The position numbers were made by a program, and so were the translations under genes. 64,000 bases of DNA, taken from Magnetococcales bacterium. Lineage in GTDB: Bacteria > Pseudomonadota > Magnetococcia > Magnetococcales > DC0425bin3. The DNA is taken from positions 148,103 through 212,102 of the forward strand of contig JADGCO010000001.1 of assembly GCA_015228935.1 (NCBI GenBank). The letters run 5' to 3'. The notes below the pieces were generated by a model, which made no database searches, was not told the DNA's origin, and was given only the letters and a program-made list of their open reading frames with translations. Positions 1 to 64,000 of this stretch are shown here, piece by piece (positions within the stretch are counted from its first letter, which is position 1; each line of letters begins with the position of its first letter).

Positions 1-1781
<1,781 letters not shown>

Positions 1782-1847
1782 TGCCTACCCCTGTCAAAGA
1801 ACAAAATTTGAGGATGCGTCAGGCATCCCTCTCCAGATATACCGTTA

Positions 1848-2318
1848 TCACCAGCGATAGTGGGCGAACACTTTGTTCGCTTCCGCCATGCGATGGGTAT
1901 CATCCCGTTTTTTTACTGTGGCACCGCGGCCGGCAGCCGCTTCGATCAATTCGGCGGCCAAGCGTTCCCGCATGGTCTTTTCACCCCGTTTCCGGGCAAA
2001 GCTGACCAGCCAGCGGATGGCCAGGGTTTGACGACGGCTGGGACGCACTTCCACCGGCACCTGATAGGTGGCACCGCCCACCCGCCTTGACCGAACTTCA
2101 ACGGCCGGGCGGGCATTGTCTACTGCATCCTTGAAAATTTTCAAGGGATCTTCTTTGGCCCGGTCGCCGACAATGGCCAAGGCACCGTAGAAAAGACGCT
2201 CCGCAAGGGACTTCTTCCCATCTCGCATGAGACAGTTCATGAACTTGGTCACCAGCTTATCCCCATAAACAGGGTCTGGTACGATTTCCCTTTTTGGAAC
2301 TTCACGACGCCTGGACAT
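1848..2318 (-). CDS. rpsG: 30S ribosomal protein S7
   Basis: 156-aa [31 protein letters not shown]...[22 protein letters not shown]...AHYRW, full-length S7 pattern. str operon context. Confidence 0.97.
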
Positions 2319-2482
2319 CCAGTTGACTCCCCTGCTGTTGGCCTGATCCGGTTCTTTATCATTCTATCATCAGTTGCCTGCTGCCTGCACGCACCTGATT
2401 CAAAAAAACCGTTTTTTTTCCGTCTGTCTCGTAAGCAACCCGCTCTGGACATGACCCGACTTCAGTGTGTCACGTCATGTTC

Positions 2483-2854
2483 CTACTTGGGCTTTTTGGC
2501 TCCATATTTCGAGCGACCCTGTTTCCGATCTTTCACGCCCTGCGTATCCAGCGTGCCACGCAGGATGTGGTAGCGCACGCCCGGCAAATCCTTGACCCGT
2601 CCGCCGCGTATCAAAACCACGGCATGCTCCTGGAGGTTATGGCTCTCTCCCGGAATATAGGCCGTGACTTCATGGCCATTGGTCAGACGTACCCGCGCCA
2701 CTTTGCGCAGGGCAGAGTTGGGCTTCTTGGGGGTCGTCGTGTAGACCCGGGTGCAAACGCCACGTTTCTGCGGGCAGCTTTGCATGGCAGGGACGTTGTT
2801 TTTCCTGCCCTGCGGCCGGCGACCGTTACGCAGCAGTTGATTGACGGTTGGCAT
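2483..2854 (-). CDS. rpsL: 30S ribosomal protein S12
   Basis: 123-aa [63 protein letters not shown]..., unmistakable S12. Confidence 0.98.
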
Positions 2855-2915
2855 ATCTCTAGGTCACTCCCACCTTTGTTTCAGACCACAAATCCCCGAG
2901 CCAGGGAAACCCATT

Positions 2916-2943
2916 AAATTAAGCTTTTCACCGAAGAAGTCAA
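2916..2943 (-). promoter_or_regulatory. Putative sigma70-type promoter for rpsL-rpsG-fusA
   Basis: Minus strand reads TTGACT (2943-2938), a 16-nt spacer, then TAATTT (2921-2916). An A/T-rich tract lies upstream. The element sits about 60 nt upstream of the rpsL ATG, in the rpoC-rpsL spacer. Identified by eye only. Confidence 0.35.
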
Positions 2944-2977
2944 CCCTCTTTTTTCAAAAAAAGAAAAACTTTTTCGG

Positions 2978-5900
2978 TCAGCCTTTACTGGCTGGAGATT
3001 CACCCTCTTTTTCCTTCTTGCGCAACAAGGTTTTCATCAGCCCGGCAGCCCGACCGGTCCCTGCCGGGATCAGCCGACCGACGATGACATTCTCTTTCAG
3101 GCCATTCAACGTATCTGCACGCCCGGAGATGGACGCCTCGGTCAGGACCCGGGTCGTCTCCTGGAACGATGCCGCCGAAATGAAGGACGGCGTGGAGAGG
3201 GACGCCTTGGTGATTCCCAGCAAAAGCGGGAAGGAGGTCGCCTGCCGCCCGGAACGAAGGGCAGCCTTGGCATTTTCCCGGTCAAACTCGCTCTTCTCGA
3301 CCGACTCGCCGGCAACGAAGGTCGTGTCGCCAGGATCCAGGATGGCCACCTTCTGCAACATTTGCCGCACAATCACTTCAATGTGCTTGTCGTTGATCCG
3401 CACGCCCTGGAGCCGGTAGACTTCCTGGATTTCGTTCACCATGAAGCGGCACAAATCCTCCAGGCCCAGAATTTTGAGAATGTCCTGCGGCACCGGAGAG
3501 CCTTCCATGAGGGGTTCACCGCGCCGGACATAGTCACCCTCATTGACGGCGAGCTGTTTCCCCTTGGGAAGCATATACTCCCGGGGTTCACCCACTTCCG
3601 CCGTCACGATGACCCGTCGCTTGCCTTTCAAATCCTTGCCGAAGGAGACCACCCCTTCGTTTTCGGAAATGATGGCATACTCCTTGGGCTTGCGGGCCTC
3701 GAACAGCTCCACCACCCGGGGCAGACCGCCTGTGATGTCGCGGGTTTTGGACGTTTGCCGGGGAACTTTGGCAATGATATCCCCGGCCAGGACATGATCC
3801 CCTTCCATGACCATGATCACGGCCCCGACGGGAAGGAAGTAACGCACTTCCGCGCCGGATGGCATGACCAGGGTTTCGCCGCTGTCAGGGTGTTTCAGGG
3901 TCAGCCGGGGTCGCATGTCGGTCTTGCGTCCCTGACTCTTCCAGTCGGTCACTTCCCGGGAACTCAGGCCTGTGGTTTCGTCGATGGTTTCGCGCAGGGT
4001 GTGGTTTTCAACCAGATCACCGTATTTGATGATACCTTCCATTTCCGTAATGATCGGCGAGGAGAAGGGATCCCATTCGGCAAAAGTCTGCCCCTTCTCC
4101 ACCCGCTGGCCATCGCCCACCATCAGGCGGCAACCATAGGGAACCCTGTGGCGTTCCCGTTCGCGTCCCAGTTCCAGCTCGGGAATCACGTCACCGCTGT
4201 TTTCGGACCCTTCCACGGCACGCACTTCGTGAATGGAAACCTCGCCGTTCCGGGACAGGACCACATAACGTCCATTGCGATCCTGCACCGTGGTGAGGTT
4301 ATGGAAACGGGCGATGCCACCATGCAGGGAATCGAGGGAGGATTGTTCCACTTTCCGGGATGCCGTTCCACCGATATGGAAGGTCCGCATGGTCAACTGG
4401 GTACCCGGTTCACCGATGCTCTGTGCGGCAATTACGCCGACCGCCTCGCCAATCGTCACCTTGGTCCCGCGGGCCAGATCGCGCCCATAACACTTGACGC
4501 ACACCCCGCGCTCGGTCGCACAGGTCAGGGGAGAGCGGATCTTGATGCTCTCCACATTGGAATTTTCAATCCGCTCCACATCGTCTTCGTCAAGAATTTT
4601 GCCGCACTCGGCAATTCTTTCATCCGTGATGGGATCCACGATATCTTCCAGGGGGGTACGTCCCAGCACGCGATCCGCCAGGGATTCGACCACATCATTC
4701 CCTTCCAGAAGGGCCGTGGCGGTCAGCCCTTCGGACGTGCCGCAATCCTCTTCCCGGACGATACAATCCTGGGCCACGTCCACCAGACGCCGGGTCAGGT
4801 ATCCGGAGTTGGCCGTCTTCAGGGCCGTATCCGCCAATCCTTTCCGGGCACCATGGGTGGAGATGAAGTATTGCAACACTGTCAGCCCTTCACGAAAGTT
4901 GGCCGTGATGGGGGCTTCGATGATTTCACCGGATGGTTTGGCCATCAAGCCGCGCATGCCCGCCAACTGGCGAATCTGCGCCGCCGAACCTCTGGCCCCG
5001 GAGTTGGCCATCATGAAAATGGAGTTGAACGAAAGCTGTTCACGGCCCACGTCGATAGTCTCCGACGAAATTCCCTTCATCATTTCGTCGGCCACCCGTT
5101 CCGTGCAGTGCGACCAGATGTCGATCACCTTGTTGTATTTTTCACCCTCGGTGATGAGACCTTCAATATACTGGCGCTCGATCTCCTTGACTTTTTCCTG
5201 TGAATCTTCCACGAGCGCCCGTTTGCTCTTCGGGATCACCATGTCATCCTTGCCGAACGAAATGCCGGCCCGGGCCGCAAAACCGAAACCAACGGTCATG
5301 ATCCGGTCGGCAAAAATGACGGTCTCCTTGGTACCGCAGTTGCGGTAGACCACGTCGATGAGCTTGGCCACCTCTTTTTTGGTGAGCAGACGGTTGACCA
5401 GGTCGAAGGGAATCTGATCGGGCAGAATTTCGGTCAACAGGATGCGTCCGACCGTGGTCTTCTGTCGCACGCCGCGATACCGACACATGATGGAGGCATG
5501 CAGTCCGATTGCGCTGGAATCATAGGCTTGGCGGACCTCCAGGGGCGAGGAGAAGATCATCCCCTCTCCCAGCACGTTCAGGCGCTCCGAGGTCATGTAG
5601 TACAGGCCCAGAATGATATCCTGGGTCGGCACGATGATGGGCTTGCCGTTGGCGGGCGAGAGAATGTTGTTGGTGGACATCATCAACACCCGCGCCTCAA
5701 TCTGGGCCTCGATGGAGAGCGGCACATGGACGGCCATCTGGTCGCCGTCAAAGTCGGCATTGAACGCCGTACAGACCAGGGGATGCAACTGGATGGCCTT
5801 GCCTTCGATCAACTTCGGCTCGAAGGCCTGGATACCCAGACGATGCAGGGTGGGTGCCCGGTTGAGCATGACCGGGTGTTCCCGGATCACCTCCTCCAGG

Positions 5901-7135
5901 ATGTCCCACACCTCGCTCTTTTCCTTCTCCACCATCCGTTTGGCCGCCTTGATGGTGGTGGCCAGACCGCGCTCTTCCAGGCGGTTGTAGATGAAGGGTT
6001 TGAACAGTTCCAGGGCCATTTTTTTGGGCAGGCCGCACTCGTGCAGCTTGAGATCCGGTCCCACCACGATCACCGACCGACCCGAATAGTCCACCCGCTT
6101 GCCGAGCAGATTGAGCCGGAAACGGCCCTGTTTGCCTTTCAACATTTCCGAGAGGGATTTCAGGGGGCGTTTGTTCGTCCCCGTGATCACCCGGCCCCGC
6201 CGGCCATTGTCGAACAGGGCATCCACCGACTCCTGCAACATGCGTTTTTCGTTGCGGATGATGATGTCGGGGGCCTTCAGTTCAAACAGGCGCTTGAGAC
6301 GGTTGTTGCGGTTGATCACCCGGCGATAGAGATCGTTCAGATCGGATGTGGCAAACCGGCCTCCGTCCAGGGGGACCAGGGGCCGCAATTCCGGTGGAAT
6401 CACCGGGATGGTTTCCAGGATCATCCACTCCGGGCGGTTGCCGGACTCCTGGAAAGACTCCAGGGTGTGCAGACGTTTGACGATTTTTTTCCGGCGGGCC
6501 TCGGAATTCGTGGCCACCAGCTCATCCCGCAGGCGGACGATGTCTTCCTCAATCTTCAGTCGGGAGAGCATGTCGCGGATGGCTTCGGCCCCGATGCCGG
6601 CGGTAAATTCGTCGCCGTATTCATCCTGCATCTGGTTGAAACGGTCCTCGGTCAGCAGATCTCCCTTTTTCAGGGGGGTCATGCCGGGTTCCAGGACCAC
6701 AAAATTTTCAAAATAGAGGACCCGTTCCAGATCTTTCAGGGTCATGTCCAGAAGCAGACCGATTCGACTGGGCAGGGATTTCAAAAACCAGATGTGCGCC
6801 ACCGGCGAGGCCAGCTCGATATGGCCCATCCGCTCGCGACGCACCTTGGATTGAATCACCTCGACGCCGCACTTTTCGCACACCACGCCCCGGTGTTTGA
6901 GGCGCTTGTATTTGCCGCAGAGACATTCGTAGTCCTTGACCGGACCAAATATTTTGGCACAGAAAAGGCCGTCCCGTTCCGGTTTGAAGGTCCGGTAGTT
7001 GATCGTTTCGGGTTTTTTGACCTCACCGAACGACCAGGAGCGGATTTTTTCCGGGGAAGCGATGGATATCTTGATGCCATCGAAACTCTGGCCCAACACC
7101 GGTCGGGAAAAAAGTTTGAACAGGTTTTGATTCAA
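2978..7135 (-). CDS. rpoC: DNA-directed RNA polymerase subunit beta'
   Basis: 1385-aa ORF with the zinc-binding [23 protein letters not shown] and the catalytic [12 protein letters not shown] motif. Confidence 0.99.
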
Positions 7136-7214
7136 CTGACGCCTCCGGTCGATCTGTGCGAGGTTGCCATGGGGGGCCGGGTCGCTTTATTTCGGATCCG
7201 GCTCCGGGCCATGG

Positions 7215-10200
7215 TCATTCCGGGGTCCTTACCAGCGATACATCCAGGGCCAGGGATTGCAGCTCCTTGACCAGGACGTTGAAGGATTCGGGGATTCCCG
7301 CCTCAAACGTATCGTCGCCCTTGACGATGGATTCGTAGATCTTGGTTCGTCCGGCCACGTCATCGGACTTGACCGTCAACATTTCCTGCAACGTATAGGA
7401 CGCACCATAGGCCTCCAAGGCCCAGACCTCCATTTCGCCAAACCGCTGCCCGCCAAACTGGGCCTTGCCACCCAACGGCTGCTGGGTCACCAGAGAGTAG
7501 GGACCAATGGAACGGGCGTGAATCTTGTCGTCCACCAGATGGTGGAGTTTGAGAATGTAAATGTAGCCGACGGTCACCGCCCGGTCGAAATAGTCACCCG
7601 TGCGACCGTCGATGAGACGCACCTGACCCGATTTGGGCAGACCGGCCTGTTCCAGCCAGCCGACGATTTCCTCTTCCCGCGCCCCGTCAAACACGGGCGT
7701 GGCTGCCGGGACACCATCCTTGAGGTTGCCGGCCAGATTCAGGGTTTCGGCGTCGGTCAACTCCCGCAGGTCATCGGCCTGATCCTGGTGATCATAGACC
7801 TCCAGGAGAAAATTCCGCAGATTGGCGACAGGTTCCCCTTTTTGGCACTGTTCCAGGAGCTTGCCGATTTTCTTTCCCAGCCCCTTGGCGGCCCAGCCCA
7901 GATGGGTCTCCAGAATCTGCCCGACATTCATGCGCGACGGCACACCGAGGGGATTGAGAACGATATCCACCGGCTGACCATCTTCCAGGTAGGGCATATC
8001 CTCCACGGGATTGATCTTGGAGATGACACCCTTGTTGCCGTGCCGTCCGGCCATTTTATCGCCTGGTTGCAGCTTGCGCTTGACGGCAATATACACCTTG
8101 ACCATTTTCAGCACGCCGGGGGGCAGATCATCGCCCCGTTCCAGCTTTTCCACCTTGCTTTCAAAGCGTTTTTGCAGTCGCTGGCCGGTTTTCAACACCT
8201 GTGCCCGGATGCCCTCGATCTGCTGCGTCACTACATCGTCATCGAGAACCACGTCCTGAAGATCGCGATTGGTGGCGGTGCGCACCCAATGCTCTTCAAT
8301 CTTGTCGCCGGAACCCAGGCGTGGCGCAGAACGGACCACGCGATGCAGCATCAGGCGCCGGATGCGGTCATCGGCATCATTTTCAATGATGCGGCGTTCA
8401 GCGACCATATCCTTGCGCAGGGCGGCAATCTCTTCCTGATCGATCAACTTGGCCCGATCATCCTTTTCCAGGCCGCGCCGGGAAAAGACCCGCACATTGA
8501 CGACCGTTCCCGAAATGCCCGGCGGCAGGCGCAGGGAAGTATCCCGGACATCGGAGGCTTTTTCTCCGAAGATGGCCCGCAAAAGTTTTTCTTCTGGCGT
8601 CAACTGGGTCTCCCCTTTGGGGGTCACCTTGCCGACCAGAATGTCGCCGGCCTTGACGTCGGCCCCGACATAGATGATGCCGGAGTCGTCCAGATTGCTC
8701 AGGGCCTCTTCGCCGACGTTGGGCATGTCCCGGGTGATCTCTTCCGGCCCGAGTTTGGTATCCCGGGCCATCACCTCGAACTCGTCGATATGGATCGAGG
8801 TGAAGACATCATCCTGGACAAGACGTTCGGAGATGAGGATCGAGTCTTCGAAGTTGTAGCCATTCCAGGGCATGAAGGCGACCAGGACGTTGCGCCCCAA
8901 AGCAAGTTCACCCCATTGGGTGCTGGGTCCATCCGCCACGATATCCCCGCTTCTGACCCGGTCGCCGGCCCGCACCAGGGGCACCTGATTGATGCAGGTA
9001 TTCTGGTTGGAGCGTTCAAACTTGGTCAGATTGTAGATATCGACGCCGGGTTCGCTGGAACCGGGTTCTTCGTCGGCCTTGATGACAATCCGCGAGGCAT
9101 CCACCTCTTCCACCACGCCATGGCGGCGGCTGACGATGGTCACCCCCGAATCCCGGGCCACGACCGGTTCCATGCCGGTCCCCACCAGGGGGGCATCGGT
9201 CTTGATGAGCGGCACGGCCTGCCGCTGCATGTTCGACCCCATCAAGGCGCGGTTGGCGTCGTCGTTTTCCAGAAAGGGAATCAGGGCTGCCGCCACCGAA
9301 ACGATCTGCTTGGGCGACACGTCCATGTACTGGATGCGATCCGGGGTGGCGATGGTAAATTCCAGTTTATGGCGGCACTGTACGACATCGCTGACGTAGC
9401 GCTTTTCGTGATCGAGAACGGCGTTGGCCTGGGCGATGACGTAGTTTTCTTCCTCGATGGCCGACAGATAATCGACTTCATCCGTAACCCGGCCCTCCAC
9501 GACCCGCCGATAGGGGCTTTCGATGAATCCGAAAGCGTTGATCCGGGCGAAGGTCGAAAGACTGTTGATCAGACCGATGTTCGGACCTTCCGGGGTTTCG
9601 ATGGGGCAGATGCGTCCATAATGGGTCGGATGCACGTCCCGGACCTCGAAACCGGCCCGTTCCCGCGTCATGCCTCCCGGTCCCAGGGCCGACAACCGGC
9701 GCTTGTGGGTAATTTCCGACAAGGGATTGGTCTGGTCCATGAACTGGGAGAGCTGACTGGAACCGAAAAATTCCCGAATGACCGCCGAAAAAGGTTTGGA
9801 ATTGAGGACATCGTGCGGCATGAGGGTTTCCGGCTCCGTTGAAGAGAGCCGTTCCCGGATGGCCCGCTCCATGCGGACCAAGCCAATGCGCACCTGATTT
9901 TCCAGCAGTTCGCCCACCGAACGGACGCGGCGATTGCCCAGGTGGTCAATGTCATCCACCTTGCCGTGGCCATCCTTCAGCTTCAGAAGAATGTCCACCA
10001 CACCCAGGATATCTTCCTTGCGGAGAATGCGGACATTCAAGTCGCACTCCAGATTGAGGCGTTTGTTCATCTTCAGCCGCCCAACCGTGGAAAGATCGTA
10101 GCGGTCGGCCTTGAAAAACAGGTTGCTGAACAAATTTTTGGCCGCATCGATGGTGGGGGGTTCCCCGGGGCGCATCATGCGGTAGATGTCGATCAGGGCC

Positions 10201-11303
10201 TCGTCCTGGCTTTGATTTTTGTCGAGATCAAGGGTATTGCGCAGGTAGGGACCAACGTTCACATAGTCGATGAAGAGGGTTTCAATCTCTTCGATGCCAT
10301 TATCCTCGAAAATGCTGAGCATGGCTTCCGTGATTTCGGCCCCGGCTTCGGCGATGAGTTCTCCGCCGACGTTGGGCATGTTGTGGGCCAGGAACCGGCC
10401 CACCAGATCCTCAGCCGGGACCTGAATCCAGTCCAACCCTTCGGATTGGAGCTTTTTGATGGCCCGGGCTGATATTTTCCGTTTCGCCCGGACGATCTCT
10501 TCCCCGGTCTGGGGGTGGACGATGGCATAATTGAGACGGCTGCCCAGCAGTTGGTCTGGGTTGAGGCGTTTTTCCCACAAGACCCCTTTTTTCCGGAACG
10601 GCTCCGTATCGTAGAACCGGCTCAACATTTCTTCCGGGTTCATGCCCAGGGCGCGCAGCAGGGTGGTGACCGGCATCTTGCGGCGGCGGTCGATTCTTGC
10701 GTACAGCAAATCCTTGGGATCAAACTCAAAATCGAGCCAGGACCCCCGATAGGGAATGATGCGGGAGGAAAAGAGCAGTTTACCCGAGCTGTGCGTCTTG
10801 CCCCGGTCGTGGTCGAAAAACACCCCCGGCGAGCGGTGCATCTGCGACACGATGACCCGTTCCGTGCCGTTGACGATGAAGGTACCGGTATCCGTCATCA
10901 GGGGAATTTCGCCCAGGTAAACATCCTGTTCCTTGATTTCCTTGATCGACTTGGCACCGGTATCCTCGTTTTCCTCCCACAGGACCAGGCGCAGGACCAC
11001 TTTCAGGGGTGCCGAGAAGGTCATCCCGCGGGCCAGACACTCATCCTCGTCATATTTGGGTTCACCGAGGGAAAAGGTGACGTACTCCAGGGTCACGGCA
11101 CCTGCATAATCGTGAATGGGAAAAACCGACTGAAAAACTGCGTGGAGTCCCGCATCTTCCCGGGTATCCGGGGAGGCACTTGCCTGCAGAAAACGTGCAA
11201 AGGATTCCTTTTGGATCGCGATCAGGTCAGGAATTTCGATAATGGTTGGAATCCGTCCGAAATTTTTGCGCAGACGCTGTTTTTCGGTAAAGCTCAGTGA
11301 CAT
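7215..11303 (-). CDS. rpoB: DNA-directed RNA polymerase subunit beta
   Basis: 1362-aa [22 protein letters not shown]... with rifampicin-region and C-terminal motifs ([25 protein letters not shown]). Confidence 0.99.
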
Positions 11304-11460
11304 CGGATTTCCTCTGCCGCCTTAAAAAAAATGGCCAGGCCCGCAACACAGCGTGGAACCGGATGCCTCATGTTGCTCCGGTCGGTCGCCGCTCATGATC
11401 CATGCGTCATAGCCGCTTGCTGCGTAAGCCGCCCTTGTCGAAGCGTGGCAACCCTGCACA

Positions 11461-11489
11461 CCGGGCAGGGGCACGAAGCCCCTGCCCGG
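11461..11489 (-). terminator. rplL-rpoB intergenic hairpin (attenuator-type)
   Basis: Perfect 12-bp stem CCGGGCAGGGGC / GCCCCTGCCCGG with a 5-nt loop, in the 221-nt spacer between the rplL stop and the rpoB start. That spacer is the classical location of the partial terminator. No U-tract follows. Confidence 0.45.
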
Positions 11490-11524
11490 ACGCCGGATCG
11501 ACCGAACAAGGTAAGCCCGGGAAC

Positions 11525-11908
11525 CTACTTGAGTTCAACCTTGGCACCGGACTCTTCGAGTTCCTTCTTATGTTTTTCAGCATCTTCCTTGCTGACCCCT
11601 TCCTTCACCACCTTGGGGGCACCTTCCACGAGGTCCTTGGCCTCCTTGAGGCCCAGGCCGGTGATGGCCCGCACGGCTTTGATGACATGGATCTTCTTGT
11701 CACCGGCATCGGTCAGGATCACATCGAAGGCGGTTTTTTCTTCAGCCGGGGCTGCGGCAGCGGCTCCGCCACCCACGGCGGCGACGGCCACGGCGGCTGG
11801 GGCTGCGGAGACGCCAAATTTGGTCTCCATGGCCTTGACCAGCTCGGCCAGTTCGAGGACCGTCATTTTTTCAATTTCTGCAATCAATTCTTCACGGGAC
11901 AGGGCCAT
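11525..11908 (-). CDS. rplL: 50S ribosomal protein L7/L12
   Basis: 127-aa ORF with an Ala-rich hinge and ...[53 protein letters not shown]. Confidence 0.98.
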
Positions 11909-11975
11909 GATCTACTCCTGATTTGATCTTGAATGTCTATGTCATTGGAGGGGTCGAGGCGGTGCCAAGGCACCC

Positions 11976-12497
11976 TCAAGCCGCCTGTTCTTTCTGTTTC
12001 TGGATTTGGGCCAGGACGCGCACCAGGCTGCCGGGAACGGCGGCCAGCACCCCGACAAAACCCTGGATGGGCGAATTCAAGGAACCGAGCATCCGGGCCA
12101 GCAGGACTTCCCGCGACGGCAGTTTGGCCAGAGCAATAATCCCTTTGGCATCGACCATCTTGCCATCCAGGATGCCACCGACGATTTGCAGATTGGGATG
12201 TTCCTTGGTGAAATCATCCAGAACCTTGGCCGGGGCCACCGGGTCCATGGATGTGGCCAGACTGGTGGGGCCTTTCAGCAGGGGGCCGATCGGCTCGAAC
12301 GGGGTCCCTTGGGCGGCCCGTTTGGCCAGGGTGTTTTTGACCACCCTGAATTCACTGCCCGACTCCCGAAATTTCCGGCGCAGGGCTGTCATCTCACTGA
12401 CGGTCATTCCTCGATAGTGGGCGACGACGGCCACTCTGGAACGTTCCAGACTGGCGCGCACCTCATCGATGACCTGACTTTTTTCCTCCCGCTTCAC
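11976..12497 (-). CDS. rplJ: 50S ribosomal protein L10
   Basis: 173-aa ORF MKREEKSQVIDEVRASLERSRVAVVAHYRGMTVSEMTALRRKFRESG... directly upstream of rplL. Confidence 0.96.
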   Translation of the reverse strand: MKREEKSQVIDEVRASLERSRVAVVAHYRGMTVSEMTALRRKFRESGSEFRVVKNTLAKRAAQGTPFEPIGPLLKGPTSLATSMDPVAPAKVLDDFTKEHPNLQIVGGILDGKMVDAKGIIALAKLPSREVLLARMLGSLNSPIQGFVGVLAAVPGSLVRVLAQIQKQKEQAA

Positions 12498-12657
12498 GCT
12501 GGGTTCCTCCTTTTGGCTCCCCTACGGGTTGCATCTGTCCAACGCAAAAGTCGCCCGGGGCCTTAAGGTCCCTTTTGTCTCGGCAGGTCGATCACCCGGT
12601 TACAGGCTCCACGGTGGAGGCCTCACCTGCTGTCATGGACTGAAAATCAAACGAATT

Positions 12658-13353
12658 TCATGACGCGAGGGAGTGGGGATCGACCTTGATGCCCACACCC
12701 ATGGTCGTACTGACGGAAATTTTCTTGATGAAGGTCCCCTTGATGGAGGAGGGACGCAACTTTTGGATGGTTTCCACCATGTTCTTGATGTTGGCCGACA
12801 ACTGATCCGGGGTAAAAGAGGCCTTGCCGATGCCTGCATGGAGGATACCGGCTTTTTCGACCCGGAAGGCCACTTGGCCTCCCTTGATTTCACGGATCAC
12901 CTTGGCCACATCGAAGGTGACGGTGCCCAGTTTGGGGTTGGGCATCAGGCCGCGGGGACCCAGCACCTTGCCGAGGCGACCAACCACACCCATCACATCG
13001 GGACAGGCGACAGTCCGGTCAAAGTCTGTCCAGCCACCCTGGATTTTTTCCACCAGATCGTCGGAGCCGGCATAATCCGCGCCGGCGGCCAGGGCTTCAG
13101 CCACCTTGTCCCCCTTGGCGAAGACCAGGACGCGCACCGTTTTGCCGGTACCGTTGGGGAGGATGGCCGTGCCACGGATCATTTGATCGGCATGGCGGGG
13201 GTCCACGCCCAGATTGAGGGCAATCTCCACGGTCTCGTCAAACTTGGCTGTGGCACCCTCTTTCAGGAGTCCCACGACTTCGGACAGGGGATAGGCTCTG
13301 GACCGATCCAGTTTTTCATGAATTTTCTGCAATCGTTTGCCACGTCGCGCCAT
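12658..13353 (-). CDS. rplA: 50S ribosomal protein L1
   Basis: Track ORF 12658-13422 trimmed to the internal ATG at 13353 ([32 protein letters not shown]...). That start lies 10 nt after the rplK stop. Confidence 0.95.
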
Positions 13354-13363
13354 TGCTGTTTCC

Positions 13364-13795
13364 TCATTCAACGATCTGGAGACCCATGGAACGGGCGGAG
13401 CCGGCGATGGTTCGCTTGGCACCTTCCAGATCCTTGGCGTTCATATCCGGCATTTTGGACTTGGCAATCTCCTCGATCTGCTTCCAGGTCACCTTGCCGG
13501 CCAGGGGGGGACGGCCTGGAGTGGCCGAACCTTTTTCCATTCCGGCAGCCTTTTTGAGAAAATAGGAAGCCGGCGGGGTCCGCAGGTCAAAGATGAACGT
13601 CCGATCCTGGAAAACCGTAATCACCACCGGAATCGGGGTGTTCGGTTCCATCCCTTGAGTCTTGGCATTGAAGGCCTTGCAAAACTCCATGATGTTCAGC
13701 CCGTGTTGGCCCAGGGCCGGACCTACTGGCGGACTCGGCTTGGCGGCCCCGGCGGGAACCTCCAATTTGATGTAGGCCGTGATTTTTTTTCCCAT
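13364..13795 (-). CDS. rplK: 50S ribosomal protein L11
   Basis: 143-aa [49 protein letters not shown]..., canonical L11. Confidence 0.98.
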
Positions 13796-13804
13796 GATAT
13801 TTCC

Positions 13805-14335
13805 CTACAGTTTCTCGACCTGGACAAATTCCAATTCCACCGGGGTGGCGCGACCGAAGATGCTGACAGAAACCTTCAAGCGGGTTTTGTCTTCATCCAC
13901 TTCTTCGACGACCCCGTTGAAGGAGACAAACGGACCATCCACCACACGCACACTTTCGCCCACCGAAAACTGCACTTTCGGTTTGGGTTTTTCCATGCCG
14001 TCTTCGACCTGGCGCAGGATTTTATCAACCTCGCGGTCGCTCAAGGGTTGCGGACGGCCCCCTCCACCCAGAAATCCCGTCACTTTCGGAATTTCGTTGA
14101 CCATGTGCCACGTCTCGTCATTCAGCTCCATGCGCACCAGGACATAGCCCGGATAGAACTTCCGCTCGGAAGTCACCTTCTTCCCTTTGCGCAGTTCAAC
14201 CACATCCTCGGAGGGCACCAGGATCTCTTCGAACATGTGTGCCCGTCCGGTCAGACGAATGCGCTCTTCCAGGGCCTGTTTCACCTTCTTTTCAAACCCG
14301 GAATAGGCATGGATGACGTACCACTTCTTGGCCAT
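13805..14335 (-). CDS. nusG: Transcription termination/antitermination factor NusG
   Basis: Track ORF trimmed to ATG 14335 ([26 protein letters not shown]...). The KOW region [22 protein letters not shown] is present. Confidence 0.96.
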
Positions 14336-14377
14336 GGATGACTCTTGACTATTCTGAAATCGATGACTCTGGATCAA

Positions 14378-14569
14378 TCAACCAACGACCAGCGAGACAA
14401 AAAATGCCAATATGCTGTCTATCAGCCACAAAAACAGCGACACCAGGAAGACCATGGCCAACACAAGAATGGTCGTATTGCTCGTATCTTTCCGGGTGGG
14501 CCAGACCACCTTGCGCAGCTCGCTGCGGACATCGGTAAGATATTGTTTGACCTCGGATACCTGAATCAT
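14378..14569 (-). CDS. secE: Preprotein translocase subunit SecE
   Basis: Track ORF trimmed to ATG 14569 (MIQVSEVKQYLTDVRSELRKVVWPTRKDTSNTTILVLAMVFLVSLFLWLIDSIL). It has a single C-terminal TM helix and sits immediately upstream of nusG. Confidence 0.9.
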   Translation of the reverse strand: MIQVSEVKQYLTDVRSELRKVVWPTRKDTSNTTILVLAMVFLVSLFLWLIDSILAFFVSLVVG

Positions 14570-14652
14570 GTCGGATCGACTTTTCCTTTGGAAATCTGGC
14601 AGGGCTCCGCCGGTCTCCACACCCTGTCAGGGTGATGCAGGGAACGTATTGC

Positions 14653-14728
14653 TGGCAGGACAGGAGGGACTCGAACCCCCAACCGCCGGTTTTGGAGACC
14701 GATGCTCTACCACTTGAGCTACTGTCCT
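14653..14728 (-). tRNA. tRNA-Trp (anticodon CCA)
   Basis: The reverse complement folds as a cloverleaf. Acceptor AGGACAG/CTGTCCT, anticodon loop CTCCAAA, T-arm GGTTCGAGTCC, encoded 3' CCA. Confidence 0.92.
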
Positions 14729-14775
14729 TCGCAAACAATCACCATTCCCCGGTTGCGCCTCTGGAACAGGACAGC

Positions 14776-14931
14776 CTACTTGATTTTTCCTTCCTTGTGA
14801 AGGGTATGCTTGCGGCAAAACGGACAATATTTGCGCAGAGCCAATTTTTCCGGTTTGGTGCGCTTGTTTTTGTCCGTTGTATAGTTGCGCCGTTTGCACT
14901 CTTCGCAACTCAGGCTGATCAGATCACGCAT
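14776..14931 (-). CDS. rpmG: 50S ribosomal protein L33
   Basis: 51-codon ORF, below the track size cutoff. Sequence is [51 protein letters not shown], with the CxxC...CxxC zinc ribbon typical of L33. Located between tuf and tRNA-Trp/secE. Confidence 0.9.
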
Positions 14932-15003
14932 ACAGATTCCTCCGGGACCATCTGGAACTATTTTGTCCCGTTACCCTCGTGTGGGGTTGCAAAGACGAAA
15001 CCA

Positions 15004-15028
15004 GCGGGATCCTGTTCAAAGATCCCGC
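15004..15028 (-). terminator. Possible intrinsic terminator after tuf
   Basis: Hairpin GCGGGATC-(9 nt)-GATCCCGC lies 28 nt after the tuf stop. On the minus strand it is followed by TGGTTTCGTCTTTGC, which is moderately T-rich. Confidence 0.35.
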
Positions 15029-15055
15029 CGGTTCGGCCTGACTTGGATGGCAGCT

Positions 15056-16246
15056 TTATTCGATGACCGTGGAGACGACTCCGGCACCCACCGTCCGGCC
15101 ACCTTCACGGATGGCGAAACGGAGGCCTTGCTCCATGGCGATGGGAGAGATCAGCTCCACTTCCAGCGCAATATTGTCACCGGGCATCACCATTTCGACG
15201 CCATCGGGCAGTTTCAGAATGCCGGTCACGTCGGTGGTCCGGAAGTAGAACTGGGGCCGATAGTTGGAGAAGAACGGGGTGTGGCGTCCGCCTTCTTCCT
15301 TGGTCAGGATGTAGCACTCGGCCTTGAATTTTTTGTGGGGGGTGATGGAACCGGGTTTGGCGAGGACCTGGCCGCGTTCCACTTCATCGCGTTTGGTGCC
15401 CCGCAGCAGAACGCCGATGTTGTCGCCGGCCTGACCTTGATCCAGGAGTTTCCGGAACATTTCGACGCCGGTGCAGATGGTCGAGGTTGTGGGCTGGAAG
15501 CCGACGATCTCGACGGTTTCACCCACTTTGACGATACCCCGCTCCACGCGCCCGGTCACCACGGTTCCGCGCCCGGAGATGGTGAACACGTCTTCGATGG
15601 GCATCAGGAAGGCCCCATCGAGGGGGCGTTCCGGAAGGGGAATATAGGCATCGACGGCATCCATCAACTTTTCGATGGCTCCCTTGCCCATCTCTCCGGC
15701 ATCCCCTTCCATGGCTTTCAGGGCGGAGCCTACCACGATGGGAATGTCATCGCCGGGGAATTCGTACTGGGAGAGGAGTTCCCGGACTTCCAGCTCGACG
15801 AGTTCCAGCAGTTCCGGATCGTCCACCTGGTCGGCCTTGTTCATGAACACCACCAGGGCCGGCACGCCGACCTGGCGGGCCAGCAGAATGTGTTCCCGGG
15901 TTTGCGGCATGGGACCGTCGGCAGCGGAGACGACGAGGATGGCACCATCCATCTGGGCGGCACCTGTGATCATGTTCTTGATGTAGTCGGCATGGCCAGG
16001 GCAGTCCACGTGTGCATAGTGGCGTTTGACCGTCTGGTATTCCACGTGGGCCGTCGAGATGGTGATGCCGCGTTCACGCTCTTCCGGAGCGGCATCGATC
16101 TTGTCGTAAGCCATGAACTCGGCCATGCCTTTTTCCGCCAGGACCTTGGTGATGGCCGCCGTCAGCGTCGTCTTGCCATGGTCCACGTGGCCGATGGTAC
16201 CGATGTTCACATGCGGCTTTGTTCGCTCGAATTTCGCTTTGGACAT
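15056..16246 (-). CDS. tuf: Elongation factor Tu
   Basis: 396-aa [43 protein letters not shown]...[26 protein letters not shown]. Confidence 0.99.
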
Positions 16247-16317
16247 GCCAATTTCTCCCAGCTTGAAGTAAGGCGGTGATATGTTCTACAGGTGTCCGGT
16301 CCCGCGAAGCTTGATAC

Positions 16318-16392
<75 letters not shown>

Positions 16393-16437
16393 ACACCTGA
16401 ATGCCGTGGGGTCCTGCCAACCAGGGTCTTTCCAAGC

Positions 16438-16511
16438 TGGAGCGGGTGGGGGGAATCGAACCCCCGTGATCAGCTTGGAAGGCTGACGTTCTACCATTGA
16501 ACTACACCCGC
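16438..16511 (-). tRNA. tRNA-Gly (anticodon TCC)
   Basis: Reverse complement is GCGGGTGTAGTTCAATGGTAGAACGTCAGCCTTCCAAGCTGATCACGGGGGTTCGATTCCCCCCACCCGCTCCA. Acceptor GCGGGTG/CACCCGC, anticodon loop CTTCCAA. Confidence 0.93.
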
Positions 16512-16570
16512 CTGTTCAGTTCCCCTTCACCCTCTGCTGATTTCAACGGCTCGCACGATCAGACAGACGG

Positions 16571-16655
<85 letters not shown>

Positions 16656-16696
16656 AAAGAATAGCCAAAAAGAAATAACAGAACGTCACAACAGGG

Positions 16697-17266
16697 TCAA
16701 GGGGATATCTCATTTTTTTCTGCAACACCTTCCAGGATGGTGACAATCCCCCAGGCCTCTTCCTGGATGGGGTTGCGGTAGGAGTGAACAACATTACCCC
16801 GGAACCGGGCACTGTCTCCGGCACTCAAGGTAACCACCTCTCCCGCCACATCCAGAACAACTTCGCCGCGCAGAACATAGAGGTACTCCTCGCTCCCCGG
16901 CGCATGAGGTTTACCATCATATACCGACTCGGGACGCAAGTGAAAGGCCTGTTGAAAAAAATGGAATACATTGGGGGGGGAGACATTCACGGCCTGGTAG
17001 ACCTCATCACCGGAAATCACCCGCCGCATCTGGTCCTGGCGATACACCTGGATCCGCTTGCAGTCCGACTCCACCAGATCATCAATCGATGTCCCCAGCG
17101 CCGCAGCAATCCGGAATACCACCGCCAGGGATGGGTTGCCGTCATCCCGCTCGGCGGTTGCCAATGTTGCCCGCGGAATTCCCGCCAAATCCGCCAAATG
17201 CTGCTGAGTCCATTTCCGCAGACTCCGAATGGCACGGATCCGCGTCCCTACCAGATTGGTCACCAT
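16697..17266 (-). CDS. XRE-family HTH transcriptional regulator with C-terminal cupin domain
   Basis: Track ORF 16697-17335 trimmed to ATG 17266 (MVTNLVGTRIRAIRSLRKWTQQHLADLAGIPRATLATAERDDGNPSLAVVFRIAAALG = HTH_XRE). The C-terminal half GSEEYLYVLRGEVVLDVAGEVVTLSAGDSARFRGNVVHSYRN is cupin-like. GGAGG lies 8-10 nt upstream of this ATG. Confidence 0.8.
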   Translation of the reverse strand: MVTNLVGTRIRAIRSLRKWTQQHLADLAGIPRATLATAERDDGNPSLAVVFRIAAALGTSIDDLVESDCKRIQVYRQDQMRRVISGDEVYQAVNVSPPNVFHFFQQAFHLRPESVYDGKPHAPGSEEYLYVLRGEVVLDVAGEVVTLSAGDSARFRGNVVHSYRNPIQEEAWGIVTILEGVAEKNEISP

Positions 17267-17400
17267 GGGCCACCTCCTCCCGGTCTGTTCATCACCCGGT
17301 TCCCTTTCTCCACCTGATTGGTCACCATGGGCCACATCCTCCCGGTCTGTTCATCACCCGGTTCCCTTTACTTCTCCAGATTGGTCACCATGGACCTCAC
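17255..17400. repeat. Tandem direct repeat, 62/63-nt unit x about 2.3
   Basis: Copies start at 17255, 17317 and 17380. Each begins ATTGGTCACCATGG, the reverse complement of CCATGGTGACCAAT that holds the regulator start codon. Copies 1 and 2 are near-identical over 62 nt. Copy 3 diverges after about 14 nt. Confidence 0.9.
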
Positions 17401-17744
17401 CATATCAGCCTGTTCCAGGCGCATCATTGACAAAATTACGACATTTTTGATGGTATACCATTTTTTTTTCTTGACGTACAGTTGGCAAATGCACCACAAT
17501 CCTTTCTCATTGGTGGTGCCCAGGTCACGATCACCGTCGCAACCCCGGCACGAGCGTGACACATCACCAGAGTCAAGATTCGATTTCATTGCGATGACTG
17601 AGTATTTTTTGCGTCACTTCGACACATCAACATGAATAGAATGCCTGACGCATCGACGATACGTTCAGGAGAGAACCGGTCCAACTGCCAGGGACCACCT
17701 GCTGACAACACCTCTAAAATCAAGACTGTCAAGGAGAGAATCCC

Positions 17745-18341
17745 ATGAGTGTATTGGTTACCAAACCGGCCCCGGATTTCAAGGCCACCGCTGTCATGCC
17801 CGACAACAGTTTCCAGGAAATTTCCCTGTCCGATTACAAGGGGCAATATGTCGTTCTGTACTTTTACCCCCTGGATTTCACCTTTGTCTGCCCCTCGGAA
17901 ATCATCGCCTTCGATCATCGGCTGAACGAATTCAAACAACGCAAGGTCCAGGTGCTGGGGGTCTCCATCGACTCCCACTTTGTCCACCTGGCCTGGAAAA
18001 ACACCGAGGTCAACAAAGGCGGCATTGGCAATGTGCAATATCCATTGGTGGCCGACATCAGCAAGGCCATTACCCGCGCCTATGATCTGGAAACCGGTCC
18101 CGGCATCTCCCTGCGCGGCTCCTTCCTGATCGACAAGGCCGGTGTGGTCCGGCATCAGGTGGTCAACGACCTCCCCCTGGGCCGTAACATCGACGAAATG
18201 CTGCGCATGGTCGATGCCCTGCAATTTTTCGAGGAACATGGCGAGGTCTGCCCGGCTGGCTGGCAGAAAGGTAAACCCGGCATGAAAGGCTCCACCGCCG
18301 GCGTGGCCGAATATCTGGCCCAGCATGCCAGCAAGCTTTGA
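17745..18341 (+). CDS. ahpC: Typical 2-Cys peroxiredoxin (AhpC/Tsa family)
   Basis: 198-aa ORF with the peroxidatic [10 protein letters not shown] and the resolving EVCPAGW motifs. Confidence 0.93.
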
Positions 18342-18378
18342 GTCGCTGCTTCATTCCCTGAATTCAAGGAGTCTCCCC

Positions 18379-18957
18379 ATGTCGATTACCCTTCCCCCCC
18401 TCCCCTATGATCTCAATGCCCTGGCACCCCATATTTCCAGGGAGACCCTGGAATTCCACCACGGCAAGCACCACCAGACCTACGTCACCAACCTGAACAA
18501 CCTGCTGCCAGGCACTGAGTTTGCCGGCAAATCCCTGGAAGAGATTGTCATGCGCTCTTCGGGCGGCATCTTCAACAACGCCGCCCAGGTTTGGAACCAT
18601 ACCTTCTATTGGAATTGCCTGTCGCCCAAGGGTGGCGGTGAACCAAAGGGAGAGTTGGCCAAGGCCATCAACGCCAAATGGGGATCCTTTGCCGCATTCA
18701 AGGAAGCCTTTGCCAAGTGTGCCGTCACCACTTTTGGTTCCGGCTGGGCCTGGCTGGTCAAAAATCCGGATGGCTCACTCGACCTTCTCAGCACGAGCAA
18801 TGCCGCCACCCCCATGACCCAGAACAAGAAAGCCCTCCTCACCTGCGATGTCTGGGAACATGCCTACTACATCGACTATCGCAATGCGCGTCCCAAATAT
18901 GTGGAAGCGTTCTGGAATCTGGTCAATTGGGATTTTGTGGCCGGAAATTTTGCCTGA
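18379..18957 (+). CDS. sodB: Fe-type superoxide dismutase
   Basis: Track ORF trimmed to ATG 18379, with AAGGAG 8 nt upstream. Sequence [36 protein letters not shown]...[11 protein letters not shown]...[13 protein letters not shown]. The AQVWNHTF signature favours Fe over Mn. Confidence 0.93.
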
Positions 18958-19002
18958 GCTTCCGCCTGTAACAATACCGGGGGTGACAGCCATGGTGCTG
19001 CA

Positions 19003-19128
19003 CCCCCCGGCATTTGGTCATACCCACTTCATCACCCTGGATCTTGGCCAGGTTTTATGGAACTGCCCCCCCGGCATCCGGTCACACCACTTCATCACCG
19101 GGGTCTTGGTCAGGTTTACTGGCCGGGG
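19003..19128. repeat. Imperfect tandem duplication, about 63-nt unit x2
   Basis: Copy 1 (19003-19065) is CCCCCCGGCATTTGGTCATACCCACTTCATCACCCTGGATCTTGGCCAGGTTTTATGGAACTG. Copy 2 (19066-about 19128) is CCCCCCCGGCATCCGGTCACACCACTTCATCACCGGGGTCTTGGTCAGGTTTACTGGCCGGGG. It lies between the sodB stop and the stop of the 1481-aa gene. Confidence 0.8.
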
Positions 19129-19183
19129 TAAATGAACCTGGCTGTGACCTTGGCTTTGTCCCGGATCCACCAATAATCAAGAC

Positions 19184-22100
19184 TCAGCTCTCTTTGGCAG
19201 CAATACGGAAACCGACATTGCCGATTCTTTTTGTCGCAGGGTCACAGCCACGAAAGTCAGACCGCAGGCAATCAGATGGATCAACCCAGGAGCCTCCCCG
19301 CAAAACCATTTTATCTCCCTCGTGGACAATTGGATCGAGCAGTAATCCGTATACATTTCTTTCATGATAATAAAAACTCCGACTCCATTCCCAAACATTT
19401 CCTACCAAATCACTGTGACCGTATGGTCCCTCTCCCAATGGATAAAGGCCCACCGGCGTTGGTACATTGATATTCCCACCAAAATTAGCATGTTCTGGAG
19501 TTGGTTTAGCATCTCCCCAAGGATAAATTCCCCCATCACGTCGTGTCGCCGCTATTTCCCAAACCTTCTCATCGGGTAAACAGATATTTTTTTCTGTCAA
19601 ATCACTTAACCACCGGCAGTAGGCCATGGCTTCAAACCAGGTAACATCAATGACCGGGCGATTGGGATACTGAACATGATGTTCCCACGCACCTGGTTCT
19701 TCCCACATATATTCCAGGCGCAGCTTCCAGCCCTTTTTGTCCCACCATTTTTCTTGCCGATACCCCTCTCCCTGTTCCATAAAAAGCTGATACTCAGCCA
19801 CGGTCACCGGATATTTTCCCAATTTCCATCCTGTCCCGGGAACCGGCAGCAGATTGTCTTGCTTCAGACGGGGGTCTCCTCCTTGCCCTAAAGCTTTTGC
19901 TGCTTCCATACGAGCTTCGATGGAAACTTTTTTTGCTCCTTCCAAGGTAAAAATTTCCATGGAACGCTCAAGCACCTTGCGATAAACGTCTTCAATCTCC
20001 ACCGGTGTTTTGTACTCGTAGGCAGTCATGGGTTGCAGAAGCCGGCCCATGATTCCGGCCATGCGGGCATTTTCTGCCAACGTGCTGTCTTTGCTCCGAG
20101 ACAACAACACCCTTTGTAACAACTGATCCACTCGTCTTGCCCCCCCCTCATCGAAAAGGGCACCGGAAAACAATTCGACCGTTTCCCGCCATTGGGGATT
20201 GTCCAGGCGGTCTTTGATGATCGGCCAATAGTCATCTGGAGAGTTTTCACCATCTCCCATCCATGCCAGGGCCTGGGCTGCCAGGTATTCCTGGAAGGTC
20301 AAATGCCAGAATTTCAGCTTTTGCGGTCCCACCTCTTCGACAATACCGCTCCCCAGGCACTCAAACCCCAACCATGACCGACCAAATTGTAAACGCTCTG
20401 ACTTGCTTGTTAATTGCGGAAAATGCCTCTGCACCCGAGGTTCCACTACCTCGGCTCCTTCCTGGAAATCAAACACCGCCTGTTTGCCACCCTTGCCACC
20501 CTTCATCATGGCCAGAGCCAGATCGGAAAATGCTTCCAGGGCAAAACGATCCTGGTAACCTGCATTCTTGCGCATGATTGTTCGGGCAGCAATCAACCAG
20601 CGCATGACGGCCTGGTAAACCCGTGCCCGGCCTTCCGGCAACTTTCCTTCGTTCCAATGAACCACGCACAAACAGGTCAACATGACCGGATTGGCTGCCA
20701 AGCGTCGAATGGCTGGTTTTTCCAGAATGGTCTGGAGCAGGATTGTGTGATGATCCTGGGCCACTGATTGTTCTGGTCTGCCAGCAGACCGTTCATGCAA
20801 TGCTGCCGACCAGCGAGTAATGAATTCACGGATCTCCGTCTGACTGAAAGGTTCAATCACAGCATGCGAAAATCCCAATCCCCGCATCTGCTTCACCCCA
20901 AAGGGACGACTGGAGACAACCATGGGACACTCTTTCCATTGTTGAACAGCATCCTGAACAATGGCGATCACCCGTTTTCGAATCTCTTCATCGGCCACTT
21001 CATCCAGGCCATCCAGGAGCAGAAAAACTTTTCCTTCTTCCAGCAGGGTTGTCCAATGGTGACGCCAATCCGCATCCTTTTTGGCAGTGAACGTCAGATC
21101 CAACAAATCCAACAACCGGTCGCATCCATGCCTTAATTGACTGACCGTGTCATCCTTGGTCAGGAGTACGGCCAGTTCCGAGAGTCTAAGAAACAGGGGA
21201 TAACGCGGTTCCTCTTTCTCGTCCATTCCCAAATATCGACCCCGCCAACTCCCTCCCGCCGGATGGGAAATTCCAAGCAAATCCTTGGCCAGCATGGCGG
21301 CCACCAGACGCAAAAAAGTGGTCTTGCCGGCACCTGGTTGTCCTTCAATGAGCAGTCGCCTGGATTGCGGCAGTAGTGACGCCAGGGAAGCCGAGTCTCC
21401 CTGCTCCAGGAATTGACCTTCCCTCACTTCACCCCGACTGCGCAACGGGGTGTACAATTGCTCAACATTGTACCATCCCGCATCCTGACTCCGCCCAGCC
21501 CCGGAACCAATGCCACGAATTTCAATCCTGCTCGTGCGCTCCAGCAAGGATTGCAGCCACGGTCGAAGATCCACAGTCGCTCTTGTTGCGCCATTATTGC
21601 TTTCCGACACTTTTTCAGGGGAACGAATCCGAATCCCTTCTGCCTGCTCCGGGCCAAAGGAGGTATCGTGCATAAAAAAGGCATTCCCCCCTCCGGTGAC
21701 AACCCTCTGCAAGGGCCAGATGCGTATTTGACCATCGGGATGCACCTCGCCCCAGGTATACCCCATGCTGCGCGACTCTCTGGCTGTGCCAAAATGTTCC
21801 AATCCGAACAACGAACTGGCCTGAAGGTAAAAACGGGGTTTGCCGCCAGATTCTGCAATACTCCAGGTGTGGTGGGCGTGCCGATGACCACACAGGAGCG
21901 CCAGGAAGCGTTCCGGGGTATAGACGGATTCCTTGAAACGACTCTGGGCATCCCTGGAGAGCCAATCCAGTGGATGGTGCATCATCAACAAGGCAGGATG
22001 TTCTTCCAGAATCCGCAAGGATGTGGAGCGACCGGTCGTTCCAGCCAACAGCAAGGCCTGCAACTGCTCGGCAGCCACTTCCAAACGCCCATGGGAATCC

Positions 22101-23629
22101 CCCTCCAGACACGCCATCCAGGCCGAATTCAGCCCGACAACGACCAGCGGCATACGACCCGGCAGGACAATCTTGACCAGCAAGTCACCAGGAAAATGCG
22201 AACGCCAATAAACACACCCCTTCCGTTGTGCCAATCCGGGCAGGATGGAACGTTCCAACCAGTTTTGATAATTGACAAAAAGCGGATTAAAAAACGCGGC
22301 ATCGCGTTTTTCCCAAAGGGTATCAAGGAGTTGCGCAATATAGGAATCATCCCGTCCCTTGCCAAAATTGTTCAAGATGGCGTAGGGAAAAGCGGCCAAG
22401 CCCTGGGGACGAACCAGGTCATGGTTGCCGGGAACTGGAATTACCAGTGGATCCTGGTCCATCCGGCCACTCCCCCGCAACCAACCCAAAAGCTCTTTCA
22501 GAAAGCCGTCCACAAACTGAAACTCTTCCGGTTGCCCACGCCAGGTCAGGTCACCCGTCAGGAGGATCAAATCCGGTACACCCGCAATCCTGACTCTCTC
22601 CAACAGGCTGGACTTGAATTCCTGATGAACCTGCCACCACAAGGAACGCTCGGGTGCCCCCAGGTGCAAATCCGAAAGGTGCAACCAGCGCAATGGCGCA
22701 TGACCGGCAGAACTCTCCACCCGGAGAACCGTTTTGCTGCTGATTTTCAGCAAGGTTTTGAACAAGGTTTGATAGTCGGCAAACAGGGCGGTGTCATCCA
22801 TCCCTTTGCTACTGACCAAAAGGGATTCATCCACCTCCAACGCGGGCAGGGAGTGAAGAACATGCACCTGTTGCACATTCAGGGTGGCCTCCAACATGTC
22901 GGCTGGTTCATTGAAAAATTCCCGCATATTTTCAGTCCATCTATCCTCCTCTAAAATGGCCTTTTGCGGAATACGAGTCACCACGGGAATCATGGCAATG
23001 GGTAGTGTATCAACAGGACGTTCTACCATCTTGATCCCACGCATGACCGCCCGTGTGCCCAGCAAATTTTCATTATTGTGGGCAAACAGGCACACCACCG
23101 TGTCAGCCAAAATGGAAATGGCCACACCTCCCACTTCGGTAATCCCGGTGCGGGCATCAATCAACAAATAATCCGGTTGAAATTGTTCGGCAATTTTTTC
23201 TTTCAGTTCGAGGAAGAAACCGATACCCCAGGGATCTTCCCCATAAAACATGTCGTGCCAACTCAACATGGCCAAATGTTTCCAATAATCTGTTTTTTCA
23301 GAATTTCCGGCGGCCAGCATGTGGATGCGACCGGCATGGGTTTCTGTCCCAATCGTTGCATCGGCCAGGCGAGGTTCCAGGACCAGGGCTGGAATTTTTT
23401 CCCACAGAAGTTCCTGATTGATTAAAAACCCATGCAGCAGGTCCACCACGCCCCCGGTCAATGGCTGCTGAAGCTGATTTTTAAATTTGTAGTACAATCC
23501 TGGGGCTTCCAGGTCAAAGTCCATGATAAAGACTTTTTTTCCTTCCCGGGCCAGGTATCGGGCCAGATTGGCAAGGGCCATACTGCGCCCCACTCCCCCT
23601 TTATATGAATAAAAAACGATGGTGTGCAT
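19184..23629 (-). CDS. Giant multidomain STAND protein: ParA/MinD-like ATPase, calcineurin-like metallophosphoesterase, NACHT NTPase, helical arm, FGE-sulfatase (SUMF1-like) domain
   Basis: 1481 aa. Residues 1-290: YSYKGGVGRSMALANLA deviant Walker A and LLIDARTG. Residues 313-640: the phosphoesterase motifs HLSDLHLG, LTGDLTWRG, PGNHD, MMHHP and CGHRHAHH. Residues 755-1000: LLIEGQPGAGKTTFLRL and VFLLLDGLDEV (NACHT Walker A and B). Residues 1262-1481: RPVIDVTWFEAMAYCRWL, GNVWEWS, LRGGSW and VGFRIA (FGE-sulfatase). Confidence 0.85.
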   Translation of the reverse strand: MHTIVFYSYKGGVGRSMALANLARYLAREGKKVFIMDFDLEAPGLYYKFKNQLQQPLTGGVVDLLHGFLINQELLWEKIPALVLEPRLADATIGTETHAGRIHMLAAGNSEKTDYWKHLAMLSWHDMFYGEDPWGIGFFLELKEKIAEQFQPDYLLIDARTGITEVGGVAISILADTVVCLFAHNNENLLGTRAVMRGIKMVERPVDTLPIAMIPVVTRIPQKAILEEDRWTENMREFFNEPADMLEATLNVQQVHVLHSLPALEVDESLLVSSKGMDDTALFADYQTLFKTLLKISSKTVLRVESSAGHAPLRWLHLSDLHLGAPERSLWWQVHQEFKSSLLERVRIAGVPDLILLTGDLTWRGQPEEFQFVDGFLKELLGWLRGSGRMDQDPLVIPVPGNHDLVRPQGLAAFPYAILNNFGKGRDDSYIAQLLDTLWEKRDAAFFNPLFVNYQNWLERSILPGLAQRKGCVYWRSHFPGDLLVKIVLPGRMPLVVVGLNSAWMACLEGDSHGRLEVAAEQLQALLLAGTTGRSTSLRILEEHPALLMMHHPLDWLSRDAQSRFKESVYTPERFLALLCGHRHAHHTWSIAESGGKPRFYLQASSLFGLEHFGTARESRSMGYTWGEVHPDGQIRIWPLQRVVTGGGNAFFMHDTSFGPEQAEGIRIRSPEKVSESNNGATRATVDLRPWLQSLLERTSRIEIRGIGSGAGRSQDAGWYNVEQLYTPLRSRGEVREGQFLEQGDSASLASLLPQSRRLLIEGQPGAGKTTFLRLVAAMLAKDLLGISHPAGGSWRGRYLGMDEKEEPRYPLFLRLSELAVLLTKDDTVSQLRHGCDRLLDLLDLTFTAKKDADWRHHWTTLLEEGKVFLLLDGLDEVADEEIRKRVIAIVQDAVQQWKECPMVVSSRPFGVKQMRGLGFSHAVIEPFSQTEIREFITRWSAALHERSAGRPEQSVAQDHHTILLQTILEKPAIRRLAANPVMLTCLCVVHWNEGKLPEGRARVYQAVMRWLIAARTIMRKNAGYQDRFALEAFSDLALAMMKGGKGGKQAVFDFQEGAEVVEPRVQRHFPQLTSKSERLQFGRSWLGFECLGSGIVEEVGPQKLKFWHLTFQEYLAAQALAWMGDGENSPDDYWPIIKDRLDNPQWRETVELFSGALFDEGGARRVDQLLQRVLLSRSKDSTLAENARMAGIMGRLLQPMTAYEYKTPVEIEDVYRKVLERSMEIFTLEGAKKVSIEARMEAAKALGQGGDPRLKQDNLLPVPGTGWKLGKYPVTVAEYQLFMEQGEGYRQEKWWDKKGWKLRLEYMWEEPGAWEHHVQYPNRPVIDVTWFEAMAYCRWLSDLTEKNICLPDEKVWEIAATRRDGGIYPWGDAKPTPEHANFGGNINVPTPVGLYPLGEGPYGHSDLVGNVWEWSRSFYYHERNVYGLLLDPIVHEGDKMVLRGGSWVDPSDCLRSDFRGCDPATKRIGNVGFRIAAKES

Positions 23630-23646
23630 GGTTCACCTGGACACTT

Positions 23647-24240
23647 TCAAGCGGGAGAAAACACCTGACCCTTGCCGGCTTTGGAATGAAGAACATCTTT
23701 TTCCTGAGATGTCCTATGCTTCATTCCCGGCAACACATTCTGCCGTTCATTTTTTTGCTTCTGGAGTTCTTCATTGCATAATGTTAAAATTTTTAACGTT
23801 TCCAGATACATTTGACGATTTTTTCCCATCGCCGGAGAGTGCAGCATAGCGATCATGATCGCCTGGGCTTGAAGAAAACGTTTCTTGGGCAACAATTCAT
23901 TTTGAATGCGCTGAAGAAAATCCTCAATCTTGTCGGCAGGCGCACGTTGCAAAAGCCGGATGGATGCATCTTGATTTTGTTCGGGTTGGTCCTGCAAAAA
24001 CTTTTTTGCCGCCTCCACGAAAGCGTTTCGCAAATAGACGATCAAAGCTTGCCAATCCGGGAAGGGAGGCATGGCAGACACTGGTTGAAAATTGCCGTTG
24101 GCAAGCAATTGATTCATGTCTGAGTCACTGATCCAGGGGCATCGTTCCTTACTGTATGGTGGTCGCAGGAGCCGTAATTTTTGTTCCATACGCACCACGG
24201 CCCACCCATCTTCCACTGAACATGCCAATAATTCAATCAT
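23647..24240 (-). CDS. Hypothetical protein (197 aa), operon partner of the NACHT protein
   Basis: Complete ORF. Its ATG overlaps the upstream stop (ATGA at 24237-24240), and it ends 17 nt before the NACHT gene start. I recognise no motif. The central and C-terminal part looks helical and is rich in charged residues and Gln. Confidence 0.6.
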   Translation of the reverse strand: MIELLACSVEDGWAVVRMEQKLRLLRPPYSKERCPWISDSDMNQLLANGNFQPVSAMPPFPDWQALIVYLRNAFVEAAKKFLQDQPEQNQDASIRLLQRAPADKIEDFLQRIQNELLPKKRFLQAQAIMIAMLHSPAMGKNRQMYLETLKILTLCNEELQKQKNERQNVLPGMKHRTSQEKDVLHSKAGKGQVFSPA

Positions 24241-25079
24241 AGTGTTTTGCCCCAGGGAATATTATGAATGTCCAACTGCTCAACAACAGTAGTGAACAGT
24301 GCAACTTCCATTCTTCTGCTTTTATCACCCATCGTATTCGCGTTTATGTCATCAAACGCTGAGTTTAAAAGACTTTCAAGCAGATTTTTCTCAATGCGAA
24401 CCTCTTCAATTTGCTCAGGAGTCAGGGAACCAACAAATATCACCTCTATATATTTCGTTTCTTTACAAACCAGTTCCGGCCAATCTTTTTGATCAATTTT
24501 TGCAATTTCTTCGTGATGTTTAAGGGCAGCAAGAGTGTGTCGCTGTTCCATGCTGGCCAGTTCCTGTTTAAATTTATCAAATATCAGAGTAGACTTCGCA
24601 TCCATATACCCAACCAAACTGTCTTCGGCAAGATAGATTGACAATATTTTTTCCCAATATTTTTCCTGCACCACGACGCAGTAATCTCCGTATTTTCTGG
24701 TTCCCTCACCTCCGATATTCAATAAACCATAATAAAATTTTTCCCCATCGACAAAAATTGACTCAAAATTCTTTCTTGGAAGATACCACTCACGCAGCTT
24801 TTCCTCCATCAATCTTTCCGGAGTTCTTCTGCCACGGATTGCGATCTGGTTTGCCCAATCATGAATATTTTTATACTTCTTGCTGAACAAAAAATCATTC
24901 AGCACATAGAGATGCATATTGATGGAAACCCGGGCTGTATTCTGGACATGATTCCGGAAACGACTCAAGAGTGTCGCATCGACTCCGGGAGTGGTCAGAA
25001 GGGTCTGATAACGACTTTCCAGGTCTGGGTCATTTTGTTGCGCCAAGGCAAAAATATCGAGTTTTGAGGAGAGGGACAC
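24237..25079 (-). CDS. Hypothetical protein (280 aa), first gene of the NACHT operon
   Basis: Complete ORF with a GTG start at 25079. This is the most AT-rich part of the window, so a 280-codon open frame is unlikely to be chance. No recognisable domain. Confidence 0.6.
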   Translation of the reverse strand: MSLSSKLDIFALAQQNDPDLESRYQTLLTTPGVDATLLSRFRNHVQNTARVSINMHLYVLNDFLFSKKYKNIHDWANQIAIRGRRTPERLMEEKLREWYLPRKNFESIFVDGEKFYYGLLNIGGEGTRKYGDYCVVVQEKYWEKILSIYLAEDSLVGYMDAKSTLIFDKFKQELASMEQRHTLAALKHHEEIAKIDQKDWPELVCKETKYIEVIFVGSLTPEQIEEVRIEKNLLESLLNSAFDDINANTMGDKSRRMEVALFTTVVEQLDIHNIPWGKTL

Positions 25080-25566
25080 CTGCTTGCATCCCTGATTGGA
25101 GTCACGATTCCGAAGGGATGAAATCCATGGTCAGCCTGTCTGAAATTTTGATTTCACTCATGCGGACGGCGGTTATTTTATCATGAATTGATCGTCCGTC
25201 AAGATTTTAATTTTCGTTTGTGTCCTATTTCCAGAATCCAATCGCGACGGAAGCATATTTGAATGCCAGCCCGCTGATTAAACTTTATGCAGTGTCCTGG
25301 TGTGGGGAAGTTGGGTGGAATCTCCAAAAGGCAGACAGCACTCGCTCCAATTAAATGGCATATTACTTGCTTGAACCATGGCATCGGGTCTGATCGGGTT
25401 GAATGTTTGCTGGGTCTCATCTAAGATAGTGAAGAGAGTTCATTTTACGAACTGTGTAGCCACCAGTGTGGAGAGTGAGTGAATATTATGATCAGGGGGG
25501 AATATCCATCAGCCCTGGCTGGCTTGGTCAGGATATTTCAGATCATGAATAGACACTCAAACCTAG

Positions 25567-27228
25567 ATGAATAGATACGCAAAAATCTGGATATGGTGCG
25601 GTTTTGGTCTGCTGGCGATGGCCTTACTGGTTGCTCTGGCCATGGTCAGCAACAATTTTCCGGCGTTCTCTTATCTTCACTACCTGGACATCATCGGACT
25701 GACAGGGGGGGCCATTTTCCTTCTGATTGGCTTGTTTCTCCAGGAAAAGAACACTCTGTCCCACCAGGAAATCAACAGGTTTTGTGATGATCTGACTGCG
25801 GCCTATATGCGTCTGGAGGCGCGATTGCAGGCAACCCGGTCACTCACCCTGAGCGTTCGGGATGCCATCGTCGCCTGCGATGAGCGTGGCATGATTAATT
25901 TTTGGAATCAAGGAGCGACCGCCCTGTTTCACCACGCCGAGCCGGAGGCCATGGGACGCTCCGTGGAAATCCTGATGCCGGAACGGTCTCGGGAAACGTA
26001 CCGGCAAAAATTCAAGCAAGTCAAAACCAACCCAAATTCCATGACCGGGGGGAAGATTCTCGATCTGACGGCTTTGCGCAAAGATGGCCAGGAAATTGAC
26101 ATTGAAATGTCCCTCGCCGGCTGGCGCACCGAGGGAGAACAATTTTTTGTCGCCGTCATCCGGGATATATCCCAACGCAAACATCACGAAGCCTCTTCCG
26201 AGCGCATCCAGCAATCCCGGGTGGCCATCAGCGAACTTCTGCGCATCGCCCTCGAACCCATTACCTTGAAAGAACAACTGCAACAAGCCATGAACGTCAT
26301 TCTCTCCGTTCCATGGCTGACCATCGAGTCCAAGGGATCCATTTTTCTGTTTGATGAAGAGAGCCAGGAACTGGAGTTGATCGTCGAACACAATCTTTCA
26401 AAACCATTGCTGACCGCCTGCGCCCGTTTGCCTCTGGGATATTGTCTTTGCGGTCGGGCCGCCCAGAGCAGGGAAATCGTATACTCCAATGATCTGGACC
26501 ATCGGCACGATGTCACCTTTGACGGGATTCGACCCCATGGTCATTACTGTGTTCCAATCCTTTCCCAGAATCGTCTGTTGGGTGTGGTCAACATGTACCT
26601 GACCCATAATCACATCCAGGATCCGGAAGAGACCGACTTTCTCTGGGCCATTGCCAATACCTTGGCCGGTGTCATTGAGCGCAAGAAAGCCGAAAACCTT
26701 CTGTCACACCTGGCCCATCACGATACCTTGACCGGCCTACCAAATCGCAAGCTCTTTCTCGAACGGCTTGATCATGACATGGCCCGTGCCAAACGCATGG
26801 AATCGCTCCTGGCAGTCATGTTTCTGGATCTGGATAAGTTCAAGGAAGTGAACGACACCATGGGACACGAAGTGGGCGATCAACTTCTCATCGAAGTGGC
26901 CAGGCGTCTGAAAAGCTGCCTGCGCGAATCCGACACCATTGCCCGTCTGGGCGGCGACGAATTTACCGTCATTCTGACTGTCCTTCCCAAACCGGAGGGA
27001 GCTGTCATCGTCGCCAAAAAAATCATTGCTGCCCTTGAAAAACCTTTTTATTTTCCAGATAAAGAGTGTCATATTGGCTCCAGCATCGGCGTCAGCTACA
27101 ACGATTGGCCCGATGATACCCCGGAATCTCTGCTCCATAAGGCCGATACCGCCATGTATGCCGTCAAGCGGGAGGGAAGAAACAATTTCAAGATTTTCGA
27201 TACCAGCATGGAAATTGCGGACAGATGA
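25567..27228 (+). CDS. Membrane-anchored PAS-GAF-GGDEF diguanylate cyclase
   Basis: 553 aa with two N-terminal TM helices and a PAS-like segment (RDAIVACDERGMINFWNQGATALF). A GAF-like segment follows, then a GGDEF domain with an intact RLGGDEF and the upstream HDTLTGLPNRK. Confidence 0.88.
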   Translation: MNRYAKIWIWCGFGLLAMALLVALAMVSNNFPAFSYLHYLDIIGLTGGAIFLLIGLFLQEKNTLSHQEINRFCDDLTAAYMRLEARLQATRSLTLSVRDAIVACDERGMINFWNQGATALFHHAEPEAMGRSVEILMPERSRETYRQKFKQVKTNPNSMTGGKILDLTALRKDGQEIDIEMSLAGWRTEGEQFFVAVIRDISQRKHHEASSERIQQSRVAISELLRIALEPITLKEQLQQAMNVILSVPWLTIESKGSIFLFDEESQELELIVEHNLSKPLLTACARLPLGYCLCGRAAQSREIVYSNDLDHRHDVTFDGIRPHGHYCVPILSQNRLLGVVNMYLTHNHIQDPEETDFLWAIANTLAGVIERKKAENLLSHLAHHDTLTGLPNRKLFLERLDHDMARAKRMESLLAVMFLDLDKFKEVNDTMGHEVGDQLLIEVARRLKSCLRESDTIARLGGDEFTVILTVLPKPEGAVIVAKKIIAALEKPFYFPDKECHIGSSIGVSYNDWPDDTPESLLHKADTAMYAVKREGRNNFKIFDTSMEIADR

Positions 27229-27285
27229 GACTGTAAACACGGTAAAAGGTTCAATACGTAAAAGTCAATTTTCCGGGCATAACGC

Positions 27286-28986
27286 ATGAATCAATCCCAT
27301 ACCCCTCTTGCCATTGCCATCCAGCTTTTCGAGCATACCGTGGAAGGAATGCTGGTCATGGACGCGAGTGGCAAGGTTGTGTCCGTGAATTCCGGCTATA
27401 CAAACATTACCGGAGAGTCACGTGAGGCCTTGTTGGGCAATCCGGCCATTTTGTTTCGGGACCCGGACAAACTGGATCGTTCACCCCAATCCATCCTGGA
27501 TGAGGCCCGGGAAAGGGGACACTGGCATGGCGTCATCTGGAATCGGCGTGGCAATGGCGAGTCTTATCAGGAGTCCATGGTTGTCACGGCCATCCACGAT
27601 TCCAAAGGTGAAACAACACATTTTGTTGCCGTCTGCCTGGACATGTCCCTGACCGGACTGAACGCTGCCGAGTTGCGTCTGCGCTCCAACCATGACCATC
27701 TTACCGACCTGCCCAACAGGCTGCTCTTCACCGACCGTCTGGAACAAATCCTGGTTCATGCACAACGTTCCCGGGAAAATGTGGTTTTGTTGTTTTTTGC
27801 CCTGGACTCTTTCAAAAAAATCAATGAAAGCCTGGGGCACCAGACAGGGGATCTGGTTCTGAAACAGGTGGCGGGTCGCCTGCGCCAGATCATTCGCAGG
27901 GAAGACACCCTGGGACGTTTGAGTGGAGATGAATTTGCCATCATTTTTCGCAATGCCCGCCACACGGAGAGTGCCATCACCATTGCCCAGAAGGTGCAGG
28001 CATCGCTGGCCGAACCCCTCATGGTGTCAAACCATGAGCTTGCGGTAACCGCCAGTGTGGGATTGGCCGTTTTTCCCATGGATGGCGAAGATGCCGAGAC
28101 GTTGATTCGTCATGCCAATCTGGCGTTGGCCCGGGCCAAACAGGCTGGCAGAAATACCTTCATGTTTTTCACCTCCTCCATGGCAGCCCAGGCCACCAAG
28201 AGAATGATCCTGGAAAACAGTCTGCGCAAAGCCTTGGATAACGGTGAATTTATTGTTTATTATCAACCCAAGGTCCATGTCGCTACCGGTCTGGTGACCG
28301 GCATGGAGGCCTTGATTCGCTGGAACCAACCCGGCATGGGGATGGTGCCACCGGGGGATTTTATCGCCATAGCCGAAGAAAGTGGGCTGATCGTGCCCAT
28401 GGGACAATGGGTTCTGGAAACATCCTGCCGCCAGAGCAAATCCTGGATCGATGCCGGGTTGGGCCCGCTCCGGGTGGCAATCAACCTTTCCGCTCGTCAG
28501 TTTCAGGTTGGAAAACTGAACAATACGATCAAAAAAGTCCTGGATACGACAGGTCTTTCCCCAACTGACCTGGAACTCGAAATTACCGAAAGCCTCATGA
28601 TGGCCGACATCAAGGAATCCATCATCACCTTGCGGGAATTGAGTGACATGGGACTGAGTATTGCCGTGGACGATTTTGGTACCGGCTACTCTTCCCTTTC
28701 CTATCTGCGCCAGTTTCCGATCAACACCATCAAGATCGACCGCTCCTTCGTCTCCACCCTGACCTCGGAATCTGGCGATACACCGATTGTCCGCGCCATC
28801 CTCTCCATGGCCCAGAGCCTCAATCTGGCCAGTGTCGCCGAAGGGGTGGAAACTGTGGAACAGCTCCAGATCCTGACCGAACTGGGTTGTGATGAATACC
28901 AAGGATATTATTTCAGCCGACCATTGCCACCGGAAGAGTTCGCCGCACTGGTGACCCGCCTGCGTCAGGTTTCCGAAAAAGATTGA
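27286..28986 (+). CDS. PAS-GGDEF-EAL c-di-GMP signalling protein
   Basis: 566 aa. It has a PAS domain, a GGDEF domain with a variant SGDEF site (RLSGDEFAI), and an EAL domain (EALIRW, DDFGTGYSSLSYL, KIDRSF). Confidence 0.9.
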   Translation: MNQSHTPLAIAIQLFEHTVEGMLVMDASGKVVSVNSGYTNITGESREALLGNPAILFRDPDKLDRSPQSILDEARERGHWHGVIWNRRGNGESYQESMVVTAIHDSKGETTHFVAVCLDMSLTGLNAAELRLRSNHDHLTDLPNRLLFTDRLEQILVHAQRSRENVVLLFFALDSFKKINESLGHQTGDLVLKQVAGRLRQIIRREDTLGRLSGDEFAIIFRNARHTESAITIAQKVQASLAEPLMVSNHELAVTASVGLAVFPMDGEDAETLIRHANLALARAKQAGRNTFMFFTSSMAAQATKRMILENSLRKALDNGEFIVYYQPKVHVATGLVTGMEALIRWNQPGMGMVPPGDFIAIAEESGLIVPMGQWVLETSCRQSKSWIDAGLGPLRVAINLSARQFQVGKLNNTIKKVLDTTGLSPTDLELEITESLMMADIKESIITLRELSDMGLSIAVDDFGTGYSSLSYLRQFPINTIKIDRSFVSTLTSESGDTPIVRAILSMAQSLNLASVAEGVETVEQLQILTELGCDEYQGYYFSRPLPPEEFAALVTRLRQVSEKD

Positions 28987-29083
28987 AATTCCGATTGTCG
29001 GACCTGGCCACAACCAAGCCAACCCAAAATATCCACTCCGCGACGAAGCAATCGAGGTTATTTGTTGATTGCCCGGCAATCCA

Positions 29084-29494
29084 TCAAACAAGCTCTGTCA
29101 CCCCCTGCACGGCATAACGAAATCGTCCGGGTTTACCGGAACGAACCACGCATCGCGCCCGCTGATCCAACGCCACAAACTGCACCGGTGGTCCAAAACG
29201 AAAATGGGCTTTTGGATCCTCACTGGGCACCCGCCGCAAATCCAGGGCAGGAGCCGAGGCACCGGAAAGCACGAGATGGTCATACGCATTGAGCCATTGA
29301 CACAACTGCTCCGCATCCTGCTTGTTCCAGGCCAGGATGTCCTGCAAAATCTCTTCGGGTGAGCGTTGAGGCAAGGGTTCCGAATTTTCCCTGTGCTGGT
29401 CTCGGGGAAACAGGATCGGACGCAGTTTGGCAGGCAGCCGGGCACCGGCTGCCTGGGAGAGACGCAGGAACATGGAAAAAATCTGGTTCGACAT
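29084..29494 (-). CDS. Hypothetical protein (136 aa)
   Basis: This is the only protein-like frame in this spacer; the overlapping alternatives are Cys/Arg/Pro-rich. No family recognised. Confidence 0.35.
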   Translation of the reverse strand: MSNQIFSMFLRLSQAAGARLPAKLRPILFPRDQHRENSEPLPQRSPEEILQDILAWNKQDAEQLCQWLNAYDHLVLSGASAPALDLRRVPSEDPKAHFRFGPPVQFVALDQRARCVVRSGKPGRFRYAVQGVTELV

Positions 29495-29606
29495 GTCATC
29501 GCCTTTCGTGAGCGTGGCGGAAAGAGTCTGCCTGGGTGATTACACCCTGTCCCGGGGGGTGGCGTCAATCGTTGCCAGGTGGCCTGAAAAAATTTCTGGT
29601 CGGTGG

Positions 29607-30698
29607 GTGATTTTCCAGTCTGGTTGCCGAACCGCCCGGCGCATTGTGCTGATGGCTGTGGTGGGTCTGCTGATGTCCGGTTGCAGCACGGTGCATTATT
29701 ATCTACAGGCGATAGGCGGCGAAATCGATCTTCTGGCCCGCCGCCAATCCGTGGCGGAATTGCTGGAAGATCCGAACACGCCTGCCCATCTGCGAGAACG
29801 GTTGCTTCTGGCCAAAAAGGCCACCGATTTTGCGGTCAACGACCTTGCCCTGCAACCGACCGGATCTTTTCGATCCTATGCGGATTTGGGCCGACCCTAT
29901 GTGGTCTGGGGCGTTTATGCCACGCCGGTTTTTTCCCTGCAACCGGTCACCTGGTGCTTTCCCATCGTAGGATGCATGACCTACCGGGGATTTTTTTCCG
30001 AAACCGATGCCCGGCGTTCCGGCCAGGAGTTGGCCGAACAGGAAAAAGACGTGTATATCACCGGTGCCCCGGCCTACTCCACGCTGGGATGGTTTGATGA
30101 CCCCCTGCTCAACACCTTTCTCGATTGGCCGGAACCTTGGCTGGTCGGGCTGATTTTTCACGAAATGGCCCATGCCACCCTGTACATTTCCGACGATACC
30201 ACCTTTAATGAGTCCTATGCCGAGGCTGTCGGTCAGATTGGAATCGAGCGTTGGTTGCAGCAGGCCGGAAAACATTCCGTTTTGGAAAAATATCACCGCC
30301 ATTTGCAACGCCGGTCCCAGTGTCTGCATTTGATTCAAAAAACCCGCACCTTGCTGGGGGTGGTCTATGCTTCGCAACGCACCCCATCCGAGATGCAGGC
30401 TGTCAAATCCCGGATTTTGGCTGCATCCCGGGCATCCTGGCAGCGTCTCGCTGCTGCATGGGGTGGTTCCGGGGAGTGTGCGGCATGGTTCACGCCAGAG
30501 TTGAACAATGCCCAATTGGTTGCCCTGACCACCTACAATCGCTGGGTTCCTGCCTTCCTCTCCCTCTTGGCCCGGGAAGGTGGGTCCATGCCGCAATTTC
30601 ACCAGGCTGCCCGCAAGCTGGGCAACCTGCCACCGAACGAACGCCTTGACCAGTTACAGCAACTTGCCGGGAAATCTCCCCCCCAACCAACGCCATGA
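29607..30698 (+). CDS. Predicted zinc aminopeptidase lipoprotein (COG4324-like)
   Basis: Contains HEMAH (LIFHEMAHATLYISDDTTFNESYAEAVG). Start is uncertain: GTG 29607 gives the lipoprotein signal VIFQSGCRTARRIVLMAVVGLLMSGC. The track ORF extends to 29427, and ATG 29652 is also possible. Confidence 0.65.
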   Translation: MIFQSGCRTARRIVLMAVVGLLMSGCSTVHYYLQAIGGEIDLLARRQSVAELLEDPNTPAHLRERLLLAKKATDFAVNDLALQPTGSFRSYADLGRPYVVWGVYATPVFSLQPVTWCFPIVGCMTYRGFFSETDARRSGQELAEQEKDVYITGAPAYSTLGWFDDPLLNTFLDWPEPWLVGLIFHEMAHATLYISDDTTFNESYAEAVGQIGIERWLQQAGKHSVLEKYHRHLQRRSQCLHLIQKTRTLLGVVYASQRTPSEMQAVKSRILAASRASWQRLAAAWGGSGECAAWFTPELNNAQLVALTTYNRWVPAFLSLLAREGGSMPQFHQAARKLGNLPPNERLDQLQQLAGKSPPQPTP

Positions 30699-31387
30699 AC
30701 AGCGACGACAGCCTGCCTCACGCATTGCCCAACTCCACCCATGAACCGAACCCCAATCCCCGGCAGCGACCGTGGGTGATCCTGGTGCATGGATTGTGGA
30801 TGAACGGATGGGAAATGGGGGTATTACGTTTTCGATTGCACGAGGCCGGTTTTCGAACCTTGCGCTTCAGTTACCCGTCCCGGCGGGCCACGGTGGCCGA
30901 AAATGCTTCAAGATTGAAAGAGTTTCTGTTGCATCATGTGGCCGATGGTCGCGTCCATCTGGTGGGGCACAGTCTGGGTGGCCTGGTCATTCTGCGTTTT
31001 CTGCACGATTATCCAGAGTGGCCCGTGCAACGATGTCTGGCATTGGGGTCACCCTTCCGGGGCAGTCAGGCCGCCCGGCAATTATACCGGTTCGCCCCAA
31101 CCCGATGGCTCCTCGGTCGCAGCATGTTCGAAGGCCTGGATGGACAGGGTGTCCATGATGTCCCACCACAAAAAATATTTGCCAGCGTGGTGGGGGATCG
31201 TGCCGCCGGCTTGGCCATGCGGATCGTGCTACTGCACCTCCCTCATGATGGGGTGGTGGAAGTGGCGGAAACCCGTTTGGATGGAGTTCATGCCCGGATC
31301 CAACGGTACTGCAATCATCTGGGATTGGTATTTTCCCGGACGGTGGCCGATGATGTGATCCGCTTTTTGAAAACCGGAAAGTTTTAA
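30695..31387 (+). CDS. Alpha/beta-fold hydrolase
   Basis: 230 aa with the nucleophile elbow VGHSLGG. It overlaps the upstream gene by 4 nt. Confidence 0.75.
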   Translation: MNSDDSLPHALPNSTHEPNPNPRQRPWVILVHGLWMNGWEMGVLRFRLHEAGFRTLRFSYPSRRATVAENASRLKEFLLHHVADGRVHLVGHSLGGLVILRFLHDYPEWPVQRCLALGSPFRGSQAARQLYRFAPTRWLLGRSMFEGLDGQGVHDVPPQKIFASVVGDRAAGLAMRIVLLHLPHDGVVEVAETRLDGVHARIQRYCNHLGLVFSRTVADDVIRFLKTGKF

Positions 31388-31426
31388 ACAACAAAAGCAG
31401 AAAAACAACCACTGGAGAACGCGAAC

Positions 31427-31966
31427 ATGACGACATCCGCAGCGGAAAAACGGGGATTGGTGGTGGTATTGACCGGTGATGGCAAGGGAAAATCTTCCAG
31501 TGCCTTTGGCATGGTGTTGCGGGCTGCGGGTTGGGGCATGCGGGTGTGCGTCATCCAATTCGTCAAAGGAAAGTGGAAAACCGGCGAGGAACGCGCAGCC
31601 TCCACCCTCAAGGATATTACCTGGCATGCCATGGGGGATGGTTTTACCTGGAACACCAATGACCCATCTCAGGACCGTGCCACCACGCGCCATATCTGGA
31701 ATTTTTGTCAGGAGCAGGTTCGTTCCAATGCGTTTGACATGGTGGTGTGGGATGAAATCAACTTTGCCGTGGGCATGGGTTGGCTGACCGGCACGGAGGT
31801 GGCTGATTTCATCCGTGCCGAAAAACCTCCCCATCTGCATCTGATCCTGACCGGACGCAATGCGGCTCCGGAACTCATCGAGGTTGCCGATACGGTGACT
31901 GAAATGCGCGAAATCAAACACGCCTTCAAGGCCGGTATCAAAGCCACTCGCGGCATCGAGTTTTGA
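31427..31966 (+). CDS. cobO: Cob(I)yrinic acid a,c-diamide adenosyltransferase
   Basis: 179 aa. GLVVVLTGDGKGKSSSAFGMVLRAAGWGMRVCVIQFVKG...VVWDEINFA...LILTGRNAAPELIEVADTVTEMREIKH is the CobO/BtuR pattern. Confidence 0.88.
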   Translation: MTTSAAEKRGLVVVLTGDGKGKSSSAFGMVLRAAGWGMRVCVIQFVKGKWKTGEERAASTLKDITWHAMGDGFTWNTNDPSQDRATTRHIWNFCQEQVRSNAFDMVVWDEINFAVGMGWLTGTEVADFIRAEKPPHLHLILTGRNAAPELIEVADTVTEMREIKHAFKAGIKATRGIEF

Positions 31967-31982
31967 TGCAGGTCAATGAAAA

Positions 31983-32501
31983 ATGAAGAAAAACAGCATT
32001 CGTATCTTGCCAGGACAAAAAAGCTGGCAAGAATACGGCAGGCCAAACCTTGCGGAAGTTCCCGATCATTTTCGGATTCGACAACCTGCAATACTTATTG
32101 CCGGTAGATCATTGGACGAGGCTTTGCAAATTTTGACAAACGCAGTCGGAATTTCCCCGACAAATTTGATGCGCATCGTGGAAACTCCGGTCGAGAAAGT
32201 AATCCTGCAACGAAAACTATTGGAACATGTGGCAGTAAAAAGAACAGATGCCCGGGAGCAATTTGGTAATTTTTTGCTTCCGACGTTGACCGATCCCTAT
32301 GAGGTATGGCTGACACGGTATCAAGATGGATACCGCACTCAGTATATTGGTCTGTTCCAAGGACACCGCGACATGCTGGCTATCGTCCAGGTGACCCAGG
32401 AAAAGAACTTGTTTTGGAACTTGATCCGTGCAAGATCCAGATACATGGACAGCCGGCGTGTTGGAACATTGATTTACACAAAAGAAAAGGTGGGAGGTTA
32501 G
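31983..32501 (+). CDS. Hypothetical protein, possibly a phage/plasmid-type BECR-fold (PBECR-like) nuclease domain
   Basis: 172 aa. The segment LLEHVAVKRTDAREQFGNFLLPTLTDPYEVWL...YIGLF resembles the H..K/R...lp.l..Pdev... pattern I associate with PBECR domains. This is weak, by-eye evidence only. Confidence 0.45.
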   Translation: MKKNSIRILPGQKSWQEYGRPNLAEVPDHFRIRQPAILIAGRSLDEALQILTNAVGISPTNLMRIVETPVEKVILQRKLLEHVAVKRTDAREQFGNFLLPTLTDPYEVWLTRYQDGYRTQYIGLFQGHRDMLAIVQVTQEKNLFWNLIRARSRYMDSRRVGTLIYTKEKVGG

Positions 32502-32671
32502 GCCAGTCAACAGCATCTGGATACTGTCCCGGCGTCCCCCACCGGCTATCGGGTCCAGACCCAGCCGGCTTCGCGCTCCCACCTTCTGTTGACGAAGCTA
32601 CCCAATTTCCGGATGGATGGCAATAAAAATCGACGACCCACGGATGCAGGGATGCCCGACCTTTGGCTGGA

Positions 32672-34588
32672 TCAACTTTTCCAGTAGTAGCTCCGAATCT
32701 CTTTCACGGAGGGGATGCGCGTCAGGGCGTTCAAGACCCGCCCGAGGGTGTAGGGATCCTTGCCGCCCATCTCGATGGCGATGGTATAGACGGATCCTGA
32801 CCGCCCCTTGCTTTGAATGGAGTGGCCGTTGATGCCGTAACTCACCATGAGTTCGAGAACCGGCAGCAAGGCTCCTGTCTGATGGTCCAGGGTAAAGGTC
32901 ACATTGAGGGTTTCGGAGGCCGGAACCAGATTCCACCCCCCCTTTTCCCACAAGGGACCCTGGGCCTTGGGGCAATCGGCGCGATGCACGATCCATTGCC
33001 CATCCGCCGAGATGCGTCCCACAACGTCATTACCGGGCACCGCAATACAACAGGCCGACCATCGCAAATCCGGACCACTCAGGGAGGTCAACAAAAATCG
33101 TCCATCCGGACTCCGCTCCACGCCCCTGACCGGAATTTTCTGGTCTTTCAGGGCCTGCTTGATCATGGTGCGGGCACGGGCGGTTTTGACGACATCAATC
33201 CAGGCACGTTGGGGACGTGCCCCCTTGGCTGTCAAAACATGGACCACATCCCCATCGGCCAGGGGATGTTCAGGTGGACACTGGATGCCGTTGACCCGGG
33301 CACCGATACAATGTTGGCCCAGTTCCGTGTGGACCAGATAAGCAAAATCAATCACCACCGATCCCACCGGAAAGGTCAGTCGATCTCCCTTGGGAGAGTA
33401 GACGTCCAACAAGTCCGGCAGCACATGGGCATGCACCTCGGACATGCGCAGATCGCTGTCTCCCAGGGTGGCGAGAAGATTCATATAGCGGGTGGTGTCC
33501 GGCCCGCTTTTTCCCCAATTGGCCAAAATTCCCATCCGGTTGGACTCTTCGTCACGGGGATTGACGATATGGACCTTGAGGGGATGCCCTTCCCAGACCA
33601 CCCGGGTGGTCAGGGCACGGAAACCATTGATGCGCGGGGCATTGAGATAATCGCGAATGTGTCGCGGCAGAGGACCAAAAAAACTGTGGACCCGTCCCAG
33701 AACCCGCCAGGCCGTATCATCGTCGGGAACCAGGAGTTTCAGACGATACACCGGCCAGCCAACACGGACCAACTGACCCGTTCCGGGCTTTTCGGCCAGG
33801 TGAAAGTAGTCACCGATTTTTTTTTGTTCCAGGATGAAATCCATGGCCAAGTCATCGCCCATGACGGCAGGCAATTGACGTTTCAGGCGTTCCATGCTCT
33901 CGGCCCCTCTTTTCTGGAGGGTGAGCAGGGTACGTTTGGCCCGTTGGGTCTGGATGGGCATCAGATGGGGCAACAGCCGTTCGATCAAAAGATCTGCCAA
34001 GGCAATCATGCCCAGGCGCCGGGCCACCCCCACATAAATCAGTCCCAGGCTGGCCTTGATTTTGGCCTTGGCAGGACCGTGAACATGCAAGGTTTCCGAA
34101 TTGTGCAGCCAGTCGAAGGTCTTGACCACCAGGACCCGCAAATCCTTGGAGGCGGCCGCCATGATGCGCCGATAGGTGGCGGCCATATCGCCGGCCCCGG
34201 TTTGCAGATTGCGAATCTTGGAGAGGGAGCGCACCATGGTCGCCACGTCTTCGCAAAAACCGGCAATGCGGGTTTCGGCTTCCATGACGGGGGGGGCATC
34301 TTCGATGGCATCGTGCAACAGGGCGGCACAAATGGCCGTCACATCCGTCAAGCCCCATTCCAGACAATGATTTGCCACACTGATGACATGGGTCACGTAA
34401 GGGATGCCATCCAGCTTGCGAATTTGACCAGCATGAAACTCACAGGCCATCGTGGCTGCCATGGCCACCCGTTGGCTTCCCGGATCACCAATCCGTTCCC
34501 GGCACTGTGCAACCAATTCCGCAATCTGTTCTTCAACCTGGCGCATCGGCTTTCTTTTCAACAATCTTTCTGTCAAAATCCCTGACAA
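32672..34588 (-). CDS. Long RelA/SpoT homologue (HD hydrolase, degenerate synthetase, TGS, ACT)
   Basis: 638 aa. The HD domain is intact (GIPYVTHVISVA, ALLHDAIEDAP). The synthetase-like core reads RDYLNAPRINGFRALTTRV / KVHIVNPRDEESNRMGI. The TGS domain reads DVYSPKGDRLTFPVGSVVIDFAYLVHTELG. An ACT-like tail closes the protein. Confidence 0.8.
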   Translation of the reverse strand: MSGILTERLLKRKPMRQVEEQIAELVAQCRERIGDPGSQRVAMAATMACEFHAGQIRKLDGIPYVTHVISVANHCLEWGLTDVTAICAALLHDAIEDAPPVMEAETRIAGFCEDVATMVRSLSKIRNLQTGAGDMAATYRRIMAAASKDLRVLVVKTFDWLHNSETLHVHGPAKAKIKASLGLIYVGVARRLGMIALADLLIERLLPHLMPIQTQRAKRTLLTLQKRGAESMERLKRQLPAVMGDDLAMDFILEQKKIGDYFHLAEKPGTGQLVRVGWPVYRLKLLVPDDDTAWRVLGRVHSFFGPLPRHIRDYLNAPRINGFRALTTRVVWEGHPLKVHIVNPRDEESNRMGILANWGKSGPDTTRYMNLLATLGDSDLRMSEVHAHVLPDLLDVYSPKGDRLTFPVGSVVIDFAYLVHTELGQHCIGARVNGIQCPPEHPLADGDVVHVLTAKGARPQRAWIDVVKTARARTMIKQALKDQKIPVRGVERSPDGRFLLTSLSGPDLRWSACCIAVPGNDVVGRISADGQWIVHRADCPKAQGPLWEKGGWNLVPASETLNVTFTLDHQTGALLPVLELMVSYGINGHSIQSKGRSGSVYTIAIEMGGKDPYTLGRVLNALTRIPSVKEIRSYYWKS

Positions 34589-34752
34589 TTACCCCGGCAC
34601 ATCCGTTGCCGGATATCCTTGTGCCACAGCCGTTGCATTTTCAAGACCATAATTTGTTCCAAAAAGACTCAATTACAGGTATAAAGCATTTTACCGGAGA
34701 GAATCGACCCGGTATACGTATCGGAATCCCACATAAAAAATCGGGGCCAGAT

Positions 34753-35391
34753 ATGGGCAGATGGCTCAAACGCATCGCGGGCATGCTGGTACCTTACGGG
34801 CTGGGTATCGTGTTGGGAGTGATATTTGCTCTCCTTCTGGTACCCAATGCCATGGAAACCATGACGGCTCCTTTTTTGCCAAGTGTCTGGGAATGGCCTC
34901 CCGCGAACTTTTTTTCCTTGCGTGCAACTCAGGCGGAGATGCTCCCCGGCAGCTCGTTGCTGTATGCCGGATCATTGCCGGTTCCCTTGCCGGTTTCCAA
35001 AACACCCCACACTCCCACTGACCATACTCCAGCATTGACCACGGAGCCAAGGAAGAACGAGGAGCAGGGCATTCCGGCGGAAATGGCTCCCGCAGATCTC
35101 CCTGTCTCACCACCCTCCGGGGCAGAGGATGCAGACCAGGAAAGCACTCCCCTGCCGGTCATCCATATTCCGAACTGCGGTCCGGCCCCCTTGCGCGTTG
35201 GTCCGGCTACGGATCACTATTTTGCCTGTAAATGGCAGGCGGGGTGTCTGGAACGTTTGCAACAGACCTATCAAATGATCGAACAGGGAATAAACCATTG
35301 CACCCGCTCCGGCAATGGACGCGCCTGTCGTTCCTACTACCGCTCCCTGGCCAGGCAGTATCAAAGCAACATGTGTGACACACCTCCCTGA
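34753..35391 (+). CDS. Hypothetical membrane-anchored protein with a Cys-rich C-terminal domain
   Basis: Track ORF trimmed to ATG 34753 (MGRWLKRIAGMLVPYGLGIVLGVIFALLLVP = one TM helix). A Pro/Thr-rich linker follows, and the last about 80 aa contain six Cys. Confidence 0.5.
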   Translation: MGRWLKRIAGMLVPYGLGIVLGVIFALLLVPNAMETMTAPFLPSVWEWPPANFFSLRATQAEMLPGSSLLYAGSLPVPLPVSKTPHTPTDHTPALTTEPRKNEEQGIPAEMAPADLPVSPPSGAEDADQESTPLPVIHIPNCGPAPLRVGPATDHYFACKWQAGCLERLQQTYQMIEQGINHCTRSGNGRACRSYYRSLARQYQSNMCDTPP

Positions 35392-35415
35392 TCAACATCG
35401 GAGGGATCCATCTCC

Positions 35416-36333
35416 ATGGAGGGTTTTGCAAATTATTGTTTCCCGGTTTCCGGGGTACAGGTCGGATTGTGGTTGCCTCCACTGGTGGCTTTTGGCATTT
35501 CGTTTTTCACGTCCATGGTGGGAATTTCCGGGGCGGTGTTGTTGCTTCCCTTTCAGATGAGCGTTTTGCACTACACGACCCCGGGCGTGAGCGCCACCAA
35601 TCTGGTTTTCAACCTGATCGCCACCCCCAGCGGCATCTGGCGTTATGCCCGGGAGGGGCGACTGTTGTTGCCTCTGGTCGGCGTGATCACGGCTGGTACC
35701 TTGCCGGGAATATTTTTGGGATATCTCCTGCGGGTCCATTATCTGCCCGATCCCGCCCGTTTCAAACTTTTTGCCGGAGGGGTGTTGTTCTATCTTGCCT
35801 GGCGTCTGCTCGGTGAGAACAAAAACTCTGGCAACAGTCGGCTTCCGGCTGAAAATAAACCGGGAACATCTCAACCCGGCACGTCGGTCATCCACAGCGT
35901 ATTCACCTGGCGTCACCTGGCGTTCACCAGTCAGGGAACCGGATACCAGGTCTCTACGCCGGCCTTGTTTTTTCTGGCTTTGGTCGTCGGAACATTGGGC
36001 GGCACCTATGGCATTGGCGGCGGGGCCATCATCGCCCCTTTTTGTGTCACCTGGTTTCGCCTGCCCATCCGTCTGGTGGCCGGAGCCGCCCTGGCCGGAA
36101 CCTTGGCGACCTCCTGTTTTGGCGTGGCATTTTACAGTTTGATGCCAACCGGATCCACCGCATCAGTTCGTCCCGATTGGCTCCTGGGCATCCTGTTCGG
36201 ACTGGGTGGGGCCATCGGCATGTATGCCGGAGCTTCCGCCCAAAAATATTTTTCCCAGAACATGCTGCAAAATATTCTGGGTGTTTCTCTGCTGTTTTTG
36301 GCGGGATTTTACTGGTTGCAAGGGTTTTGGTGA
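35416..36333 (+). CDS. TauE/SafE-family anion exporter (DUF81)
   Basis: 305-aa polytopic membrane protein. FGISFFTSMVGISGAVLLLPFQ and GTLGGTYGIGGGAIIAPF are the two TauE half-repeats. Confidence 0.8.
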   Translation: MEGFANYCFPVSGVQVGLWLPPLVAFGISFFTSMVGISGAVLLLPFQMSVLHYTTPGVSATNLVFNLIATPSGIWRYAREGRLLLPLVGVITAGTLPGIFLGYLLRVHYLPDPARFKLFAGGVLFYLAWRLLGENKNSGNSRLPAENKPGTSQPGTSVIHSVFTWRHLAFTSQGTGYQVSTPALFFLALVVGTLGGTYGIGGGAIIAPFCVTWFRLPIRLVAGAALAGTLATSCFGVAFYSLMPTGSTASVRPDWLLGILFGLGGAIGMYAGASAQKYFSQNMLQNILGVSLLFLAGFYWLQGFW

Positions 36334-36347
36334 AATGCGGTACCTGT

Positions 36348-36408
36348 GGGGCAGGCCGTATGGATCCTGACCTCAACAGGGGCAGGCCGTATGGATCCTG
36401 ACCTCAAC
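36348..36408. repeat. 30-nt direct repeat x2 (period 31)
   Basis: GGGGCAGGCCGTATGGATCCTGACCTCAAC occurs at 36348-36377 and again at 36379-36408. It lies between convergent genes, and copy 2 overlaps the stop codon of the 36404-37357 gene. Confidence 0.9.
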
Positions 36409-37357
36409 GCGAGGGAAAGCGGAACAGCAGGGTACCGGAGACACTCTTGTGTTCGGCAAACCCTTTATTGAAGACGGCGATGGCTCCCCGAATCTCCCGG
36501 AGCGCGGTCAGATTTACATCGTCGCCATGACCAGTGTTCAATTTGCGGGAAAGTTCCAGATGCCAATGCCCGTCTTTCCACACGCCCCTGGCCGTCACAT
36601 CAGCCAGGCTGCCGGAAGGGTCCTTCAGCATCTGGATGCCAGGCAGCGTCTCTCCGTTCGGCTGCGCAGGCGCATCAAGATTGTCATAGATCGGCTTGCC
36701 AGCGTCGCGGATTTTGCGGATGTAAACCATCCCCCCTTCGGGATGCTCATACTCGGCGGCGTTCTCCTGCGGTGTGGCGGAGATGACATGCATGAAATCC
36801 TCGGCCAGACCAGCCGGATTGGTACGGCCTGCCGACCATTGCCAGAGGTCCACCCGATAGTCGTTCCGGGAGAGCATGCATTCGTCGTAGGTTCCCCCCA
36901 TGTCAAAGCGGACGACAAACATGTCGTCACGCAGTTTGCTGCGTTTGTACTGGGTTCCGCTCAACTTCCAGGGGCGATAGAGAGTACTGGCCTCCGGATC
37001 TGGCCAGCGGGCGGCAAAGAAGAAGCGTTCCCCGGCCACGCCGGCCTTGATGCGCACTTTCAGCACGCCGGTCACATTGTCTGCATCGTTCTCCTTGGCC
37101 GGCTTGATCTCGACATCTGTCCAGCCCGAATCCCCCCAATCTGCCAACTCCCCATCCACCTGGGGAAGCGCGGAGAGGGCAGGCACATCAACCGGGATGG
37201 GCGACGCGGCAGGAGGGGATGCCGCCCAGACGCACCCTGCCCACCCTGCGGCCCAAGACGCACCGCCAAGCAGCGCCAGAGCGGTCCGCGACCACAGGGT
37301 CCGACCGCCCGCGCCCGGCATCTGTCCTGATCGTGTCAACATCACGCCGTCACTCAA
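36404..37357 (-). CDS. Periplasmic EB_dh-like (ethylbenzene dehydrogenase gamma / NxrC-like) haem-binding domain protein
   Basis: 317 aa with a signal-like N-terminus. VDGELADWGDSGW...ERFFFAARWPDPEAS...DMFVVRFDMGG...RVDLWQWSAGRTNPAGLAEDFM matches the EB_dh / DOMON-like pattern as I recall it. Start is uncertain (M1, M6 or M13). Confidence 0.55.
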   Translation of the reverse strand: MSDGVMLTRSGQMPGAGGRTLWSRTALALLGGASWAAGWAGCVWAASPPAASPIPVDVPALSALPQVDGELADWGDSGWTDVEIKPAKENDADNVTGVLKVRIKAGVAGERFFFAARWPDPEASTLYRPWKLSGTQYKRSKLRDDMFVVRFDMGGTYDECMLSRNDYRVDLWQWSAGRTNPAGLAEDFMHVISATPQENAAEYEHPEGGMVYIRKIRDAGKPIYDNLDAPAQPNGETLPGIQMLKDPSGSLADVTARGVWKDGHWHLELSRKLNTGHGDDVNLTALREIRGAIAVFNKGFAEHKSVSGTLLFRFPSR

Positions 37358-37808
37358 TGGTTATCCGACCTTCCATGCCCTGTTTCTGGTGGTCGTCGAT
37401 GGTGCAGAAGACCGGATAGCTGCCTTTTTTCACTGCAACGAAATAGATATCCAACTGGCCCCCGACCATCAATTCCACGGCAAGCAGATAGGGGACCTTG
37501 ATTTCGCCGTCCTTGTCGGACTGCACCTTGCGGGTGGCAATCGACTTGTAGAACTCTGGCGCGGTGAAATAATGCTTTTTCTCACCCGCGTTCTTGAGGA
37601 TCAGTTGGTAGGTTTTGCCTTCCTTGAAGGTCAACTGCTTTGGAGAGTAGGAGTACTCATCCATGGTGACCGTTACCTTCTCGATGGCCTTCCAGTCTGC
37701 GGCCTTGACGATCTCTGCGCTGTTGACCACATAATCCTCGGCGGCTAACACATCCACACCCGTCATCAGGACCAACGTCAAGGCGATCCAACGCATCGGA
37801 TTTTTCAT
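37350..37808 (-). CDS. Secreted cupredoxin (type-1 copper protein)
   Basis: Track ORF trimmed to ATG 37808 (MKNPMRWIALTLVLMTGVDVLA signal peptide). Candidate Cu ligands are KKHYF ... FCTIDDHQKQGM (C-x4-H-x4-M). Confidence 0.7.
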   Translation of the reverse strand: MKNPMRWIALTLVLMTGVDVLAAEDYVVNSAEIVKAADWKAIEKVTVTMDEYSYSPKQLTFKEGKTYQLILKNAGEKKHYFTAPEFYKSIATRKVQSDKDGEIKVPYLLAVELMVGGQLDIYFVAVKKGSYPVFCTIDDHQKQGMEGRITIE

Positions 37809-38048
37809 CTGCACCTGCTCCCTTAGGCTCGTGTTGCGTCCGAAAGTCGTCTCAATAAACAGCCGGATTTTCAAAGAGACCATGCCTGTGGCCGACAATC
37901 CGCATTTTCCGGCGTGCATGGTGCGGCAAGGCATGACCATTGACGGATTATGCGATGGCTGACAGGTATTTGGCAAGAAAAATACCGCCGGTCATGGCGA
38001 CACTTCCACTCCCTGCGTCTTTCCGGAATTCTGGCCGACATTTTCGGC

Positions 38049-38954
38049 TCACCTGCCCCCCTCCCCGGGCAGCAGACGCGCCCGAAATGGACTGGTTATG
38101 AGCTTTTCCAGGCGGTAACCGGCGTTAAAGACCGCAAACTGCACGACACGCTCACCACCGACTTCCAGCACCACATCATTGGGATCCTTGGTCTTCAGCA
38201 AACGGGACATTTCGACGGTCCAGACCCCATCCTTCCATCGTCCCGCGGCGGTCACGTCCGCCCGGCTGCCGGAGGCCTCGCCAACCTTGACAATGCTTGG
38301 CACCACCGGCCCGGATTCCGGCTTGGGCGTCGGCTCGGTCTGCCAACCCGGAATCCCCTCATCCATGGCGTTTTGAAAATAGACCGTCCCCTTGTTCCCC
38401 TCGTATTCCCGCGCCGGTTTATCGAACGGCTTGTTGGAAAAGAGGTGCTGCATGTCGTCGGCAAAGCCGGACAGGTTGGAACGTCCGGCACTCCACCGCC
38501 AGACATCGGTTCGGTACTGGGTACTCGACAGCATGCACTGGCTGAACGACTCTCCCATCTGCCAGCGCACGACCAGCATGTCGTCCAGGGCACGGCTGCG
38601 TTGATATCCGTTCCCGGACAACTTCCAAGGCTTGTAAAGGGCATTCATGGTCTCATCCGACCATTGGGCGGCAAAATAGAGCCTCTCCCCATGATGGCCG
38701 AACCACACCCGCAATTTTTTTTCCTTTAACGGGGCATCCTTGCCTGTCGCCGCATCCACCTCCCACTCCGAGTCAGTCAGGGAAAGCAGGCGGCCCTCTC
38801 GCATCCCCTGCGCATTCCAATCCCCCAACTCTCCATCCACGACCACAGGGACGTTCAAAGGCATGACAGGCAGTTCATCATAAGGGGAATTCGCCCACCC
38901 AGTCGTTGCAACCAGCCCTGCAACCAGCCACCCGAACAGCAACGATCTACCCAT
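38049..38954 (-). CDS. Periplasmic EB_dh-like haem-binding domain protein (paralogue of 36404-37357)
   Basis: 301 aa with signal peptide MGRSLLFGWLVAGLVATTGWA. VDGELGDWNAQGM...ERLYFAAQWSDETMN...DMLVVRWQMGE...RTDVWRWSAGRSNLSGFADDM is colinear with the paralogue. Confidence 0.55.
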   Translation of the reverse strand: MGRSLLFGWLVAGLVATTGWANSPYDELPVMPLNVPVVVDGELGDWNAQGMREGRLLSLTDSEWEVDAATGKDAPLKEKKLRVWFGHHGERLYFAAQWSDETMNALYKPWKLSGNGYQRSRALDDMLVVRWQMGESFSQCMLSSTQYRTDVWRWSAGRSNLSGFADDMQHLFSNKPFDKPAREYEGNKGTVYFQNAMDEGIPGWQTEPTPKPESGPVVPSIVKVGEASGSRADVTAAGRWKDGVWTVEMSRLLKTKDPNDVVLEVGGERVVQFAVFNAGYRLEKLITSPFRARLLPGEGGR

Positions 38955-40045
38955 TACCGTTTATCCCTGTCCAGGTCTCCATCCTGACCTACCGGATCCA
39001 AATGCCCCAACGACCAGGAACGGCCTGGCACTGGACGATACAGCAGGATGTAGGTACGCCCCTTCAGGTTCAGTTGCGCCTCACCGCTCTCTCCCTGGCG
39101 CATCCTCACCGTAGCTTCCAGAAACCGTGGATCATTGCTGATCGAGGCAACGCCGAGCAGATAATCGGCCAACTTTTCCCGCATCGTAAAATCAGCCGCA
39201 TCCTCGTCGTCATGATGATCGGCAGCATCTCTGGTGCGCAATCCAGAGCGGATCTTCTGCCGGCTGTCGGCCAGCAACAGCCCATCCTTGTCAAGCAGGA
39301 AGTACTGCCCCTCCTCCTCCGAATCCAATTGAAACTTCCCAGACCCGGTCGAGTAACTGAAATCCTTGCTGGACAGGACTTTCTCATAGACATCGAGCGG
39401 GATTTCAAAATGGAAAAACGCTGGTTTATCGCCGTTCTCCAGAATGATCGGGATGGTATAGGCGATCACCCAGTGAAGCGAATCCGGAGACATGTAGGGG
39501 TCGCTGGTATGGATATTCCCCGGCAGGAGACGGAACGACGGTGCGAAAAAGGGGGAGTCCGACTCGCTGTTCGAAAAGAAATGGGCATCTTCCACCTTGC
39601 CATGCACGGTCCGCAAATGTTCCTGGCCCGTGCGGTCGATCAGGCAGACTTCACCGATGGGAAAGCGTTTGTTCAGGATCGTGGCCCACTCTTCCATCTT
39701 TTTGCGCAGCTTGACCTGACTGGGCGAAAAGGTTGGGACCCCCATCGCGTTCAGGGTGTTGGATCCTGACTCCGGCAAAGAAAAATATTCCTTAAAAACA
39801 GGCATCTCAACGGTGGTCAGCAGCGTGCTTTTCACCTCGTGGTGAAACATCTTGATGCGAAACAGCATCTGCTCGATCTGGGCTTCTGCCTGTTCTCTGG
39901 CAGCTTCCAGGCTCATCTGCGGCCTGGCATGCCCGGCTTGCGGCCAAGCCAGCACGCCTGCCAGAAAAAATACCATCAAGATCCATTTCCCATACATTCG
40001 CATCATCTTATCTTTCGTCAATGATGGATCCATGCAACTCTGCAA
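38954..40045 (-). CDS. Secreted Cache/PDC-like domain protein with no transmembrane or output module
   Basis: The likely start is the ATGATG at 40006 (MMRMYGKWILMVFFLAGVLAWPQAGHA signal). The segment EVCLIDRTGQEHLR...DPYMSPDSLHWVIAYTIPI...GQYFLLDKDGLLLADS has the Cache-type pattern. Its stop overlaps the next gene's ATG by 1 nt (TAATG). Confidence 0.5.
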   Translation of the reverse strand: MQSCMDPSLTKDKMMRMYGKWILMVFFLAGVLAWPQAGHARPQMSLEAAREQAEAQIEQMLFRIKMFHHEVKSTLLTTVEMPVFKEYFSLPESGSNTLNAMGVPTFSPSQVKLRKKMEEWATILNKRFPIGEVCLIDRTGQEHLRTVHGKVEDAHFFSNSESDSPFFAPSFRLLPGNIHTSDPYMSPDSLHWVIAYTIPIILENGDKPAFFHFEIPLDVYEKVLSSKDFSYSTGSGKFQLDSEEEGQYFLLDKDGLLLADSRQKIRSGLRTRDAADHHDDEDAADFTMREKLADYLLGVASISNDPRFLEATVRMRQGESGEAQLNLKGRTYILLYRPVPGRSWSLGHLDPVGQDGDLDRDKR

Positions 40046-40586
40046 TCACCAACTTTTCTTCCCGGGAAAGCCCTATATCCGTGCGAACGCTCCTGGCATG
40101 CTCCACCAGTTTGACCGCCAAAACAGAAAATTGTTTGTGAACGTGAATCCGTCGCAAACCTTCCCGGACACCCAGGACAACGGTACCAGTCTACCCATGA
40201 AGCGGCAAGGCCGCAACCAAACGGAAAAGTCGGCATGGGTGTTGCTGTAGGATTGTGTCGGCTATACCATCAAGGTGGCAACCCGCTTCAAGGGTGCCCT
40301 GGGGACATGGGCCCGGCAAGGCTGGAGAAACACCATCCCTGCTCCCGGTCATCCTGGTCACTCCTGTTGATCATTGGTGACGGATACCTTGATGATCCTT
40401 TGGAACTCCTGCAAAATCCCCGGGTACTCTCTCTTGTTCCCACAGGTGATGGGCATGGTACCGGGCCTGGACTCCATCTTATCCCGGTATTTTTCCGGCC
40501 TGGGGGATCCTGGTCATTGGCATTGGAGTGCTGATTATCAACGAAGTGTTTCATTGACGGTTGTTGCGGCAGGGAGATGTGCGTCC

Positions 40587-42287
40587 ATGATACGTTTTTT
40601 CTCGACCATTGGCGGCAGGATGTTGATCCTGGTAGGTGGGGTCATTCTGTTGAACGTAGTCACCATGGTCGCCTTTTATACCAAAAGTCAGGAGCAAAGC
40701 ATCCTGTCGCAAAACGAGGCCAATATGGGCAAGATGGCCGAAGCGGTTTCCCACGGCTTGCAGTCAGTCATGCTGGGCGGTTACGCGGATATTGCCCACG
40801 CCTACGCGGATGGCCTCAAGCGGGTGCGGGATGTGGAGGATTTCCGTATTCTCCGGATGGATGGCAACGAAGCCTTTCAGGACAATAAAACGATTCACGA
40901 TGTCAACACACGGATGGGGAGCGATGAATTCCAGCCACGAAAGGAGGAACGGGCAGTGCCGGTGTTGGCCAGGGATGACGCAAACCTCAAAAAGGTGTTG
41001 CAGGATAAAAAAACATCGATCTTGTATCATGGCGGCGACAATAAAGAAAAAAAATTGACCTTTCTGCTGCCGATTCTGGCGGAAAAGTCCTGCTACCGCT
41101 GCCATGGCAAAGAGAATCCTGTACGCGGAATATTGAAACTGACCACCTCGCTGGCATCGGTACACGAAGCGATCAGGGCCACCCGGATCCAGGCCACCAT
41201 GATCCTGGCTGCAAGCATTCTGGGAAGTCTTCTGGTGGTTGGTTTCCTGATCCGGTATTCACTGGTGCGGCCGATTGATCGGGTCACTTCGGCGATGGCA
41301 AAGGTTGCGCAGGGGGACTTTTCGCAGCAGGTTCCAGTCATGGGGATGCAAGAGTTGGAGAGGATGGCGAGCAGTTTCAATGTTATGACACGCGAGGTGC
41401 TGGAGGGCTATTCCCACCTGACCGAGGAACAAAACAAGCTGACCACGATCATCCTGTCGGCGCGAGAGGCAATTGTGGTGTCCAATGCCGCCGGGGTCGT
41501 GGTCATCGTCAACCCGGCTGCCGAACGGATCCTGGAAAAGTCGGATCGGGAATTGATTGAAGGCGGCTTCCTCGCCGTGGTGGATGACCCCGCCTATGTG
41601 CGCGCCTTTCTGGACAAGAACGGGGCAGACATGCCCGATACCCTGGTCTACAAGGATCGGATCCTCAATTTCTATGCGGCGACCATTCAAAACAAGCAGG
41701 GAGTTACCATCGGCAGTGCGGCCCTGATCCGTGACATTACCGAGGAGAAGCGCCTGGAAGAGGCGTTGCGTCTGATGTCCTACACCGACAAGCTGACCGG
41801 TCTATACAACCGGCGGCGGTTGGAGGAGTTATTGAGCGGTGAATATAACCGGGCGCGCCGGTACAGTTTATCCCTTTCGGTTTTGTTTTTCGATGTGGAT
41901 CATTTCAAAAAATTCAATGATACATATGGCCACGACATGGGTGACAAAGTGCTGGAGGTGATCGGACATGTCGCCAAAAGCCATTTCCGGACCATGGACT
42001 ATGCCTGTCGCTACGGCGGGGAAGAATTTTGCATCATTTTGCCCAACACCGACGAGGAGGGAGCCTTTTCTTCGGCGGATCGTTTCCGGGAACGGTTGGA
42101 GAATACGGATATCAGCGGGATGCGCGTAACGTGCAGCATCGGAGTGGCCACCTTTCCCGAAGCCGCTGGAGAAAAATGGGATGAATTTCTCAAGCTGGCG
42201 GACAATGCCCTGTACGAGGCCAAGCGTCAGGGACGGAACCGGGTGGTGCAGTGGCGTGCCGGCATGACCGGCAAGGGCGTGCAGTAA
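40587..42287 (+). CDS. Diguanylate cyclase with a periplasmic CxxCH (c-haem, Tll0287/DUF3365-like) sensor, HAMP, PAS and GGDEF domains
   Basis: Track ORF trimmed to ATG 40587, with GGGAGA 10 nt upstream. TM1 is followed by a periplasmic domain of about 175 aa. That domain ends LPILAEKSCYRCHGKENPVRGILKL (CYRCH = 41091-41105). TM2, HAMP and PAS follow, then GGDEF with an intact RYGGEEF. Confidence 0.8.
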   Translation: MIRFFSTIGGRMLILVGGVILLNVVTMVAFYTKSQEQSILSQNEANMGKMAEAVSHGLQSVMLGGYADIAHAYADGLKRVRDVEDFRILRMDGNEAFQDNKTIHDVNTRMGSDEFQPRKEERAVPVLARDDANLKKVLQDKKTSILYHGGDNKEKKLTFLLPILAEKSCYRCHGKENPVRGILKLTTSLASVHEAIRATRIQATMILAASILGSLLVVGFLIRYSLVRPIDRVTSAMAKVAQGDFSQQVPVMGMQELERMASSFNVMTREVLEGYSHLTEEQNKLTTIILSAREAIVVSNAAGVVVIVNPAAERILEKSDRELIEGGFLAVVDDPAYVRAFLDKNGADMPDTLVYKDRILNFYAATIQNKQGVTIGSAALIRDITEEKRLEEALRLMSYTDKLTGLYNRRRLEELLSGEYNRARRYSLSLSVLFFDVDHFKKFNDTYGHDMGDKVLEVIGHVAKSHFRTMDYACRYGGEEFCIILPNTDEEGAFSSADRFRERLENTDISGMRVTCSIGVATFPEAAGEKWDEFLKLADNALYEAKRQGRNRVVQWRAGMTGKGVQ

Positions 42288-42302
42288 GCAGCGCACTGAA
42301 AA

Positions 42303-42443
42303 TCACTGGCAGGCTTTCCCTGGCCGATGCAACAGGTCAAGTTCCGTCAGGAGGTCTGGCTCCAGAAAATTCCGCAGCAAATCGGCCACCATTTCCGGAT
42401 GGGAAAAGATGCGGTGGTAGATGGAATCATCGTCGTCGATCAT
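42303..42443 (-). pseudogene. N-terminal fragment of an Rpn-family (YhgA-like PD-(D/E)XK) recombination-promoting nuclease / putative transposase
   Basis: 46-codon ORF MIDDDDSIYHRIFSHPEMVADLLRNFLEPDLLTELDLLHRPGKACQ*. The Y..lFSHPEMV.DLL..F. motif is the characteristic N-terminus of proteins of about 300 aa. Here it is truncated after 46 aa. Confidence 0.6.
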
Positions 42444-42465
42444 GCCCGGCATCGTACCTCATTGC

Positions 42466-42596
42466 CGGGAACACGCAAAGGGCAATCTCATCAATATGAA
42501 ATCGAAGACGATGTGATGCAATCACTATCCATTACGCGACGCGAATTTCACGGCGAGTGGAACTACAGCATTGCACCGGGGGGATGTGTTGCATGA
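42466..42596 (+). pseudogene. C-terminal fragment of an ISAzo13-family transposase
   Basis: The tail of track ORF 42327-42596 reads ...YEIEDDVMQSLSITRREFHGEWNYSIAPGG*. FHGEWNY(T/S)I.P is the signature C-terminus of ISAzo13-type DDE transposases. No DDE core lies upstream. Confidence 0.55.
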
Positions 42597-42627
42597 AGGA
42601 CTTGTTCAAGTTATTTTGAACAGCCTC

Positions 42628-42822
42628 CTAACCGGCATTCGCCCCGGTTTTGGTTTCCGCCACCACCTTGCCAGTGCTGTCGATGATCTGGACAGTACTC
42701 CCGACCACCGGGCCGTCGATGACGGTCCCGGAGAGGGTCGTTGCACCTGACCCATTGTCTTGATTATCTTTCTTGCATCCAGGCAAAACCAATAGAGAAG
42801 AGAATATAACCTGTGGGTTATT
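42628..42822 (-). pseudogene. Possible lipoprotein gene remnant
   Basis: A 65-codon open frame bounded by two TAG codons: NNPQVIFSSLLVLPGC|KKDNQDNGSGATTLSGTVIDGPVVGSTVQIIDSTGKVVAETKTGANAG*. It has a lipobox-like LPGC and a start resembling a carboxypeptidase-regulatory domain. There is no usable start codon and the frame is very short. Confidence 0.3.
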
Positions 42823-42958
42823 CTACAGGATTGACATCTCAGAATGCAACCGGATTTTTGCTTTTCCCAGGAAAAATAATTCTGGTAAAGTGGCCCCGAG
42901 GCCCGATAGCCTCGAAGACTCAAGGAAGATGTTTGTTGTCCACGCGGAGAAAAAATCC

Positions 42959-43573
42959 ATGTCCCAAAACCTGACCATTGATGATATCTGGAAACTCTTT
43001 CACGAGACCAATCGACTGTTTCGAGAATCGGAAGCCAGAATGGCACACGATCTCCAGGAAACCAGACGCATTCTCCAGGAAAGCCGCGCCGAAACCGAAC
43101 GCAAATCCCAGGAAACCGATAAAAAAATCAAGGAGGTCACAACACTGGTCGGCAGATTGGGTGGTCGTTGGGGAGAATTTGTGGAAGGTCTGGTGGCACC
43201 AGCCTGCGAAACCCTGTTCGCCCAGCGGGGCATCCCGATCCATCAGGTCAGTCCTCATGTCAAGGCCGCTCTTCCCGGCAACCGTCATATGGAAATCGAT
43301 CTTCTGGTTGCCAATACCGATGTCGTCGCCCTGGTGGAAGTCAAGAGCCGCTTGACGAGCGAAGACGTGCGTGAACATCAGACACGCATGGCCGAGTTCA
43401 AGGAGTTTTTTCCCATATATGCCGACAAACGGGCCATGGGAGCCATGGCCGGTATCTTGATCGACAAGGACGTGGATCGTCACGTCATGAATGCGGGTTT
43501 TTTTCTCATCGTGCAATCGGGTGATTCCGTACAACTGGCCAACGACATGGATTTCGTGCCCAGGGTTTGGTGA
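42959..43573 (+). CDS. DUF3782-like coiled-coil plus PD-(D/E)XK nuclease-fold protein
   Basis: Track ORF trimmed to ATG 42959. The N-terminal part is a charged coiled coil (RESEARMAHDLQETRRILQESRAETERKSQETDKKIKE). The core MEIDLLVANTDVVALVEVKSRL has a D...E.K arrangement. Confidence 0.6.
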   Translation: MSQNLTIDDIWKLFHETNRLFRESEARMAHDLQETRRILQESRAETERKSQETDKKIKEVTTLVGRLGGRWGEFVEGLVAPACETLFAQRGIPIHQVSPHVKAALPGNRHMEIDLLVANTDVVALVEVKSRLTSEDVREHQTRMAEFKEFFPIYADKRAMGAMAGILIDKDVDRHVMNAGFFLIVQSGDSVQLANDMDFVPRVW

Positions 43574-43610
43574 AAGCGAGAAATTCTGTGGGGTTGGATT
43601 GTTTCGACGA

Positions 43611-44687
43611 TCACTGTCGATGCTGGCCCAGAACGAGCCTTTTTTTGAAGTTTTTCGGCATCGATTTTTGGGGACTCTGGAGATTGGTCAACAGGAGATC
43701 CGGCTCCAGAATCCAGGTGGGTGGTTTTGGTTGGAGTCTGGCGCGTCCCTGGGTTTGCAGGCCAGCCGTATTCAGGTACAGATGAGTCACGTTGACTTGT
43801 TGTCCCTGTCTGGCGGCCTGGACGACCAGATGGTCAATGACCAGGGGTTCCGTGGCCGGGAGGGGCGTGAGTCCTGCAAATTGAGCCAGTTGCCGAAGGA
43901 TGCCCCGGGTCTCCTGGACCAGAAAGGGGAGTGAATCCGGCAGGATGGATGGCCCACCGGGCAGAGGAGGGGCGGTCACCTGTGCCAGCCAGCCGTGCCA
44001 TGCCTCCTGACCCGGAGTGATATTCAACACCTCAAGTGTGGCATCCCTGGCCTCGATGCCTTCCACGGCCAGGGAGGATATCTGAACCCGGCCCGGACAC
44101 TGCGGGCTGCCGGTGGCATGCAGGCCGGAAAACCGGACATCATGCAGGGGGGGCAGATCCGGAATTCCTTCCGGAATTTTCTGGAGATTGCCTTCTGCCA
44201 CGGTGAGTTCCCAGCGATTGTCACCGGTACGGCGCAGGTTCAGGTTGTGCAGGGTGCCTTCCGGCGGGATCACCTTGTCAGCCTGGACCTCGATACTTTT
44301 GCCGGCCAGTCTGGCAACAACCCCTTCCAGACGCAGATCGTGAATCGGCAGCCGGACATCCTTGAGGGCCGGGGAGCGGGTCCAGAGAGCGATCAGGGCA
44401 GCGATGCGTTGTGGGTCACCCTGAAAATATTCAAGACGCAGCTCCACTTGCACAGGAGCCAGCGCATGGATCACCAGCCGGCCACGCATCTGCATGTCCG
44501 GTTCGTCCATTTTGAGAATTTGTTCCAGCAACTCGGACTTGGGTTTGGGTGCAAACGGAATCTGAACCGGGGGGGCAGTCCGGCAGGCCGAATCTCCCTC
44601 CGGCATGGGGGAGGGGGCGGCGGCCTGCACGGGTACCGGTCCGGTCAGTAGCAGATAAAACAAGAGGAGTCGGCTGGCAAAGGTCAT
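43611..44687 (-). CDS. Hypothetical secreted protein
   Basis: Track ORF trimmed to ATG 44687 (MTFASRLLLFYLLLTGPVPVQAAAP signal peptide). 358 aa, no recognised domain. Confidence 0.5.
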   Translation of the reverse strand: MTFASRLLLFYLLLTGPVPVQAAAPSPMPEGDSACRTAPPVQIPFAPKPKSELLEQILKMDEPDMQMRGRLVIHALAPVQVELRLEYFQGDPQRIAALIALWTRSPALKDVRLPIHDLRLEGVVARLAGKSIEVQADKVIPPEGTLHNLNLRRTGDNRWELTVAEGNLQKIPEGIPDLPPLHDVRFSGLHATGSPQCPGRVQISSLAVEGIEARDATLEVLNITPGQEAWHGWLAQVTAPPLPGGPSILPDSLPFLVQETRGILRQLAQFAGLTPLPATEPLVIDHLVVQAARQGQQVNVTHLYLNTAGLQTQGRARLQPKPPTWILEPDLLLTNLQSPQKSMPKNFKKRLVLGQHRQ

Positions 44688-44991
44688 GTGGAAAATCCAT
44701 GAATGTATTGGTTGGAATGCGATTGACTGTGGTAGAATTTTCCCCGGAAGGAGCGCATGACGACCACAGATGTGCTTGATACTCGGATGGTGGCAGGGAC
44801 CTGGTCCCGGAACGTTTTCCTGCCCTGCGCTGACACATCGCGTATTCTGTCGCAATCTGATGGATCAAGCGCAAGCAAGCAAGGAGAGAAATTGCAATAC
44901 GGAGAAGCTCTGATGGGCAATTTCAGTTTTTTATTAAAGGGAACGGCAATATAGTTGAATAATCCGAATTCTTATTCAAGGATCGTTTCAC

Positions 44992-46155
44992 ATGCGGCGT
45001 GATAGGACCGGCCAATATGTCACCAGCATTGCCGGAGGTGAGTCCGTCCAGGCCTTTGTGCCCAGCCCGTTGCCTCCTGTGCCGCCATTGGATCTGAGCG
45101 GTGAGCGACAGGAAACGCTGGAAAAGGCCACTTTGGCGTTAGGGCGTCTCGACAGCATTGCATGGCTTTTGCCCGATCCGAAACTCTATTTGTATTCCTA
45201 TGTGCGTCGCGAGGCGGTGTTGTCGTCGCAGATTGAGGGGACGCAATCCTCGCTTGCAGATCTGCTGTTGTTTGAGTTGGACGAGGTGCCAGGTGTTCCA
45301 TTCGATGATGTGGTGGAGGTTTCCAACCATGTCGCCGCACTGGAACACGGCGTGGCGCGGTTGCGGGAGGGATTTCCCTTGTGCAACCGGCTGGTGCGGG
45401 AGATGCACGCCAAACTGATGGCGCGAGGGCGCGGCAGCAACAAGGCTCCCGGTGAGTTTCGGCGAAGTCAGAACTGGATCGGCGGCACCCGTCCCGGTAA
45501 CGCCTTTTTCGTGCCGCCGCCGCCCCAGGAGGTCGAGAGGTGCATGGCCGCATTGGAGGAATTCATCCATGGCGCGACCGGGAAGATGCCGGTTTTGCTC
45601 AAGGCGGCTTTGGTGCATCTGCAATTCGAGACCATCCACCCCTTTCTGGATGGCAATGGACGGTTGGGGCGTTTGCTGATTGCATTGGTACTGCATGAAG
45701 GCGGTGCGCTGACGCAGCCGTTGCTCTATTTGAGTCTCTATTTCAAGCAGCACCGGTCATTGTATTATGATTTGCTCAATCGCGTGCGCCTCTCCGGGGA
45801 GTGGGAAGTCTGGGTGGATTTTTTTCTCGAAGGGGTGGAAGAGACCGCCAATGGGGCCGTGCAGACCGCCCGGCGGCTGGTGACGCTCTTCGAGCAGGAT
45901 ACCCGGCGCGTCCAGGGCAGTGGACGTGGGGCTTCCACCCTCTTGCGTGTTCTCGACACTTTGCGGCAAAGACCATTGTGCAGCCTGAACCAGCTTTGCC
46001 AGAATGCAGGCATCTCGTTCCCCACCGCATCCAAATCCATGCTGACCCTGGTGAACCTGGGCATCGCCCGCGAACTCACCGGTCAGCGCCGCAACCGAAT
46101 GTTTGTGTACGATGGATATCTCAATATCCTGAATGAAGGAGGTGATGCACTGTAA
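44992..46155 (+). CDS. Fic-family protein (AMPylase-type), with an N-terminal inhibitory-helix motif and a C-terminal wHTH-like region
   Basis: 387 aa. The Fic motif is HPFLDGNGRLGRLL. The upstream SSQIEGT fits the [ST]xxxE[GN] auto-inhibition motif. Confidence 0.9.
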   Translation: MRRDRTGQYVTSIAGGESVQAFVPSPLPPVPPLDLSGERQETLEKATLALGRLDSIAWLLPDPKLYLYSYVRREAVLSSQIEGTQSSLADLLLFELDEVPGVPFDDVVEVSNHVAALEHGVARLREGFPLCNRLVREMHAKLMARGRGSNKAPGEFRRSQNWIGGTRPGNAFFVPPPPQEVERCMAALEEFIHGATGKMPVLLKAALVHLQFETIHPFLDGNGRLGRLLIALVLHEGGALTQPLLYLSLYFKQHRSLYYDLLNRVRLSGEWEVWVDFFLEGVEETANGAVQTARRLVTLFEQDTRRVQGSGRGASTLLRVLDTLRQRPLCSLNQLCQNAGISFPTASKSMLTLVNLGIARELTGQRRNRMFVYDGYLNILNEGGDAL

Positions 46156-46191
46156 TATCGAGTAACCATCTGACCTGCAAAGCACGCTCAC

Positions 46192-48300
46192 TCAAAACCC
46201 GCTTTCCCGTATCACGAGGCTGCGGGCGGAGCGGTACATGGAGTCGAGAATGCTGAGGGGTTGACCGGTCAGATGTACCGTGCCGCGCAAAATGTGGAGC
46301 ATGCCGTGTGCGGGGGTCAGGTAGGGTTCGAGTTGGACGAGATAGAGGGCGGTGAGAGGAATGGCTTCGCCTTGGGCATTGGCCTTGGCGGGGATTTCCC
46401 CGCCGAGATGCGATCCCAGCCAGGGATGATGCAACTGTTTGGTGTTGGTGCTTTCGATGCGGGTGACACGTGCCCTCAGGGTGGGAAGATCACCCATTTC
46501 CGGAAAAAATTCCCCCTCGCCGCCAAACAATACCAGATCCCGGCGCGTCTCTTCCACATAAGCCTCGATGACCCAGCGTTGGAAATTGGCCAGTTCCAGC
46601 AGGGGTTCGGTCATGCCGATCCAGTCGCCGGGGTGGAGATGTTCCAGGCGATGGACCACCAGGCCGTCGGTTGGCGCGGTCAGGGTGAGTTGTTCCCGTT
46701 GCCGGAGAAGTCCCTGCTGTTCGGCAAGGCGGGAACTCAGTTTCTGGCGGATATCCCGGCGCTGATCGAGAAGATCGATCTGGACCGAGTGCAGGGAGAG
46801 TTGTTGGCGCAGAAGCGTGATTTCTGTCTGGGTCTGTTTGATCTTGTGGGTCAGATCGGGAGAGGAGAGACGGGCCAGGATCCGGCCTTGCTGCACCGTC
46901 TCCCCTTTGGTCACTTCCCAGGCGTCCAGGCGGGCGGGAACCGGGGCATACAAGGCTGGCGGGTGTTCGGGACGTAACAGGGCCGGGACTTCCACGCGGT
47001 GGTGCCAGGGGTGAACCAGGAACAAAATCAGGCCGGTGAAGAAGAGGGTGGTCAAGGTGGTATGGAGGTTGATATGCAGGCGCTGCCGCAATTGCCACCA
47101 GCTTCCCAGCTCCAGCATGACCGGACGCAGAATGAACCAACCCACTTCCACGAGCATGAGTACGACGCCCAGCAGCTTGAAGAAATAATGGTAGACCAGC
47201 AGGGCAATGCTCATGAACAAGACCAGCCGATAGGTCCAGGAAAGATACGCGAACAGAATCAGGAAAGGGCGGGTTTGATGCAGATCGGGTTCCGGATCTG
47301 GATCTCCCAGGCCCAATAAAAGTTCGCGCAGCCACCAGCGGCCCAGGGCACCGGAACGGGCATGGAGGTTTTGGACCTCGATCCAGTCGGAGAGCATGTA
47401 GTAGGCATCGAAGCGCAAAAAAGGACTGAGATTGACCGCCAGGGTCATGGTCCAGCCGCTGGTGGCCAGAAAAAAGGCGGCACTGCGGGCCGGACCATCC
47501 GGGAGGAAACTCCACAGCAGCGTGGCCCAGGAAGCCAGAACCAGTTCGGCGGCAATGCCGGCGAGTCCCACGATGACACGTTGTTTGCGTTCCGGCAGTT
47601 TCCAGACGGCGGTGACATCCGAGTAGAGGACCGGCCACATGACCAGAAAGGCCACTCCCATCGTCGGGACAGGACAGCCATGGCGTTTGGCGGCCAGGAC
47701 ATGGCCAAATTCGTGGATGGCCTTGGAAGCAAAGACGGCCAGGGCCATCATGATGGCCCCGTCCAGGGTAAAATGACTCGTCAGGGTGGCAAAAAATATG
47801 TCCCATTGGCGACTGACCAAGGTGATTCCGGCCAGGGTGACCACAGCCATGAAGAGCCAGAAGCCACGGGAAAAAGCCCACGCCATGGAGGGCAGAATGG
47901 CTTCCAGAAAACGATCCGGGCGCAGCAGGGGGACCCGGAAAAAAAGATAGGCGTGAAACAGGATCTGGTACCAGTTTTGTTGGGTTCCCGTCGCCTGGCG
48001 GTGCAGGCGGGCCAGATCGGACTTGCCCTGGATGCGGACCAGATTGTGGGTGGTCAGAAAACGGGCCACGTCCAGAACCTGCTCGGCCCGCACATGGACG
48101 GGGGTTTCGTGGGTGGCGCGGGCGGCAATCTGCTCGGCGCTGCCCATGTTCCAGCGGGAAAGAATTTCAAATTCGCGCCAGCCGATGCGAAAATAGTGGT
48201 TGCTGGCCGGGTCGTGGATGGTCCAGGTCGGGGCATGGTTGCGGGTCCGGGGTCCGGGGAAGAGGTGGAGTTCCTCCCGGAGAGGGGGGAGGGTCGTCAT
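46192..48300 (-). CDS. M50 (site-2-protease-type) membrane metalloprotease fused to a C-terminal HlyD-like periplasmic adaptor region
   Basis: 702 aa. HEFGHVLAAKRHG (HExxH inside a TM helix) and NLSPFLRFDAYY (NxxPxxxxD) are the two S2P/M50 motifs. A further TM helix follows. The C-terminal part has a lipoyl-like segment, a coiled coil and a beta-barrel-like segment (VTKGETVQQGRILARLSSPDL...LLRQQLS...). Confidence 0.75.
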   Translation of the reverse strand: MTTLPPLREELHLFPGPRTRNHAPTWTIHDPASNHYFRIGWREFEILSRWNMGSAEQIAARATHETPVHVRAEQVLDVARFLTTHNLVRIQGKSDLARLHRQATGTQQNWYQILFHAYLFFRVPLLRPDRFLEAILPSMAWAFSRGFWLFMAVVTLAGITLVSRQWDIFFATLTSHFTLDGAIMMALAVFASKAIHEFGHVLAAKRHGCPVPTMGVAFLVMWPVLYSDVTAVWKLPERKQRVIVGLAGIAAELVLASWATLLWSFLPDGPARSAAFFLATSGWTMTLAVNLSPFLRFDAYYMLSDWIEVQNLHARSGALGRWWLRELLLGLGDPDPEPDLHQTRPFLILFAYLSWTYRLVLFMSIALLVYHYFFKLLGVVLMLVEVGWFILRPVMLELGSWWQLRQRLHINLHTTLTTLFFTGLILFLVHPWHHRVEVPALLRPEHPPALYAPVPARLDAWEVTKGETVQQGRILARLSSPDLTHKIKQTQTEITLLRQQLSLHSVQIDLLDQRRDIRQKLSSRLAEQQGLLRQREQLTLTAPTDGLVVHRLEHLHPGDWIGMTEPLLELANFQRWVIEAYVEETRRDLVLFGGEGEFFPEMGDLPTLRARVTRIESTNTKQLHHPWLGSHLGGEIPAKANAQGEAIPLTALYLVQLEPYLTPAHGMLHILRGTVHLTGQPLSILDSMYRSARSLVIRESGF

Positions 48301-48306
48301 GTCGAT

Positions 48307-49680
48307 CTATATCCCGGTCATGCGGCGCAAGGCGGCCAGGGGGCGACGCAACAGATAGTGAAACAGGGACACTTCCTGTCCTGTGATCCGGGCCGTGCCA
48401 CGCAAACCAATGCGGGGCGGGGCAATCTCGCCCGCAAAACGGGCCGTGAGTCGATAGGCCAGAAATCCCTCGGGCGCGGAAGTGGGTCGAAAAGCGGATT
48501 CAACCAGGTGGGCCGGCAACGGTTGGTCCGGTTCGCTGTTGCTGAAAAAGTTGACTGCGGCATCGGGTTCCAGACGAATGGCATCCGTGACGGGGAGATG
48601 AATTTCCAGCTCCGTGGCATCCGGGTCGGCAATGACCAGGATGCGTTCTCCCACCGTGACCGGGCGTCCCAGCCAGTCGTTGACATCCTCGAACAGGGCG
48701 ATACCGTCCCGGCTGGCCCGGATGCGGATGCGTTCCAGGAGGTGTTCGACATGGGTCACTTCGGTGCGGCGTTGTTCGACCCGTCCCTGGAGCAGGGCCA
48801 GGCGAATTTTGCTCTCCTGATCGAGGACTGCTTTCTGGGCCTCTTGCCGGTATTCATTCTGGGCGGATTCCAGATCGGTGCGGGCCACATCCAGACGGTT
48901 GCGCAGGTTGGTGTCATCGAGGAGCAGCAGCAGATCACCTTTTTTGACCGTGCGGTTGGGACGCACCAGGAATTGATCGATCACCCCGTCCTGGGGAGAG
49001 CGGACCACAACCGGATCAATCGGAATCACCTCGGCAGGGGCCAGAACCGACATGTCAATCGGGAGAGAGAGTGAACCCGCCAGGACGGCCACCAGGAGCA
49101 GAAGAGGCAGACGGCGGATATCGGGCAGGGGACCGAATTGCAGACGGCGACGGGGTTGCAGTGCCCGCCAGGCGTGGGCATAACTTTCGGCCAGGATGGC
49201 AAGCAGCTCCTGGTCAGTCTGATTCCAGGCCGCTTCCCGGGCCAGCAGCATGCCGCCGGGACGGGCACCAGATGGCAGATTCAGGGGCAGCCACAACAAT
49301 TCGGCAGGCAACCATTCCGCCCAGGCGGATTGGTCGGTCTCCGGGAGGCTTTCCGGGGCAATGACGCGCACCTCCGCAGCATGGGACGACCGGTCCAAAG
49401 TGCCACACAATTGCCGCATCCAGGCCACGAACGGGACTTGTGGATCGATACGGAACAGACCGGAAATGGCCACCACCTCCCCTTGACCGGGGGCGTTTCT
49501 TTGCCACAGGATGGCCTGCCGGTAGGGGGTGAGCAGGTGGGTTTCATTGACCAGGACAAAGCCGAGGGCCTCAATATCCGGGGCATCACGGGCCATCTTG
49601 CCCAGTTCCAGGATCAGGCTCAGACTCCGCAGGCGAAATTGCTGGGAGTCGGGTGTGGTTTTGTGGGCGGTATCGGTCAC
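48307..49680 (-). CDS. HlyD-family adaptor protein with an extra N-terminal cytoplasmic domain of about 190 aa
   Basis: 457 aa. After a TM helix (LPLLLLVAVLAGSL) come VVVRSPQDGVIDQFLVRPNRTVKKGDLLLLLDD, a coiled coil and a barrel. The N-terminal domain is not recognised. Confidence 0.7.
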   Translation of the reverse strand: MTDTAHKTTPDSQQFRLRSLSLILELGKMARDAPDIEALGFVLVNETHLLTPYRQAILWQRNAPGQGEVVAISGLFRIDPQVPFVAWMRQLCGTLDRSSHAAEVRVIAPESLPETDQSAWAEWLPAELLWLPLNLPSGARPGGMLLAREAAWNQTDQELLAILAESYAHAWRALQPRRRLQFGPLPDIRRLPLLLLVAVLAGSLSLPIDMSVLAPAEVIPIDPVVVRSPQDGVIDQFLVRPNRTVKKGDLLLLLDDTNLRNRLDVARTDLESAQNEYRQEAQKAVLDQESKIRLALLQGRVEQRRTEVTHVEHLLERIRIRASRDGIALFEDVNDWLGRPVTVGERILVIADPDATELEIHLPVTDAIRLEPDAAVNFFSNSEPDQPLPAHLVESAFRPTSAPEGFLAYRLTARFAGEIAPPRIGLRGTARITGQEVSLFHYLLRRPLAALRRMTGI

Positions 49681-50570
49681 GGCCTCGATTTCCCGGTGGT
49701 TTCAGGGAAGATGACACGACCGTTCATGCCTGAAATCAGTTCAGGAAACTGGCCATCCAGGCGGCCAATCACCTTGATGGATTGACTGACGGCCTCCACC
49801 TGGGGTATGGGGCGCACCACCCGGGCCGGATAATTTCGACCGGTTTCATCGATATGGACCGTCAACGGCGTCCCGGGAAGCAGGCGGGAGAGCCAGCGGG
49901 AGGGCACGATCATGGCCAGTTCCAGATCGGCATTGTTCAGGATTTCCAGCAGATGCTGTCCCTCCGTCATATATTGGAATGGCTGGGCCTGTAACGCAAT
50001 GACCTGTCCGGGAAAGGGAGCGCGCACAAGACAGCGGTCCACCATGATCTTCTGGGTGGTGACTTCAGCCGTGTTGCGGGCCAGTTCGGCCTGGTCCAGT
50101 TCAAGTTCCAACGGGGAGAGGGAACCCAGCTCCATCAGGCGCGTGTGTACTTCCACCCGTTTTTGGGCGGCATGGACCTCCGCCAGGGCTTTTTGCAGAC
50201 GGGTATGAAACAGGGTGCAATCAAATTCCACCAGCAGTCTACCCCGGGGAAAGGCCTCCCCTTCAGTCACGTGGATGCGCTGGATTTTGGCAGTGATCTC
50301 GGCACCGAGTACCGTGCGTTGCCGGGAGGTCAATTGTGCCCGAATCTCTTCGGTGCCCCGGTCAATTCCGTCGGAACCGGTCTCCACAGGGACCGGAATT
50401 TTTTCCCTGCTGCTGGTGACCGAAGGTGCAGACGGTGCCGACCAGACCGGAACAACCGGGGGCAGCAGCAGACAACACACCAGCCAGCCAAGACGCAGAC
50501 CACCCCGGACAGCCATGGTCTGGCCGGCGGGAGAGAGGAGATTTTTCCTGATGGATCGGGACATCATCAT
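49677..50570 (-). CDS. HlyD/membrane-fusion-family periplasmic adaptor
   Basis: 297 aa. An N-terminal anchor is followed by GAEITAKIQRIHVTEGEAFPRGRLLVEFD, a short coiled coil and VRAPFPGQVIAL. It overlaps the next gene by 4 nt. Confidence 0.75.
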   Translation of the reverse strand: MMMSRSIRKNLLSPAGQTMAVRGGLRLGWLVCCLLLPPVVPVWSAPSAPSVTSSREKIPVPVETGSDGIDRGTEEIRAQLTSRQRTVLGAEITAKIQRIHVTEGEAFPRGRLLVEFDCTLFHTRLQKALAEVHAAQKRVEVHTRLMELGSLSPLELELDQAELARNTAEVTTQKIMVDRCLVRAPFPGQVIALQAQPFQYMTEGQHLLEILNNADLELAMIVPSRWLSRLLPGTPLTVHIDETGRNYPARVVRPIPQVEAVSQSIKVIGRLDGQFPELISGMNGRVIFPETTGKSRP

Positions 50571-50577
50571 GGGCGTT

Positions 50578-52326
50578 TCAAGGTGGGTTGACCCCTTCTT
50601 GGACAGGCAGGGGCCTTGACGGATTGTTCAGGGTAGCGGATTGGTTCGCTGGAGGAAAGGTGGGCGATGGGATATCCAGAATGAATGTCTCCGGTTCATG
50701 CCGTGGGGTTGCCTGGATGCGTTCCATGGACTTTTGCAGGAGTTTGCGGACCCGTTCGATCAGATCAGCCCGGGAATTGGGCACTGTCGTGGGTTCAGGA
50801 CCGGGAACCTGTATCAGGGCTTTTTCCCATTCAGTCAGATTTTTTTCAATGTTTTCACTCAGGGATTTCAGATCATTGTCGGTGGTGTTCATGGCAACCG
50901 GATCGGCTCCCACGGCCACCTGAAGTTGACCCAGGGCATTTTCCAGTTGAGCAAGAGCTTGATTTTGTTGCAGGCGGGTCAAAACGGCTTTGACCTTGTT
51001 GCGGATTTGTTCCAGGCGGTTTTCGGCGGCGTTGTTTTGTTGCGTGGTCACATGGTGCAGGATTGCCTGGTCGATGGTGCTGAGATCCATGGTCCGGCGA
51101 TACTGTTGCAAGGCGGTGAGATATTGCCGCCAGGCAATATGGGTTTGACTCAAAATGGCCATGTGCAGGGCCAGGCGACGGGTTTCGGTCACCGCTTCCT
51201 GTGATCTGGCCCATTGCAACCGCCAGGGGGCCGTGGCCAGATTGATCAGGTTCCAGGAGATGCGCAAGCCCGCTTCCGCCCAGCTCTGGTTGACCAGAAA
51301 GGTATTGCTTTCATAATTGCCGGTCAGGCTCATTTCCAGGCCGGGAAAGAGGCGGGCGATGGCTTTGCGGGTCTCCTCGCTGCTGATACGGGCCTGATAA
51401 TTTTCTTCACGCAACTCCGGGCGGTTGCGCAGAGCCAGTCGTTCCAGGGCGGCCAGGGGCATGTCAGAGGGGAACGCGGTCAGGGGGGGTTCAGTGGCGG
51501 CCAGTTTGAAGGTTTTTCCCGGTGGCACGTTCATCAAGGGAGACAACTCGATGCGGGCCATGGCCATGTCGTCACGCAATTTTTCCAACTGCACCACAAT
51601 TTCCAGAATCGAACGTCGATAGCGCAATATCTCCAGAGGGGGACGCAGACGTTCCTGGGCGATTTGCTCCAGGGCAACACGGGCCTCTTCGGCCTGTTGC
51701 AAGGCATCGGTAATCTCTTGGGCCAGGTTTTGTGCCCCCCAGGCACGCCAGAAGGCGTAACGAATTTCCCGGGTCAGGTTTTGAATCACCTTGCGCCGCC
51801 GCTCTTCGGTGATCAGCAACCGGTCCGCCTCCTGGCGTGCCCGGAAATAGCTGACGCCAAAATCCAGGACATTCCAGGTCATGGAGAGGTCGATCTGTTC
51901 ATGATCCCGATTCTGCGAGGTCGAGGACTCAAGGGAAATGCTGCCACTCTGGACCGATTGGCTGCTGGAAGCCGCCGCATTGGAGCGGCTCGTATAGCCC
52001 GCCGAAGCCAGCAACCCGGGCAGCAGCTCCGCCCGGGTCAGGTCCAGTTGATTTCTGGAAAGCATCTCTTCCATCAACTTCAGACGGTGATCAAGATTGA
52101 AGCTGATGGCCCGGGCCATGGCATCATAGATGGTCACGGTTTCCGGGAGGGGGGGCTGGTTTTCGAACATTTTAAGCTCATCGGCCTCGACGAGCCGGGC
52201 CTGCTCTGCCTCGGTCAAGGCCTGCGGTTTGACAATACAGCCAGCCGGCAGGATCAGAAGGAGTATCCAGCCCAACAGATACAGCGACAGGGAAGTGGCA
52301 GATTTGCAGGCAGACATCTTCGCCAA
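50578..52326 (-). CDS. TolC-family outer-membrane efflux lipoprotein with a Pro-rich C-terminal extension
   Basis: 582 aa with lipobox LILPAGC and two OEP-type helical repeats. The track start is TTG 52326; ATG 52317 is the alternative. Confidence 0.75.
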   Translation of the reverse strand: MAKMSACKSATSLSLYLLGWILLLILPAGCIVKPQALTEAEQARLVEADELKMFENQPPLPETVTIYDAMARAISFNLDHRLKLMEEMLSRNQLDLTRAELLPGLLASAGYTSRSNAAASSSQSVQSGSISLESSTSQNRDHEQIDLSMTWNVLDFGVSYFRARQEADRLLITEERRRKVIQNLTREIRYAFWRAWGAQNLAQEITDALQQAEEARVALEQIAQERLRPPLEILRYRRSILEIVVQLEKLRDDMAMARIELSPLMNVPPGKTFKLAATEPPLTAFPSDMPLAALERLALRNRPELREENYQARISSEETRKAIARLFPGLEMSLTGNYESNTFLVNQSWAEAGLRISWNLINLATAPWRLQWARSQEAVTETRRLALHMAILSQTHIAWRQYLTALQQYRRTMDLSTIDQAILHHVTTQQNNAAENRLEQIRNKVKAVLTRLQQNQALAQLENALGQLQVAVGADPVAMNTTDNDLKSLSENIEKNLTEWEKALIQVPGPEPTTVPNSRADLIERVRKLLQKSMERIQATPRHEPETFILDIPSPTFPPANQSATLNNPSRPLPVQEGVNPP

Positions 52327-52501
52327 TCAATTGACAAGGTGGCCAGACAGTCGCAACTTGAGAACCTCTGTAAAATCAGGTCCTCAGCCCAGGGCGTCCG
52401 GAATGCTGCCTTTGACATGCAGCTTCTGTTCATATCCTGGTGTTGCCCGCCATCTTGAGACTACGCAAATTTTCTGCCAATTATCCGGATGTTTTCATGT
52501 G

Positions 52502-53284
52502 TCAATTCGAATGGAGTCTGCCTGGAACAATCTCGTGAAACATTCCCATGTCTCCACTCTCAAACAATTGATCATAGAGAAATTTATCTTCGATCCGATC
52601 CAGTTCCATCCAGAGACCGGTGACCGGAACGGCAGGAATTTTCCAGCCAGTCCGGATGAGGCGGATCAGCAGACCGGTCATGTCCAGGCGTTGGCGGTCG
52701 GGGGCGGGGAGGGTGTGGAGAACGTGTTCCACGCGCTCCCAACCGCCGGGTTGAAAGCGCAGCAGGCCCATGAACTGGCCCTGAATCTGTTCGATGTCAT
52801 CGGTGCGACCGCCGATGTCGAGGAGGTAGCCATCCGGGTCGGTACAGAAGGTTTCGGCATCCAGGAGCGGGTTGGCAAAGCGGGCTTCCCAGATTTTTCG
52901 CCAACAGGTATGCGACGTGATGGCCAGTTCGGCACGGGTGGCATTCAGCTTGTGCAGCATGGCGGCTTCCATGGTGATGTCGGCATAACAGACGATACAG
53001 GGAAATCGGGTCAGCCAGTCACGGGCACAGGTCAGGGAGAGGACCATGTTGGTGGTGGCCCAGGCGGGATTGTGGAAGGTGTCGGGGACCCTGGTTGCCA
53101 ACTGTTCTGCCTGATAACCGGTGACGATGGCCACCCGGGTGATGCCGGCATCCCGGAAGGCCGCCAATTGCCAGTCAAGGAGGGTACGGCCTCCCAACGA
53201 GAGGAGACATTTGGGTTGCGTGTTGGTCAAGGTTCCCATACGACTGCCGCGACCGGCGGCCAGAATGATGCCTCTGGTGTCCAT
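52502..53284 (-). CDS. Nucleotidyltransferase (LicC/MobA-like fold); candidate Cj1416-like cytidylyltransferase
   Basis: 260 aa. The N-terminal GIILAAGRGSRMGTLTNTQPKCLL is the NTP-transferase signature. The specific role is inferred only from the neighbouring genes. Confidence 0.7.
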   Translation of the reverse strand: MDTRGIILAAGRGSRMGTLTNTQPKCLLSLGGRTLLDWQLAAFRDAGITRVAIVTGYQAEQLATRVPDTFHNPAWATTNMVLSLTCARDWLTRFPCIVCYADITMEAAMLHKLNATRAELAITSHTCWRKIWEARFANPLLDAETFCTDPDGYLLDIGGRTDDIEQIQGQFMGLLRFQPGGWERVEHVLHTLPAPDRQRLDMTGLLIRLIRTGWKIPAVPVTGLWMELDRIEDKFLYDQLFESGDMGMFHEIVPGRLHSN

Positions 53285-53310
53285 GGTGTCAAAAACTTCC
53301 TGGGATCATG

Positions 53311-53532
53311 TTATTCACCCGGCTTGATGATGTTCGATTCCGGAATTATCCGTCCTTGTTCTTCAGCCACATCCAACCAGGAGAGCATGGCTTCCCTGCC
53401 ATTGGCTAAGGCATCTTCGACCGTTTCTCCATCAGACATGCAACCGGGCAGGTCGGGAAATTCGATCAGATAACCACCACCTTCTTCCTTTTTCAGATGA
53501 CGGATCATGAAGGGAAAGTTTGGTTCGTTCAT
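53311..53532 (-). CDS. hicB: HicB-family antitoxin
   Basis: 73 aa. FMIRHLKKEEGGGYLIEFPDLPGCMSDGETVEDALANGREAMLSWL is the HicB/UPF0150 RNase-H-like fold pattern. It overlaps hicA by 4 nt. Confidence 0.8.
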   Translation of the reverse strand: MNEPNFPFMIRHLKKEEGGGYLIEFPDLPGCMSDGETVEDALANGREAMLSWLDVAEEQGRIIPESNIIKPGE

Positions 53533-53771
53533 TTTGCATTCTCGATTGTGTCGATCATTTCGACTAATTTGAAAATATAGACTGGTTTCAACGGTTTGTG
53601 AGCTGGAATACTCAAAATTTCTGTGACACTGGGATGAGAAAAAATCACATGGCTTCCACGAGGATTTCGCACGATCATTCCATATCGCTCGGCAAGAGTC
53701 TTGATTTCCTCAATTCGCCAGTCACGGGCACTGTTCCGCATTTTCTGGAGAACTTTTTGAGCTTTCGTCAT
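53529..53771 (-). CDS. hicA: HicA-family mRNA interferase toxin
   Basis: 80 aa. WRIEEIKTLAERYGMIVRNPRGSHVIFSHPSVTEILSIPAHKPLKPVYIFKLVEMI is the HicA/YcfA pattern, including the GSH motif. Confidence 0.75.
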   Translation of the reverse strand: MTKAQKVLQKMRNSARDWRIEEIKTLAERYGMIVRNPRGSHVIFSHPSVTEILSIPAHKPLKPVYIFKLVEMIDTIENAK

Positions 53772-53825
53772 GGGAATATCATAACACCGAAAATGCGAAT
53801 CATGTCAAAGCAAGATGTGTCGTCA

Positions 53826-54557
53826 TTACATACAACGGCTTTGGTCACGATCTGATTTATTAAAATTTTCCATGTGACGCTGGTCAACCGGGTCATGTTT
53901 CAATTGCAGATGGCTGCCAAACACACTCGCGAATAAAACAACATCCTGGTGCCGGAAAGGGGTGATGCGTTCCGGATGCCACATGATGCCGCAAAGAGGT
54001 TCTGCCGGGTGCCGGATGGCCTTGATGACGCCATCCACGGCCCAGGCCCAGACATGCAGAGTCTCTTTGCCGGTCTGGAGGGGAAAAACGGAATTTTTCT
54101 GGTCATGGGCCAGATCGACAATCTGGAATCCAAACTCATGGAAACTGTTGACGGTTTCCCAGTTGCCCCGGATGCGGATATTTTGTTGGGGCTGGACGTG
54201 TCCCTGCACCCGCTGCAAGGTCAGACCCAGATGTGACATCAGGACCTGCATGCCGCGACAGACACCCAGGACCGGGATGTGTCGCTCCCTGGCCCATGGC
54301 AGGAGGGCAAACTCCAGGGCATCCCGTTCCGGGGCATCGCCCTGCAAGGCTGCCAGGGTATTGCCACCGGTCAACAGAATGCCTTGGGGTCGGCAGGCTT
54401 GCAACAGGTCGAGGGCAGTGGCCGCATGGTTCGGCAACAACAGCGGCAAAATACCGCAAAGCCGCAAAAACGCCACCCAGCGCTGATCCAGGGCATCGCG
54501 CCGTTCCCCCGTTGCCGGGTGCAGATCGACTCTCTGGGTGACGGCGATGCAGGTCAT
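53826..54557 (-). CDS. Class-I glutamine amidotransferase-like hydrolase (peptidase C26 / PuuD-like); candidate Cj1417-like
   Basis: Track ORF trimmed to ATG 54557 (ATGA overlap with the upstream stop). The nucleophile motif is PVLGVCRGMQVL, and the His region is MWHPE. Confidence 0.75.
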   Translation of the reverse strand: MTCIAVTQRVDLHPATGERRDALDQRWVAFLRLCGILPLLLPNHAATALDLLQACRPQGILLTGGNTLAALQGDAPERDALEFALLPWARERHIPVLGVCRGMQVLMSHLGLTLQRVQGHVQPQQNIRIRGNWETVNSFHEFGFQIVDLAHDQKNSVFPLQTGKETLHVWAWAVDGVIKAIRHPAEPLCGIMWHPERITPFRHQDVVLFASVFGSHLQLKHDPVDQRHMENFNKSDRDQSRCM

Positions 54558-56917
54558 CCCATGATCCGTACCTGCCGGTTGGCGCAATCCATGGCCAGGA
54601 CCCGGGCTTGTGACCACTCCCGGAACAGGATTTCCCCGGCCCCGATCACGGCAGGAATGCCCAGTTCTCCGGCCCGGATGGCCATGTGCGAGTTGACGCC
54701 GCCAAATTCGGTGATGAAACCGCCAATGCCATGGGAAAAAATCCAGTCATAGCCGGGGTCGGCGTGCGAAATCATGATCACATTGCCCGGCAACCGGGCA
54801 TGCTCGGCATCCTCCCGGACCACCTGACCCACGACATGTTCCAGGGTGATGTAATTGGGGTGGTCCACGGGCAGTTGGAATTGATAGACATCATCCGGAC
54901 GGACGATGAGGGGCGGCAGGGAGAGACTCTGGGTGAGGACATGTCGCCGCCGTCCCTCCGCAATGGTGTGGGCCAGGACGGTTTCCGGATCCTCGCTCCC
55001 GGCATAGAGGCGATGAATCAGGCCGATATCGGCAAAGGAGGCATCCTCGCGGCTGAAGCCATGGTCGCGGGCATATGTTTCGAACAACTGCAAGGCAGTA
55101 CTCAGACTCCGGGTAAAGATGAATTTGGCCTGTTCCCGTCCTTCGATGGCACCCTGGATAAACCGGAACAGGCTGAGAACGTCATGATCGATACCATGTT
55201 TTTTCAGCAGGCTCAGGATCCCCTCCATTTTTCCCAACGTCAGGGAGAAGGGGTCCCGGTTTTCCCGGGGGGGAGGAATTTTACTGGAGGTTTCACCCTT
55301 CCTGGTGGACCAGTCGAAGTAAAGATCCGGCTCTTCGTCATAACGCGGGGAGAGAATGTTGTAGGTACCGGGACGCAGATGTCCATAACGGGCCAGAAAA
55401 GCTTCCCGGCTCAGGGTATGAAAATCCTCTCCCAGGCGGGAACTGACGGTTTGCAGGGAGGTCATGAAGGCGGCATGATCCCGGGCTGACAGGACGCCGA
55501 CCTGCACCAGGGATTTCAGCATTTGCACGGCAATGAAACCGGCCCGGGCCAGACCGGCAAAGGGGAGGGTTCCATACCGTTTGCAATCCTCAAGAATCCA
55601 GTAGATCTTGGCGAGAGTGTCCTGGTTGCTGGAGGCAATTTTTTGCCGACGCTCTTCGAGTTCCTGCACGCGCCGGATGTCCCCTTTCCAGAGGCCGGCT
55701 TCTTCGCCGATGATCCGGTTGGTCAATTTTCTGAGGCTCTGTTCCAGTGCCCGGGTATCCTGTCGGGAAAAACCATGCTCGTGCAGTACCGTGAGTCGTT
55801 CCGGCAGATCGAAGGTATAACAGGAGTAGATGACCTCGAACTCCACCTTGTCATGTTGATGGGGATTTTCCTCCAGACGGTCGATGTAGTGGTTGACCAG
55901 ACGTTCGGCCAGAGTTTCCGGTACGTCTGCCGGCACGAACGAGTTGAAGCTGACCCGGACATCGATGTAGGGCAGACCGGCAAAATCGATCAGCAGGGGA
56001 AAACTGCGCAGATTTCTGTAGCCGTAGTTGTCCCGTTGGTAGGCCCAGATGTGATCGGTCACCAGTTCCTTGTAGAGGGACAAGGCGAGGGGGCGTGGCC
56101 GCACCCCGATGATTTCGGCGGGATTCCAGTCCGGCATGATGCCAAAGATGGAACGTCGCCCGTAAAGATAGGGATGGGGTTGTGTGTGGGAGGTGATTTT
56201 TCGATGGATCTGTTGCAGGACCTGCCGGCTGGTTGCGGCATCACCGGTAAATCCCCCGGCGCGATGCAGGGGTCGCACCTGGAGCAGATACAACTCCCCA
56301 TTGCCAGCCACGGCAAATTCCACATCCAGGGTATCGCGGGCAAACAGGGTTTCCAGTTCTTGCAGGAGGCGGAGCAAACCTTGCCAGGGTTCTGACGGCA
56401 GTTCGGGGGCATTGCGGGCCAGATACAACGTTTGCAAGTGTTGGCCGGCCCCGGAGGTCACCCCATCCGTCTTTCCCGTATGGGCATCGTAGTTGATGAC
56501 GTTATAATGGCCCCCTGTGTTGGGATCTCGCGTAAAGGCGACGCCGCTCACATGGACAGATGATAAAAATGGTTGGACAAAAATCTGGTCATCCTGGGAA
56601 CCGGCGGCAAAAGAGGCCAGCACCTGGTCAATGGCCAGACTCAAGTCATCCTGGCTCACCACATTGCCCACCGAGGTGAAGTGACCGGCCAGGGAACCGC
56701 TCTCCGTATCCTCTGCCCGGGCAGAACTGCGCACGATCAAGGGTCCCTGCGACCAGGCATGCCCGAGGATTTCCTGCCTGACCCTGCCCGGTGTTTCCCG
56801 CCACTGCCGGGCGGTAAACCGGTATTGCGGAAGAATCCGGGCACTCTTGAGAACGGGTTCCAGCAACGCCAGTGTTTCTGCCTTGGTACCGAATTGCATG
56901 GCCATGGGCAACCTCAC
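54554..56917 (-). CDS. PEP-utilising-enzyme family kinase (PPDK_N ATP-grasp plus swivelling phosphohistidine domain); candidate L-glutamine kinase (Cj1418-like)
   Basis: 787 aa. The N-terminal GTKAETLALLEP...IVRSSARAEDTESGSLAGHFTSVGNV is PPDK_N-like. The C-terminal ITEFGGVNSHMAIRAGELGIPAVIGAG is the mobile His domain. Confidence 0.8.
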   Translation of the reverse strand: MRLPMAMQFGTKAETLALLEPVLKSARILPQYRFTARQWRETPGRVRQEILGHAWSQGPLIVRSSARAEDTESGSLAGHFTSVGNVVSQDDLSLAIDQVLASFAAGSQDDQIFVQPFLSSVHVSGVAFTRDPNTGGHYNVINYDAHTGKTDGVTSGAGQHLQTLYLARNAPELPSEPWQGLLRLLQELETLFARDTLDVEFAVAGNGELYLLQVRPLHRAGGFTGDAATSRQVLQQIHRKITSHTQPHPYLYGRRSIFGIMPDWNPAEIIGVRPRPLALSLYKELVTDHIWAYQRDNYGYRNLRSFPLLIDFAGLPYIDVRVSFNSFVPADVPETLAERLVNHYIDRLEENPHQHDKVEFEVIYSCYTFDLPERLTVLHEHGFSRQDTRALEQSLRKLTNRIIGEEAGLWKGDIRRVQELEERRQKIASSNQDTLAKIYWILEDCKRYGTLPFAGLARAGFIAVQMLKSLVQVGVLSARDHAAFMTSLQTVSSRLGEDFHTLSREAFLARYGHLRPGTYNILSPRYDEEPDLYFDWSTRKGETSSKIPPPRENRDPFSLTLGKMEGILSLLKKHGIDHDVLSLFRFIQGAIEGREQAKFIFTRSLSTALQLFETYARDHGFSREDASFADIGLIHRLYAGSEDPETVLAHTIAEGRRRHVLTQSLSLPPLIVRPDDVYQFQLPVDHPNYITLEHVVGQVVREDAEHARLPGNVIMISHADPGYDWIFSHGIGGFITEFGGVNSHMAIRAGELGIPAVIGAGEILFREWSQARVLAMDCANRQVRIMG

Positions 56918-56953
56918 GAAAACCGTTATGCCAAACCGGAATGGACCAACCGG

Positions 56954-57706
56954 TTACAGTTTGGCCTGGGCCATCCAGATGCGTGTGGTGTAGGGAATGG
57001 GAATGGCTTGCTGACCGGTTTCCGTCACCAGACGTTCAATGGCCTGGATGATGGCCGGCAGGCGGGCACCGGCCTGCCGTTGCAACGTGGCATGCGAGCG
57101 CCAGGCCTCGACCAGGTCCGCCGGGGTTTGGGCATGCACGATGGTTCCCTCCATGCGTATCACCTCGCCGAACAGGCCCGACTCTCGAATCACTTCCGTC
57201 TGATCCTGGCGGCGGGTGCCATAGTCGTAATCCGGAATGGTATCGCGAATGATTTGTTCAATTTTTTGTTGAAAGGGATCATCGAGATCACGATGATTCC
57301 ACAGAGCGGCAAACCAGCCCCGTTTTTTGAGAATGCGGCAGCTTTCCCGCAAGGCAGCCGGGCGATCCGTGACATTGAACGACGAACCAAAAGTGACCAT
57401 GTCGAAACGTCCAGACTCTTGTCCGGTCTGTTCGCCGCTTCCTTCTGACCATTGCACGCGGGGCAGGTGCGCGGTTCGTTCCCGACCCAGGGCGCGCATG
57501 GCGTCGTTGGGTTCCACGGCCTGCACCGTCAAGCCCCGTCCGGCAAGCTGCAAGGTCAGGTGGGCCACGCCCGCCCCCACGTCACAGACCACCGCCGGCG
57601 GACGACACCCCGCCAGGGCCAGCATTTCATCGATGGCGGATGCCGCATAATCCGGACGTTTCAAGTAGGCCTGGGCCAGGTTGGAATAATCCCATTCGGT
57701 CTGCAT
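56954..57706 (-). CDS. Class I SAM-dependent methyltransferase
   Basis: 250 aa with motif I VCDVGAGVAHLTLQLAGRG. Confidence 0.85.
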   Translation of the reverse strand: MQTEWDYSNLAQAYLKRPDYAASAIDEMLALAGCRPPAVVCDVGAGVAHLTLQLAGRGLTVQAVEPNDAMRALGRERTAHLPRVQWSEGSGEQTGQESGRFDMVTFGSSFNVTDRPAALRESCRILKKRGWFAALWNHRDLDDPFQQKIEQIIRDTIPDYDYGTRRQDQTEVIRESGLFGEVIRMEGTIVHAQTPADLVEAWRSHATLQRQAGARLPAIIQAIERLVTETGQQAIPIPYTTRIWMAQAKL

Positions 57707-58033
57707 CGCGTTGCCTCACCCTGTTTGCCAAAGTATTGTTCTCCTTTGCCGGCCACAGGCAATTATTTCCCGTGGCTGCCAGGCAGGATTTTCCGGACAA
57801 CAGCCTGGGAACCAGCCCGGGTTGTGTTTCTGTTGCCTTGAAATAGGTGCCCTGCCGAGGAAAAAGCATAAATCAGGCCAAGCGTGGGCTGTCTGGCAAG
57901 CCTGATGCCAGGCGATGAGATGAATATTAGCGGTGTGCTGAAGAAGAATGCTTTTCACATTGATGACAACCACTGCCTGGCTATACACTCTTCGATAGAA
58001 GCTTCACATCCTGTTTGGTATGGAACGCGCACC

Positions 58034-59296
58034 ATGGCTATGATCGAAGGACTTCGCATTCGTAACTATCGTGCCCTCAAAGACATCACGATGGGCAGAA
58101 TTGGCACCGATCCTGACTACAAGGATGTTGATGAACTGACACCTCTGGTAGTGGTTATTGGCAGGAATGGTGCTGGCAAGAGTACCCTTTTCGATGCTTT
58201 TGGCTTTCTGGCTGACTGCATGGAGATGGATGTGGAAACTGCCTGCAACGTAGGCTGGCGTGGCGGACTGGACAAACTTCTTTCAGTTGACGTGCAGGAT
58301 GATCCAAACGCCACCCTGGATTTCGTCGTCTATTACCGGGAAGCACAAAACGAAAGACCCATTACCTACGAGATTTCCATTGGCCGCAATCCAAAAACCG
58401 GCGAGGCCTGCGTGGCATCGGAAAAGTTGCGGCAACGCCGCCTTGGAGAGAGGTATGGTCGCCCCTATCCCTTCCTTGATCTGACCTTCGGCCGGGGATA
58501 CGCATGGGCAGGCCAGAAAAGCGTGGAAGGAGACGAGGCAGGGGACAAAATGGCTGTCACCCTCAATCCCGGTCGGCTGGCCATCACGACCCTGGCAGAA
58601 CATATCAAAGATCATCCCCGCGTCACCCGATTCCGCAATTTTATCAAGGGTTGGTACTTGAGCTACTTTACTCCTGACGCTGCCCGTCAGACGCCCAAGT
58701 TCAAACCCGAGACGCACCTTGATCTGCGCGGAGAAAATCTCGGCAATGTGGTCCACCATATGTATACCAGGGACAAAAAGCGCTTCGAAAAAGTACTGGA
58801 TCGTATCGGGCGGAAAATTCCGGGCATTGGACGTATTACGCCCTATGTGGATTCGGTGACCAAAAACGTTTATCTGCAATTTTTTGACAAGGGGTTCACC
58901 ACGTCCTTTTTTGCTCCCCAAATGTCTGATGGTACCCTGAAACTCTTCGCATACATGCTGCTCCTGGAAGATCCTGAACCGCCTCCCTTCATCTGTATCG
59001 AAGAGCCGGAAAACGGCCTGCATCACAAACTGCTGGAAGATCTGGCTCGCGAGTTCCGTGCCCACGCGGAAAGGATGCCAAAGCCGCCACAGCTTTTCAT
59101 CACCACTCACCAGCCCTACTTCGTCGATGCACTGACACCTGCAGAGACGTGGATCCTGGAAAAACAGGACAATGGTTTCGCTACTCTTTCTCATGCCAGC
59201 GACAACCCAGTCATCGTGAACATGGTCAATGAGGGTATTCCCCTGGGAAACCTGTGGTACAGCGACTACATGGACGATTGGACGGACGTGAGATGA
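58034..59296 (+). CDS. ABC/SMC-like (AAA_15/21, COG4637-type) ATPase
   Basis: Track ORF trimmed to ATG 58034. Motifs: Walker A VIGRNGAGKSTLFDAFGFL, signature-like MSDGTLKLFAYMLLL, Walker B FICIEEPENGLH and H-loop ITTHQP. Confidence 0.85.
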   Translation: MAMIEGLRIRNYRALKDITMGRIGTDPDYKDVDELTPLVVVIGRNGAGKSTLFDAFGFLADCMEMDVETACNVGWRGGLDKLLSVDVQDDPNATLDFVVYYREAQNERPITYEISIGRNPKTGEACVASEKLRQRRLGERYGRPYPFLDLTFGRGYAWAGQKSVEGDEAGDKMAVTLNPGRLAITTLAEHIKDHPRVTRFRNFIKGWYLSYFTPDAARQTPKFKPETHLDLRGENLGNVVHHMYTRDKKRFEKVLDRIGRKIPGIGRITPYVDSVTKNVYLQFFDKGFTTSFFAPQMSDGTLKLFAYMLLLEDPEPPPFICIEEPENGLHHKLLEDLAREFRAHAERMPKPPQLFITTHQPYFVDALTPAETWILEKQDNGFATLSHASDNPVIVNMVNEGIPLGNLWYSDYMDDWTDVR

Positions 59297-59961
59297 AATT
59301 TCATATCCTTGTCGAGGGAATCTCCGACAAAACTGCCCTATGGTATCTGCTGCCTGGAATTCTTGGTCCTCGGGAACATCCACACATGTGGTATATCCAC
59401 AAACATAAAGGCATCGGCTCACTTTCCACGGCTCCCCATACCGTGGTCAAATCTGCGGAAACTTTGCTGGGCCAACTGCCCACCAAACTGAAGGCCTACG
59501 GACAAGCTTTAAAAGAAGATGAAATCGTTGTGGTTCTGCTTGACCTGGATGATAAAGATCAGGCCTTGTTTTGTACTCAGATGGCATGCCTTGTGGCTGG
59601 AATTAATCCCATGCCCAACCTTCTCGTCTGTTTTGCCATTGAAGAGCTGGAAGCCTGGTATCTGGGAGACATGACGGCTCTGTTTACAGCTTTTCCAGAG
59701 GCCAGAAAACAAAGTGTTTTGGTAGGTGGTTACGTCCAGGACAGTATATGCGGTACATGGGAATTGTTGGTGCGTGTCACCCTTGGCAAGGATCCAGCGT
59801 CACTGTCCAAGAGAGGTCGATGTGAATCGGGAGAGTTCAAGACCCAACTTGCCAACAAGATTTCGCCACACATGGATGTTGATAAAAACCTTTCTCCAAG
59901 TTTCCAAACTTTCAGAGATTTGTTGCGGAATACAGCAAACCTTCCACTCAAAGTTTTCTGA
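59293..59961 (+). CDS. DUF4276-like (Toprim-like) protein
   Basis: Track ORF trimmed to ATG 59293, which overlaps the ATPase stop (ATGA). MKFHILVEGISDKTAL carries an early invariant-looking Glu. VVVLLDLDD is a mid-protein acidic cluster. Length is 222 aa. Confidence 0.65.
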   Translation: MKFHILVEGISDKTALWYLLPGILGPREHPHMWYIHKHKGIGSLSTAPHTVVKSAETLLGQLPTKLKAYGQALKEDEIVVVLLDLDDKDQALFCTQMACLVAGINPMPNLLVCFAIEELEAWYLGDMTALFTAFPEARKQSVLVGGYVQDSICGTWELLVRVTLGKDPASLSKRGRCESGEFKTQLANKISPHMDVDKNLSPSFQTFRDLLRNTANLPLKVF

Positions 59962-60126
59962 ATTTTGCAGGTAAGGGTTTTGCGGGATGCGCATCCCGGT
60001 CACTGTCTCTTCCATGCGTGTGGATCCCTTGGCGTGAGGATCCCTTGATGGCAATACCTTCTGGAAAAACTTGTCCCAGGATTGTCAATTCAGAGCCAGG
60101 TTCCAGTCGTCAAAATCCAAAATTGC

Positions 60127-60495
60127 TCAAATATCACTACCTGAAAGAGCCAAGTGAAAAAATGCATGGAAATTGATCTGGATCAAGTTTCCCTTATATT
60201 TTGTGTGGACAACGGGCCGCACCATCGGGCAGGATCCTGAACCTGTTGCCCTGCTCGCTGTGAGGCCGAAGTCGAAAGTGCTGCACACAGGGAGTCTTGC
60301 GTATCTGTTGGTTGGTCGTCCATTGCCGTTTGCGTTCAGATCTGTTGTGGTGAATTTTGTCAAGATTCCGTTATAGTGATTTTTTTCAGTGGTCTTAACG
60401 TGATCCGGGTCCGGTTTTCCTGATTCTGGCGTAAAAAGGGATCCGGTGCATGTTGGGTGGTTGGTGATGTTCAAAAGGTCAAGCATGTGAAACAT
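60127..60495 (-). CDS. Questionable hypothetical protein (122 aa)
   Basis: A long open frame in a relatively AT-rich spacer. The sequence is T/N/G-rich with no recognisable motif or obvious RBS. Confidence 0.25.
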   Translation of the reverse strand: MFHMLDLLNITNHPTCTGSLFTPESGKPDPDHVKTTEKNHYNGILTKFTTTDLNANGNGRPTNRYARLPVCSTFDFGLTASRATGSGSCPMVRPVVHTKYKGNLIQINFHAFFHLALSGSDI

Positions 60496-60559
60496 GGATG
60501 CGGGCCGTCGTCACACACGGTCCGCGAAAAGAGGACACAGGCTTCGGGAGGCAGACGAA

Positions 60560-63500
60560 ATGAGTTCAGAAACGAACCAGTTGTCACGGCGGCGTTTCCT
60601 TCAGGCGGTGGGTGTCGCCGGATTGGGGACTCTGGCTGTGCCAGGAGAGGTGATGGCGGGATTCCGCTACCTCTCCCCGGTCCAGGTGGAGAACCCCCTG
60701 GCCGCGTACCCCAATCGCGATTGGGAACGGATTTATCGGGATATTTTTCGGCATGACAAGACATTCGTCTTCATGTGCTGCCCGAACGATACCCATAACT
60801 GCCTTCTCAATGCCTTCGTCAAGAACGATGTCATTGTGCGTATCGAGCCGACCTATGGGTACGGCAAGGCGCAGGACCTCTACGGCAACCAGGCAACCCA
60901 TCGTTGGGATCCCCGCTGCTGCCAGAAGGGTCTGGTTCTTGCCCGCCGTTTCTACGGTGATCGGCGTGTCAATGGGTCGTTTCTGCGCAAAGGGTTCAAG
61001 GAGTGGGTGGACCAGGGATTCCCGCGTGATCCGGCCACGGGTGCGGCTCCCCCGTCCCTGATGCGCCGGGGCTGGGACTCCTGGGTGAAAGTGACCGCCC
61101 AGGAAGCTGCCCAGTATCACGCCAAATCCCTTTATAACATCTCCAAGACCTATACCGGTGATCAGGGCAAAAAATATTTGCTGGCCCAGGGGTATGATCC
61201 CGACATGGTGGAAGCGGTCGGCGGGGCCGGAACCCGGGTGACCAAATTCCGGGGTGGCATGGCCATGCAGGGTGCTTTGCGCATCTTCGGTGCCTTCCGC
61301 ATGGGCAACTCCATGGCCCTGCTGGATGCTCACCTGCGCAAGGTTCCCGAGGAAGAGGCCAAAGGCTCCGGTTCCTGGGACTCCTATTCGTTCCATACCG
61401 ACCTTCCCCCCGGCCATCCCATGGTGACGGGTGATCAAACCAATGACTTCGAATTGTTCGATTCGGAAAATGCCGGCCTCATCATTGCCTGGGGCATGAA
61501 CTGGATTTCAACCAAGATGCCGGATGGTCACTGGCTCTCCGAAGCCCGTCTCAAGGGAGCCAAGACCGTCGCCGTGACCGTGGAATACTCCTCCACGGCC
61601 AACAAGTGCGATGATGTCCTCGTGATTCGCCCCGGCACCGATCCGGCCTTTGCCCTCGGTCTGGCCCAGGTGATCATCGCCGAGAATCTCTACGATGCCG
61701 ACTTCGTCAAGCGGTATACCGATCTGCCCACCCTGGTGCGGATGGATACCCTGGATCGTCTGCAAGCCAAGGATGTATTCGCCGGCCACAAAAACAGCGC
61801 CTTGCAAAACTGGACCCAGGTGATTCCAAAAGGTGAAAAACCCGGTCCCACCCCGGCCCAGAGGGGTGTGCAGATTCCGGAAGCCCTGGCAGGCGAGTTT
61901 GGCGACTTTGTCATGTGGGACGCCAAAAAGAATGCCGCCGTGGCCGTCACCCACGACCAGGTGGGGTCGCACTTTGAAAAGCTGGGTATCGATCCGGCCC
62001 TGCAAGGCAGTTTCGATGTGACCCTGGCGGACGGCAGAAAAGTGGTCTGTCGTACCGTGTTCGATCTGACCAAACAGTATCTGGACCACAACATGAAACC
62101 GGCCATGGTGCGCCAAATCACCTGGGCACCGGAAAATGGCATCCAGACCCTGGCCCGCGATATTGCCAAAAATCGCGGCAAGACCCTGTTTGCCACCGGC
62201 ATGGGCCCCAACCAGTTCTGGAACAACGACAACAAGGACCGGGCCATCCTGCTTGTGGCCGCCTTGACCGCCAACCTGGGTCGCCATGGCGGCAATGTGG
62301 GCAGCTACGCCGGTGTCTACAAAAACACCCTCTTCTCCGGCGTGCCCCGCTGGACCCTGGAAAATCCGTTCCATCCCCAACTCGATCCCGATGGCGCGGT
62401 CAAACCGCAGCTCTATCTGCGTCCCGAGTCCATGCACTACTGGGCCAATGGTGAACGGCTGATGAAGGCCGGCAACAAAAAAATCACCGTCGGTGCCCAT
62501 GTCCCCACCCCGACCAAAGCCATCTGGCAGGTCAACTCCAACTCCAGCCTCGGCAATCAAAAGGGTATGTACGATGTGGTCTTCAATACCCTGCCCAAGG
62601 CGGAGATCGTGGTCTACAACGAATGGTGGTGGACCGCCTCCTGTGAGTTTTCCGACATCGTTTATGGTGTGGACTCCTGGATGGAATTGAAATATCCCGA
62701 CTTCACGGGATCCAATACCAATCCGTTCTTCCAGGCCTATCCCCGCACCCCGGTCAAACGCTCCTATGCCACGGTTTCCGATAACGAAACCTATCTGTAC
62801 GTGGCCCAGGAAATGGCCAAACTGACCGGTGACGAACGCTTTGCGCAAATGTGGAAATTCATCGCCGACGGTCGGCCCGAAGTCTATCTGCAACGGATGA
62901 TCGACGGTTCGACATCGCTCAAAGGATACCGTTTCACGGAACTGGAAACCCTGGCCAAACAAGGAATTCCAGCCCTATTGAACACCCGGACCTATCCGCG
63001 CATCAACAGCTATGAACAGGTGCAGGAGTCCCGCCCCTGGCATACCAAGACCGGTCGCCTGGAGTACTACCGTCCCGAGCTGGAGTTCATCGAGGCGGGC
63101 GAAAATCTGATCGTGCATCGGGAACCTTCCGATGCCACTTTCCATGATCCCTGTGCCATTGTCGCGGCGGCCCATCCGGCCATCACGCCCAAGCGGCCCC
63201 CGGACTGGAACATTCCGGAAGGGGATCGGACCCATACCAGCCGGCAGATGCGCAACACGACCTACACGGTGGAGCAGCTTCTTGCCACCAAACATCCGTT
63301 GAAGGATAAAGGGTGGGATCACGTTTTCCACACCCCGAAATACCGGCACGGTGCCCACACCACCCCGATTGACACCGACTTCATGTCGGCTCTTTTCGGA
63401 CCCTTTGGCGATATGTACCGGCGCGACAAGCGCATGCCGAGCGTCGGTGAAATGTACGTAGACATCAATCCAATCGATGCCAAGGCCATGGGCATCGAAG

Positions 63501-64000
63501 ACGGGGATTATGTCCATGTGGACGGCGATCCGAATGACCTCCCCTTCCGGGGCTGGAACGATCCCAAACGCAAGGAAGAGTACAAGGTGGCACGCCTGCT
63601 GTGCCGCGCCCGCTACTATCCTGGCACTCCGACCGGGATTACCCGCATGTGGTTCAACGGCTACATGGCCACACCCGGTTCGGTGAAAGCCCATGAAACC
63701 CGTCTGGATGGCATCGCCAAAAATTCCGAGACCAACTATCAATCCCTGTTCCGTTACGGTGGTCACCAGAGCCTGACCCGTTCCTGGCTCAAACCCACCC
63801 ACCAGACCGCAACCCTGATCACCCGGAAATCCTGGACCAACGAGGTGACCAAGGGGTTCAATGTCGATGTCCACTGCGTGACCAACGCTCCCCGTGAATC
63901 CATCGCCAAATTCACCAAAGCGGAAAATGGCGGTATCGGAGGCGTCGGCAAGTGGCGTCCGGTGGAACTGGGACTGCGTCCCGGAAATGAGAGCGCGTCC
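60560..64000 (+). CDS. Tat-exported molybdopterin oxidoreductase catalytic subunit, type II DMSO-reductase family (NxrA/NarG/EbdA/SerA-like); 3' end cut by the window
   Basis: Absent from the track because there is no stop in the window. ATG 60560 has GGGAGG 9-14 nt upstream. MSSETNQLSRRRFLQAVGVAGLGTLAVPG is a twin-arginine signal. CCPNDTHNC is the N-terminal Fe-S region. The frame stays open for 1147 codons to 64000. All three large antisense track ORFs here are shadows. Confidence 0.85.
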   Translation, partial: MSSETNQLSRRRFLQAVGVAGLGTLAVPGEVMAGFRYLSPVQVENPLAAYPNRDWERIYRDIFRHDKTFVFMCCPNDTHNCLLNAFVKNDVIVRIEPTYGYGKAQDLYGNQATHRWDPRCCQKGLVLARRFYGDRRVNGSFLRKGFKEWVDQGFPRDPATGAAPPSLMRRGWDSWVKVTAQEAAQYHAKSLYNISKTYTGDQGKKYLLAQGYDPDMVEAVGGAGTRVTKFRGGMAMQGALRIFGAFRMGNSMALLDAHLRKVPEEEAKGSGSWDSYSFHTDLPPGHPMVTGDQTNDFELFDSENAGLIIAWGMNWISTKMPDGHWLSEARLKGAKTVAVTVEYSSTANKCDDVLVIRPGTDPAFALGLAQVIIAENLYDADFVKRYTDLPTLVRMDTLDRLQAKDVFAGHKNSALQNWTQVIPKGEKPGPTPAQRGVQIPEALAGEFGDFVMWDAKKNAAVAVTHDQVGSHFEKLGIDPALQGSFDVTLADGRKVVCRTVFDLTKQYLDHNMKPAMVRQITWAPENGIQTLARDIAKNRGKTLFATGMGPNQFWNNDNKDRAILLVAALTANLGRHGGNVGSYAGVYKNTLFSGVPRWTLENPFHPQLDPDGAVKPQLYLRPESMHYWANGERLMKAGNKKITVGAHVPTPTKAIWQVNSNSSLGNQKGMYDVVFNTLPKAEIVVYNEWWWTASCEFSDIVYGVDSWMELKYPDFTGSNTNPFFQAYPRTPVKRSYATVSDNETYLYVAQEMAKLTGDERFAQMWKFIADGRPEVYLQRMIDGSTSLKGYRFTELETLAKQGIPALLNTRTYPRINSYEQVQESRPWHTKTGRLEYYRPELEFIEAGENLIVHREPSDATFHDPCAIVAAAHPAITPKRPPDWNIPEGDRTHTSRQMRNTTYTVEQLLATKHPLKDKGWDHVFHTPKYRHGAHTTPIDTDFMSALFGPFGDMYRRDKRMPSVGEMYVDINPIDAKAMGIEDGDYVHVDGDPNDLPFRGWNDPKRKEEYKVARLLCRARYYPGTPTGITRMWFNGYMATPGSVKAHETRLDGIAKNSETNYQSLFRYGGHQSLTRSWLKPTHQTATLITRKSWTNEVTKGFNVDVHCVTNAPRESIAKFTKAENGGIGGVGKWRPVELGLRPGNESAS

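Follow-up and report, generated by a model that had tools for sequence, protein, structure and literature searches.

What kind of system is encoded by three co-directional genes packed on the minus strand of a Magnetococcales genome, the last of which specifies a giant protein with four recognisable domains? The operon (genes A, B and C) had been singled out from its sequence as a candidate for an undescribed conflict system, with a NACHT switch in the giant protein and two small genes linked to it. We analysed it within a 64-kb stretch of DNA (64,000 nucleotides), here called the window. The ORF listing reproduced exactly the coordinates, start codons, lengths and junctions of the original prediction (Table 1): the junction of A and B is a 4-nt overlap (ATGA), and the 17-nt gap between B and C contains an AGGTGA-like ribosome-binding site. 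Because A has 431 homologous clusters (E<=1e-3 in a homology search of 1.84 billion representatives), and conserved homologues of B and C keep this gene order elsewhere, A, B and C are confirmed as real genes forming a real three-gene operon. The 487-nt AT-rich (45% GC) intergenic region holds one promoter-like match positioned upstream of the operon; since the count of such matches there is no higher than in shuffles, we list it as a candidate only. The GC3 of the operon (A 0.42, B 0.49, C 0.43-0.60) is below that of its flanking genes (0.61-0.68) and of rpoBC/tuf (0.72-0.76), so the earlier remark on an AT-rich island is valid for the operon itself. This foreign, atypical composition supports the suggestion that the locus was acquired horizontally, as it looks to have been; a search of the window for an integrase or a flanking repeat around the operon found none.

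Table 1. Features of the operon. Positions are those of the window; residue numbers (aa) refer to the encoded protein.
Feature	Position	Strand	Details
Candidate operon promoter	25175..25202	(-)	TTGACG-16 nt-TAAAAT, TG extended -10; ~95 nt 5' of the GTG start of A
Gene A	24237-25079	(-)	GTG start, 280 aa; first gene of the operon
Gene B	23647-24240	(-)	ATG start, 197 aa; second gene of the operon
C-terminal tail of B	23650..23688	(-)	HSKAGKGQVFSPA; fits basic-G/S-x-hydrophobic-hydrophobic motif
Gene C	19184-23629	(-)	ATG start, 1481 aa; third gene: KGGVGR ATPase head, metallophosphatase, NACHT, FGE/lectin-fold
Head of C, KGGVGR-motif variant ParA/MinD-like ATPase	22745..23629	(-)	aa 1-295
Head Walker A	23582-23602	(-)	KGGVGRS, aa 10-16
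Head switch I	23498-23521	(-)	DFDLEAPG
Head Walker B/switch II	23144-23161	(-)	IDARTG
Calcineurin-like metallophosphatase of C	21710..22690	(-)	aa ~314-640; Pfam Metallophos 36.1 bits, cutoff 21.5
NACHT STAND NTPase and helical region of C	19865..21397	(-)	aa ~745-1255; Pfam NACHT 36.1 bits, cutoff 26.7
NACHT Walker A	21317-21343	(-)	GQPGAGKTT, aa 763-771
NACHT Walker B	20999-21022	(-)	LLLDGLDE, aa 870-877
FGE-sulfatase/SUMF1-like (C-type-lectin-fold) domain of C	19199..19828	(-)	aa 1268-1477; Pfam E=2e-38

All four domain calls in C (ParA-like, phosphoesterase, NACHT and FGE-sulfatase) exceed their Pfam gathering scores, and C is 100% identical to a protein of the Magnetococcus sp. DMHC-1 MAG. 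The five metallophosphatase motifs are all intact (DxH at residues 318-324, GD at 358-362, GNHD at 401-404, HH at 549-553 and GHxH at 581-586); the region also matches PADLOC PDC-S60 (E=7e-12), and an NPHP3_N Pfam match (aa 755-941) overlaps the NACHT call. The metallophosphatase is predicted to be the cis effector and the FGE-fold domain the ligand sensor. C thus has the tripartite plan of bNACHT/NLR-like STAND proteins (Metallophos 314-~640, NACHT ~745-941, FGE-fold 1268-1477), with an ATPase head in front, which supports the effector, STAND and sensor logic of bNACHT/Avs type proposed at the outset; no Avs (AVAST) model is among the PADLOC matches at E<=0.1.

The metallophosphatase-NACHT-FGE core of C is not new but belongs to a known class. 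Kaur et al. 2021 (eLife e70394) listed calcineurin/metallophosphatase-STAND-FGS among conflict systems and catalogued FGE-type domains as sensor modules, in line with the original prediction, and the Kibby et al. 2022 preprint reported bNACHT proteins with FGS "antigen-receptor-type" C-termini and also listed the calcineurin-STAND-FGS layout. C shares with them the order of effector (calcineurin), STAND/NACHT and C-terminal FGS (PF03781), a predicted invader-sensing lectin fold, and the homologues of C that lack the head fit the class exactly. A KGGVGR N-terminal head with two conserved small partner genes is not described in those papers, whereas the window has both; the claim of an undescribed combination therefore stands for the head and the small genes and falls for the core. 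A distant relative is DS-8, a single-gene system from DefensePredictor that protects against phage and needs both its metallophosphatase and NACHT domains (Science 2026, PMC13092281). DS-8 and C alike have an N-terminal calcineurin-like metallophosphatase followed by NACHT, with intact catalytic and Walker motifs; the present operon differs in its additional KGGVGR head, C-terminal FGE-fold domain and two upstream partner genes. Against the NCBIfam model DS8 (NF053861), C reaches 64.9 bits (E=3e-18; best stretch aa 317-407 only) where the equivalog cutoff is 790, so it is not a DS-8 orthologue; the match of the metallophosphatase region to DS9_1 (48.8 bits) is likewise far under its cutoff.

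The head sets C apart from this class. Pfam CbiA/AAA_31/ParA matches cover residues 1-~150, and NCBIfam NF047398 is matched over aa 1-199 with 153.5 bits (cutoff 90). The head and ParA/MinD proteins have in common the KGG signature lysine, switch I and switch II; they differ in that every head has arginine where Walker A normally has lysine (R in 82/82 head-bearing homologues, K in none), and in that the head is fused to sensors or effectors instead of standing alone. Its similarity to solved MinD/ParA structures is confined to a ~50-residue P-loop region (profile positions ~1-60), and the NCBIfam models minD, ParA_partition and BcsQ give 21-27 bits over ~40 residues, with cutoffs of 158-213. 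Kaur et al. 2020 noted this MinD/ParA-like domain and predicted it to be inactive, which speaks against an ATP-driven switch; yet the pocket motifs are invariant across heads (K10, G11, G12, G14, R15, D37, D39, D158, R160, T161 and G162). Fusion partners of the head include TIR, SIR2, Mrr, DUF4062, NACHT, nSTAND1 and Peptidase_C25-like domains, as well as TIR-STAND proteins and Cmr1, which opens a type III-B Cmr CRISPR operon. PADLOC PDC-M28B is also matched (E=6e-32, 109 bits), at profile positions 129-306 of 438 only; A and B match no PADLOC model at E<=0.1, so no PDC-M28A-like partner is recognised. NF047398, the Kaur et al. 2020 domain and PDC-M28B all resemble the head in being a module joined to conflict-type domains, but their descriptions include neither the A-B pair nor the other upstream pairs nor the shared tail discussed below. 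In the literature searched, we found no published function, partners or mechanism for the KGGVGR domain.

Could C instead serve a cellular role outside conflict? The head might position or organise a cell structure, as its ParA/MinD relatives are positioning ATPases, or the FGE-like domain might truly be an enzyme of SUMF1/EgtB type, which is what the name "SUMF1/EgtB/PvdO family nonheme iron enzyme" in the public annotation implies; the surroundings of the operon in the window (SOD, GGDEF/EAL proteins, an aminopeptidase and CobO) are those of housekeeping genes. We regard this role as highly improbable. Among solved structures, the FGE-fold domain is closest to the C-terminal half of EgtB, its C-terminal domain (E=8e-31), but its score on the egtB model is 101 bits where the cutoff is 360, only the C-terminal half of that model is matched (model positions 206-413), and the N-terminal catalytic domain is absent from C, which we rejected on these grounds as a genuine FGE/EgtB/OvoA enzyme. 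The short reach of the resemblance to solved MinD/ParA and the arginine in Walker A argue against a positioning ATPase. The patchy distribution across phyla in variable neighbourhoods, the catalogued STAND-FGS conflict architecture (Kaur et al. 2021) and a close family member that is a target of a diversity-generating retroelement (DGR) also speak against such a role.

That family member bears on a further explanation, in which the FGE-fold sensor of C would be hypervariable, as in other STAND-CLec proteins, and the operon would belong to an "adaptive" sensor system built on a DGR. The literature (Kaur et al. 2021 and others) links STAND-FGS proteins to DGRs in many members, and one headless homologue, 45% identical (P0018, locus L118), is accompanied by a reverse transcriptase, a template-like repeat (87.5% identity over 120 nt) and a second target gene. 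The 64-kb window, in contrast, contains neither a second copy of the gene C 3' end nor a reverse transcriptase-like ORF, and we consider a DGR-diversified sensor very unlikely here.

Genes A and B each belong to an unannotated family. Members of the A family are ~275 aa long and share the motif F[RHY]YGALNIGGxGxxxYGxFC, with N54 and G126 invariant and R102, Y117, C134, S154, K187, W200, E212 and R228 nearly so. B combines an N-terminal DGWAxV...LRPPY element with a helical body. Neither protein has a match in Pfam, PADLOC or NCBIfam or a sequence relative in the PDB, and 57 A-family members checked for family matches, including toxin and antitoxin families, gave none; no fold or family was detectable for A and B, and AlphaFold2 models from one and three sequences were unusable (pLDDT 33 and 41). 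A is a putative enzymatic effector or toxin and B a putative adaptor or antitoxin-like partner, the toxin label for A deriving solely from gene position and from the sister clades.

Genomic context ties both genes to the head. When loci were fetched using A alone (23 loci, 21 evaluable for the gene after B), B lay directly downstream of A in 22/23, and a KGGVGR-head gene, usually fused to TPR repeats, followed B in 19/21. These loci span Acidobacteriota, Planctomycetota, Myxococcota, Armatimonadota, Gammaproteobacteria, Bipolaricaulota and Magnetococcales, and the A, B and head families are the only ones conserved across them. One locus (L001) keeps the three genes in a different neighbourhood, with A 35% and B 39% identical to those of the window. 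In the reverse test, A-B was present at 14/61 evaluable head loci from metagenomes, namely those whose heads are closest to that of the window (~43% identity or more). Two A-B loci lack a head gene (L009 and L022). Fusions to the other domains of C also occur, with independent A-B-head-NACHT-FGE fusions at L033 and L109 and an A-B-head-Metallophos fusion at L029, but most A-B-head triads carry TPR and not NACHT. Sister head clades have different small-gene pairs upstream, some of toxin-antitoxin type: DUF6932 with an XRE HTH gene, an uncharacterised gene with an MqsA-like one, and Y1 with Y2, Y2 being a distant B homologue. A, B and the ATPase therefore appear to constitute a widespread three-gene module, and the link of A and B to the head appears to be new; a description of this module was found neither in the literature searched nor in family libraries, in keeping with the original view of the ParA-like head and the two small genes as the unrecognised element.

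Five Metallophos-NACHT-FGE homologues lack the head, stand alone and are accompanied by neither A nor B. The NACHT part of C is 62% identical to such headless Magnetococcales proteins, its closest relatives, and only 52% identical to the other four-domain protein, whereas its head shares 54% and 50.5% identity with heads from triads whose C-termini differ. These comparisons show the mosaic ancestry of C, a fusion of two modules that exist separately elsewhere. A and B would then be partners of the head and not of the NACHT part, since it is the head of one module that is fused to the other. Of the predicted linkage between the small genes and the giant, the co-conservation of three genes was borne out; the notion of a partnership with the NACHT system as such was not, as A and B track the KGGVGR head.

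The same homologues could be taken to mean that C alone is the whole system, in the manner of DS-8 or bNACHT, with A and B having nothing to do with it, as a small cassette (for instance a common toxin-antitoxin pair) that travels alongside. Headless homologues do stand as single genes, DS-8 acts as a single protein (Science 2026, PMC13092281), and bNACHT genes are seldom found in operons (Kibby et al. 2022 preprint). Against this, the three genes are joined by the short overlap and gap described above, and the KGGVGR head follows A-B in nearly all evaluable genomes whatever the head is fused to, while A-B is found at none of the five headless homologues. A sequence motif on B, considered next, likewise correlates with presence of the head. 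We therefore find a self-sufficient C quite unlikely.

The C-terminal tail of B fits a motif common to the "middle" proteins of KGGVGR triads. In its strict form, the motif occurs in 28/99 middle proteins compared with 28/1393 control ORFs, and in its loose form in 63/99 compared with 15% of controls; it was defined post hoc from the same data, and the sequences counted are non-independent. The tail is missing in all three B-like proteins from loci without a head gene (L009, L022 and P0123). We propose from this pattern that the tail may be a docking peptide for the head. Deviant Walker A ATPases of the ParA-ParB and MinD-MinE/MinC systems are regulated by short partner peptides. The triads are similar in placing small partners beside an ATPase, partners that bear a short conserved terminal peptide; homologues of ParB, MinE or MinC are absent, and neither A nor B matches ParB or MinE in Pfam, PADLOC or NCBIfam. 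In toxin-antitoxin-chaperone systems, a C-terminal extension of the antitoxin is bound by the third component. Toxin-first type II (MqsRA-like) and tripartite toxin-antitoxin systems are resembled by those sister triads in which MqsA-like or XRE middle genes are preceded by a small gene, and by the conserved C-terminal extension of middle proteins; the triads differ in that A and B match no toxin-antitoxin family, and in having as third component not a SecB-like chaperone but a ParA-like ATPase that carries sensor domains.

This second likeness leads to the reading of the A-B-KGGVGR triad as a tripartite addiction or stress module, composed of toxin, antitoxin and ATPase "chaperone", for plasmid or island stabilisation or growth control, with the NACHT fusion being opportunistic. 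The antitoxin-type middle genes and toxin-first order of some sister triads favour it, as do the foreign composition of the operon and the absence of defence-island enrichment: enrichment of homologous loci near defence genes, which had been set as a test, proved weak, as the neighbours of 35 A-B loci (n=123) are mostly housekeeping genes, with only a handful of true defence or toxin-antitoxin genes. We hold such a module to be unlikely, because the head is repeatedly fused to immune hallmarks (TIR, SIR2, STAND, caspase-like, and Cmr1 in a type III-B operon), the third gene usually has TPR sensor-like repeats, and A was absent when searched for on plasmids and viral contigs. Since many toxin-antitoxin-like modules act in abortive infection, the addiction and immune readings are compatible.

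Based on these comparisons, we propose that the window operon is probably a horizontally acquired, immune-type operon built of two separately occurring modules. Module 1 would be an NLR-like single-protein sensor-effector of the bNACHT / STAND-FGS class and distant kin of DS-8, with a metallophosphatase effector, a NACHT switch and an FGE/lectin-fold sensor. Module 2 would consist of A, B and the KGGVGR-variant ParA/MinD-like ATPase, normally with C-terminal TPR repeats, and in Magnetococcales its head would have been fused in frame onto the N-terminus of module 1. Observation covers the order of the genes, their domains and intact motifs, the joint occurrence of A, B and the head, the mosaic ancestry, the tail motif and the head fusions to immune proteins. 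An immune role of the operon is likely; this role, the direction of signalling, the contact between tail and head and the toxicity of A are the parts of the explanation that we infer. Counting against the explanation are the mostly housekeeping surroundings of the window operon and of other A-B loci, the absence of A from viral contigs and plasmids, the DS8 score far under its cutoff, the predicted inactivity of the MinD/ParA-like domain and the two A-B loci that have no head gene. The FGE-fold domain would bind an invader-derived ligand, and the NACHT domain would then oligomerise in an ATP-dependent manner. Oligomerisation may switch on the metallophosphatase in cis, as a nucleotide or nucleic-acid phosphodiesterase, and may also gather the heads into nucleotide-sandwich dimers, as in other deviant Walker A ATPases. 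The changed state of the heads could alter binding of B through its C-terminal tail, so that A would be freed or activated as a second output in trans.

More tentatively, and at somewhat less than an even chance, A, B and the KGGVGR ATPase may represent an undescribed, widespread three-component class. In such a class, the ATPase would read a fused or neighbouring sensor (TPR, NLR-like STAND or even type III-B Cmr) and, via the tail on the middle protein, control an effector or toxin that varies between triads and is encoded by their first gene (A, DUF6932 or the gene that opens a Y or Z pair); on this reading, the Magnetococcus operon would encode a two-output NLR, with the phosphoesterase acting in cis and A in trans.

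Taken alone, C is more ordinary: it adds a new domain architecture to the metallophosphatase-NACHT / STAND-FGS class. Should the triad operate in the way suggested here, prokaryotic immunity would gain a new modular arm, for output or regulation, common to TPR sensors, NLR-like STAND proteins and a type III CRISPR system. The domain so far called "inactive MinD/ParA-like" or "KGGVGR variant ATPase" would thereby acquire a function, and A (about 430 clusters) and B would each stand as a new protein family. The locus further illustrates how a defence-like system can lie outside defence islands, where guilt-by-association screens would miss it. In Magnetococcus, the operon would provide a testable NLR-like protein that couples a cis effector with a trans effector.

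The operon comprises three minus-strand genes, here called A, B and C, and the ORF listing matched exactly the layout given in the original prediction, which had also assigned four domains to the giant protein C; all four were upheld by family-model searches. An AGGTGA-like ribosome-binding site lies within the spacer between B and C, and a candidate promoter (TTGACG-16-TAAAAT, with an extended -10 TG) lies ~95 nt 5' of A in an intergenic region of 487 nt (45% GC). C is 100% identical to a protein of the Magnetococcus sp. DMHC-1 MAG, the source of the window.

Coordinates of the operon genes and of nearby features in the window
Feature	Position	Strand	Remarks
Gene A	24237-25079	minus	GTG start, 280 aa
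Gene B	23647-24240	minus	197 aa, ATGA overlap with A
Gene C	19184-23629	minus	1481 aa, 17-nt spacer after B
HTH-cupin regulator gene	16697-17335	minus	5' end and upstream region overlapped by the tandem copies
Tandem copies	17233-17415		~62-nt unit, three copies, 72-87% identity, each including GATTGGTCACCATGG
246-aa ORF	17586-18326	minus	between HTH-cupin gene and SOD; GC3 0.59, lower than housekeeping genes; no match in Pfam or PADLOC
172-aa ORF	31983-32501	plus	PBECR2 domain (phage-Barnase-EndoU-ColicinE5/D-RelE-like nuclease 2, a toxin-type domain), E=2e-17; directly after CobO gene, ~7 kb from operon

Residues 1 to ~295 of C form a KGGVGR-motif variant AAA ATPase domain (NCBIfam NF047398, 153.5 bits against a cutoff of 90), hereafter the head, which also matches the PADLOC candidate PDC-M28B (E=6e-32). 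The next domain (residues ~314-640) is a metallophosphatase of calcineurin-like type in which none of the five catalytic motifs is lacking; it matches PADLOC PDC-S60 and gives weak matches to the DS-8 and DS-9 models of NCBIfam. Then come a NACHT domain (residues ~745-941), its Walker A and Walker B motifs intact, a helical region and an FGE-sulfatase-type domain (residues 1268-1477, E=2e-38). Among solved structures, EgtB is nearest to this last domain, through its own C-terminal domain; the catalytic N-terminal half of EgtB was not found in C by NCBIfam model match, and because it is missing, the public annotation “nonheme iron enzyme” is unlikely to describe the role of C. The head has a deviant Walker A (KGGVGRS), a switch I of DFDLEAPG and a Walker B/switch II of IDARTG, so that the signature lysine is retained and the canonical P-loop lysine is replaced by arginine. 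These motif residues are invariant in an alignment of 12 diverse heads, and the P-loop position is R, never K, in 82/82 head-bearing homologues; sequence likeness to solved MinD/ParA proteins is confined to the first ~50 residues. Such strict conservation of nucleotide-pocket residues argues for a pocket that is specialised, not decayed. The K-to-R change suggests that hydrolysis by the head would be slow or none, which fits the “inactive” label of Kaur et al. (2020), who noted that conflict systems repeatedly contain an “inactive MinD/ParA-like” domain.

The Metallophos-NACHT-FGE core of C, of ~1150 aa, is common and stand-alone. STAND NTPase-FGS proteins are widespread in bacteria and archaea, with calcineurin among their N-terminal effectors, and their lectin-fold FGS domain, often DGR-diversified, was proposed to be an invader sensor (Kaur et al. 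2021). Bacterial NACHT proteins have two kinds of C-terminus of antigen-receptor type, one of which is FGS, calcineurin-like phosphoesterases are among the effectors of these proteins, and bNACHT genes occur in operons only rarely (Kibby et al.); FGE-like sensors were likewise shown in a 2026 STAND survey. DS-8, composed of metallophosphatase and NACHT, is a validated anti-phage system that requires both domains (DefensePredictor; PMC13092281), but C is only its distant relative, with 65 bits against a cutoff of 790. Judged by its domains, C is an NLR-like conflict protein; because its class is catalogued and a distant relative has been validated experimentally, what is new in the giant is its architecture, not its kind. 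The earlier view of the locus stands in part: the NLR-like conflict protein is supported, an undescribed kind of giant is not, and the statement that the combination is no named defence system fails for the core and appears to hold for the triad of A, B and the KGGVGR head. This triad, together with the sister triads described below, appears to be the unrecognised part.

HMMs of A, B and the head had no match at five loci of headless homologues, that is, C homologues without the head (L002, L004, L116, L117 and L118). The L118 homologue is a bona fide DGR target: its locus also contains an RT, a repeat resembling a template and, as another target, SIR2-NACHT-FGE. In this locus (L118:4001-11483), the 3' ~120 nt of the gene for P0018, the headless Metallophos-NACHT-FGE target (45% identical), is copied at 8584-8703 (87.5%) beside an RVT_1 reverse transcriptase (8877-9917), and an 88.5% copy of its 3' segment lies in the 3' end of the convergent SIR2-NACHT-FGE gene. 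Within the 64-kb window, no RT and no further copy of the 3' end of C were found, and on these grounds DGR linkage of the window locus was rejected within this span. A NACHT-FGE gene and a TIR gene lie beside the headless homologue of L117 (L117:5633-8904). The domains of C have different nearest relatives: the NACHT region is closest to headless Magnetococcales proteins (62%, against 52% to the other four-domain protein), the metallophosphatase is nearest to that other four-domain protein (62%), and the head is nearest to heads of triads with other C-termini (54% and 50.5%). The simplest reading of these similarities would be an in-frame fusion between the third gene of an A-B-KGGVGR triad and a Metallophos-NACHT-FGE gene of resident type, after which exchange took place at the level of domains.

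The small genes A and B belong to the head. When loci were retrieved from species-representative genomes with A alone, using a 12-sequence subset of the 57-sequence A alignment, 23 loci from many phyla were fetched. B was directly downstream of A in 22/23, the sole exception being a truncated A near a contig end, and a gene starting with a KGGVGR head followed B in 19 of the 21 evaluable loci. No conserved family besides A, B and the head was present, the flanks being variable and mainly housekeeping; the head protein is usually 500-800 aa long with TPR repeats, and two head proteins carry a Peptidase_C25-like (caspase/gingipain-fold) domain. The closest four-domain homologue of C (P0002 in L001, 54% identical) lies in another neighbourhood, beside nos genes, and its locus contains an A orthologue (35%) and a B orthologue (39%) that overlap as in the window; co-conservation of the three-gene operon is supported. 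A head-based metagenome scan gave 582 loci, and upstream sequence was judged in 61 of the best 80. A-B was present at 14/61, and these heads were those most similar to the head in the window (at least ~43% identity). A-B-linked heads are independently fused to NACHT-FGE (L033 and L109) and, in a locus cut by the contig end (L029), to Metallophos.

Several triad loci show further features. Downstream of two A-B pairs, no KGGVGR gene is present: the L009 pair (10001-13087) has a B extended by ~130 aa at the C-terminus, and the next gene encodes an unannotated protein of 443 aa; in the L022 pair (6171-9164), A is divided between two ORFs, B is shortened to 173 aa, and the gene that follows encodes an FG-GAP repeat protein. 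The triad head is a stand-alone ~298-aa protein in L012 (11399-12295) and L015 (11414-12310) and is split by a frameshift in L016 (2096-3086), a Magnetococcales MAG; such heads can be natural variants, pseudogenes or assembly errors. After an A-B-head-TPR triad comes a protein of 951 aa that ends in an FGE-sulfatase domain (L020:14146-17001), a 1061-aa patatin-like protein lies near a triad or homologue (L006:13909-17094), and a TIR protein lies 2 kb downstream in L109 (10787-11983).

Neither A nor B matched Pfam, NCBIfam or PADLOC, their profiles gave nothing significant against PDB sequences, and 57 A-family members gave no consistent Pfam family. A word-indexed homologue search with A and B returned only the queries and one fragment, missing the 35-39% identical L001 orthologues; exhaustive HMMER searching found 431 clusters of A relatives, of which 273 had E<=1e-10; almost all of the 431 are ~275 aa long. 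The family motif, F[RHY]YGALNIGGxGxxxYGxFC, together with polar residues that vary little or not at all, suggests that A is an enzyme. Assignment as an ADP-ribosyltransferase, HEPN, pol-beta nucleotidyltransferase or RES-type enzyme was rejected on motif inspection only, as the order and spacing of the conserved residues do not fit. AlphaFold2 models of A (single sequence, pLDDT 33) and B (three sequences, pLDDT 41) were unusable. A lone, truncated B-like gene (L005:5614-6006; P0123, 130 aa, 57% identical to B), without the C-terminal half and tail of B and without an A or head gene, has a protoglobin-GGDEF gene on one side and a HicB antitoxin gene on the other; it is probably a relic.

The setting of these loci does not support a defence island. 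Real conflict genes were few among the 123 genes that neighbour 35 A-B loci at distances up to ~3 kb (one type IIG R-M/DrmMI-like, one PD-T4-6-like kinase, and two each of MazE and NYN); the commoner PADLOC matches (“mad3/mad8”) coincide with generic ABC/P-loop proteins, and the enrichment near known defence genes that the original prediction proposed as a check was not seen. No A was found on viral contigs or plasmids. In the window, a conserved cluster (tRNA-Tyr/Gly/Thr, tuf, tRNA-Trp, secE, nusG and rpoBC) lies 2.5 kb from the operon, and the direct neighbours are an HTH-cupin regulator, an unknown gene, an Fe/Mn-SOD, two GGDEF/EAL proteins, an aminopeptidase and CobO. These surroundings are not a defence island; like the A-B neighbours, they are mainly housekeeping. 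The composition of the operon is foreign: GC3 is 0.42 in A, 0.49 in B and 0.43-0.60 in segments of C, against 0.72-0.76 in rpoBC/tuf and 0.61-0.68 in the genes flanking the operon. No integrase or flanking repeat was seen around the operon.

In most of the 47 head loci without A-B, two small co-directional genes are directly upstream of the head gene, and ~30 of these loci sort into three other pairs: X, DUF6932 with an XRE-type HTH protein (10 loci); Y, an unknown gene Y1 with Y2, a distant B homologue (hhalign probability 89%, E=2.5e-6; 8-9 loci); and Z, an unknown gene with an MqsA-like gene. A Y-type pair precedes head-TIR-DUF4062-NACHT-FGE in L111, a small gene and a TIR protein precede head-Mrr-NACHT in L112, and a TIR protein precedes a distant head-Metallophos-NACHT-FGE in L003. 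In L114 (2721-13081), and likewise in L115, a head-TPR-RAMP (Cmr1-like) gene is the first of a type III-B Cmr operon with Cas10/Cmr2, Cmr3, Cmr4, Cmr5 and Cmr6, and Cas6, Cas2 and an RT-fused gene are nearby; upstream of it in L114 are three small genes that lack annotation (227, 261 and 235 aa), the last ending ...PRVLLVGGKKAA. Further head-RAMP fusions are P0075, P0092, P0094, P0097, P0098, P0111 and P0117. We found no description of the A-B-KGGVGR or sister triads in open-access papers, bioRxiv or family libraries as dated, and nothing relevant in these papers and preprints on KGGVGR, PDC-M28, DUF6932, ParA-like tripartite TA or Cmr1-ParA fusions.

The middle proteins of the triads, from unrelated families, end alike, with basic residues and G/S-x-hydrophobic-hydrophobic a few residues from the C-terminus (KGQVFSPA in B of the window). 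A strict tail pattern was present in 28/99 middle proteins and 28/1393 control ORFs, and a loose one in 63/99 and 15%, respectively; as the pattern was set after data inspection and the sequences are related, these statistics are indicative only. The tail is missing from all three B-like proteins without a head gene (those of L009 and L022 and the L005 fragment).

Short peptides of partner proteins regulate ATP-bound sandwich dimers in the ParA/MinD superfamily. Since the head is the only element common to the third genes and the tail the only one common to the middle genes, we tentatively propose that the tail docks on the head, a reading that we hold at less than even confidence. The first gene (A, or DUF6932 or others elsewhere) would be a variable, probably enzymatic or toxic output, and the middle gene an adaptor or antitoxin-like partner of the first; that A itself acts as a toxin is possible and rather doubtful. 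Input would be supplied by the domains fused to the head, in the window the NLR-like part. In the hypothetical cis and trans scheme that we infer, the FGE-fold domain would bind a ligand, NACHT would oligomerise, the metallophosphatase would be activated in cis, and induced proximity of the heads would release or activate A in trans. The triads are found repeatedly in different phyla, where they combine with TPR, STAND and CRISPR type III modules, and they may, at somewhat short of an even chance, represent a new class of ATPase-gated effector module.

Follow-up and report, generated by a model that had tools for sequence, protein, structure and literature searches.

On the minus strand of the window (the whole stretch of 64,000 nucleotides analysed here, from a Magnetococcales bacterium), three co-directional genes appear to form a conflict cassette, one whose ATPase carries a complete NLR-like receptor as a fusion and whose other members are a predicted ADP-ribosyltransferase (ART; gene A) and a second partner (gene B); this reading is judged somewhat better than evenly probable, and the role of the cassette in conflict is probably an anti-phage one. 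Gene A (positions 24237-25079), which has a GTG start and encodes 280 amino acids, comes first in the cassette, followed by gene B (23647-24240; 197 residues), whose start overlaps the stop of A (ATGA) and which ends 17 nt before the start codon of gene C (19184-23629), a single open reading frame of 1481 residues with an ATG start. The product of gene C, which resembles an immune receptor of the bacterial NLR type with a variant ParA-like ATPase attached, comprises in order a KGGVGR-variant SIMIBI (ParA/MinD-like) ATPase domain (residues 1-300; 22730-23629), a calcineurin-like metallophosphoesterase (residues 313-640; 21710-22693), a NACHT NTPase module (residues 750-1010; 20600-21382), a helical arm (residues 1011-1260; 19850-20599) and a predicted sensor, an FGE-sulfatase domain of C-type-lectin fold (FGS; residues 1262-1481; 19187-19846). 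Pfam and NCBIfam matches and motif positions agree with the four-domain map given in a preliminary description of this DNA, whose boundaries were off by a few residues at most. An identical protein is found in GenBank, from a MAG of Magnetococcus sp. DMHC-1, under a name that reflects the C-terminal domain alone.

The N-terminal domain matches the NCBIfam model NF047398 ('KGGVGR-motif variant AAA ATPase') over residues 1-199 (153.5 bits; cutoff 90), and over residues 1-153 it also matches the Pfam families CbiA (33.7 bits, GA 25.4), AAA_31 (29.4 bits, GA 27) and ParA (28.4 bits, GA 27.1); both the ParA/MinD class and the variant Walker A motif (KGGVGRS, residues 10-16) that had been proposed for it are borne out by these results. 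The family is marked by the motifs FYSYKGGxGR[ST], DxDLEAPGL and LIDxRTGxT, and strongly conserves three features that, along with the SIMIBI fold, it shares with canonical ParA/Soj and MinD: the lysine that marks the deviant Walker A, the DxD of switch I and the aspartate of Walker B. The domain differs from those canonical proteins in carrying an arginine in place of the P-loop lysine, in equivalog scores below the cutoffs, in its fusion to effectors, and in a context, lacking a ParB or MinE partner, that is neither one of partition nor of division. These differences weigh upon the view, considered improbable, that the domain acts as in genuine ParA/MinD systems, either by tethering the receptor to nucleoid or membrane, or positioning it there, or by adding a second, independent nucleotide gate. 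While its class assignment by HMM and its PDB sequence matches to Soj and MinD (and also to Mrp) are consistent with such a role, and SIMIBI ATPases often bind DNA or membrane in their ATP-dimer form, as this domain by analogy might, its scores fall far below the NCBIfam equivalog cutoffs for MinD (24 bits against 212.9) and ParA (21.3 against 180). Furthermore, a ParB- or MinE-like partner is absent, the ATPase domain runs straight into the phosphoesterase and so has no membrane-targeting helix at its C-terminus, and the fusion partners and neighbours of the family are effectors and sensors rather than segregation or division genes.

The KGGVGR domain is confined to protein N-termini: among the best 120 homologues of the gene C product, 82 carry it at their extreme N-terminus, with the KGGxGR motif inside the first 40 residues in every one of the 82, and 45 of these also possess a canonical Walker A motif downstream. 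Its fusion partners (NACHT, TIR, SIR2, DUF4062, Mrr, TPR, a caspase-like peptidase and Cmr1, as well as a Cas3-type helicase and RAMP) are typical of conflict systems. The earlier suggestion that it is unusual to find a ParA-type ATPase ahead of a STAND switch is not supported as worded, given these counts and a prior report in which AP-ATPase STANDs carry MinD/ParA-like domains that were predicted to be inactive (Kaur et al. 2020; PMC7159879); it is the full four-part combination that is rare, being found in the window and in two other cases (P0002 and L008), all from Magnetococcales, and in a fourth that is independent of them (P0053; 22-37% identity). The domains of that report probably correspond to NF047398, whose curated cutoff the gene C domain exceeds comfortably and whose motif is identical; the KGGVGR domain is fused to STAND NTPases and TPRs, much as theirs are to AP-ATPases in actinobacterial systems. 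Theirs serve as effector domains in vWA-MoxR systems (PMC7159879), but their context is vWA-MoxR ternary or FxSxx peptide-processing, whereas that of gene C consists of the ART-like gene and gene B. The predicted inactivity of those domains, and the replacement of the canonical P-loop lysine by arginine in 82/82 domain-carrying homologues, are arguments for regarding the KGGVGR domain as catalytically dead, offering the receptor no more than permanent dimerisation or one further surface for interaction, with A and B as a separate toxin-antitoxin-like pair that is merely carried in the operon. A dead scaffold would not, however, be expected to retain the strong conservation of the signature lysine, switch-I and Walker-B residues, and this explanation is rated unlikely.

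The remainder of gene C corresponds to a receptor of known type. Pfam Metallophos matches from residue 314 (36.1 bits, GA 21.5), and the complete set of phosphoesterase motifs previously proposed could be located (D320-x-H322, G359-D360, G401-N-H-D404, H551/H552 and G581-H-R-H584); across an alignment of 12 homologues, with identities down to 22%, H322, G359, D360, G401-D404, H551, H582 and H584 are invariant, while 90% or more retain D320. Residues 755-941 match Pfam NACHT (36.1 bits, GA 26.7) and NPHP3_N (35.9 bits, GA 24.8), with a Walker A motif (GQPGAGKT) at residues 763-770 and, at residues 873-877, a sequence (DGLDE) that conforms to the D[GAS]hDE signature of bacterial NACHT (bNACHT) proteins. 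The helical arm has no match to a Pfam family, and is 47-66% conserved in stand-alone homologues from Magnetococcales. The FGE-sulfatase match (residues 1268-1477; 132.7 bits, E 2.3e-38) is the strongest single Pfam match of the protein, and the GenBank name follows it, implying a non-haem iron enzyme of the SUMF1/EgtB/PvdO family engaged in sulfatase maturation or thiol-histidine biosynthesis. That housekeeping role is very improbable and effectively refuted: the domain scores far under the NCBIfam equivalog cutoffs for EgtB (101 against 360), SenA (77.5 against 420), OvoA and PvdO; it ends a NACHT protein, and domains of its kind at that C-terminal position are described as sensors; sulfatase or ergothioneine genes are absent nearby; and occurrence is patchy, with paralogues and with N-termini that have been shuffled.

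Studies of bNACHT proteins have described FGS as an antigen-receptor-type sensor, and list calcineurin-like phosphoesterases as one of their effector classes (Kibby et al.; Kaur et al. 2020/2021; STAND survey PMC13581612). Gene C shares with such NLR-related proteins the syntax of effector, NACHT, helical region and FGS, from which its FGS domain is predicted to be a ligand sensor and its phosphoesterase a cis effector; it departs from them in placing a SIMIBI ATPase at the extreme N-terminus, ahead of the effector, and in residing within a three-gene operon. No template or variable repeat of a diversity-generating retroelement was found within the 64-kb window. Among the closest known systems is DS-8 (DefensePredictor system 8; NCBIfam NF053861), a single-protein system in which an N-terminal calcineurin-like metallophosphatase directly precedes NACHT, as in gene C, and in which anti-phage protection depends on the catalytic residues as well as on NACHT (PMC13092281). 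The best named NCBIfam matches of the gene C phosphoesterase are DS8_antiphage and DS9_1, both weak, as is its PADLOC match (PDC-S60); the score against the DS8 model (64.9 bits, with a cutoff of 790) indicates that gene C is not a DS-8 equivalog. Beyond DS-8, it possesses the FGS sensor, the 300-residue N-terminal KGGVGR ATPase and two upstream partner genes, and while DS-8 has been compared with SMPDL3A, the profile of the gene C phosphoesterase family, searched against the PDB (Mre11/SbcD, 3.2e-8; GpdQ, 1.3e-7; Rv0805/Icc, ~1e-5), is equally close to Mre11/SbcD and GpdQ and to cNMP phosphodiesterases.

Elsewhere in Magnetococcales, Metallophos-NACHT-FGE proteins that are 58-65% identical to the C-terminal block of gene C are encoded by stand-alone genes, without A or B alongside. 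To judge from sequence, Metallophos-NACHT-FGS is an autonomous single-gene unit, and gene C a mosaic of two units, in which that receptor (the C-terminal ~1170 residues) lies behind the KGGVGR ATPase domain. The existence of such stand-alone genes is compatible with a dead scaffold, and the idea of an independent A-B pair has a precedent by analogy in DarTG, ART toxins such as DarT being usually paired with a neutralising partner. The distribution of the genes, however, favours a three-part functional unit. The constant companions of the KGGVGR ATPase domain are genes A and B, which the preliminary description had overlooked, rather than the NACHT part: orthologues of A lie upstream of KGGVGR genes at many loci (L001, L004, L006, L008-L025 and L027), and in a survey centred on A, 16 of the loci retrieved reach beyond B. 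All 16 have gene B adjacent to A, and 13 have a KGGxGR[ST] protein of 246-1451 residues directly after B (gene calls at the remaining three are odd). The C-terminal part of that protein is Metallophos-NACHT-FGE, Peptidase_C25-like, TPR, unknown or absent, to which loci found earlier through gene C added NACHT-FGE and NACHT alone; the ATPase-only proteins are 246-298 residues long, and such bare ATPases lacking a sensor (L014, L015 and L017) count against the main reading, as sensing cannot always reside in C. Two loci (L004 and L006) that are 73% identical in A, 83% in B and 89% in the ATPase domain nevertheless have different C-terminal parts, and, compared pair by pair, the identities of A, of B and of the ATPase domain rise and fall together (r = 0.78-0.85). 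Both A and B are present at all three KGGVGR-bearing copies in Magnetococcales. On this reading, the KGGVGR domain is the third fixed member, with A and B, of a cassette that is widespread.

Also in favour of the main reading, related cassettes occupy unrelated genomic contexts (nosR/nosZ in one case, sodB/GGDEF in another), and GC content falls to 0.46-0.51 across the 5' half of the present one. A sigma-70-like promoter match (25175-25202, minus strand; TTGACG, a 16-nt spacer and TAAAAT with TG) lies ~95 nt upstream of gene A, as a consensus match only, the total of such matches in the region equalling chance expectation. Two results count against a conflict system: the window offers no defence-island context, with sodB, an HTH-cupin regulator and GGDEF/EAL genes around the cassette, and PADLOC returned only candidate-level matches (PDC-M28B and PDC-S60), with nothing for A or B.

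Gene A belongs to a family (431 clusters at 50% identity, each of ~275 residues) that has no Pfam model, and it matched nothing in Pfam, NCBIfam or PADLOC. Its AF2 model (pLDDT 95, pTM 0.91) retrieved SopF first in a Foldseek search of the PDB (E 1.1e-5, probability 1.00), followed by OspC3, CopC, DarT, Tpt1, CteC and pertussis toxin. From that one model and Foldseek match (TM 0.48), gene A is predicted to adopt an ADP-ribosyltransferase fold; no sequence-profile support was found for the assignment, and for the best fold matches (SopF/DUF3626, OspC3 and DarT) TM is only ~0.45-0.57 and sequence similarity to gene A is not detectable. SopF-type enzymes are secreted effectors, whereas gene A is cytoplasmic and operon-borne. 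Gene B belongs to no known family; its homologues are 22-39% identical, and 13 sequences share an invariant N-terminal D11-G12-W13-A14 and P27-P28. Its AF2 model (pLDDT 80), with three beta strands at the N-terminus followed by helices, gave no Foldseek match in the PDB at E <= 0.001.

A predicted ART beside an ATPase in which an invariant arginine stands where every other SIMIBI ATPase has lysine has suggested that A might ADP-ribosylate the ATPase domain, possibly at that P-loop arginine, and so hold the receptor inactive up to the point at which an infection disturbs NAD+ or A itself. Strict synteny, weak Pfam Fer4_NifH matches over the same N-terminal stretch of gene C, and the precedent of DraT, which modifies an arginine of NifH, itself a SIMIBI ATPase, are all in keeping with the proposal. 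It is a purely analogical one, however, and more doubtful still than tethering. A second set of KGGVGR genes, preceded immediately by a gene for a TIR protein (also an NAD+-using enzyme, which in itself favours the main reading), keeps the same arginine without an ART partner, and SopF-like and DT-like ARTs (I/H-Y-E type) are typically not arginine-specific; the triad of SopF is known, and its target is Gln (PMC10333799).

For the fused receptor cassette, we infer the following mechanism. Ligand bound by FGS would license NACHT oligomerisation, which would activate the phosphoesterase through proximity and also gather the N-terminal SIMIBI domains into the nucleotide-dependent dimer typical of their class; that state would be read by B and A, which synteny suggests contact the ATPase domain, so that the NAD+-using enzyme A would be freed or activated as a second effector. 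The activation of SopF by binding of the P-loop GTPase ARF1 (PMC10333799) offers a possible parallel to such coupling of A to the ATPase. The lysine-to-arginine change may abolish ATP binding or hydrolysis, in which case nucleotide-dependent dimerisation would not occur. Metallophosphatase-NACHT defence (DS-8), FGS sensors and the NF047398 family were all known beforehand, whereas the partnership of the KGGVGR ATPase with an ART-like gene A and gene B is absent from the literature searched; within that partnership, the ATPase domain would serve not as a partition or positioning motor, but as an adaptor or switch through which variable sensors and effectors are coupled to a constant A-B pair.

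Gene C, on the minus strand at 19184..23629, consists of one unbroken open reading frame that begins at an ATG and encodes 1481 residues, and its product is 100% identical to a protein from the MAG of Magnetococcus sp. DMHC-1. The four-domain map that the preliminary description had drawn for this protein was borne out, all four domains exceeding their Pfam gathering scores: a CbiA/AAA_31/ParA match occupies residues 1-153, a Metallophos domain begins at residue 314 (36.1 bits against a gathering score of 21.5), NACHT and NPHP3_N matches lie at residues 755-941 (36.1 against 26.7 and 35.9 against 24.8, respectively), and an FGE-sulfatase domain (FGS; PF03781), of C-type-lectin fold, covers residues 1268-1477 (132.7 bits against 23.3; E = 2.3e-38). 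Residues 1011-1260, between the NACHT and FGE-sulfatase domains, matched no Pfam model. The motifs named in that description were found where it had placed them, namely KGGVGRS at residues 10-16 of the ATPase domain; D320xH322, G359D360, G401NHD404, H551/H552 and G581HRH584 in the phosphoesterase; and the Walker A sequence GQPGAGKT (763-770) and the signature DGLDE (873-877) in the NACHT domain. The five phosphoesterase motifs (DxH, GD, GNH[DE], H and GHxH) were furthermore conserved across homologues, their metal-binding and catalytic residues being invariant in an alignment of 12 homologues reaching down to 22% identity, except for D320, which was conserved in at least 90%. By Pfam score and its full motif set, the second domain is a predicted calcineurin-like metallophosphoesterase; by Pfam score, Walker A and the D[GAS]hDE Walker-B signature, which is specific to NACHT domains as defined in Kibby et al., the third is a predicted member of the NACHT clade of STAND NTPases.

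The Metallophos-NACHT-FGE portion of C is an autonomous unit of a known kind, with little that is new by itself. The commonest close relatives of C are bare proteins of this architecture, approximately 1130-1200 residues in length (P0003 to P0024), which display 39-58% identity to C over 79% of the query, and the three stand-alone receptor genes that were inspected are all single genes amid housekeeping genes, without partners. Domain by domain, the stand-alone protein P0003 is 58, 65, 61 and 53% identical to C across the Metallophos, NACHT, arm and FGE regions, and two other copies fused as in C (P0002 and that of locus L008) are 49-63% identical, such that the receptor block of C is equally close to stand-alone Magnetococcales genes and to its fused counterparts. 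The same block was also found in P0009 (2591 residues), behind an N-terminal extension of approximately 1450 residues with additional STAND-type matches, and in P0008 (1367 residues), where a SEFIR/TIR region stands in the place of the KGGVGR domain. Published surveys of bacterial NACHT proteins, including that of Kibby et al., have described calcineurin-like phosphoesterases as one class of effector and FGS domains as an 'antigen-receptor-type' class of sensor, and DS-8, a single-protein anti-phage system, carries a metallophosphatase directly before its NACHT domain and requires both domains for defence (PMC13092281). C shares this arrangement; however, it scores only 64.9 bits against the DS-8 equivalog cutoff of 790 (NF053861), and therefore has the DS-8 design without belonging to the DS-8 family. 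When the phosphoesterase family profile was compared with PDB sequences, the matches comprised Mre11/SbcD nucleases (3e-8), GpdQ (1e-7), the Rv0805/Icc cNMP phosphodiesterases (1e-5) and SMPDL3B (0.03).

The GenBank label for C, 'SUMF1/EgtB/PvdO family nonheme iron enzyme', was taken from the final domain alone, and the enzymatic role that it implies (SUMF1, EgtB, OvoA or PvdO) is effectively excluded, since the NCBIfam equivalog cutoffs are widely missed (EgtB, 101 against 360; SenA, 77.5 against 420; OvoA, 62 against 400; PvdO, 32 against 500). Membership in Avs or another named PADLOC system was likewise rejected, the only matches to C being the candidates PDC-M28B and PDC-S60 and weak P-loop models. 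Diversification of the FGS domain by a DGR was considered and discarded, there being no repeat of at least 40 nt that touches 19184-19846 within the 64-kb window, although a DGR located elsewhere in the genome might act on it in trans.

The more interesting part of the locus sits just outside the coordinates that had been flagged in the preliminary description, which overlooked an operon: two co-directional reading frames lie directly upstream of C, in the order A-B-C. Gene A (24237-25079, minus strand) encodes 280 residues, and gene B (23647-24240, minus strand) encodes 197; the start of B overlaps the stop of A, and its end lies 17 nt before the start codon of C. Neither A nor B matched any Pfam, NCBIfam or PADLOC model, and membership of the cassette in the PADLOC candidate PDC-M28 was rejected, as the ATPase domain alone matches it. 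The deposited GenBank entry for B (P0280, HQL65_00845) is 183 residues long; the 14 residues preceding its start (MIELLACSVEDGWA) hold the best-conserved positions of the family (D11, G12, W13 and A14), and these, together with an ATG that overlaps the stop of A, indicate that the deposited start is probably 14 codons too short.

Genes A and B also adjoin KGGVGR genes elsewhere, in genomes and surroundings that are unrelated to one another: both are kept beside P0002 (L001, where nosR and nosZ are adjacent), beside the KGGVGR-NACHT-FGE protein P0038 (L004) and beside the KGGVGR-NACHT protein P0046 (L006). Retrieval with a 12-sequence alignment of A as bait yielded 18 further genomic loci, from Acidobacteriota, Planctomycetota, Myxococcota, Armatimonadota, Chromatiales and Magnetococcales, two of which (L016 and L023) stop at or just past the cassette. 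In all 16 of the loci that run past B, B follows directly after A, and in 13 of these 16 the next gene encodes a KGGxGR[ST] protein of 246-1451 residues; the remaining three (L011, L021 and L025) have odd gene calls after B, and in L025 the reading frame at that position has a CbiA match and TPRs. The portion of C behind the ATPase domain varies from locus to locus, being a Metallophos-NACHT-FGE block, a Peptidase_C25-like region (in one such cassette with a patatin-like gene next), TPRs, approximately 300 residues without a Pfam match, or nothing at all. The proteins of L004 and L006 carry different C-terminal parts, although their A, B and ATPase domains are 73, 83 and 89% identical. Across loci, A, B and the ATPase domain rise and fall together in pairwise identity (r = 0.78-0.85), and the linkage of the three is strict. 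In two cassettes with a shorter C, the large gene directly downstream encodes a patatin-like phospholipase of 1061 residues (L009:12909-16091) or an FGE-sulfatase protein of 951 residues (L020:13146-15998), so that effector or sensor parts can apparently separate as a fourth gene.

The constant third member of this cassette is the N-terminal domain of C, which matches the NCBIfam model NF047398 ('KGGVGR-motif variant AAA ATPase') over residues 1-199 with 153.5 bits against a cutoff of 90. The ParA/MinD-class fold proposed for this region was upheld as SIMIBI/ParA-class, although its family is a distinct one, which has a name but has not been studied; the variant Walker A noted at the same time was also recovered, with the signature lysine kept (Lys10) and the P-loop lysine replaced by Arg15. 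A canonical ParA/MinD assignment was rejected, the two-lysine motif KGGxxGK[ST] being absent from C, and neither equivalog was approached (minD_bact, 24 bits against 212.9; ParA_partition, 21.3 against 180). Among the 120 best homologues of C, 82 have the KGGVGR domain, and in every one of these 82 the KGGxGR motif lies within the first 40 residues and the P-loop residue is arginine, in the pattern KGG[VTA]GR[ST]. One alternative to an active role is that the domain is a dead scaffold, with A and B forming an independent toxin-antitoxin-like pair beside it; the MinD/ParA-like domains of conflict systems have indeed been predicted to be inactive (Kaur et al. 2020, PMC7159879). Across 92 domain sequences, the signature lysine, the switch-I sequence DxDLEAPGL and the Walker-B sequence LIDxRTG are strongly conserved; the domain is a constrained variant in which decay is not obvious. 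A second alternative, raised in the preliminary description, is that the ParA-like domain tethers the protein to the nucleoid or the membrane; the fold itself is of the appropriate class, but no ParB or MinE model matched A or B, the genes adjoining C. In the literature searched, the coverage of which was incomplete, there was no relevant paper containing the word KGGVGR.

The combination of a ParA-like domain with a STAND module had been called unusual, a view that did not survive comparison: 45 of the 82 KGGVGR proteins listed have a canonical Walker A downstream, and AP-ATPases with an extra MinD/ParA-like domain were noted earlier by Kaur et al. 2020 (PMC7159879), so that in general terms the fusion is already known. 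Architectures in the match list include KGGVGR-NACHT-FGE, KGGVGR-NACHT and KGGVGR-DUF4062-NACHT-FGE, fusions with TIR, SIR2 or Mrr, and non-STAND fusions with TPRs, RAMP or a Cas3-type helicase. The specific four-part combination is rare, being found in the window, in P0002 and in L008 (all Magnetococcales, 48-63% identity), with an apparently independent case in P0053 (22-37% identity).

A and B are not universal partners of the KGGVGR domain. A TIR gene, encoding a member of another NAD+-consuming enzyme class, replaces them immediately upstream of the KGGVGR gene in three loci (L003:131-1360, beside P0053; L028:4544-5011; and L029:4393-5001), where it overlaps or abuts the KGGVGR-STAND gene. 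L028 also has a DGR accessory gene (bAvd) next to these, along with a second DUF4062-NACHT-FGE gene. In a further locus (L026:5001-13081), the KGGVGR domain is joined via TPRs to a RAMP (Cmr1-like) protein, and the fused gene heads a cmr2-cmr6 type III-B CRISPR-Cas operon, with Cas6, Cas2 and an RT fusion close by; such a connection of the ATPase module to CRISPR effector complexes was not expected. The three small genes upstream of that fusion include no homologue of A or B. Taken together, the TIR pairing and the L026 fusion indicate that the KGGVGR domain behaves like a portable N-terminal unit whose partner is encoded by a separate gene.

An exhaustive representative search placed A in a family of 431 clusters (50% identity), whose members are uniformly about 275 residues long; A alone matched only itself in a word-indexed protein database, and profile or per-member searches against PDB sequences and Pfam returned nothing meaningful. 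An AlphaFold2 model of A, built from a 53-sequence alignment, was of high confidence (pLDDT 95, pTM 0.91), and the top 18 matches to it in the PDB by Foldseek were all ADP-ribosyltransferases (ARTs) or Tpt1. The best was SopF (E 1.1e-5, probability 1.00, TM 0.48), and others included OspC3, CopC, DarT, Tpt1, CteC and pertussis toxin; among viral models (BFVD), the best matches were a ParB-fused polyvalent-type phage protein and a DUF3626 protein, DUF3626 being the Pfam domain of SopF (PMC6682159). From this single model, A is predicted to adopt an ADP-ribosyltransferase fold. Residues conserved throughout the family include N54, R102, Y117-G118, G126, G131, C134, S154, K187, E212 and R228; in the model, Y117-G118 lies on a strand, Y149 and S154 follow the next strands, and E212 stands at the start of a strand, much as the catalytic glutamate of ARTs opens a beta strand. 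These four positions are candidates for a catalytic triad of the H-Y-E, R-S-E or SopF-type I-Y-E kind. Such a fold also raises the alternative, by analogy with DraT and NifH, that A might modify the ATPase domain itself. B, modelled from 13 sequences, yielded a small beta unit of three strands with helices behind it (pLDDT 80), with no credible structural relative in the PDB by Foldseek; a search with a chimeric profile, in which B was joined to the core of A, found 12 homologues of B but none of A that was new.

Within the window, the GC content falls to 0.46-0.51 over 22000-26000, compared with approximately 0.57 in the flanks, and the dip reaches from the 5' third of C across B and A into the intergenic stretch that ends at a GGDEF gene, which is consistent with horizontal acquisition of the cassette. 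Neither an integrase nor flanking direct repeats turned up around the cassette, which lies at least 2.5 kb from a tRNA-Tyr/Gly/Thr-tuf-tRNA-Trp cluster (14653-16655), and no defence-island context was seen in its neighbourhood in the window. The GGDEF gene belongs to a pair of adjacent c-di-GMP signalling genes (25567-28986, plus strand), divergent from and upstream of the cassette, which encode PAS-GAF-GGDEF (553 residues) and PAS-GGDEF-EAL (566 residues) proteins and show no sign of a functional tie to the phosphoesterase of C. Elsewhere in the window, three tandem units of approximately 62 nt (17233-17415; 72-87% identity; core CAGATTGGTCACCATGGGCCAC...CCCGGTCTGTTC) extend from the 5' end of an HTH-cupin reading frame (16697-17335, minus strand) to just upstream of it, before an orphan reading frame (17586-18326, minus strand), and could be regulator-binding iterons or a small repeat element.

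Conflict systems are typically marked by a constant module, hypervariable appended parts, a patchy taxonomy and a GC dip, as seen here, and we lean, with modest confidence, towards reading the locus as such a system, in which an ART-B-ATPase cassette has had an NLR-like receptor joined to its ATPase. The particular adaptor or activator mechanism that can be sketched for the KGGVGR ATPase is considerably more tentative. Induced proximity is the proposed mode of effector activation in DS-8 and the demonstrated one in other bacterial STAND proteins. From what is known of these families, the FGS domain would sense a ligand, the NACHT domain would oligomerise on ATP, and the N-terminal effectors would be switched on through induced proximity; oligomerisation might also cause the SIMIBI domains to form the sandwich dimer that characterises their class, a state that could be passed via B to A, which would act as a second, NAD+-dependent effector. 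In other loci the enzyme switched on by the ATPase would be a TIR protein in place of the SopF-like ART and B. ARF GTPases activate cholera toxin. ARF-GTP also activates SopF, the closest structural match of A (PMC10333799), which provides a precedent for a P-loop NTPase turning on an ART of the fold predicted for A. The whole sensor or effector proteins would be added by fusion at the C terminus: an NLR-like receptor here, and TPRs, a caspase-like peptidase or Cmr1 elsewhere.

The receptor adds one more member to a known kind of protein, and the novelty lies in what accompanies it. NF047398, an ATPase family that had a name but had not been studied, supplies the constant third gene of a cassette, whose first gene represents a confidently folded and previously unrecognised ADP-ribosyltransferase-like family; the same ATPase domain also pairs with TIR genes and, in a type III-B CRISPR locus, is joined to Cmr1. 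Neither the A-B-KGGVGR cassette nor the family of A has a Pfam, NCBIfam or PADLOC model, and no description of either was found in the literature searched, which was incompletely covered. It is a possible, if speculative, generalisation that A-B-KGGVGR constitutes an undescribed and widespread modular immune cassette, in which a SIMIBI ATPase with a lysine-to-arginine substitution would serve as a nucleotide-dependent adaptor and whole sensor or effector proteins would be plugged in behind it. The system offers concrete targets for experiment: the genes are small and three in number, the point mutants to make are clear, and the module is present in some natural variants and absent from others. 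If the ATPase does couple diverse sensors to NAD+-using effectors, it would represent a new adaptor principle in prokaryotic immunity, with a role like that of Death/CARD or EAD domains, filled in this case by a nucleotide-dependent dimeriser, and such a role would account for the universal replacement of the P-loop lysine.

Follow-up and report, generated by a model that had tools for sequence, protein, structure and literature searches.

In the 64,000-nucleotide window, the whole stretch of DNA analysed here, a secreted blue-copper protein and a secreted EB_dh/DOMON-type protein are encoded as a pair, and what is conserved beside this pair is a haem-c Cache receptor rather than a molybdoenzyme. 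We read the surrounding region (36404-42287), with about even confidence, as a periplasmic sensing island of two gene pairs and a divergent receptor, in which redox accessory proteins are coupled to receptors of the sCache_heme type. The features of the region, and of an operon outside it, are:

38954-40045, minus strand: stand-alone dCache periplasmic protein (ORF of 363 aa) with no output domain
38049-38954, minus strand: EB_dh-1, a secreted EB_dh/DOMON-type, putative Met/Lys haem-b protein (ORF of 301 aa); the paralogue partnered with the dCache gene
37809-38048, minus strand: intergenic gap of 240 nt, probably dividing two transcription units
37350-37808, minus strand: secreted cupredoxin of one domain, carrying the ligands of a type-1 (blue) copper site (152 aa counted from the ATG; RBS AAGGGAG)
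36404-37357, minus strand: EB_dh-2, a secreted EB_dh/DOMON-type, putative Met161/Lys304 haem-b protein (ORF of 317 aa), translationally coupled to the cupredoxin
40584-42287, plus strand: divergent haem-c Cache receptor with GGDEF output (ORF extendable to 40374)
41091-41105, plus strand: CYRCH (CXXCH) haem-c attachment motif in the periplasmic sensor domain of the receptor
60560-64000, plus strand: Tat-exported NXR/NAR-like molybdopterin alpha subunit, outside the module; first gene of a separate operon

Two gene pairs and their products

The original prediction described the four minus-strand genes as a single operon. All four open reading frames are present, as is the 1-nt TAATG junction of the dCache and EB_dh-1 genes, which follows from the coordinate (38954) common to both. 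The 8-nt overlap proposed for the cupredoxin and EB_dh-2 genes (37350-37357) holds with a TTG start but becomes a 7-nt spacer with the ATG of a database entry from a Magnetococcales MAG (P0001, 312 aa), to which EB_dh-2 is 100% identical; the two genes are tightly coupled under either start codon. Although the gene content stands, a single operon was not established. The gap between EB_dh-1 and the cupredoxin contains a terminator-like hairpin with a T-run (38002-37986) and the region's best σ70-like site (37976-37947, 10/12), both consensus matches only, and it probably splits the cluster into two transcription units. These features agree with the comparative evidence, by which the cluster is best described as two separate conserved pairs, cupredoxin with EB_dh-2 and dCache with EB_dh-1. 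All four N-termini resemble Sec signal peptides, and a hydropathy scan of the dCache and EB_dh proteins revealed no further transmembrane segment, in keeping with the claim that every product is exported and none is membrane-anchored.

Both EB_dh domains proposed earlier were recovered, with PF09459 scores of 70.3 bits for EB_dh-1 and 77.5 bits for EB_dh-2 (cutoff 33.3); the two proteins are 40% identical. The top Foldseek matches to an AF2 model of EB_dh-2 (pLDDT 84.9) are EbdC (2ivf_C, 9.8e-9, TMt 0.67) and NXR-C (7b04_C, 1e-7), with CBM9 modules ranking behind. The expected haem ligands are retained: Met161 and Lys304 of EB_dh-2 align with EbdC Met108 and Lys201, while in EB_dh-1 the Met aligns with that of the Kuenenia NXR-C motif FSPRM and the Lys is found in RLEK. 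Across the family alignment these positions hold Met in 95/102 members and Lys or His in 99/102, and a Cys beside the Met ligand is kept in 72/102. Judged from these ligands, both proteins are plausible haem-b proteins, and EB_dh-2 most likely binds haem b via Met and Lys.

With EbdC (2IVF chain C), Kuenenia NXR-C (7B04 chain C) and SerC/ClrC/DdhC, the orphan EB_dh proteins share the Pfam family and fold, Sec-type export, a soluble periplasmic location and Met and Lys at the EbdC haem-ligand positions. Unlike genuine gamma subunits of type II DMSO reductases, however, they never have alpha/beta subunits or a NarJ/TorD chaperone encoded beside them; their genes accompany a cupredoxin or a dCache protein, beside signalling receptors, and their scores against the gamma family TIGR03477 (30.7 and 24.8 bits) fall far below the cutoff of 169.85. 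They form a clade of their own (242 representatives at E <= 1e-30). The EB_dh phylogeny is tracked by the type of neighbouring gene, EB_dh-1 branching outside the cupredoxin-linked clade. No signalling domains occur in long EB_dh fusion proteins, which therefore lend no Rosetta-stone support to a link with sensors.

The cupredoxin scores above the cutoffs of both Cupredoxin_1 (37 bits, cutoff 27) and Copper-bind (23.5 bits), and its predicted type-1 site is intact, with the complete ligand set His79, Cys135, His140 and Met145 (C-x4-H-x4-M). Among aligned orthologues, His79, Cys135 and His140 are each conserved in 38/38 and Met145 in 34/38; these ligands suggest that the protein is loaded with copper.

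For the product of 38954-40045, previously called Cache-like, the Pfam dCache_1 score (29.1 bits) lies under the cutoff of 45, but the assignment is confirmed at the level of the modelled fold: the top 50 PDB matches to its AF2 model (pLDDT 87.9, pTM 0.81) are all double-Cache ligand-binding domains (for example PscC, 6mni, E = 1.3e-10, TMt 0.73). Its family is small, with 26 homologues, mostly from Magnetococcales and of 330-381 aa; the only one outside that range is a 631-aa histidine-kinase fusion. The dCache/EB_dh pair recurs in loci L043, L044, L045, L047 and L048, with no transducer adjoining it in L047. In relatives, the dCache domain is the sensor of diguanylate cyclases (DGCs) and chemoreceptors (MCPs) flanking an EB_dh gene, as in L004, where this gene sits between a dCache-DGC and a dCache-MCP; a Thiothrix EB_dh homologue adjoins hybrid histidine kinases. 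The dCache protein and EB_dh-1 may form a paralogous accessory unit.

The haem-c Cache receptor and its conserved neighbours

The divergent receptor consists of a first transmembrane segment, a periplasmic haem-c Cache sensor (sCache_heme / Mcp40H-20 type), a second transmembrane segment, and HAMP, PAS and GGDEF diguanylate cyclase domains, the last with a GGEEF active site and an RxxD I-site; hydropathy analysis brackets the sensor with the transmembrane segments. The receptor carries the sequence RTMDYACRYGGEEF. Profile matches were obtained for GGDEF (1.6e-47), HAMP (1.2e-10) and Mcp40H-20_sensor (24.7-25.1 bits), the window sensor belonging to a separate subfamily, with a score slightly below the PF21563 cutoff. 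Its CXXCH aligns with those of the Geobacter haem-c MCP sensors 3B47 and 3B42, and Cys170, Cys173 and His174 are invariant in an alignment of 27 partner receptors.

Comparison of gene neighbourhoods placed a cupredoxin gene directly upstream of an EB_dh-2-type gene in 30 of 34 loci, and the loci come from Magnetococcales as well as from Gamma-, Beta- and Alphaproteobacteria. Of the 25 loci flanked by at least 3 kb on both sides, 21 have, no more than 4 kb from the pair, a receptor sharing the sensor domain of the window receptor (33-51% identity); the other four (e.g., L014, L028, L035) have none nearby. All 27 partner receptors match PF21563 and HAMP, and 9 match Tll0287-like too; their output is PAS-GGDEF in 21 and MCPsignal in 6. 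Among them the output varies and the sensor stays constant. Signalling genes abound in Magnetococcales genomes, and some adjacency there could be incidental; conservation beyond this order argues against incidental adjacency of the receptor. Several loci also contain cytochrome c and cytochrome-c maturation genes within 10 kb.

The partner receptors resemble known sCache_heme receptors (DUF3365/Tll0287, Mcp40H-20 sensor), such as Geobacter GSU0582 and GSU0935, in having a periplasmic CXXCH Cache domain between two transmembrane helices, followed by HAMP, and in their kinds of output (GGDEF, MCP). The Cache_heme-HAMP receptor of Pseudomonas azotoformans has the same CXXCH Cache, transmembrane and HAMP layout (PMC12889525; bioRxiv 10.64898/2026.05.25.727664). 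In that published work, sCache_heme sensors are described by themselves or together with a Ser/Thr kinase partner in the cytoplasm, and periplasmic cupredoxin or EB_dh/DOMON accessory genes are not mentioned. sCache_heme domains of the signalling type bind NO when ferrous and are quickly autoxidised in air (PMC12889525), which would provide a plausible job for a dedicated redox partner.

Alternative roles for the pair

The carrier-type cofactor sites of both proteins would also suit an autonomous periplasmic electron-transfer chain, respiratory or metal-handling, for Fe(II), Cu(I) or another high-potential couple, with the receptor only regulating or co-sensing and exchanging no electrons. The pair occurs without a receptor at some loci, the cytochrome c genes noted above lie near several, and the cupredoxin is weakly CopI-like at its N-terminus (31 bits against a cutoff of 280). 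However, the pair has no conserved association with an oxidoreductase, a quinol-interacting partner in the membrane or an outer-membrane conduit, and its sole conserved neighbour is the haem-c sensor receptor, whichever its output; we consider such a chain unlikely, while granting it some weight.

It is more doubtful that the EB_dh proteins are ligand- or haem-binding co-sensors, not electron carriers, for a signal such as free haem, iron or a small molecule. They could be likened to the extracellular haem-binding HbpS acting on the kinase SenS, or to periplasmic binding proteins that dock on chemoreceptors. EB_dh genes are paired with sCache_heme and dCache sensor types and with hybrid kinases, the stand-alone dCache partner suggests small-ligand binding, and the Cys beside the Met ligand could permit ligand switching. 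Nevertheless, if no electrons were transferred it would be difficult to see why a type-1 copper protein is so strictly co-inherited, and a Met/Lys six-coordinate haem, as in EbdC, would be a carrier-type site.

The original prediction correctly identified a Tat-exported type II alpha subunit starting at 60560 (Tat motif SRRRFLQ; match to Kuenenia NXR-A, 7b04_B, at E = 7e-256), and proposed that the cluster some 20 kb away serves this enzyme; its proteins would then be alternative gamma subunits, electron shuttles or a sensing module. This link had real precedent, since several unlinked paralogues of NxrC type exist in nitrite oxidisers, whose NXR clusters also contain cupredoxins (PMC3578206). 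In addition, the orphans share fold and Met/Lys ligands with genuine gammas, and NXR-like alpha subunits are found in broadly the same proteobacterial groups. A sister assembly (L046), 98.7% identical over window positions 50567-64000, stands in for the genes past 64000, and its operon encodes, in order, alpha, beta, an EB_dh gamma (311 aa) and a NarJ-type chaperone (Nitrate_red_del). Against Kuenenia NXR-C this gamma gives 6.6e-19 and against EbdC 4.6e-14, whereas the orphans do no better than E = 0.12 and 0.18, and EB_dh-2 is ~21% identical to it (global alignment, the one obtained). NxrA was found within 10 kb in 0 of 37 related genome loci, and the genes in the ~20 kb between, which lie on both strands, are unrelated (Fic, efflux, PEP-utilising enzyme, HEC-01 defence pair). 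In other Magnetococcales MAGs, the source contig excepted, the longest contigs listed for NxrA relatives and for the orphan EB_dh relatives differ in length. The NXR-like operon is independent of the 36404-42287 island. A respiratory appendix of the enzyme was rejected given its self-sufficient operon and the divergence of the orphans, and any partnership with it is very unlikely; of the proposed shuttle or sensing module, the sensing context survives and the tie to that enzyme does not.

Hardly credible is the reading of the EB_dh domains as haem-free CBM9/DOMON-type carbohydrate-binding or structural modules: CBM9 structures are among the fold matches (E = 5e-5 to 1e-3) and some of the long proteins in the family have additional matches to CBM9_1 or 3-keto-disaccharide hydrolase domains, but the closest folds are haem-b subunits, both EbdC-type haem ligands are conserved, and the neighbourhoods contain no glycan-active genes.

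A candidate redox-assisted sensing unit

In the sensing-island model, the core unit would be the haem-c Cache diguanylate cyclase, the cupredoxin and the EB_dh/DOMON protein. The last two lack a catalytic site and resemble proteins that serve purely to carry single electrons, and since such proteins are kept with the sensor under either GGDEF or chemoreceptor output, we infer an electron relay: the cupredoxin and EB_dh-2 would interact to form a short periplasmic path joining the receptor haem c to a high-potential electron pool in the periplasm. Depending on the direction of flow, the relay might inform the receptor of the redox state of the pool, or return the receptor haem to its ligand-binding state, the ligand probably being NO. 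In this genome the output would be c-di-GMP synthesis; in other genera it would be chemotaxis. Judging from EbdC/NXR-C and from blue copper proteins, the potentials of the accessory proteins should be high, whereas Geobacter sensor haems have low potentials; this apparent mismatch bears on whether, and in which direction, electrons would flow, and counts against the model.

DOMON-superfamily haem-b domains are paired with copper centres, with electron transfer between proteins, in the cellobiose dehydrogenase cytochrome domain that donates to LPMO, in dopamine beta-hydroxylase and in CYBDOM proteins. In contrast to such systems, which feed catalytic copper sites, the window encodes a cupredoxin that is just a type-1 carrier, with a sensor as the third conserved partner. 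Accessory-assisted extracytoplasmic sensing is known from HbpS-SenS-SenR (Streptomyces reticuli), LuxP-LuxQ and TorT-TorS, where the input to a membrane receptor is conditioned by an extracytoplasmic protein from a gene of its own, which in the case of HbpS is a haem protein. CYB5R3, which keeps the haem of soluble guanylate cyclase ferrous, is a dedicated redox partner that maintains an NO-sensor haem in a competent state. These systems have no sequence or fold kinship with the triad, the analogy being functional only, and the triad differs in having two redox proteins (copper and putative haem b) and a receptor with covalent haem c. No description of the triad was found in the literature searched. 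If the model is right, the triad would represent accessory-assisted sensing with two redox proteins, suggesting a helper system for redox or nitric-oxide sensing.

Two pairs of secreted genes

The original prediction of four minus-strand genes was borne out by open reading frames (ORFs) at the following positions:

Secreted genes of the cluster
38954–40045, minus strand: dCache protein (363 aa), from ORF and fold
38049–38954, minus strand: EB_dh-1 (~300 aa), from ORF and PF09459
37350–37808, minus strand: cupredoxin (152 aa), from ORF, Cupredoxin_1 and Copper-bind
36404–37357, minus strand: EB_dh-2 (~300 aa), from ORF and PF09459

The N-termini of all four products resemble Sec signal peptides and a hydropathy scan detected no further transmembrane segment in the dCache and EB_dh proteins, in agreement with their predicted export without a membrane anchor. 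The proposal of a single four-gene operon was upheld within each pair, where the dCache and EB_dh-1 genes have one base in common (38954) and the cupredoxin and EB_dh-2 genes overlap by 8 nt (a 7-nt spacer instead, if the ATG of the database entry is the true start), but not between the pairs. These are separated by a 240-nt gap (37809–38048) that contains, as consensus matches only, a terminator-like hairpin followed by a T-run (38002–37986) and the region's best promoter-like match (37976–37947). The gap signals fit the comparative synteny described below, in which the cluster appears as two independent gene pairs side by side. The TauE/SafE gene downstream (35416–36333) has no matches at related loci and is therefore not conserved with the module.

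The cupredoxin assignment was confirmed by two profiles, Cupredoxin_1 matching with 37 bits (27 required) and Copper-bind with 23.5 bits (21.2 required). All 38 orthologues keep His79, Cys135 and His140, 34 of the 38 have Met145, and the C-terminal loop, C-x4-H-x4-M, has azurin-like spacing, suggesting a putative type-1 (blue) copper protein. An identity as CopI was dismissed, the score of 31 bits falling well short of the cutoff (280).

Both EB_dh proteins match PF09459 well above the cutoff of 33.3 bits (70.3 and 77.5 bits). The AlphaFold model of EB_dh-2 (pLDDT 84.9) has as its best Foldseek matches EbdC (2ivf_C, E = 9.8e-9, TMt 0.67) and NXR-C (7b04_C, E = 1e-7), haem-b gamma subunits of the type II DMSO-reductase family. 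The expected Met and Lys haem ligands were sought by alignment with EbdC, in which residue numbers, counted from the alignment, place Met108 at the M of TMGATGRPVN and Lys201 at the K of AERSGRKSYSG. In the family profile alignment, Lys304 of EB_dh-2 (the AEHKS lysine) corresponds to Lys201; Met161, in a CM(L/F)S motif, aligns with the Met of FSPRM in Kuenenia NXR-C, which in turn corresponds to Met108 through alignment with the genuine gamma subunit of this genome. The two positions are conserved across 102 sequences, with Met in 95, and Lys in 86 or His in 13 (Lys or His in 99) at the second position. The EB_dh proteins are thus putative haem-b proteins with Met/Lys ligation. Cys160 of EB_dh-2 (about 36878–36880, minus strand) directly precedes the putative Met ligand; it is kept in 72 of the 102 family members and is invariant in the close clade, without a conserved partner Cys. 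A role as redox-sensitive thiol or as alternative ligand is conceivable.

A distant EB_dh clade (database proteins P0086–P0098) has His in place of the Lys ligand, and in some of its members the Met ligand is replaced by Trp or Lys, so that haem ligation is possibly different. This clade includes a Thiothrix locus (L002:10001–15335) in which two hybrid histidine kinases and an Hpt protein are encoded after the EB_dh gene, an arrangement that is a further association of EB_dh with signalling.

A haem-c Cache receptor beside the cupredoxin/EB_dh-2 pair

Searching for homologues of EB_dh-2 gave 100 relatives, each carrying PF09459, and a scan of one genome per species yielded 37 loci from Magnetococcales, Motiliproteus, Sedimenticola, Rubrivivax, Rhodocyclales, Janthinobacterium, Rhodospirillaceae and other proteobacterial MAGs, with all of which every window protein was compared by tblastn. 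A cupredoxin orthologue lies directly upstream of the EB_dh-2-type gene at 30 of the 34 loci with enough upstream sequence. Where at least 3 kb is available on both sides, the pair is adjoined in 21 of 25 cases by a receptor whose sensor domain is that of a divergent gene of the window (33–51% identity):

Partner receptor
40584–42287, plus strand: diguanylate cyclase with a periplasmic haem-c Cache sensor

Pfam scanning of the partner receptors detected the Mcp40H-20 sensor (PF21563; E <= 0.01, best 1.7e-10) together with HAMP in 27 of 27, and Tll0287-like (PF11845) also in nine. Their outputs are PAS-GGDEF (21 of 27) or MCPsignal (6 of 27). Since all 27 keep the sensor while the GGDEF and MCP outputs vary, the constant element is the periplasmic haem-c sensor and the output is interchangeable. 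The window receptor itself scores 25.1 bits against PF21563 (cutoff 27), has transmembrane segments on both sides of the sensor domain, and carries a GGEEF active site and an RxxD I-site (RTMDYACRYGGEEF). Its CXXCH motif, CYRCH, corresponds in the alignment to the motif that binds haem in the Geobacter sensor structures 3B47 and 3B42, and Cys170, Cys173 and His174 are invariant in the 27 partners. The window receptor is a member or a neighbour of the sCache_heme family. In a betaproteobacterial MAG, two loci (L025:813–4383 and L029:10001–13573) show a variant order of genes, with EB_dh first, then a divergent cupredoxin (30–32% identity), an sCache_heme MCP-type receptor and a second cupredoxin (44–45% identity).

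For the remaining pair, the predicted Cache assignment of the upstream protein was carried by structure and not by the profile: Pfam dCache_1 gives 29.1 bits, short of its cutoff of 45, and covers the membrane-proximal part only, while the AlphaFold model (pLDDT 87.9, pTM 0.81) has a double-Cache fold, in which a long N-terminal helix accompanies two PAS-like modules. The model has 156 PDB matches at E <= 0.001, and the best 50, with 6mni, 3li9, Mlp24, TlpQ and 2p7j among them, are all dCache ligand-binding domains; a precomputed PF02743 match exists in about half of the family members. Judged from this model, the 363-aa protein is a genuine dCache protein. Whereas dCache domains usually sit in receptors, flanked by two transmembrane helices and joined to a cytoplasmic output, this protein ends after its second module and is unusual in standing alone, with neither a second transmembrane helix nor an output domain.

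The dCache/EB_dh-1 pair recurs at five related loci (L043, L044, L045, L047, L048), in L047 with the gene order of the window and in L048, a Pseudomonadales MAG, interrupted by a transposase. Homologous dCache domains form part of diguanylate cyclase or MCP proteins at L004, L009 and L012; in the latter two the domain heads a protein of ~1000 aa adjoining an sCache_heme diguanylate cyclase. In a neighbour-joining tree without bootstrap, one large clade unites the cupredoxin-linked EB_dh proteins; those linked to dCache, EB_dh-1 of the window among them, branch outside it, and the true NXR gamma occupies a very long branch. The exception is locus L004, whose EB_dh gene is of the EB_dh-2 type and yet is flanked by a HAMP-PAS-GGDEF protein and an MCP that both have the homologous dCache as N-terminal sensor. 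The dCache/EB_dh-1 pair would represent a paralogous accessory unit. In L047:1–9832, from a Magnetococcales MAG, the genes immediately before the pair form a type I secretion set (1157-aa protein, OEP, ABC transporter, HlyD-like), and no adjacent signalling gene was found there.

A possible electron relay and its alternatives

Signalling-type members of the sCache_heme family, which was defined in a 2026 preprint, bind NO tightly when ferrous, form no stable oxy-complex and autoxidise rapidly in air, and stand-alone members behave as redox proteins (PMC12889525). Given their conserved copper and haem ligand sets and the EB_dh fold, the cupredoxin and EB_dh-2 look like simple one-electron carriers, assuming that the cofactors are bound. 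We propose a model in which the conserved unit would consist of a covalent haem-c Cache receptor together with a blue-copper and a haem-b DOMON protein, the cupredoxin/EB_dh pair acting as a short relay that carries electrons between the haem of the receptor and a periplasmic high-potential electron pool. The relay might pass the redox state of the pool to the receptor, amounting to periplasmic energy or redox sensing, or might return the receptor haem to a ligand-competent state; the output would be c-di-GMP synthesis in the window organism, and in Motiliproteus and Sedimenticola it would be chemotaxis.

That the pair is functionally coupled to the receptor is probable, while the specific relay mechanism is put forward tentatively. 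The full model is somewhat doubtful: the pair would be a dedicated periplasmic 'sensor redox wire' that sets or re-sets the oxidation state of the sCache_heme haem c, so that c-di-GMP synthesis and chemotaxis in gradient-dwelling proteobacteria follow the high-potential pool or stay NO-competent in an oxic periplasm, with a paralogous dCache-linked version.

The carrier-like character of both proteins would also suit an autonomous electron-transfer chain that is only co-regulated with the receptor. This explanation is unlikely; a constant sensor with interchangeable output is the pattern to be expected of a pair that acts on the sensor domain. A co-sensor reporting a ligand or haem, analogous to HbpS-SenS, is improbable, given two proteins that resemble electron carriers.

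The original prediction was that the cluster may serve a molybdoenzyme as its electron shuttle or sensing module. The enzyme itself is as described: the alpha subunit (ORF start 60494/60560, plus strand) has the Tat motif SRRRFLQ and resembles Kuenenia NXR-A (E = 7e-256). Its gene runs past the end of the window, and the downstream genes were read from a sister assembly that carries the identical protein (P0101) and DNA 98.7% identical to positions 50567–64000. They encode a beta subunit (Fer4_11, 375 aa), an EB_dh gamma subunit (311 aa) and a Nitrate_red_del (NarJ-type) chaperone. The locus therefore encodes its own gamma, the finding named beforehand as speaking against the assignment. This gamma gives E = 6.6e-19 with Kuenenia NXR-C and 4.6e-14 with EbdC, against E = 0.12 and 0.18 only for the orphans, and is ~21% identical to EB_dh-2 in one global alignment. 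The orphans share with type II gamma subunits the fold, the PF09459 domain and the Met/Lys ligand positions, but differ from them in failing the curated models (30.7 and 24.8 bits for TIGR03477, cutoff 169.85; 20.4 and 15.7 bits for the EbdC equivalog model, cutoff 400) and in lacking the genomic association with alpha, beta and chaperone genes. No NxrA relative was detected within 10 kb at any of the 37 related loci. The idea was not unreasonable, given that Nitrospina and Nitrospira have several unlinked NxrC-like genes and cupredoxins inside their NXR clusters (PMC3578206); for the present cluster an NXR shuttle is very unlikely. That the EB_dh proteins are haem-free CBM9-like modules is hardly credible, such modules being found in the EB_dh-2 fold search only behind EbdC and NXR-C.

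The NXR/NAR-like operon, of periplasmic type, is complete in this magnetotactic coccus (60560–64000 onward; L046:10001–16352 in the sister assembly). Its alpha subunit has more than 2000 relatives at E <= 1e-50, the closest (72–82% identity) in MAGs of Magnetococcales and of Beta-, Gamma-, Alpha- and Deltaproteobacteria, and no paper linking nitrite oxidoreductase with Magnetococcales was found in the literature searched. Directly upstream of it lies a HEC-01-like pair, a candidate anti-phage system according to PADLOC, listed here with two other genes of the window:

Other features
57884–59961, plus strand: AAA_21 ATPase and DUF4276 pair (PADLOC HEC-01A, E = 2.4e-155; HEC-01B, 3.3e-68)
19184–23629, minus strand: 1481-aa protein with ParA/MinD-like N-terminus, metallophosphatase, NACHT/NPHP3 NTPase and C-terminal FGE-sulfatase
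32672–34588, minus strand: 638-aa HD_4 and TGS protein

The 1481-aa protein has an unusual NLR-like architecture and weak PADLOC matches to PDC-M28B and PDC-S60. The 638-aa protein, in which a RelA_SpoT synthetase domain had no match, may be a hydrolase-only SpoT-like enzyme. The G+C content drops to 0.458 at 24001–26000, compared with 0.55–0.59 elsewhere, just upstream of two further c-di-GMP genes encoding PAS-GAF-GGDEF (25567–27228) and PAS-GGDEF-EAL (27286–28986) proteins.

Implications for EB_dh annotation and periplasmic sensing

Nitrogen-cycle annotation routinely reads orphan EB_dh genes as candidate NxrC or gamma subunits, and the present case corrects a tempting mis-annotation of this kind. 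Among clusters at 50% identity, a profile of the orphan type retrieved 242 representatives at the strictest threshold (E <= 1e-30), a number that rises to 1156 at E <= 1e-10 and to 2268 at E <= 0.001; the existence of so sizeable a clade without a molybdoenzyme link, on the two stricter counts, should temper NxrC calls. About one third of the best 150 matches are secreted proteins of 400–1300 aa with C-terminal or repeated EB_dh. These long proteins (P0262, P0268, P0284, P0324 and ~45 others) have up to eight EB_dh stretches and N-terminal regions blank in Pfam, and some also match CBM9_1 or 3-keto-disaccharide hydrolase. Within the best 150 they contain no signalling domains and essentially no CXXCH, and as Rosetta-stone fusions were set aside as uninformative on a link between EB_dh and signalling.

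All domains in the module are already known, as is the kind of system that it would represent, accessory-protein-assisted periplasmic sensing. Cupredoxin, azurin and DOMON/EB_dh neighbours go unmentioned in both sCache_heme preprints, and the triad of EB_dh, cupredoxin and receptor appears in no title or abstract of the literature searched, the coverage of which is incomplete, so that an earlier mention is possible. The redox wire, if true, would represent a class of receptor accessory system that had not been described before. The hypothesis of how haem-c Cache receptors are poised is concrete and testable in the cultured carriers Rubrivivax, Sedimenticola and Motiliproteus. If the coupling is true, extracytoplasmic haem-c Cache receptors have dedicated copper and haem-b redox partners, which would explain how rapidly autoxidising NO sensors keep, or report, a defined periplasmic redox state and would constitute a new type of accessory system for biofilm and motility decisions in microaerophilic gradient-seekers, including magnetotactic cocci.
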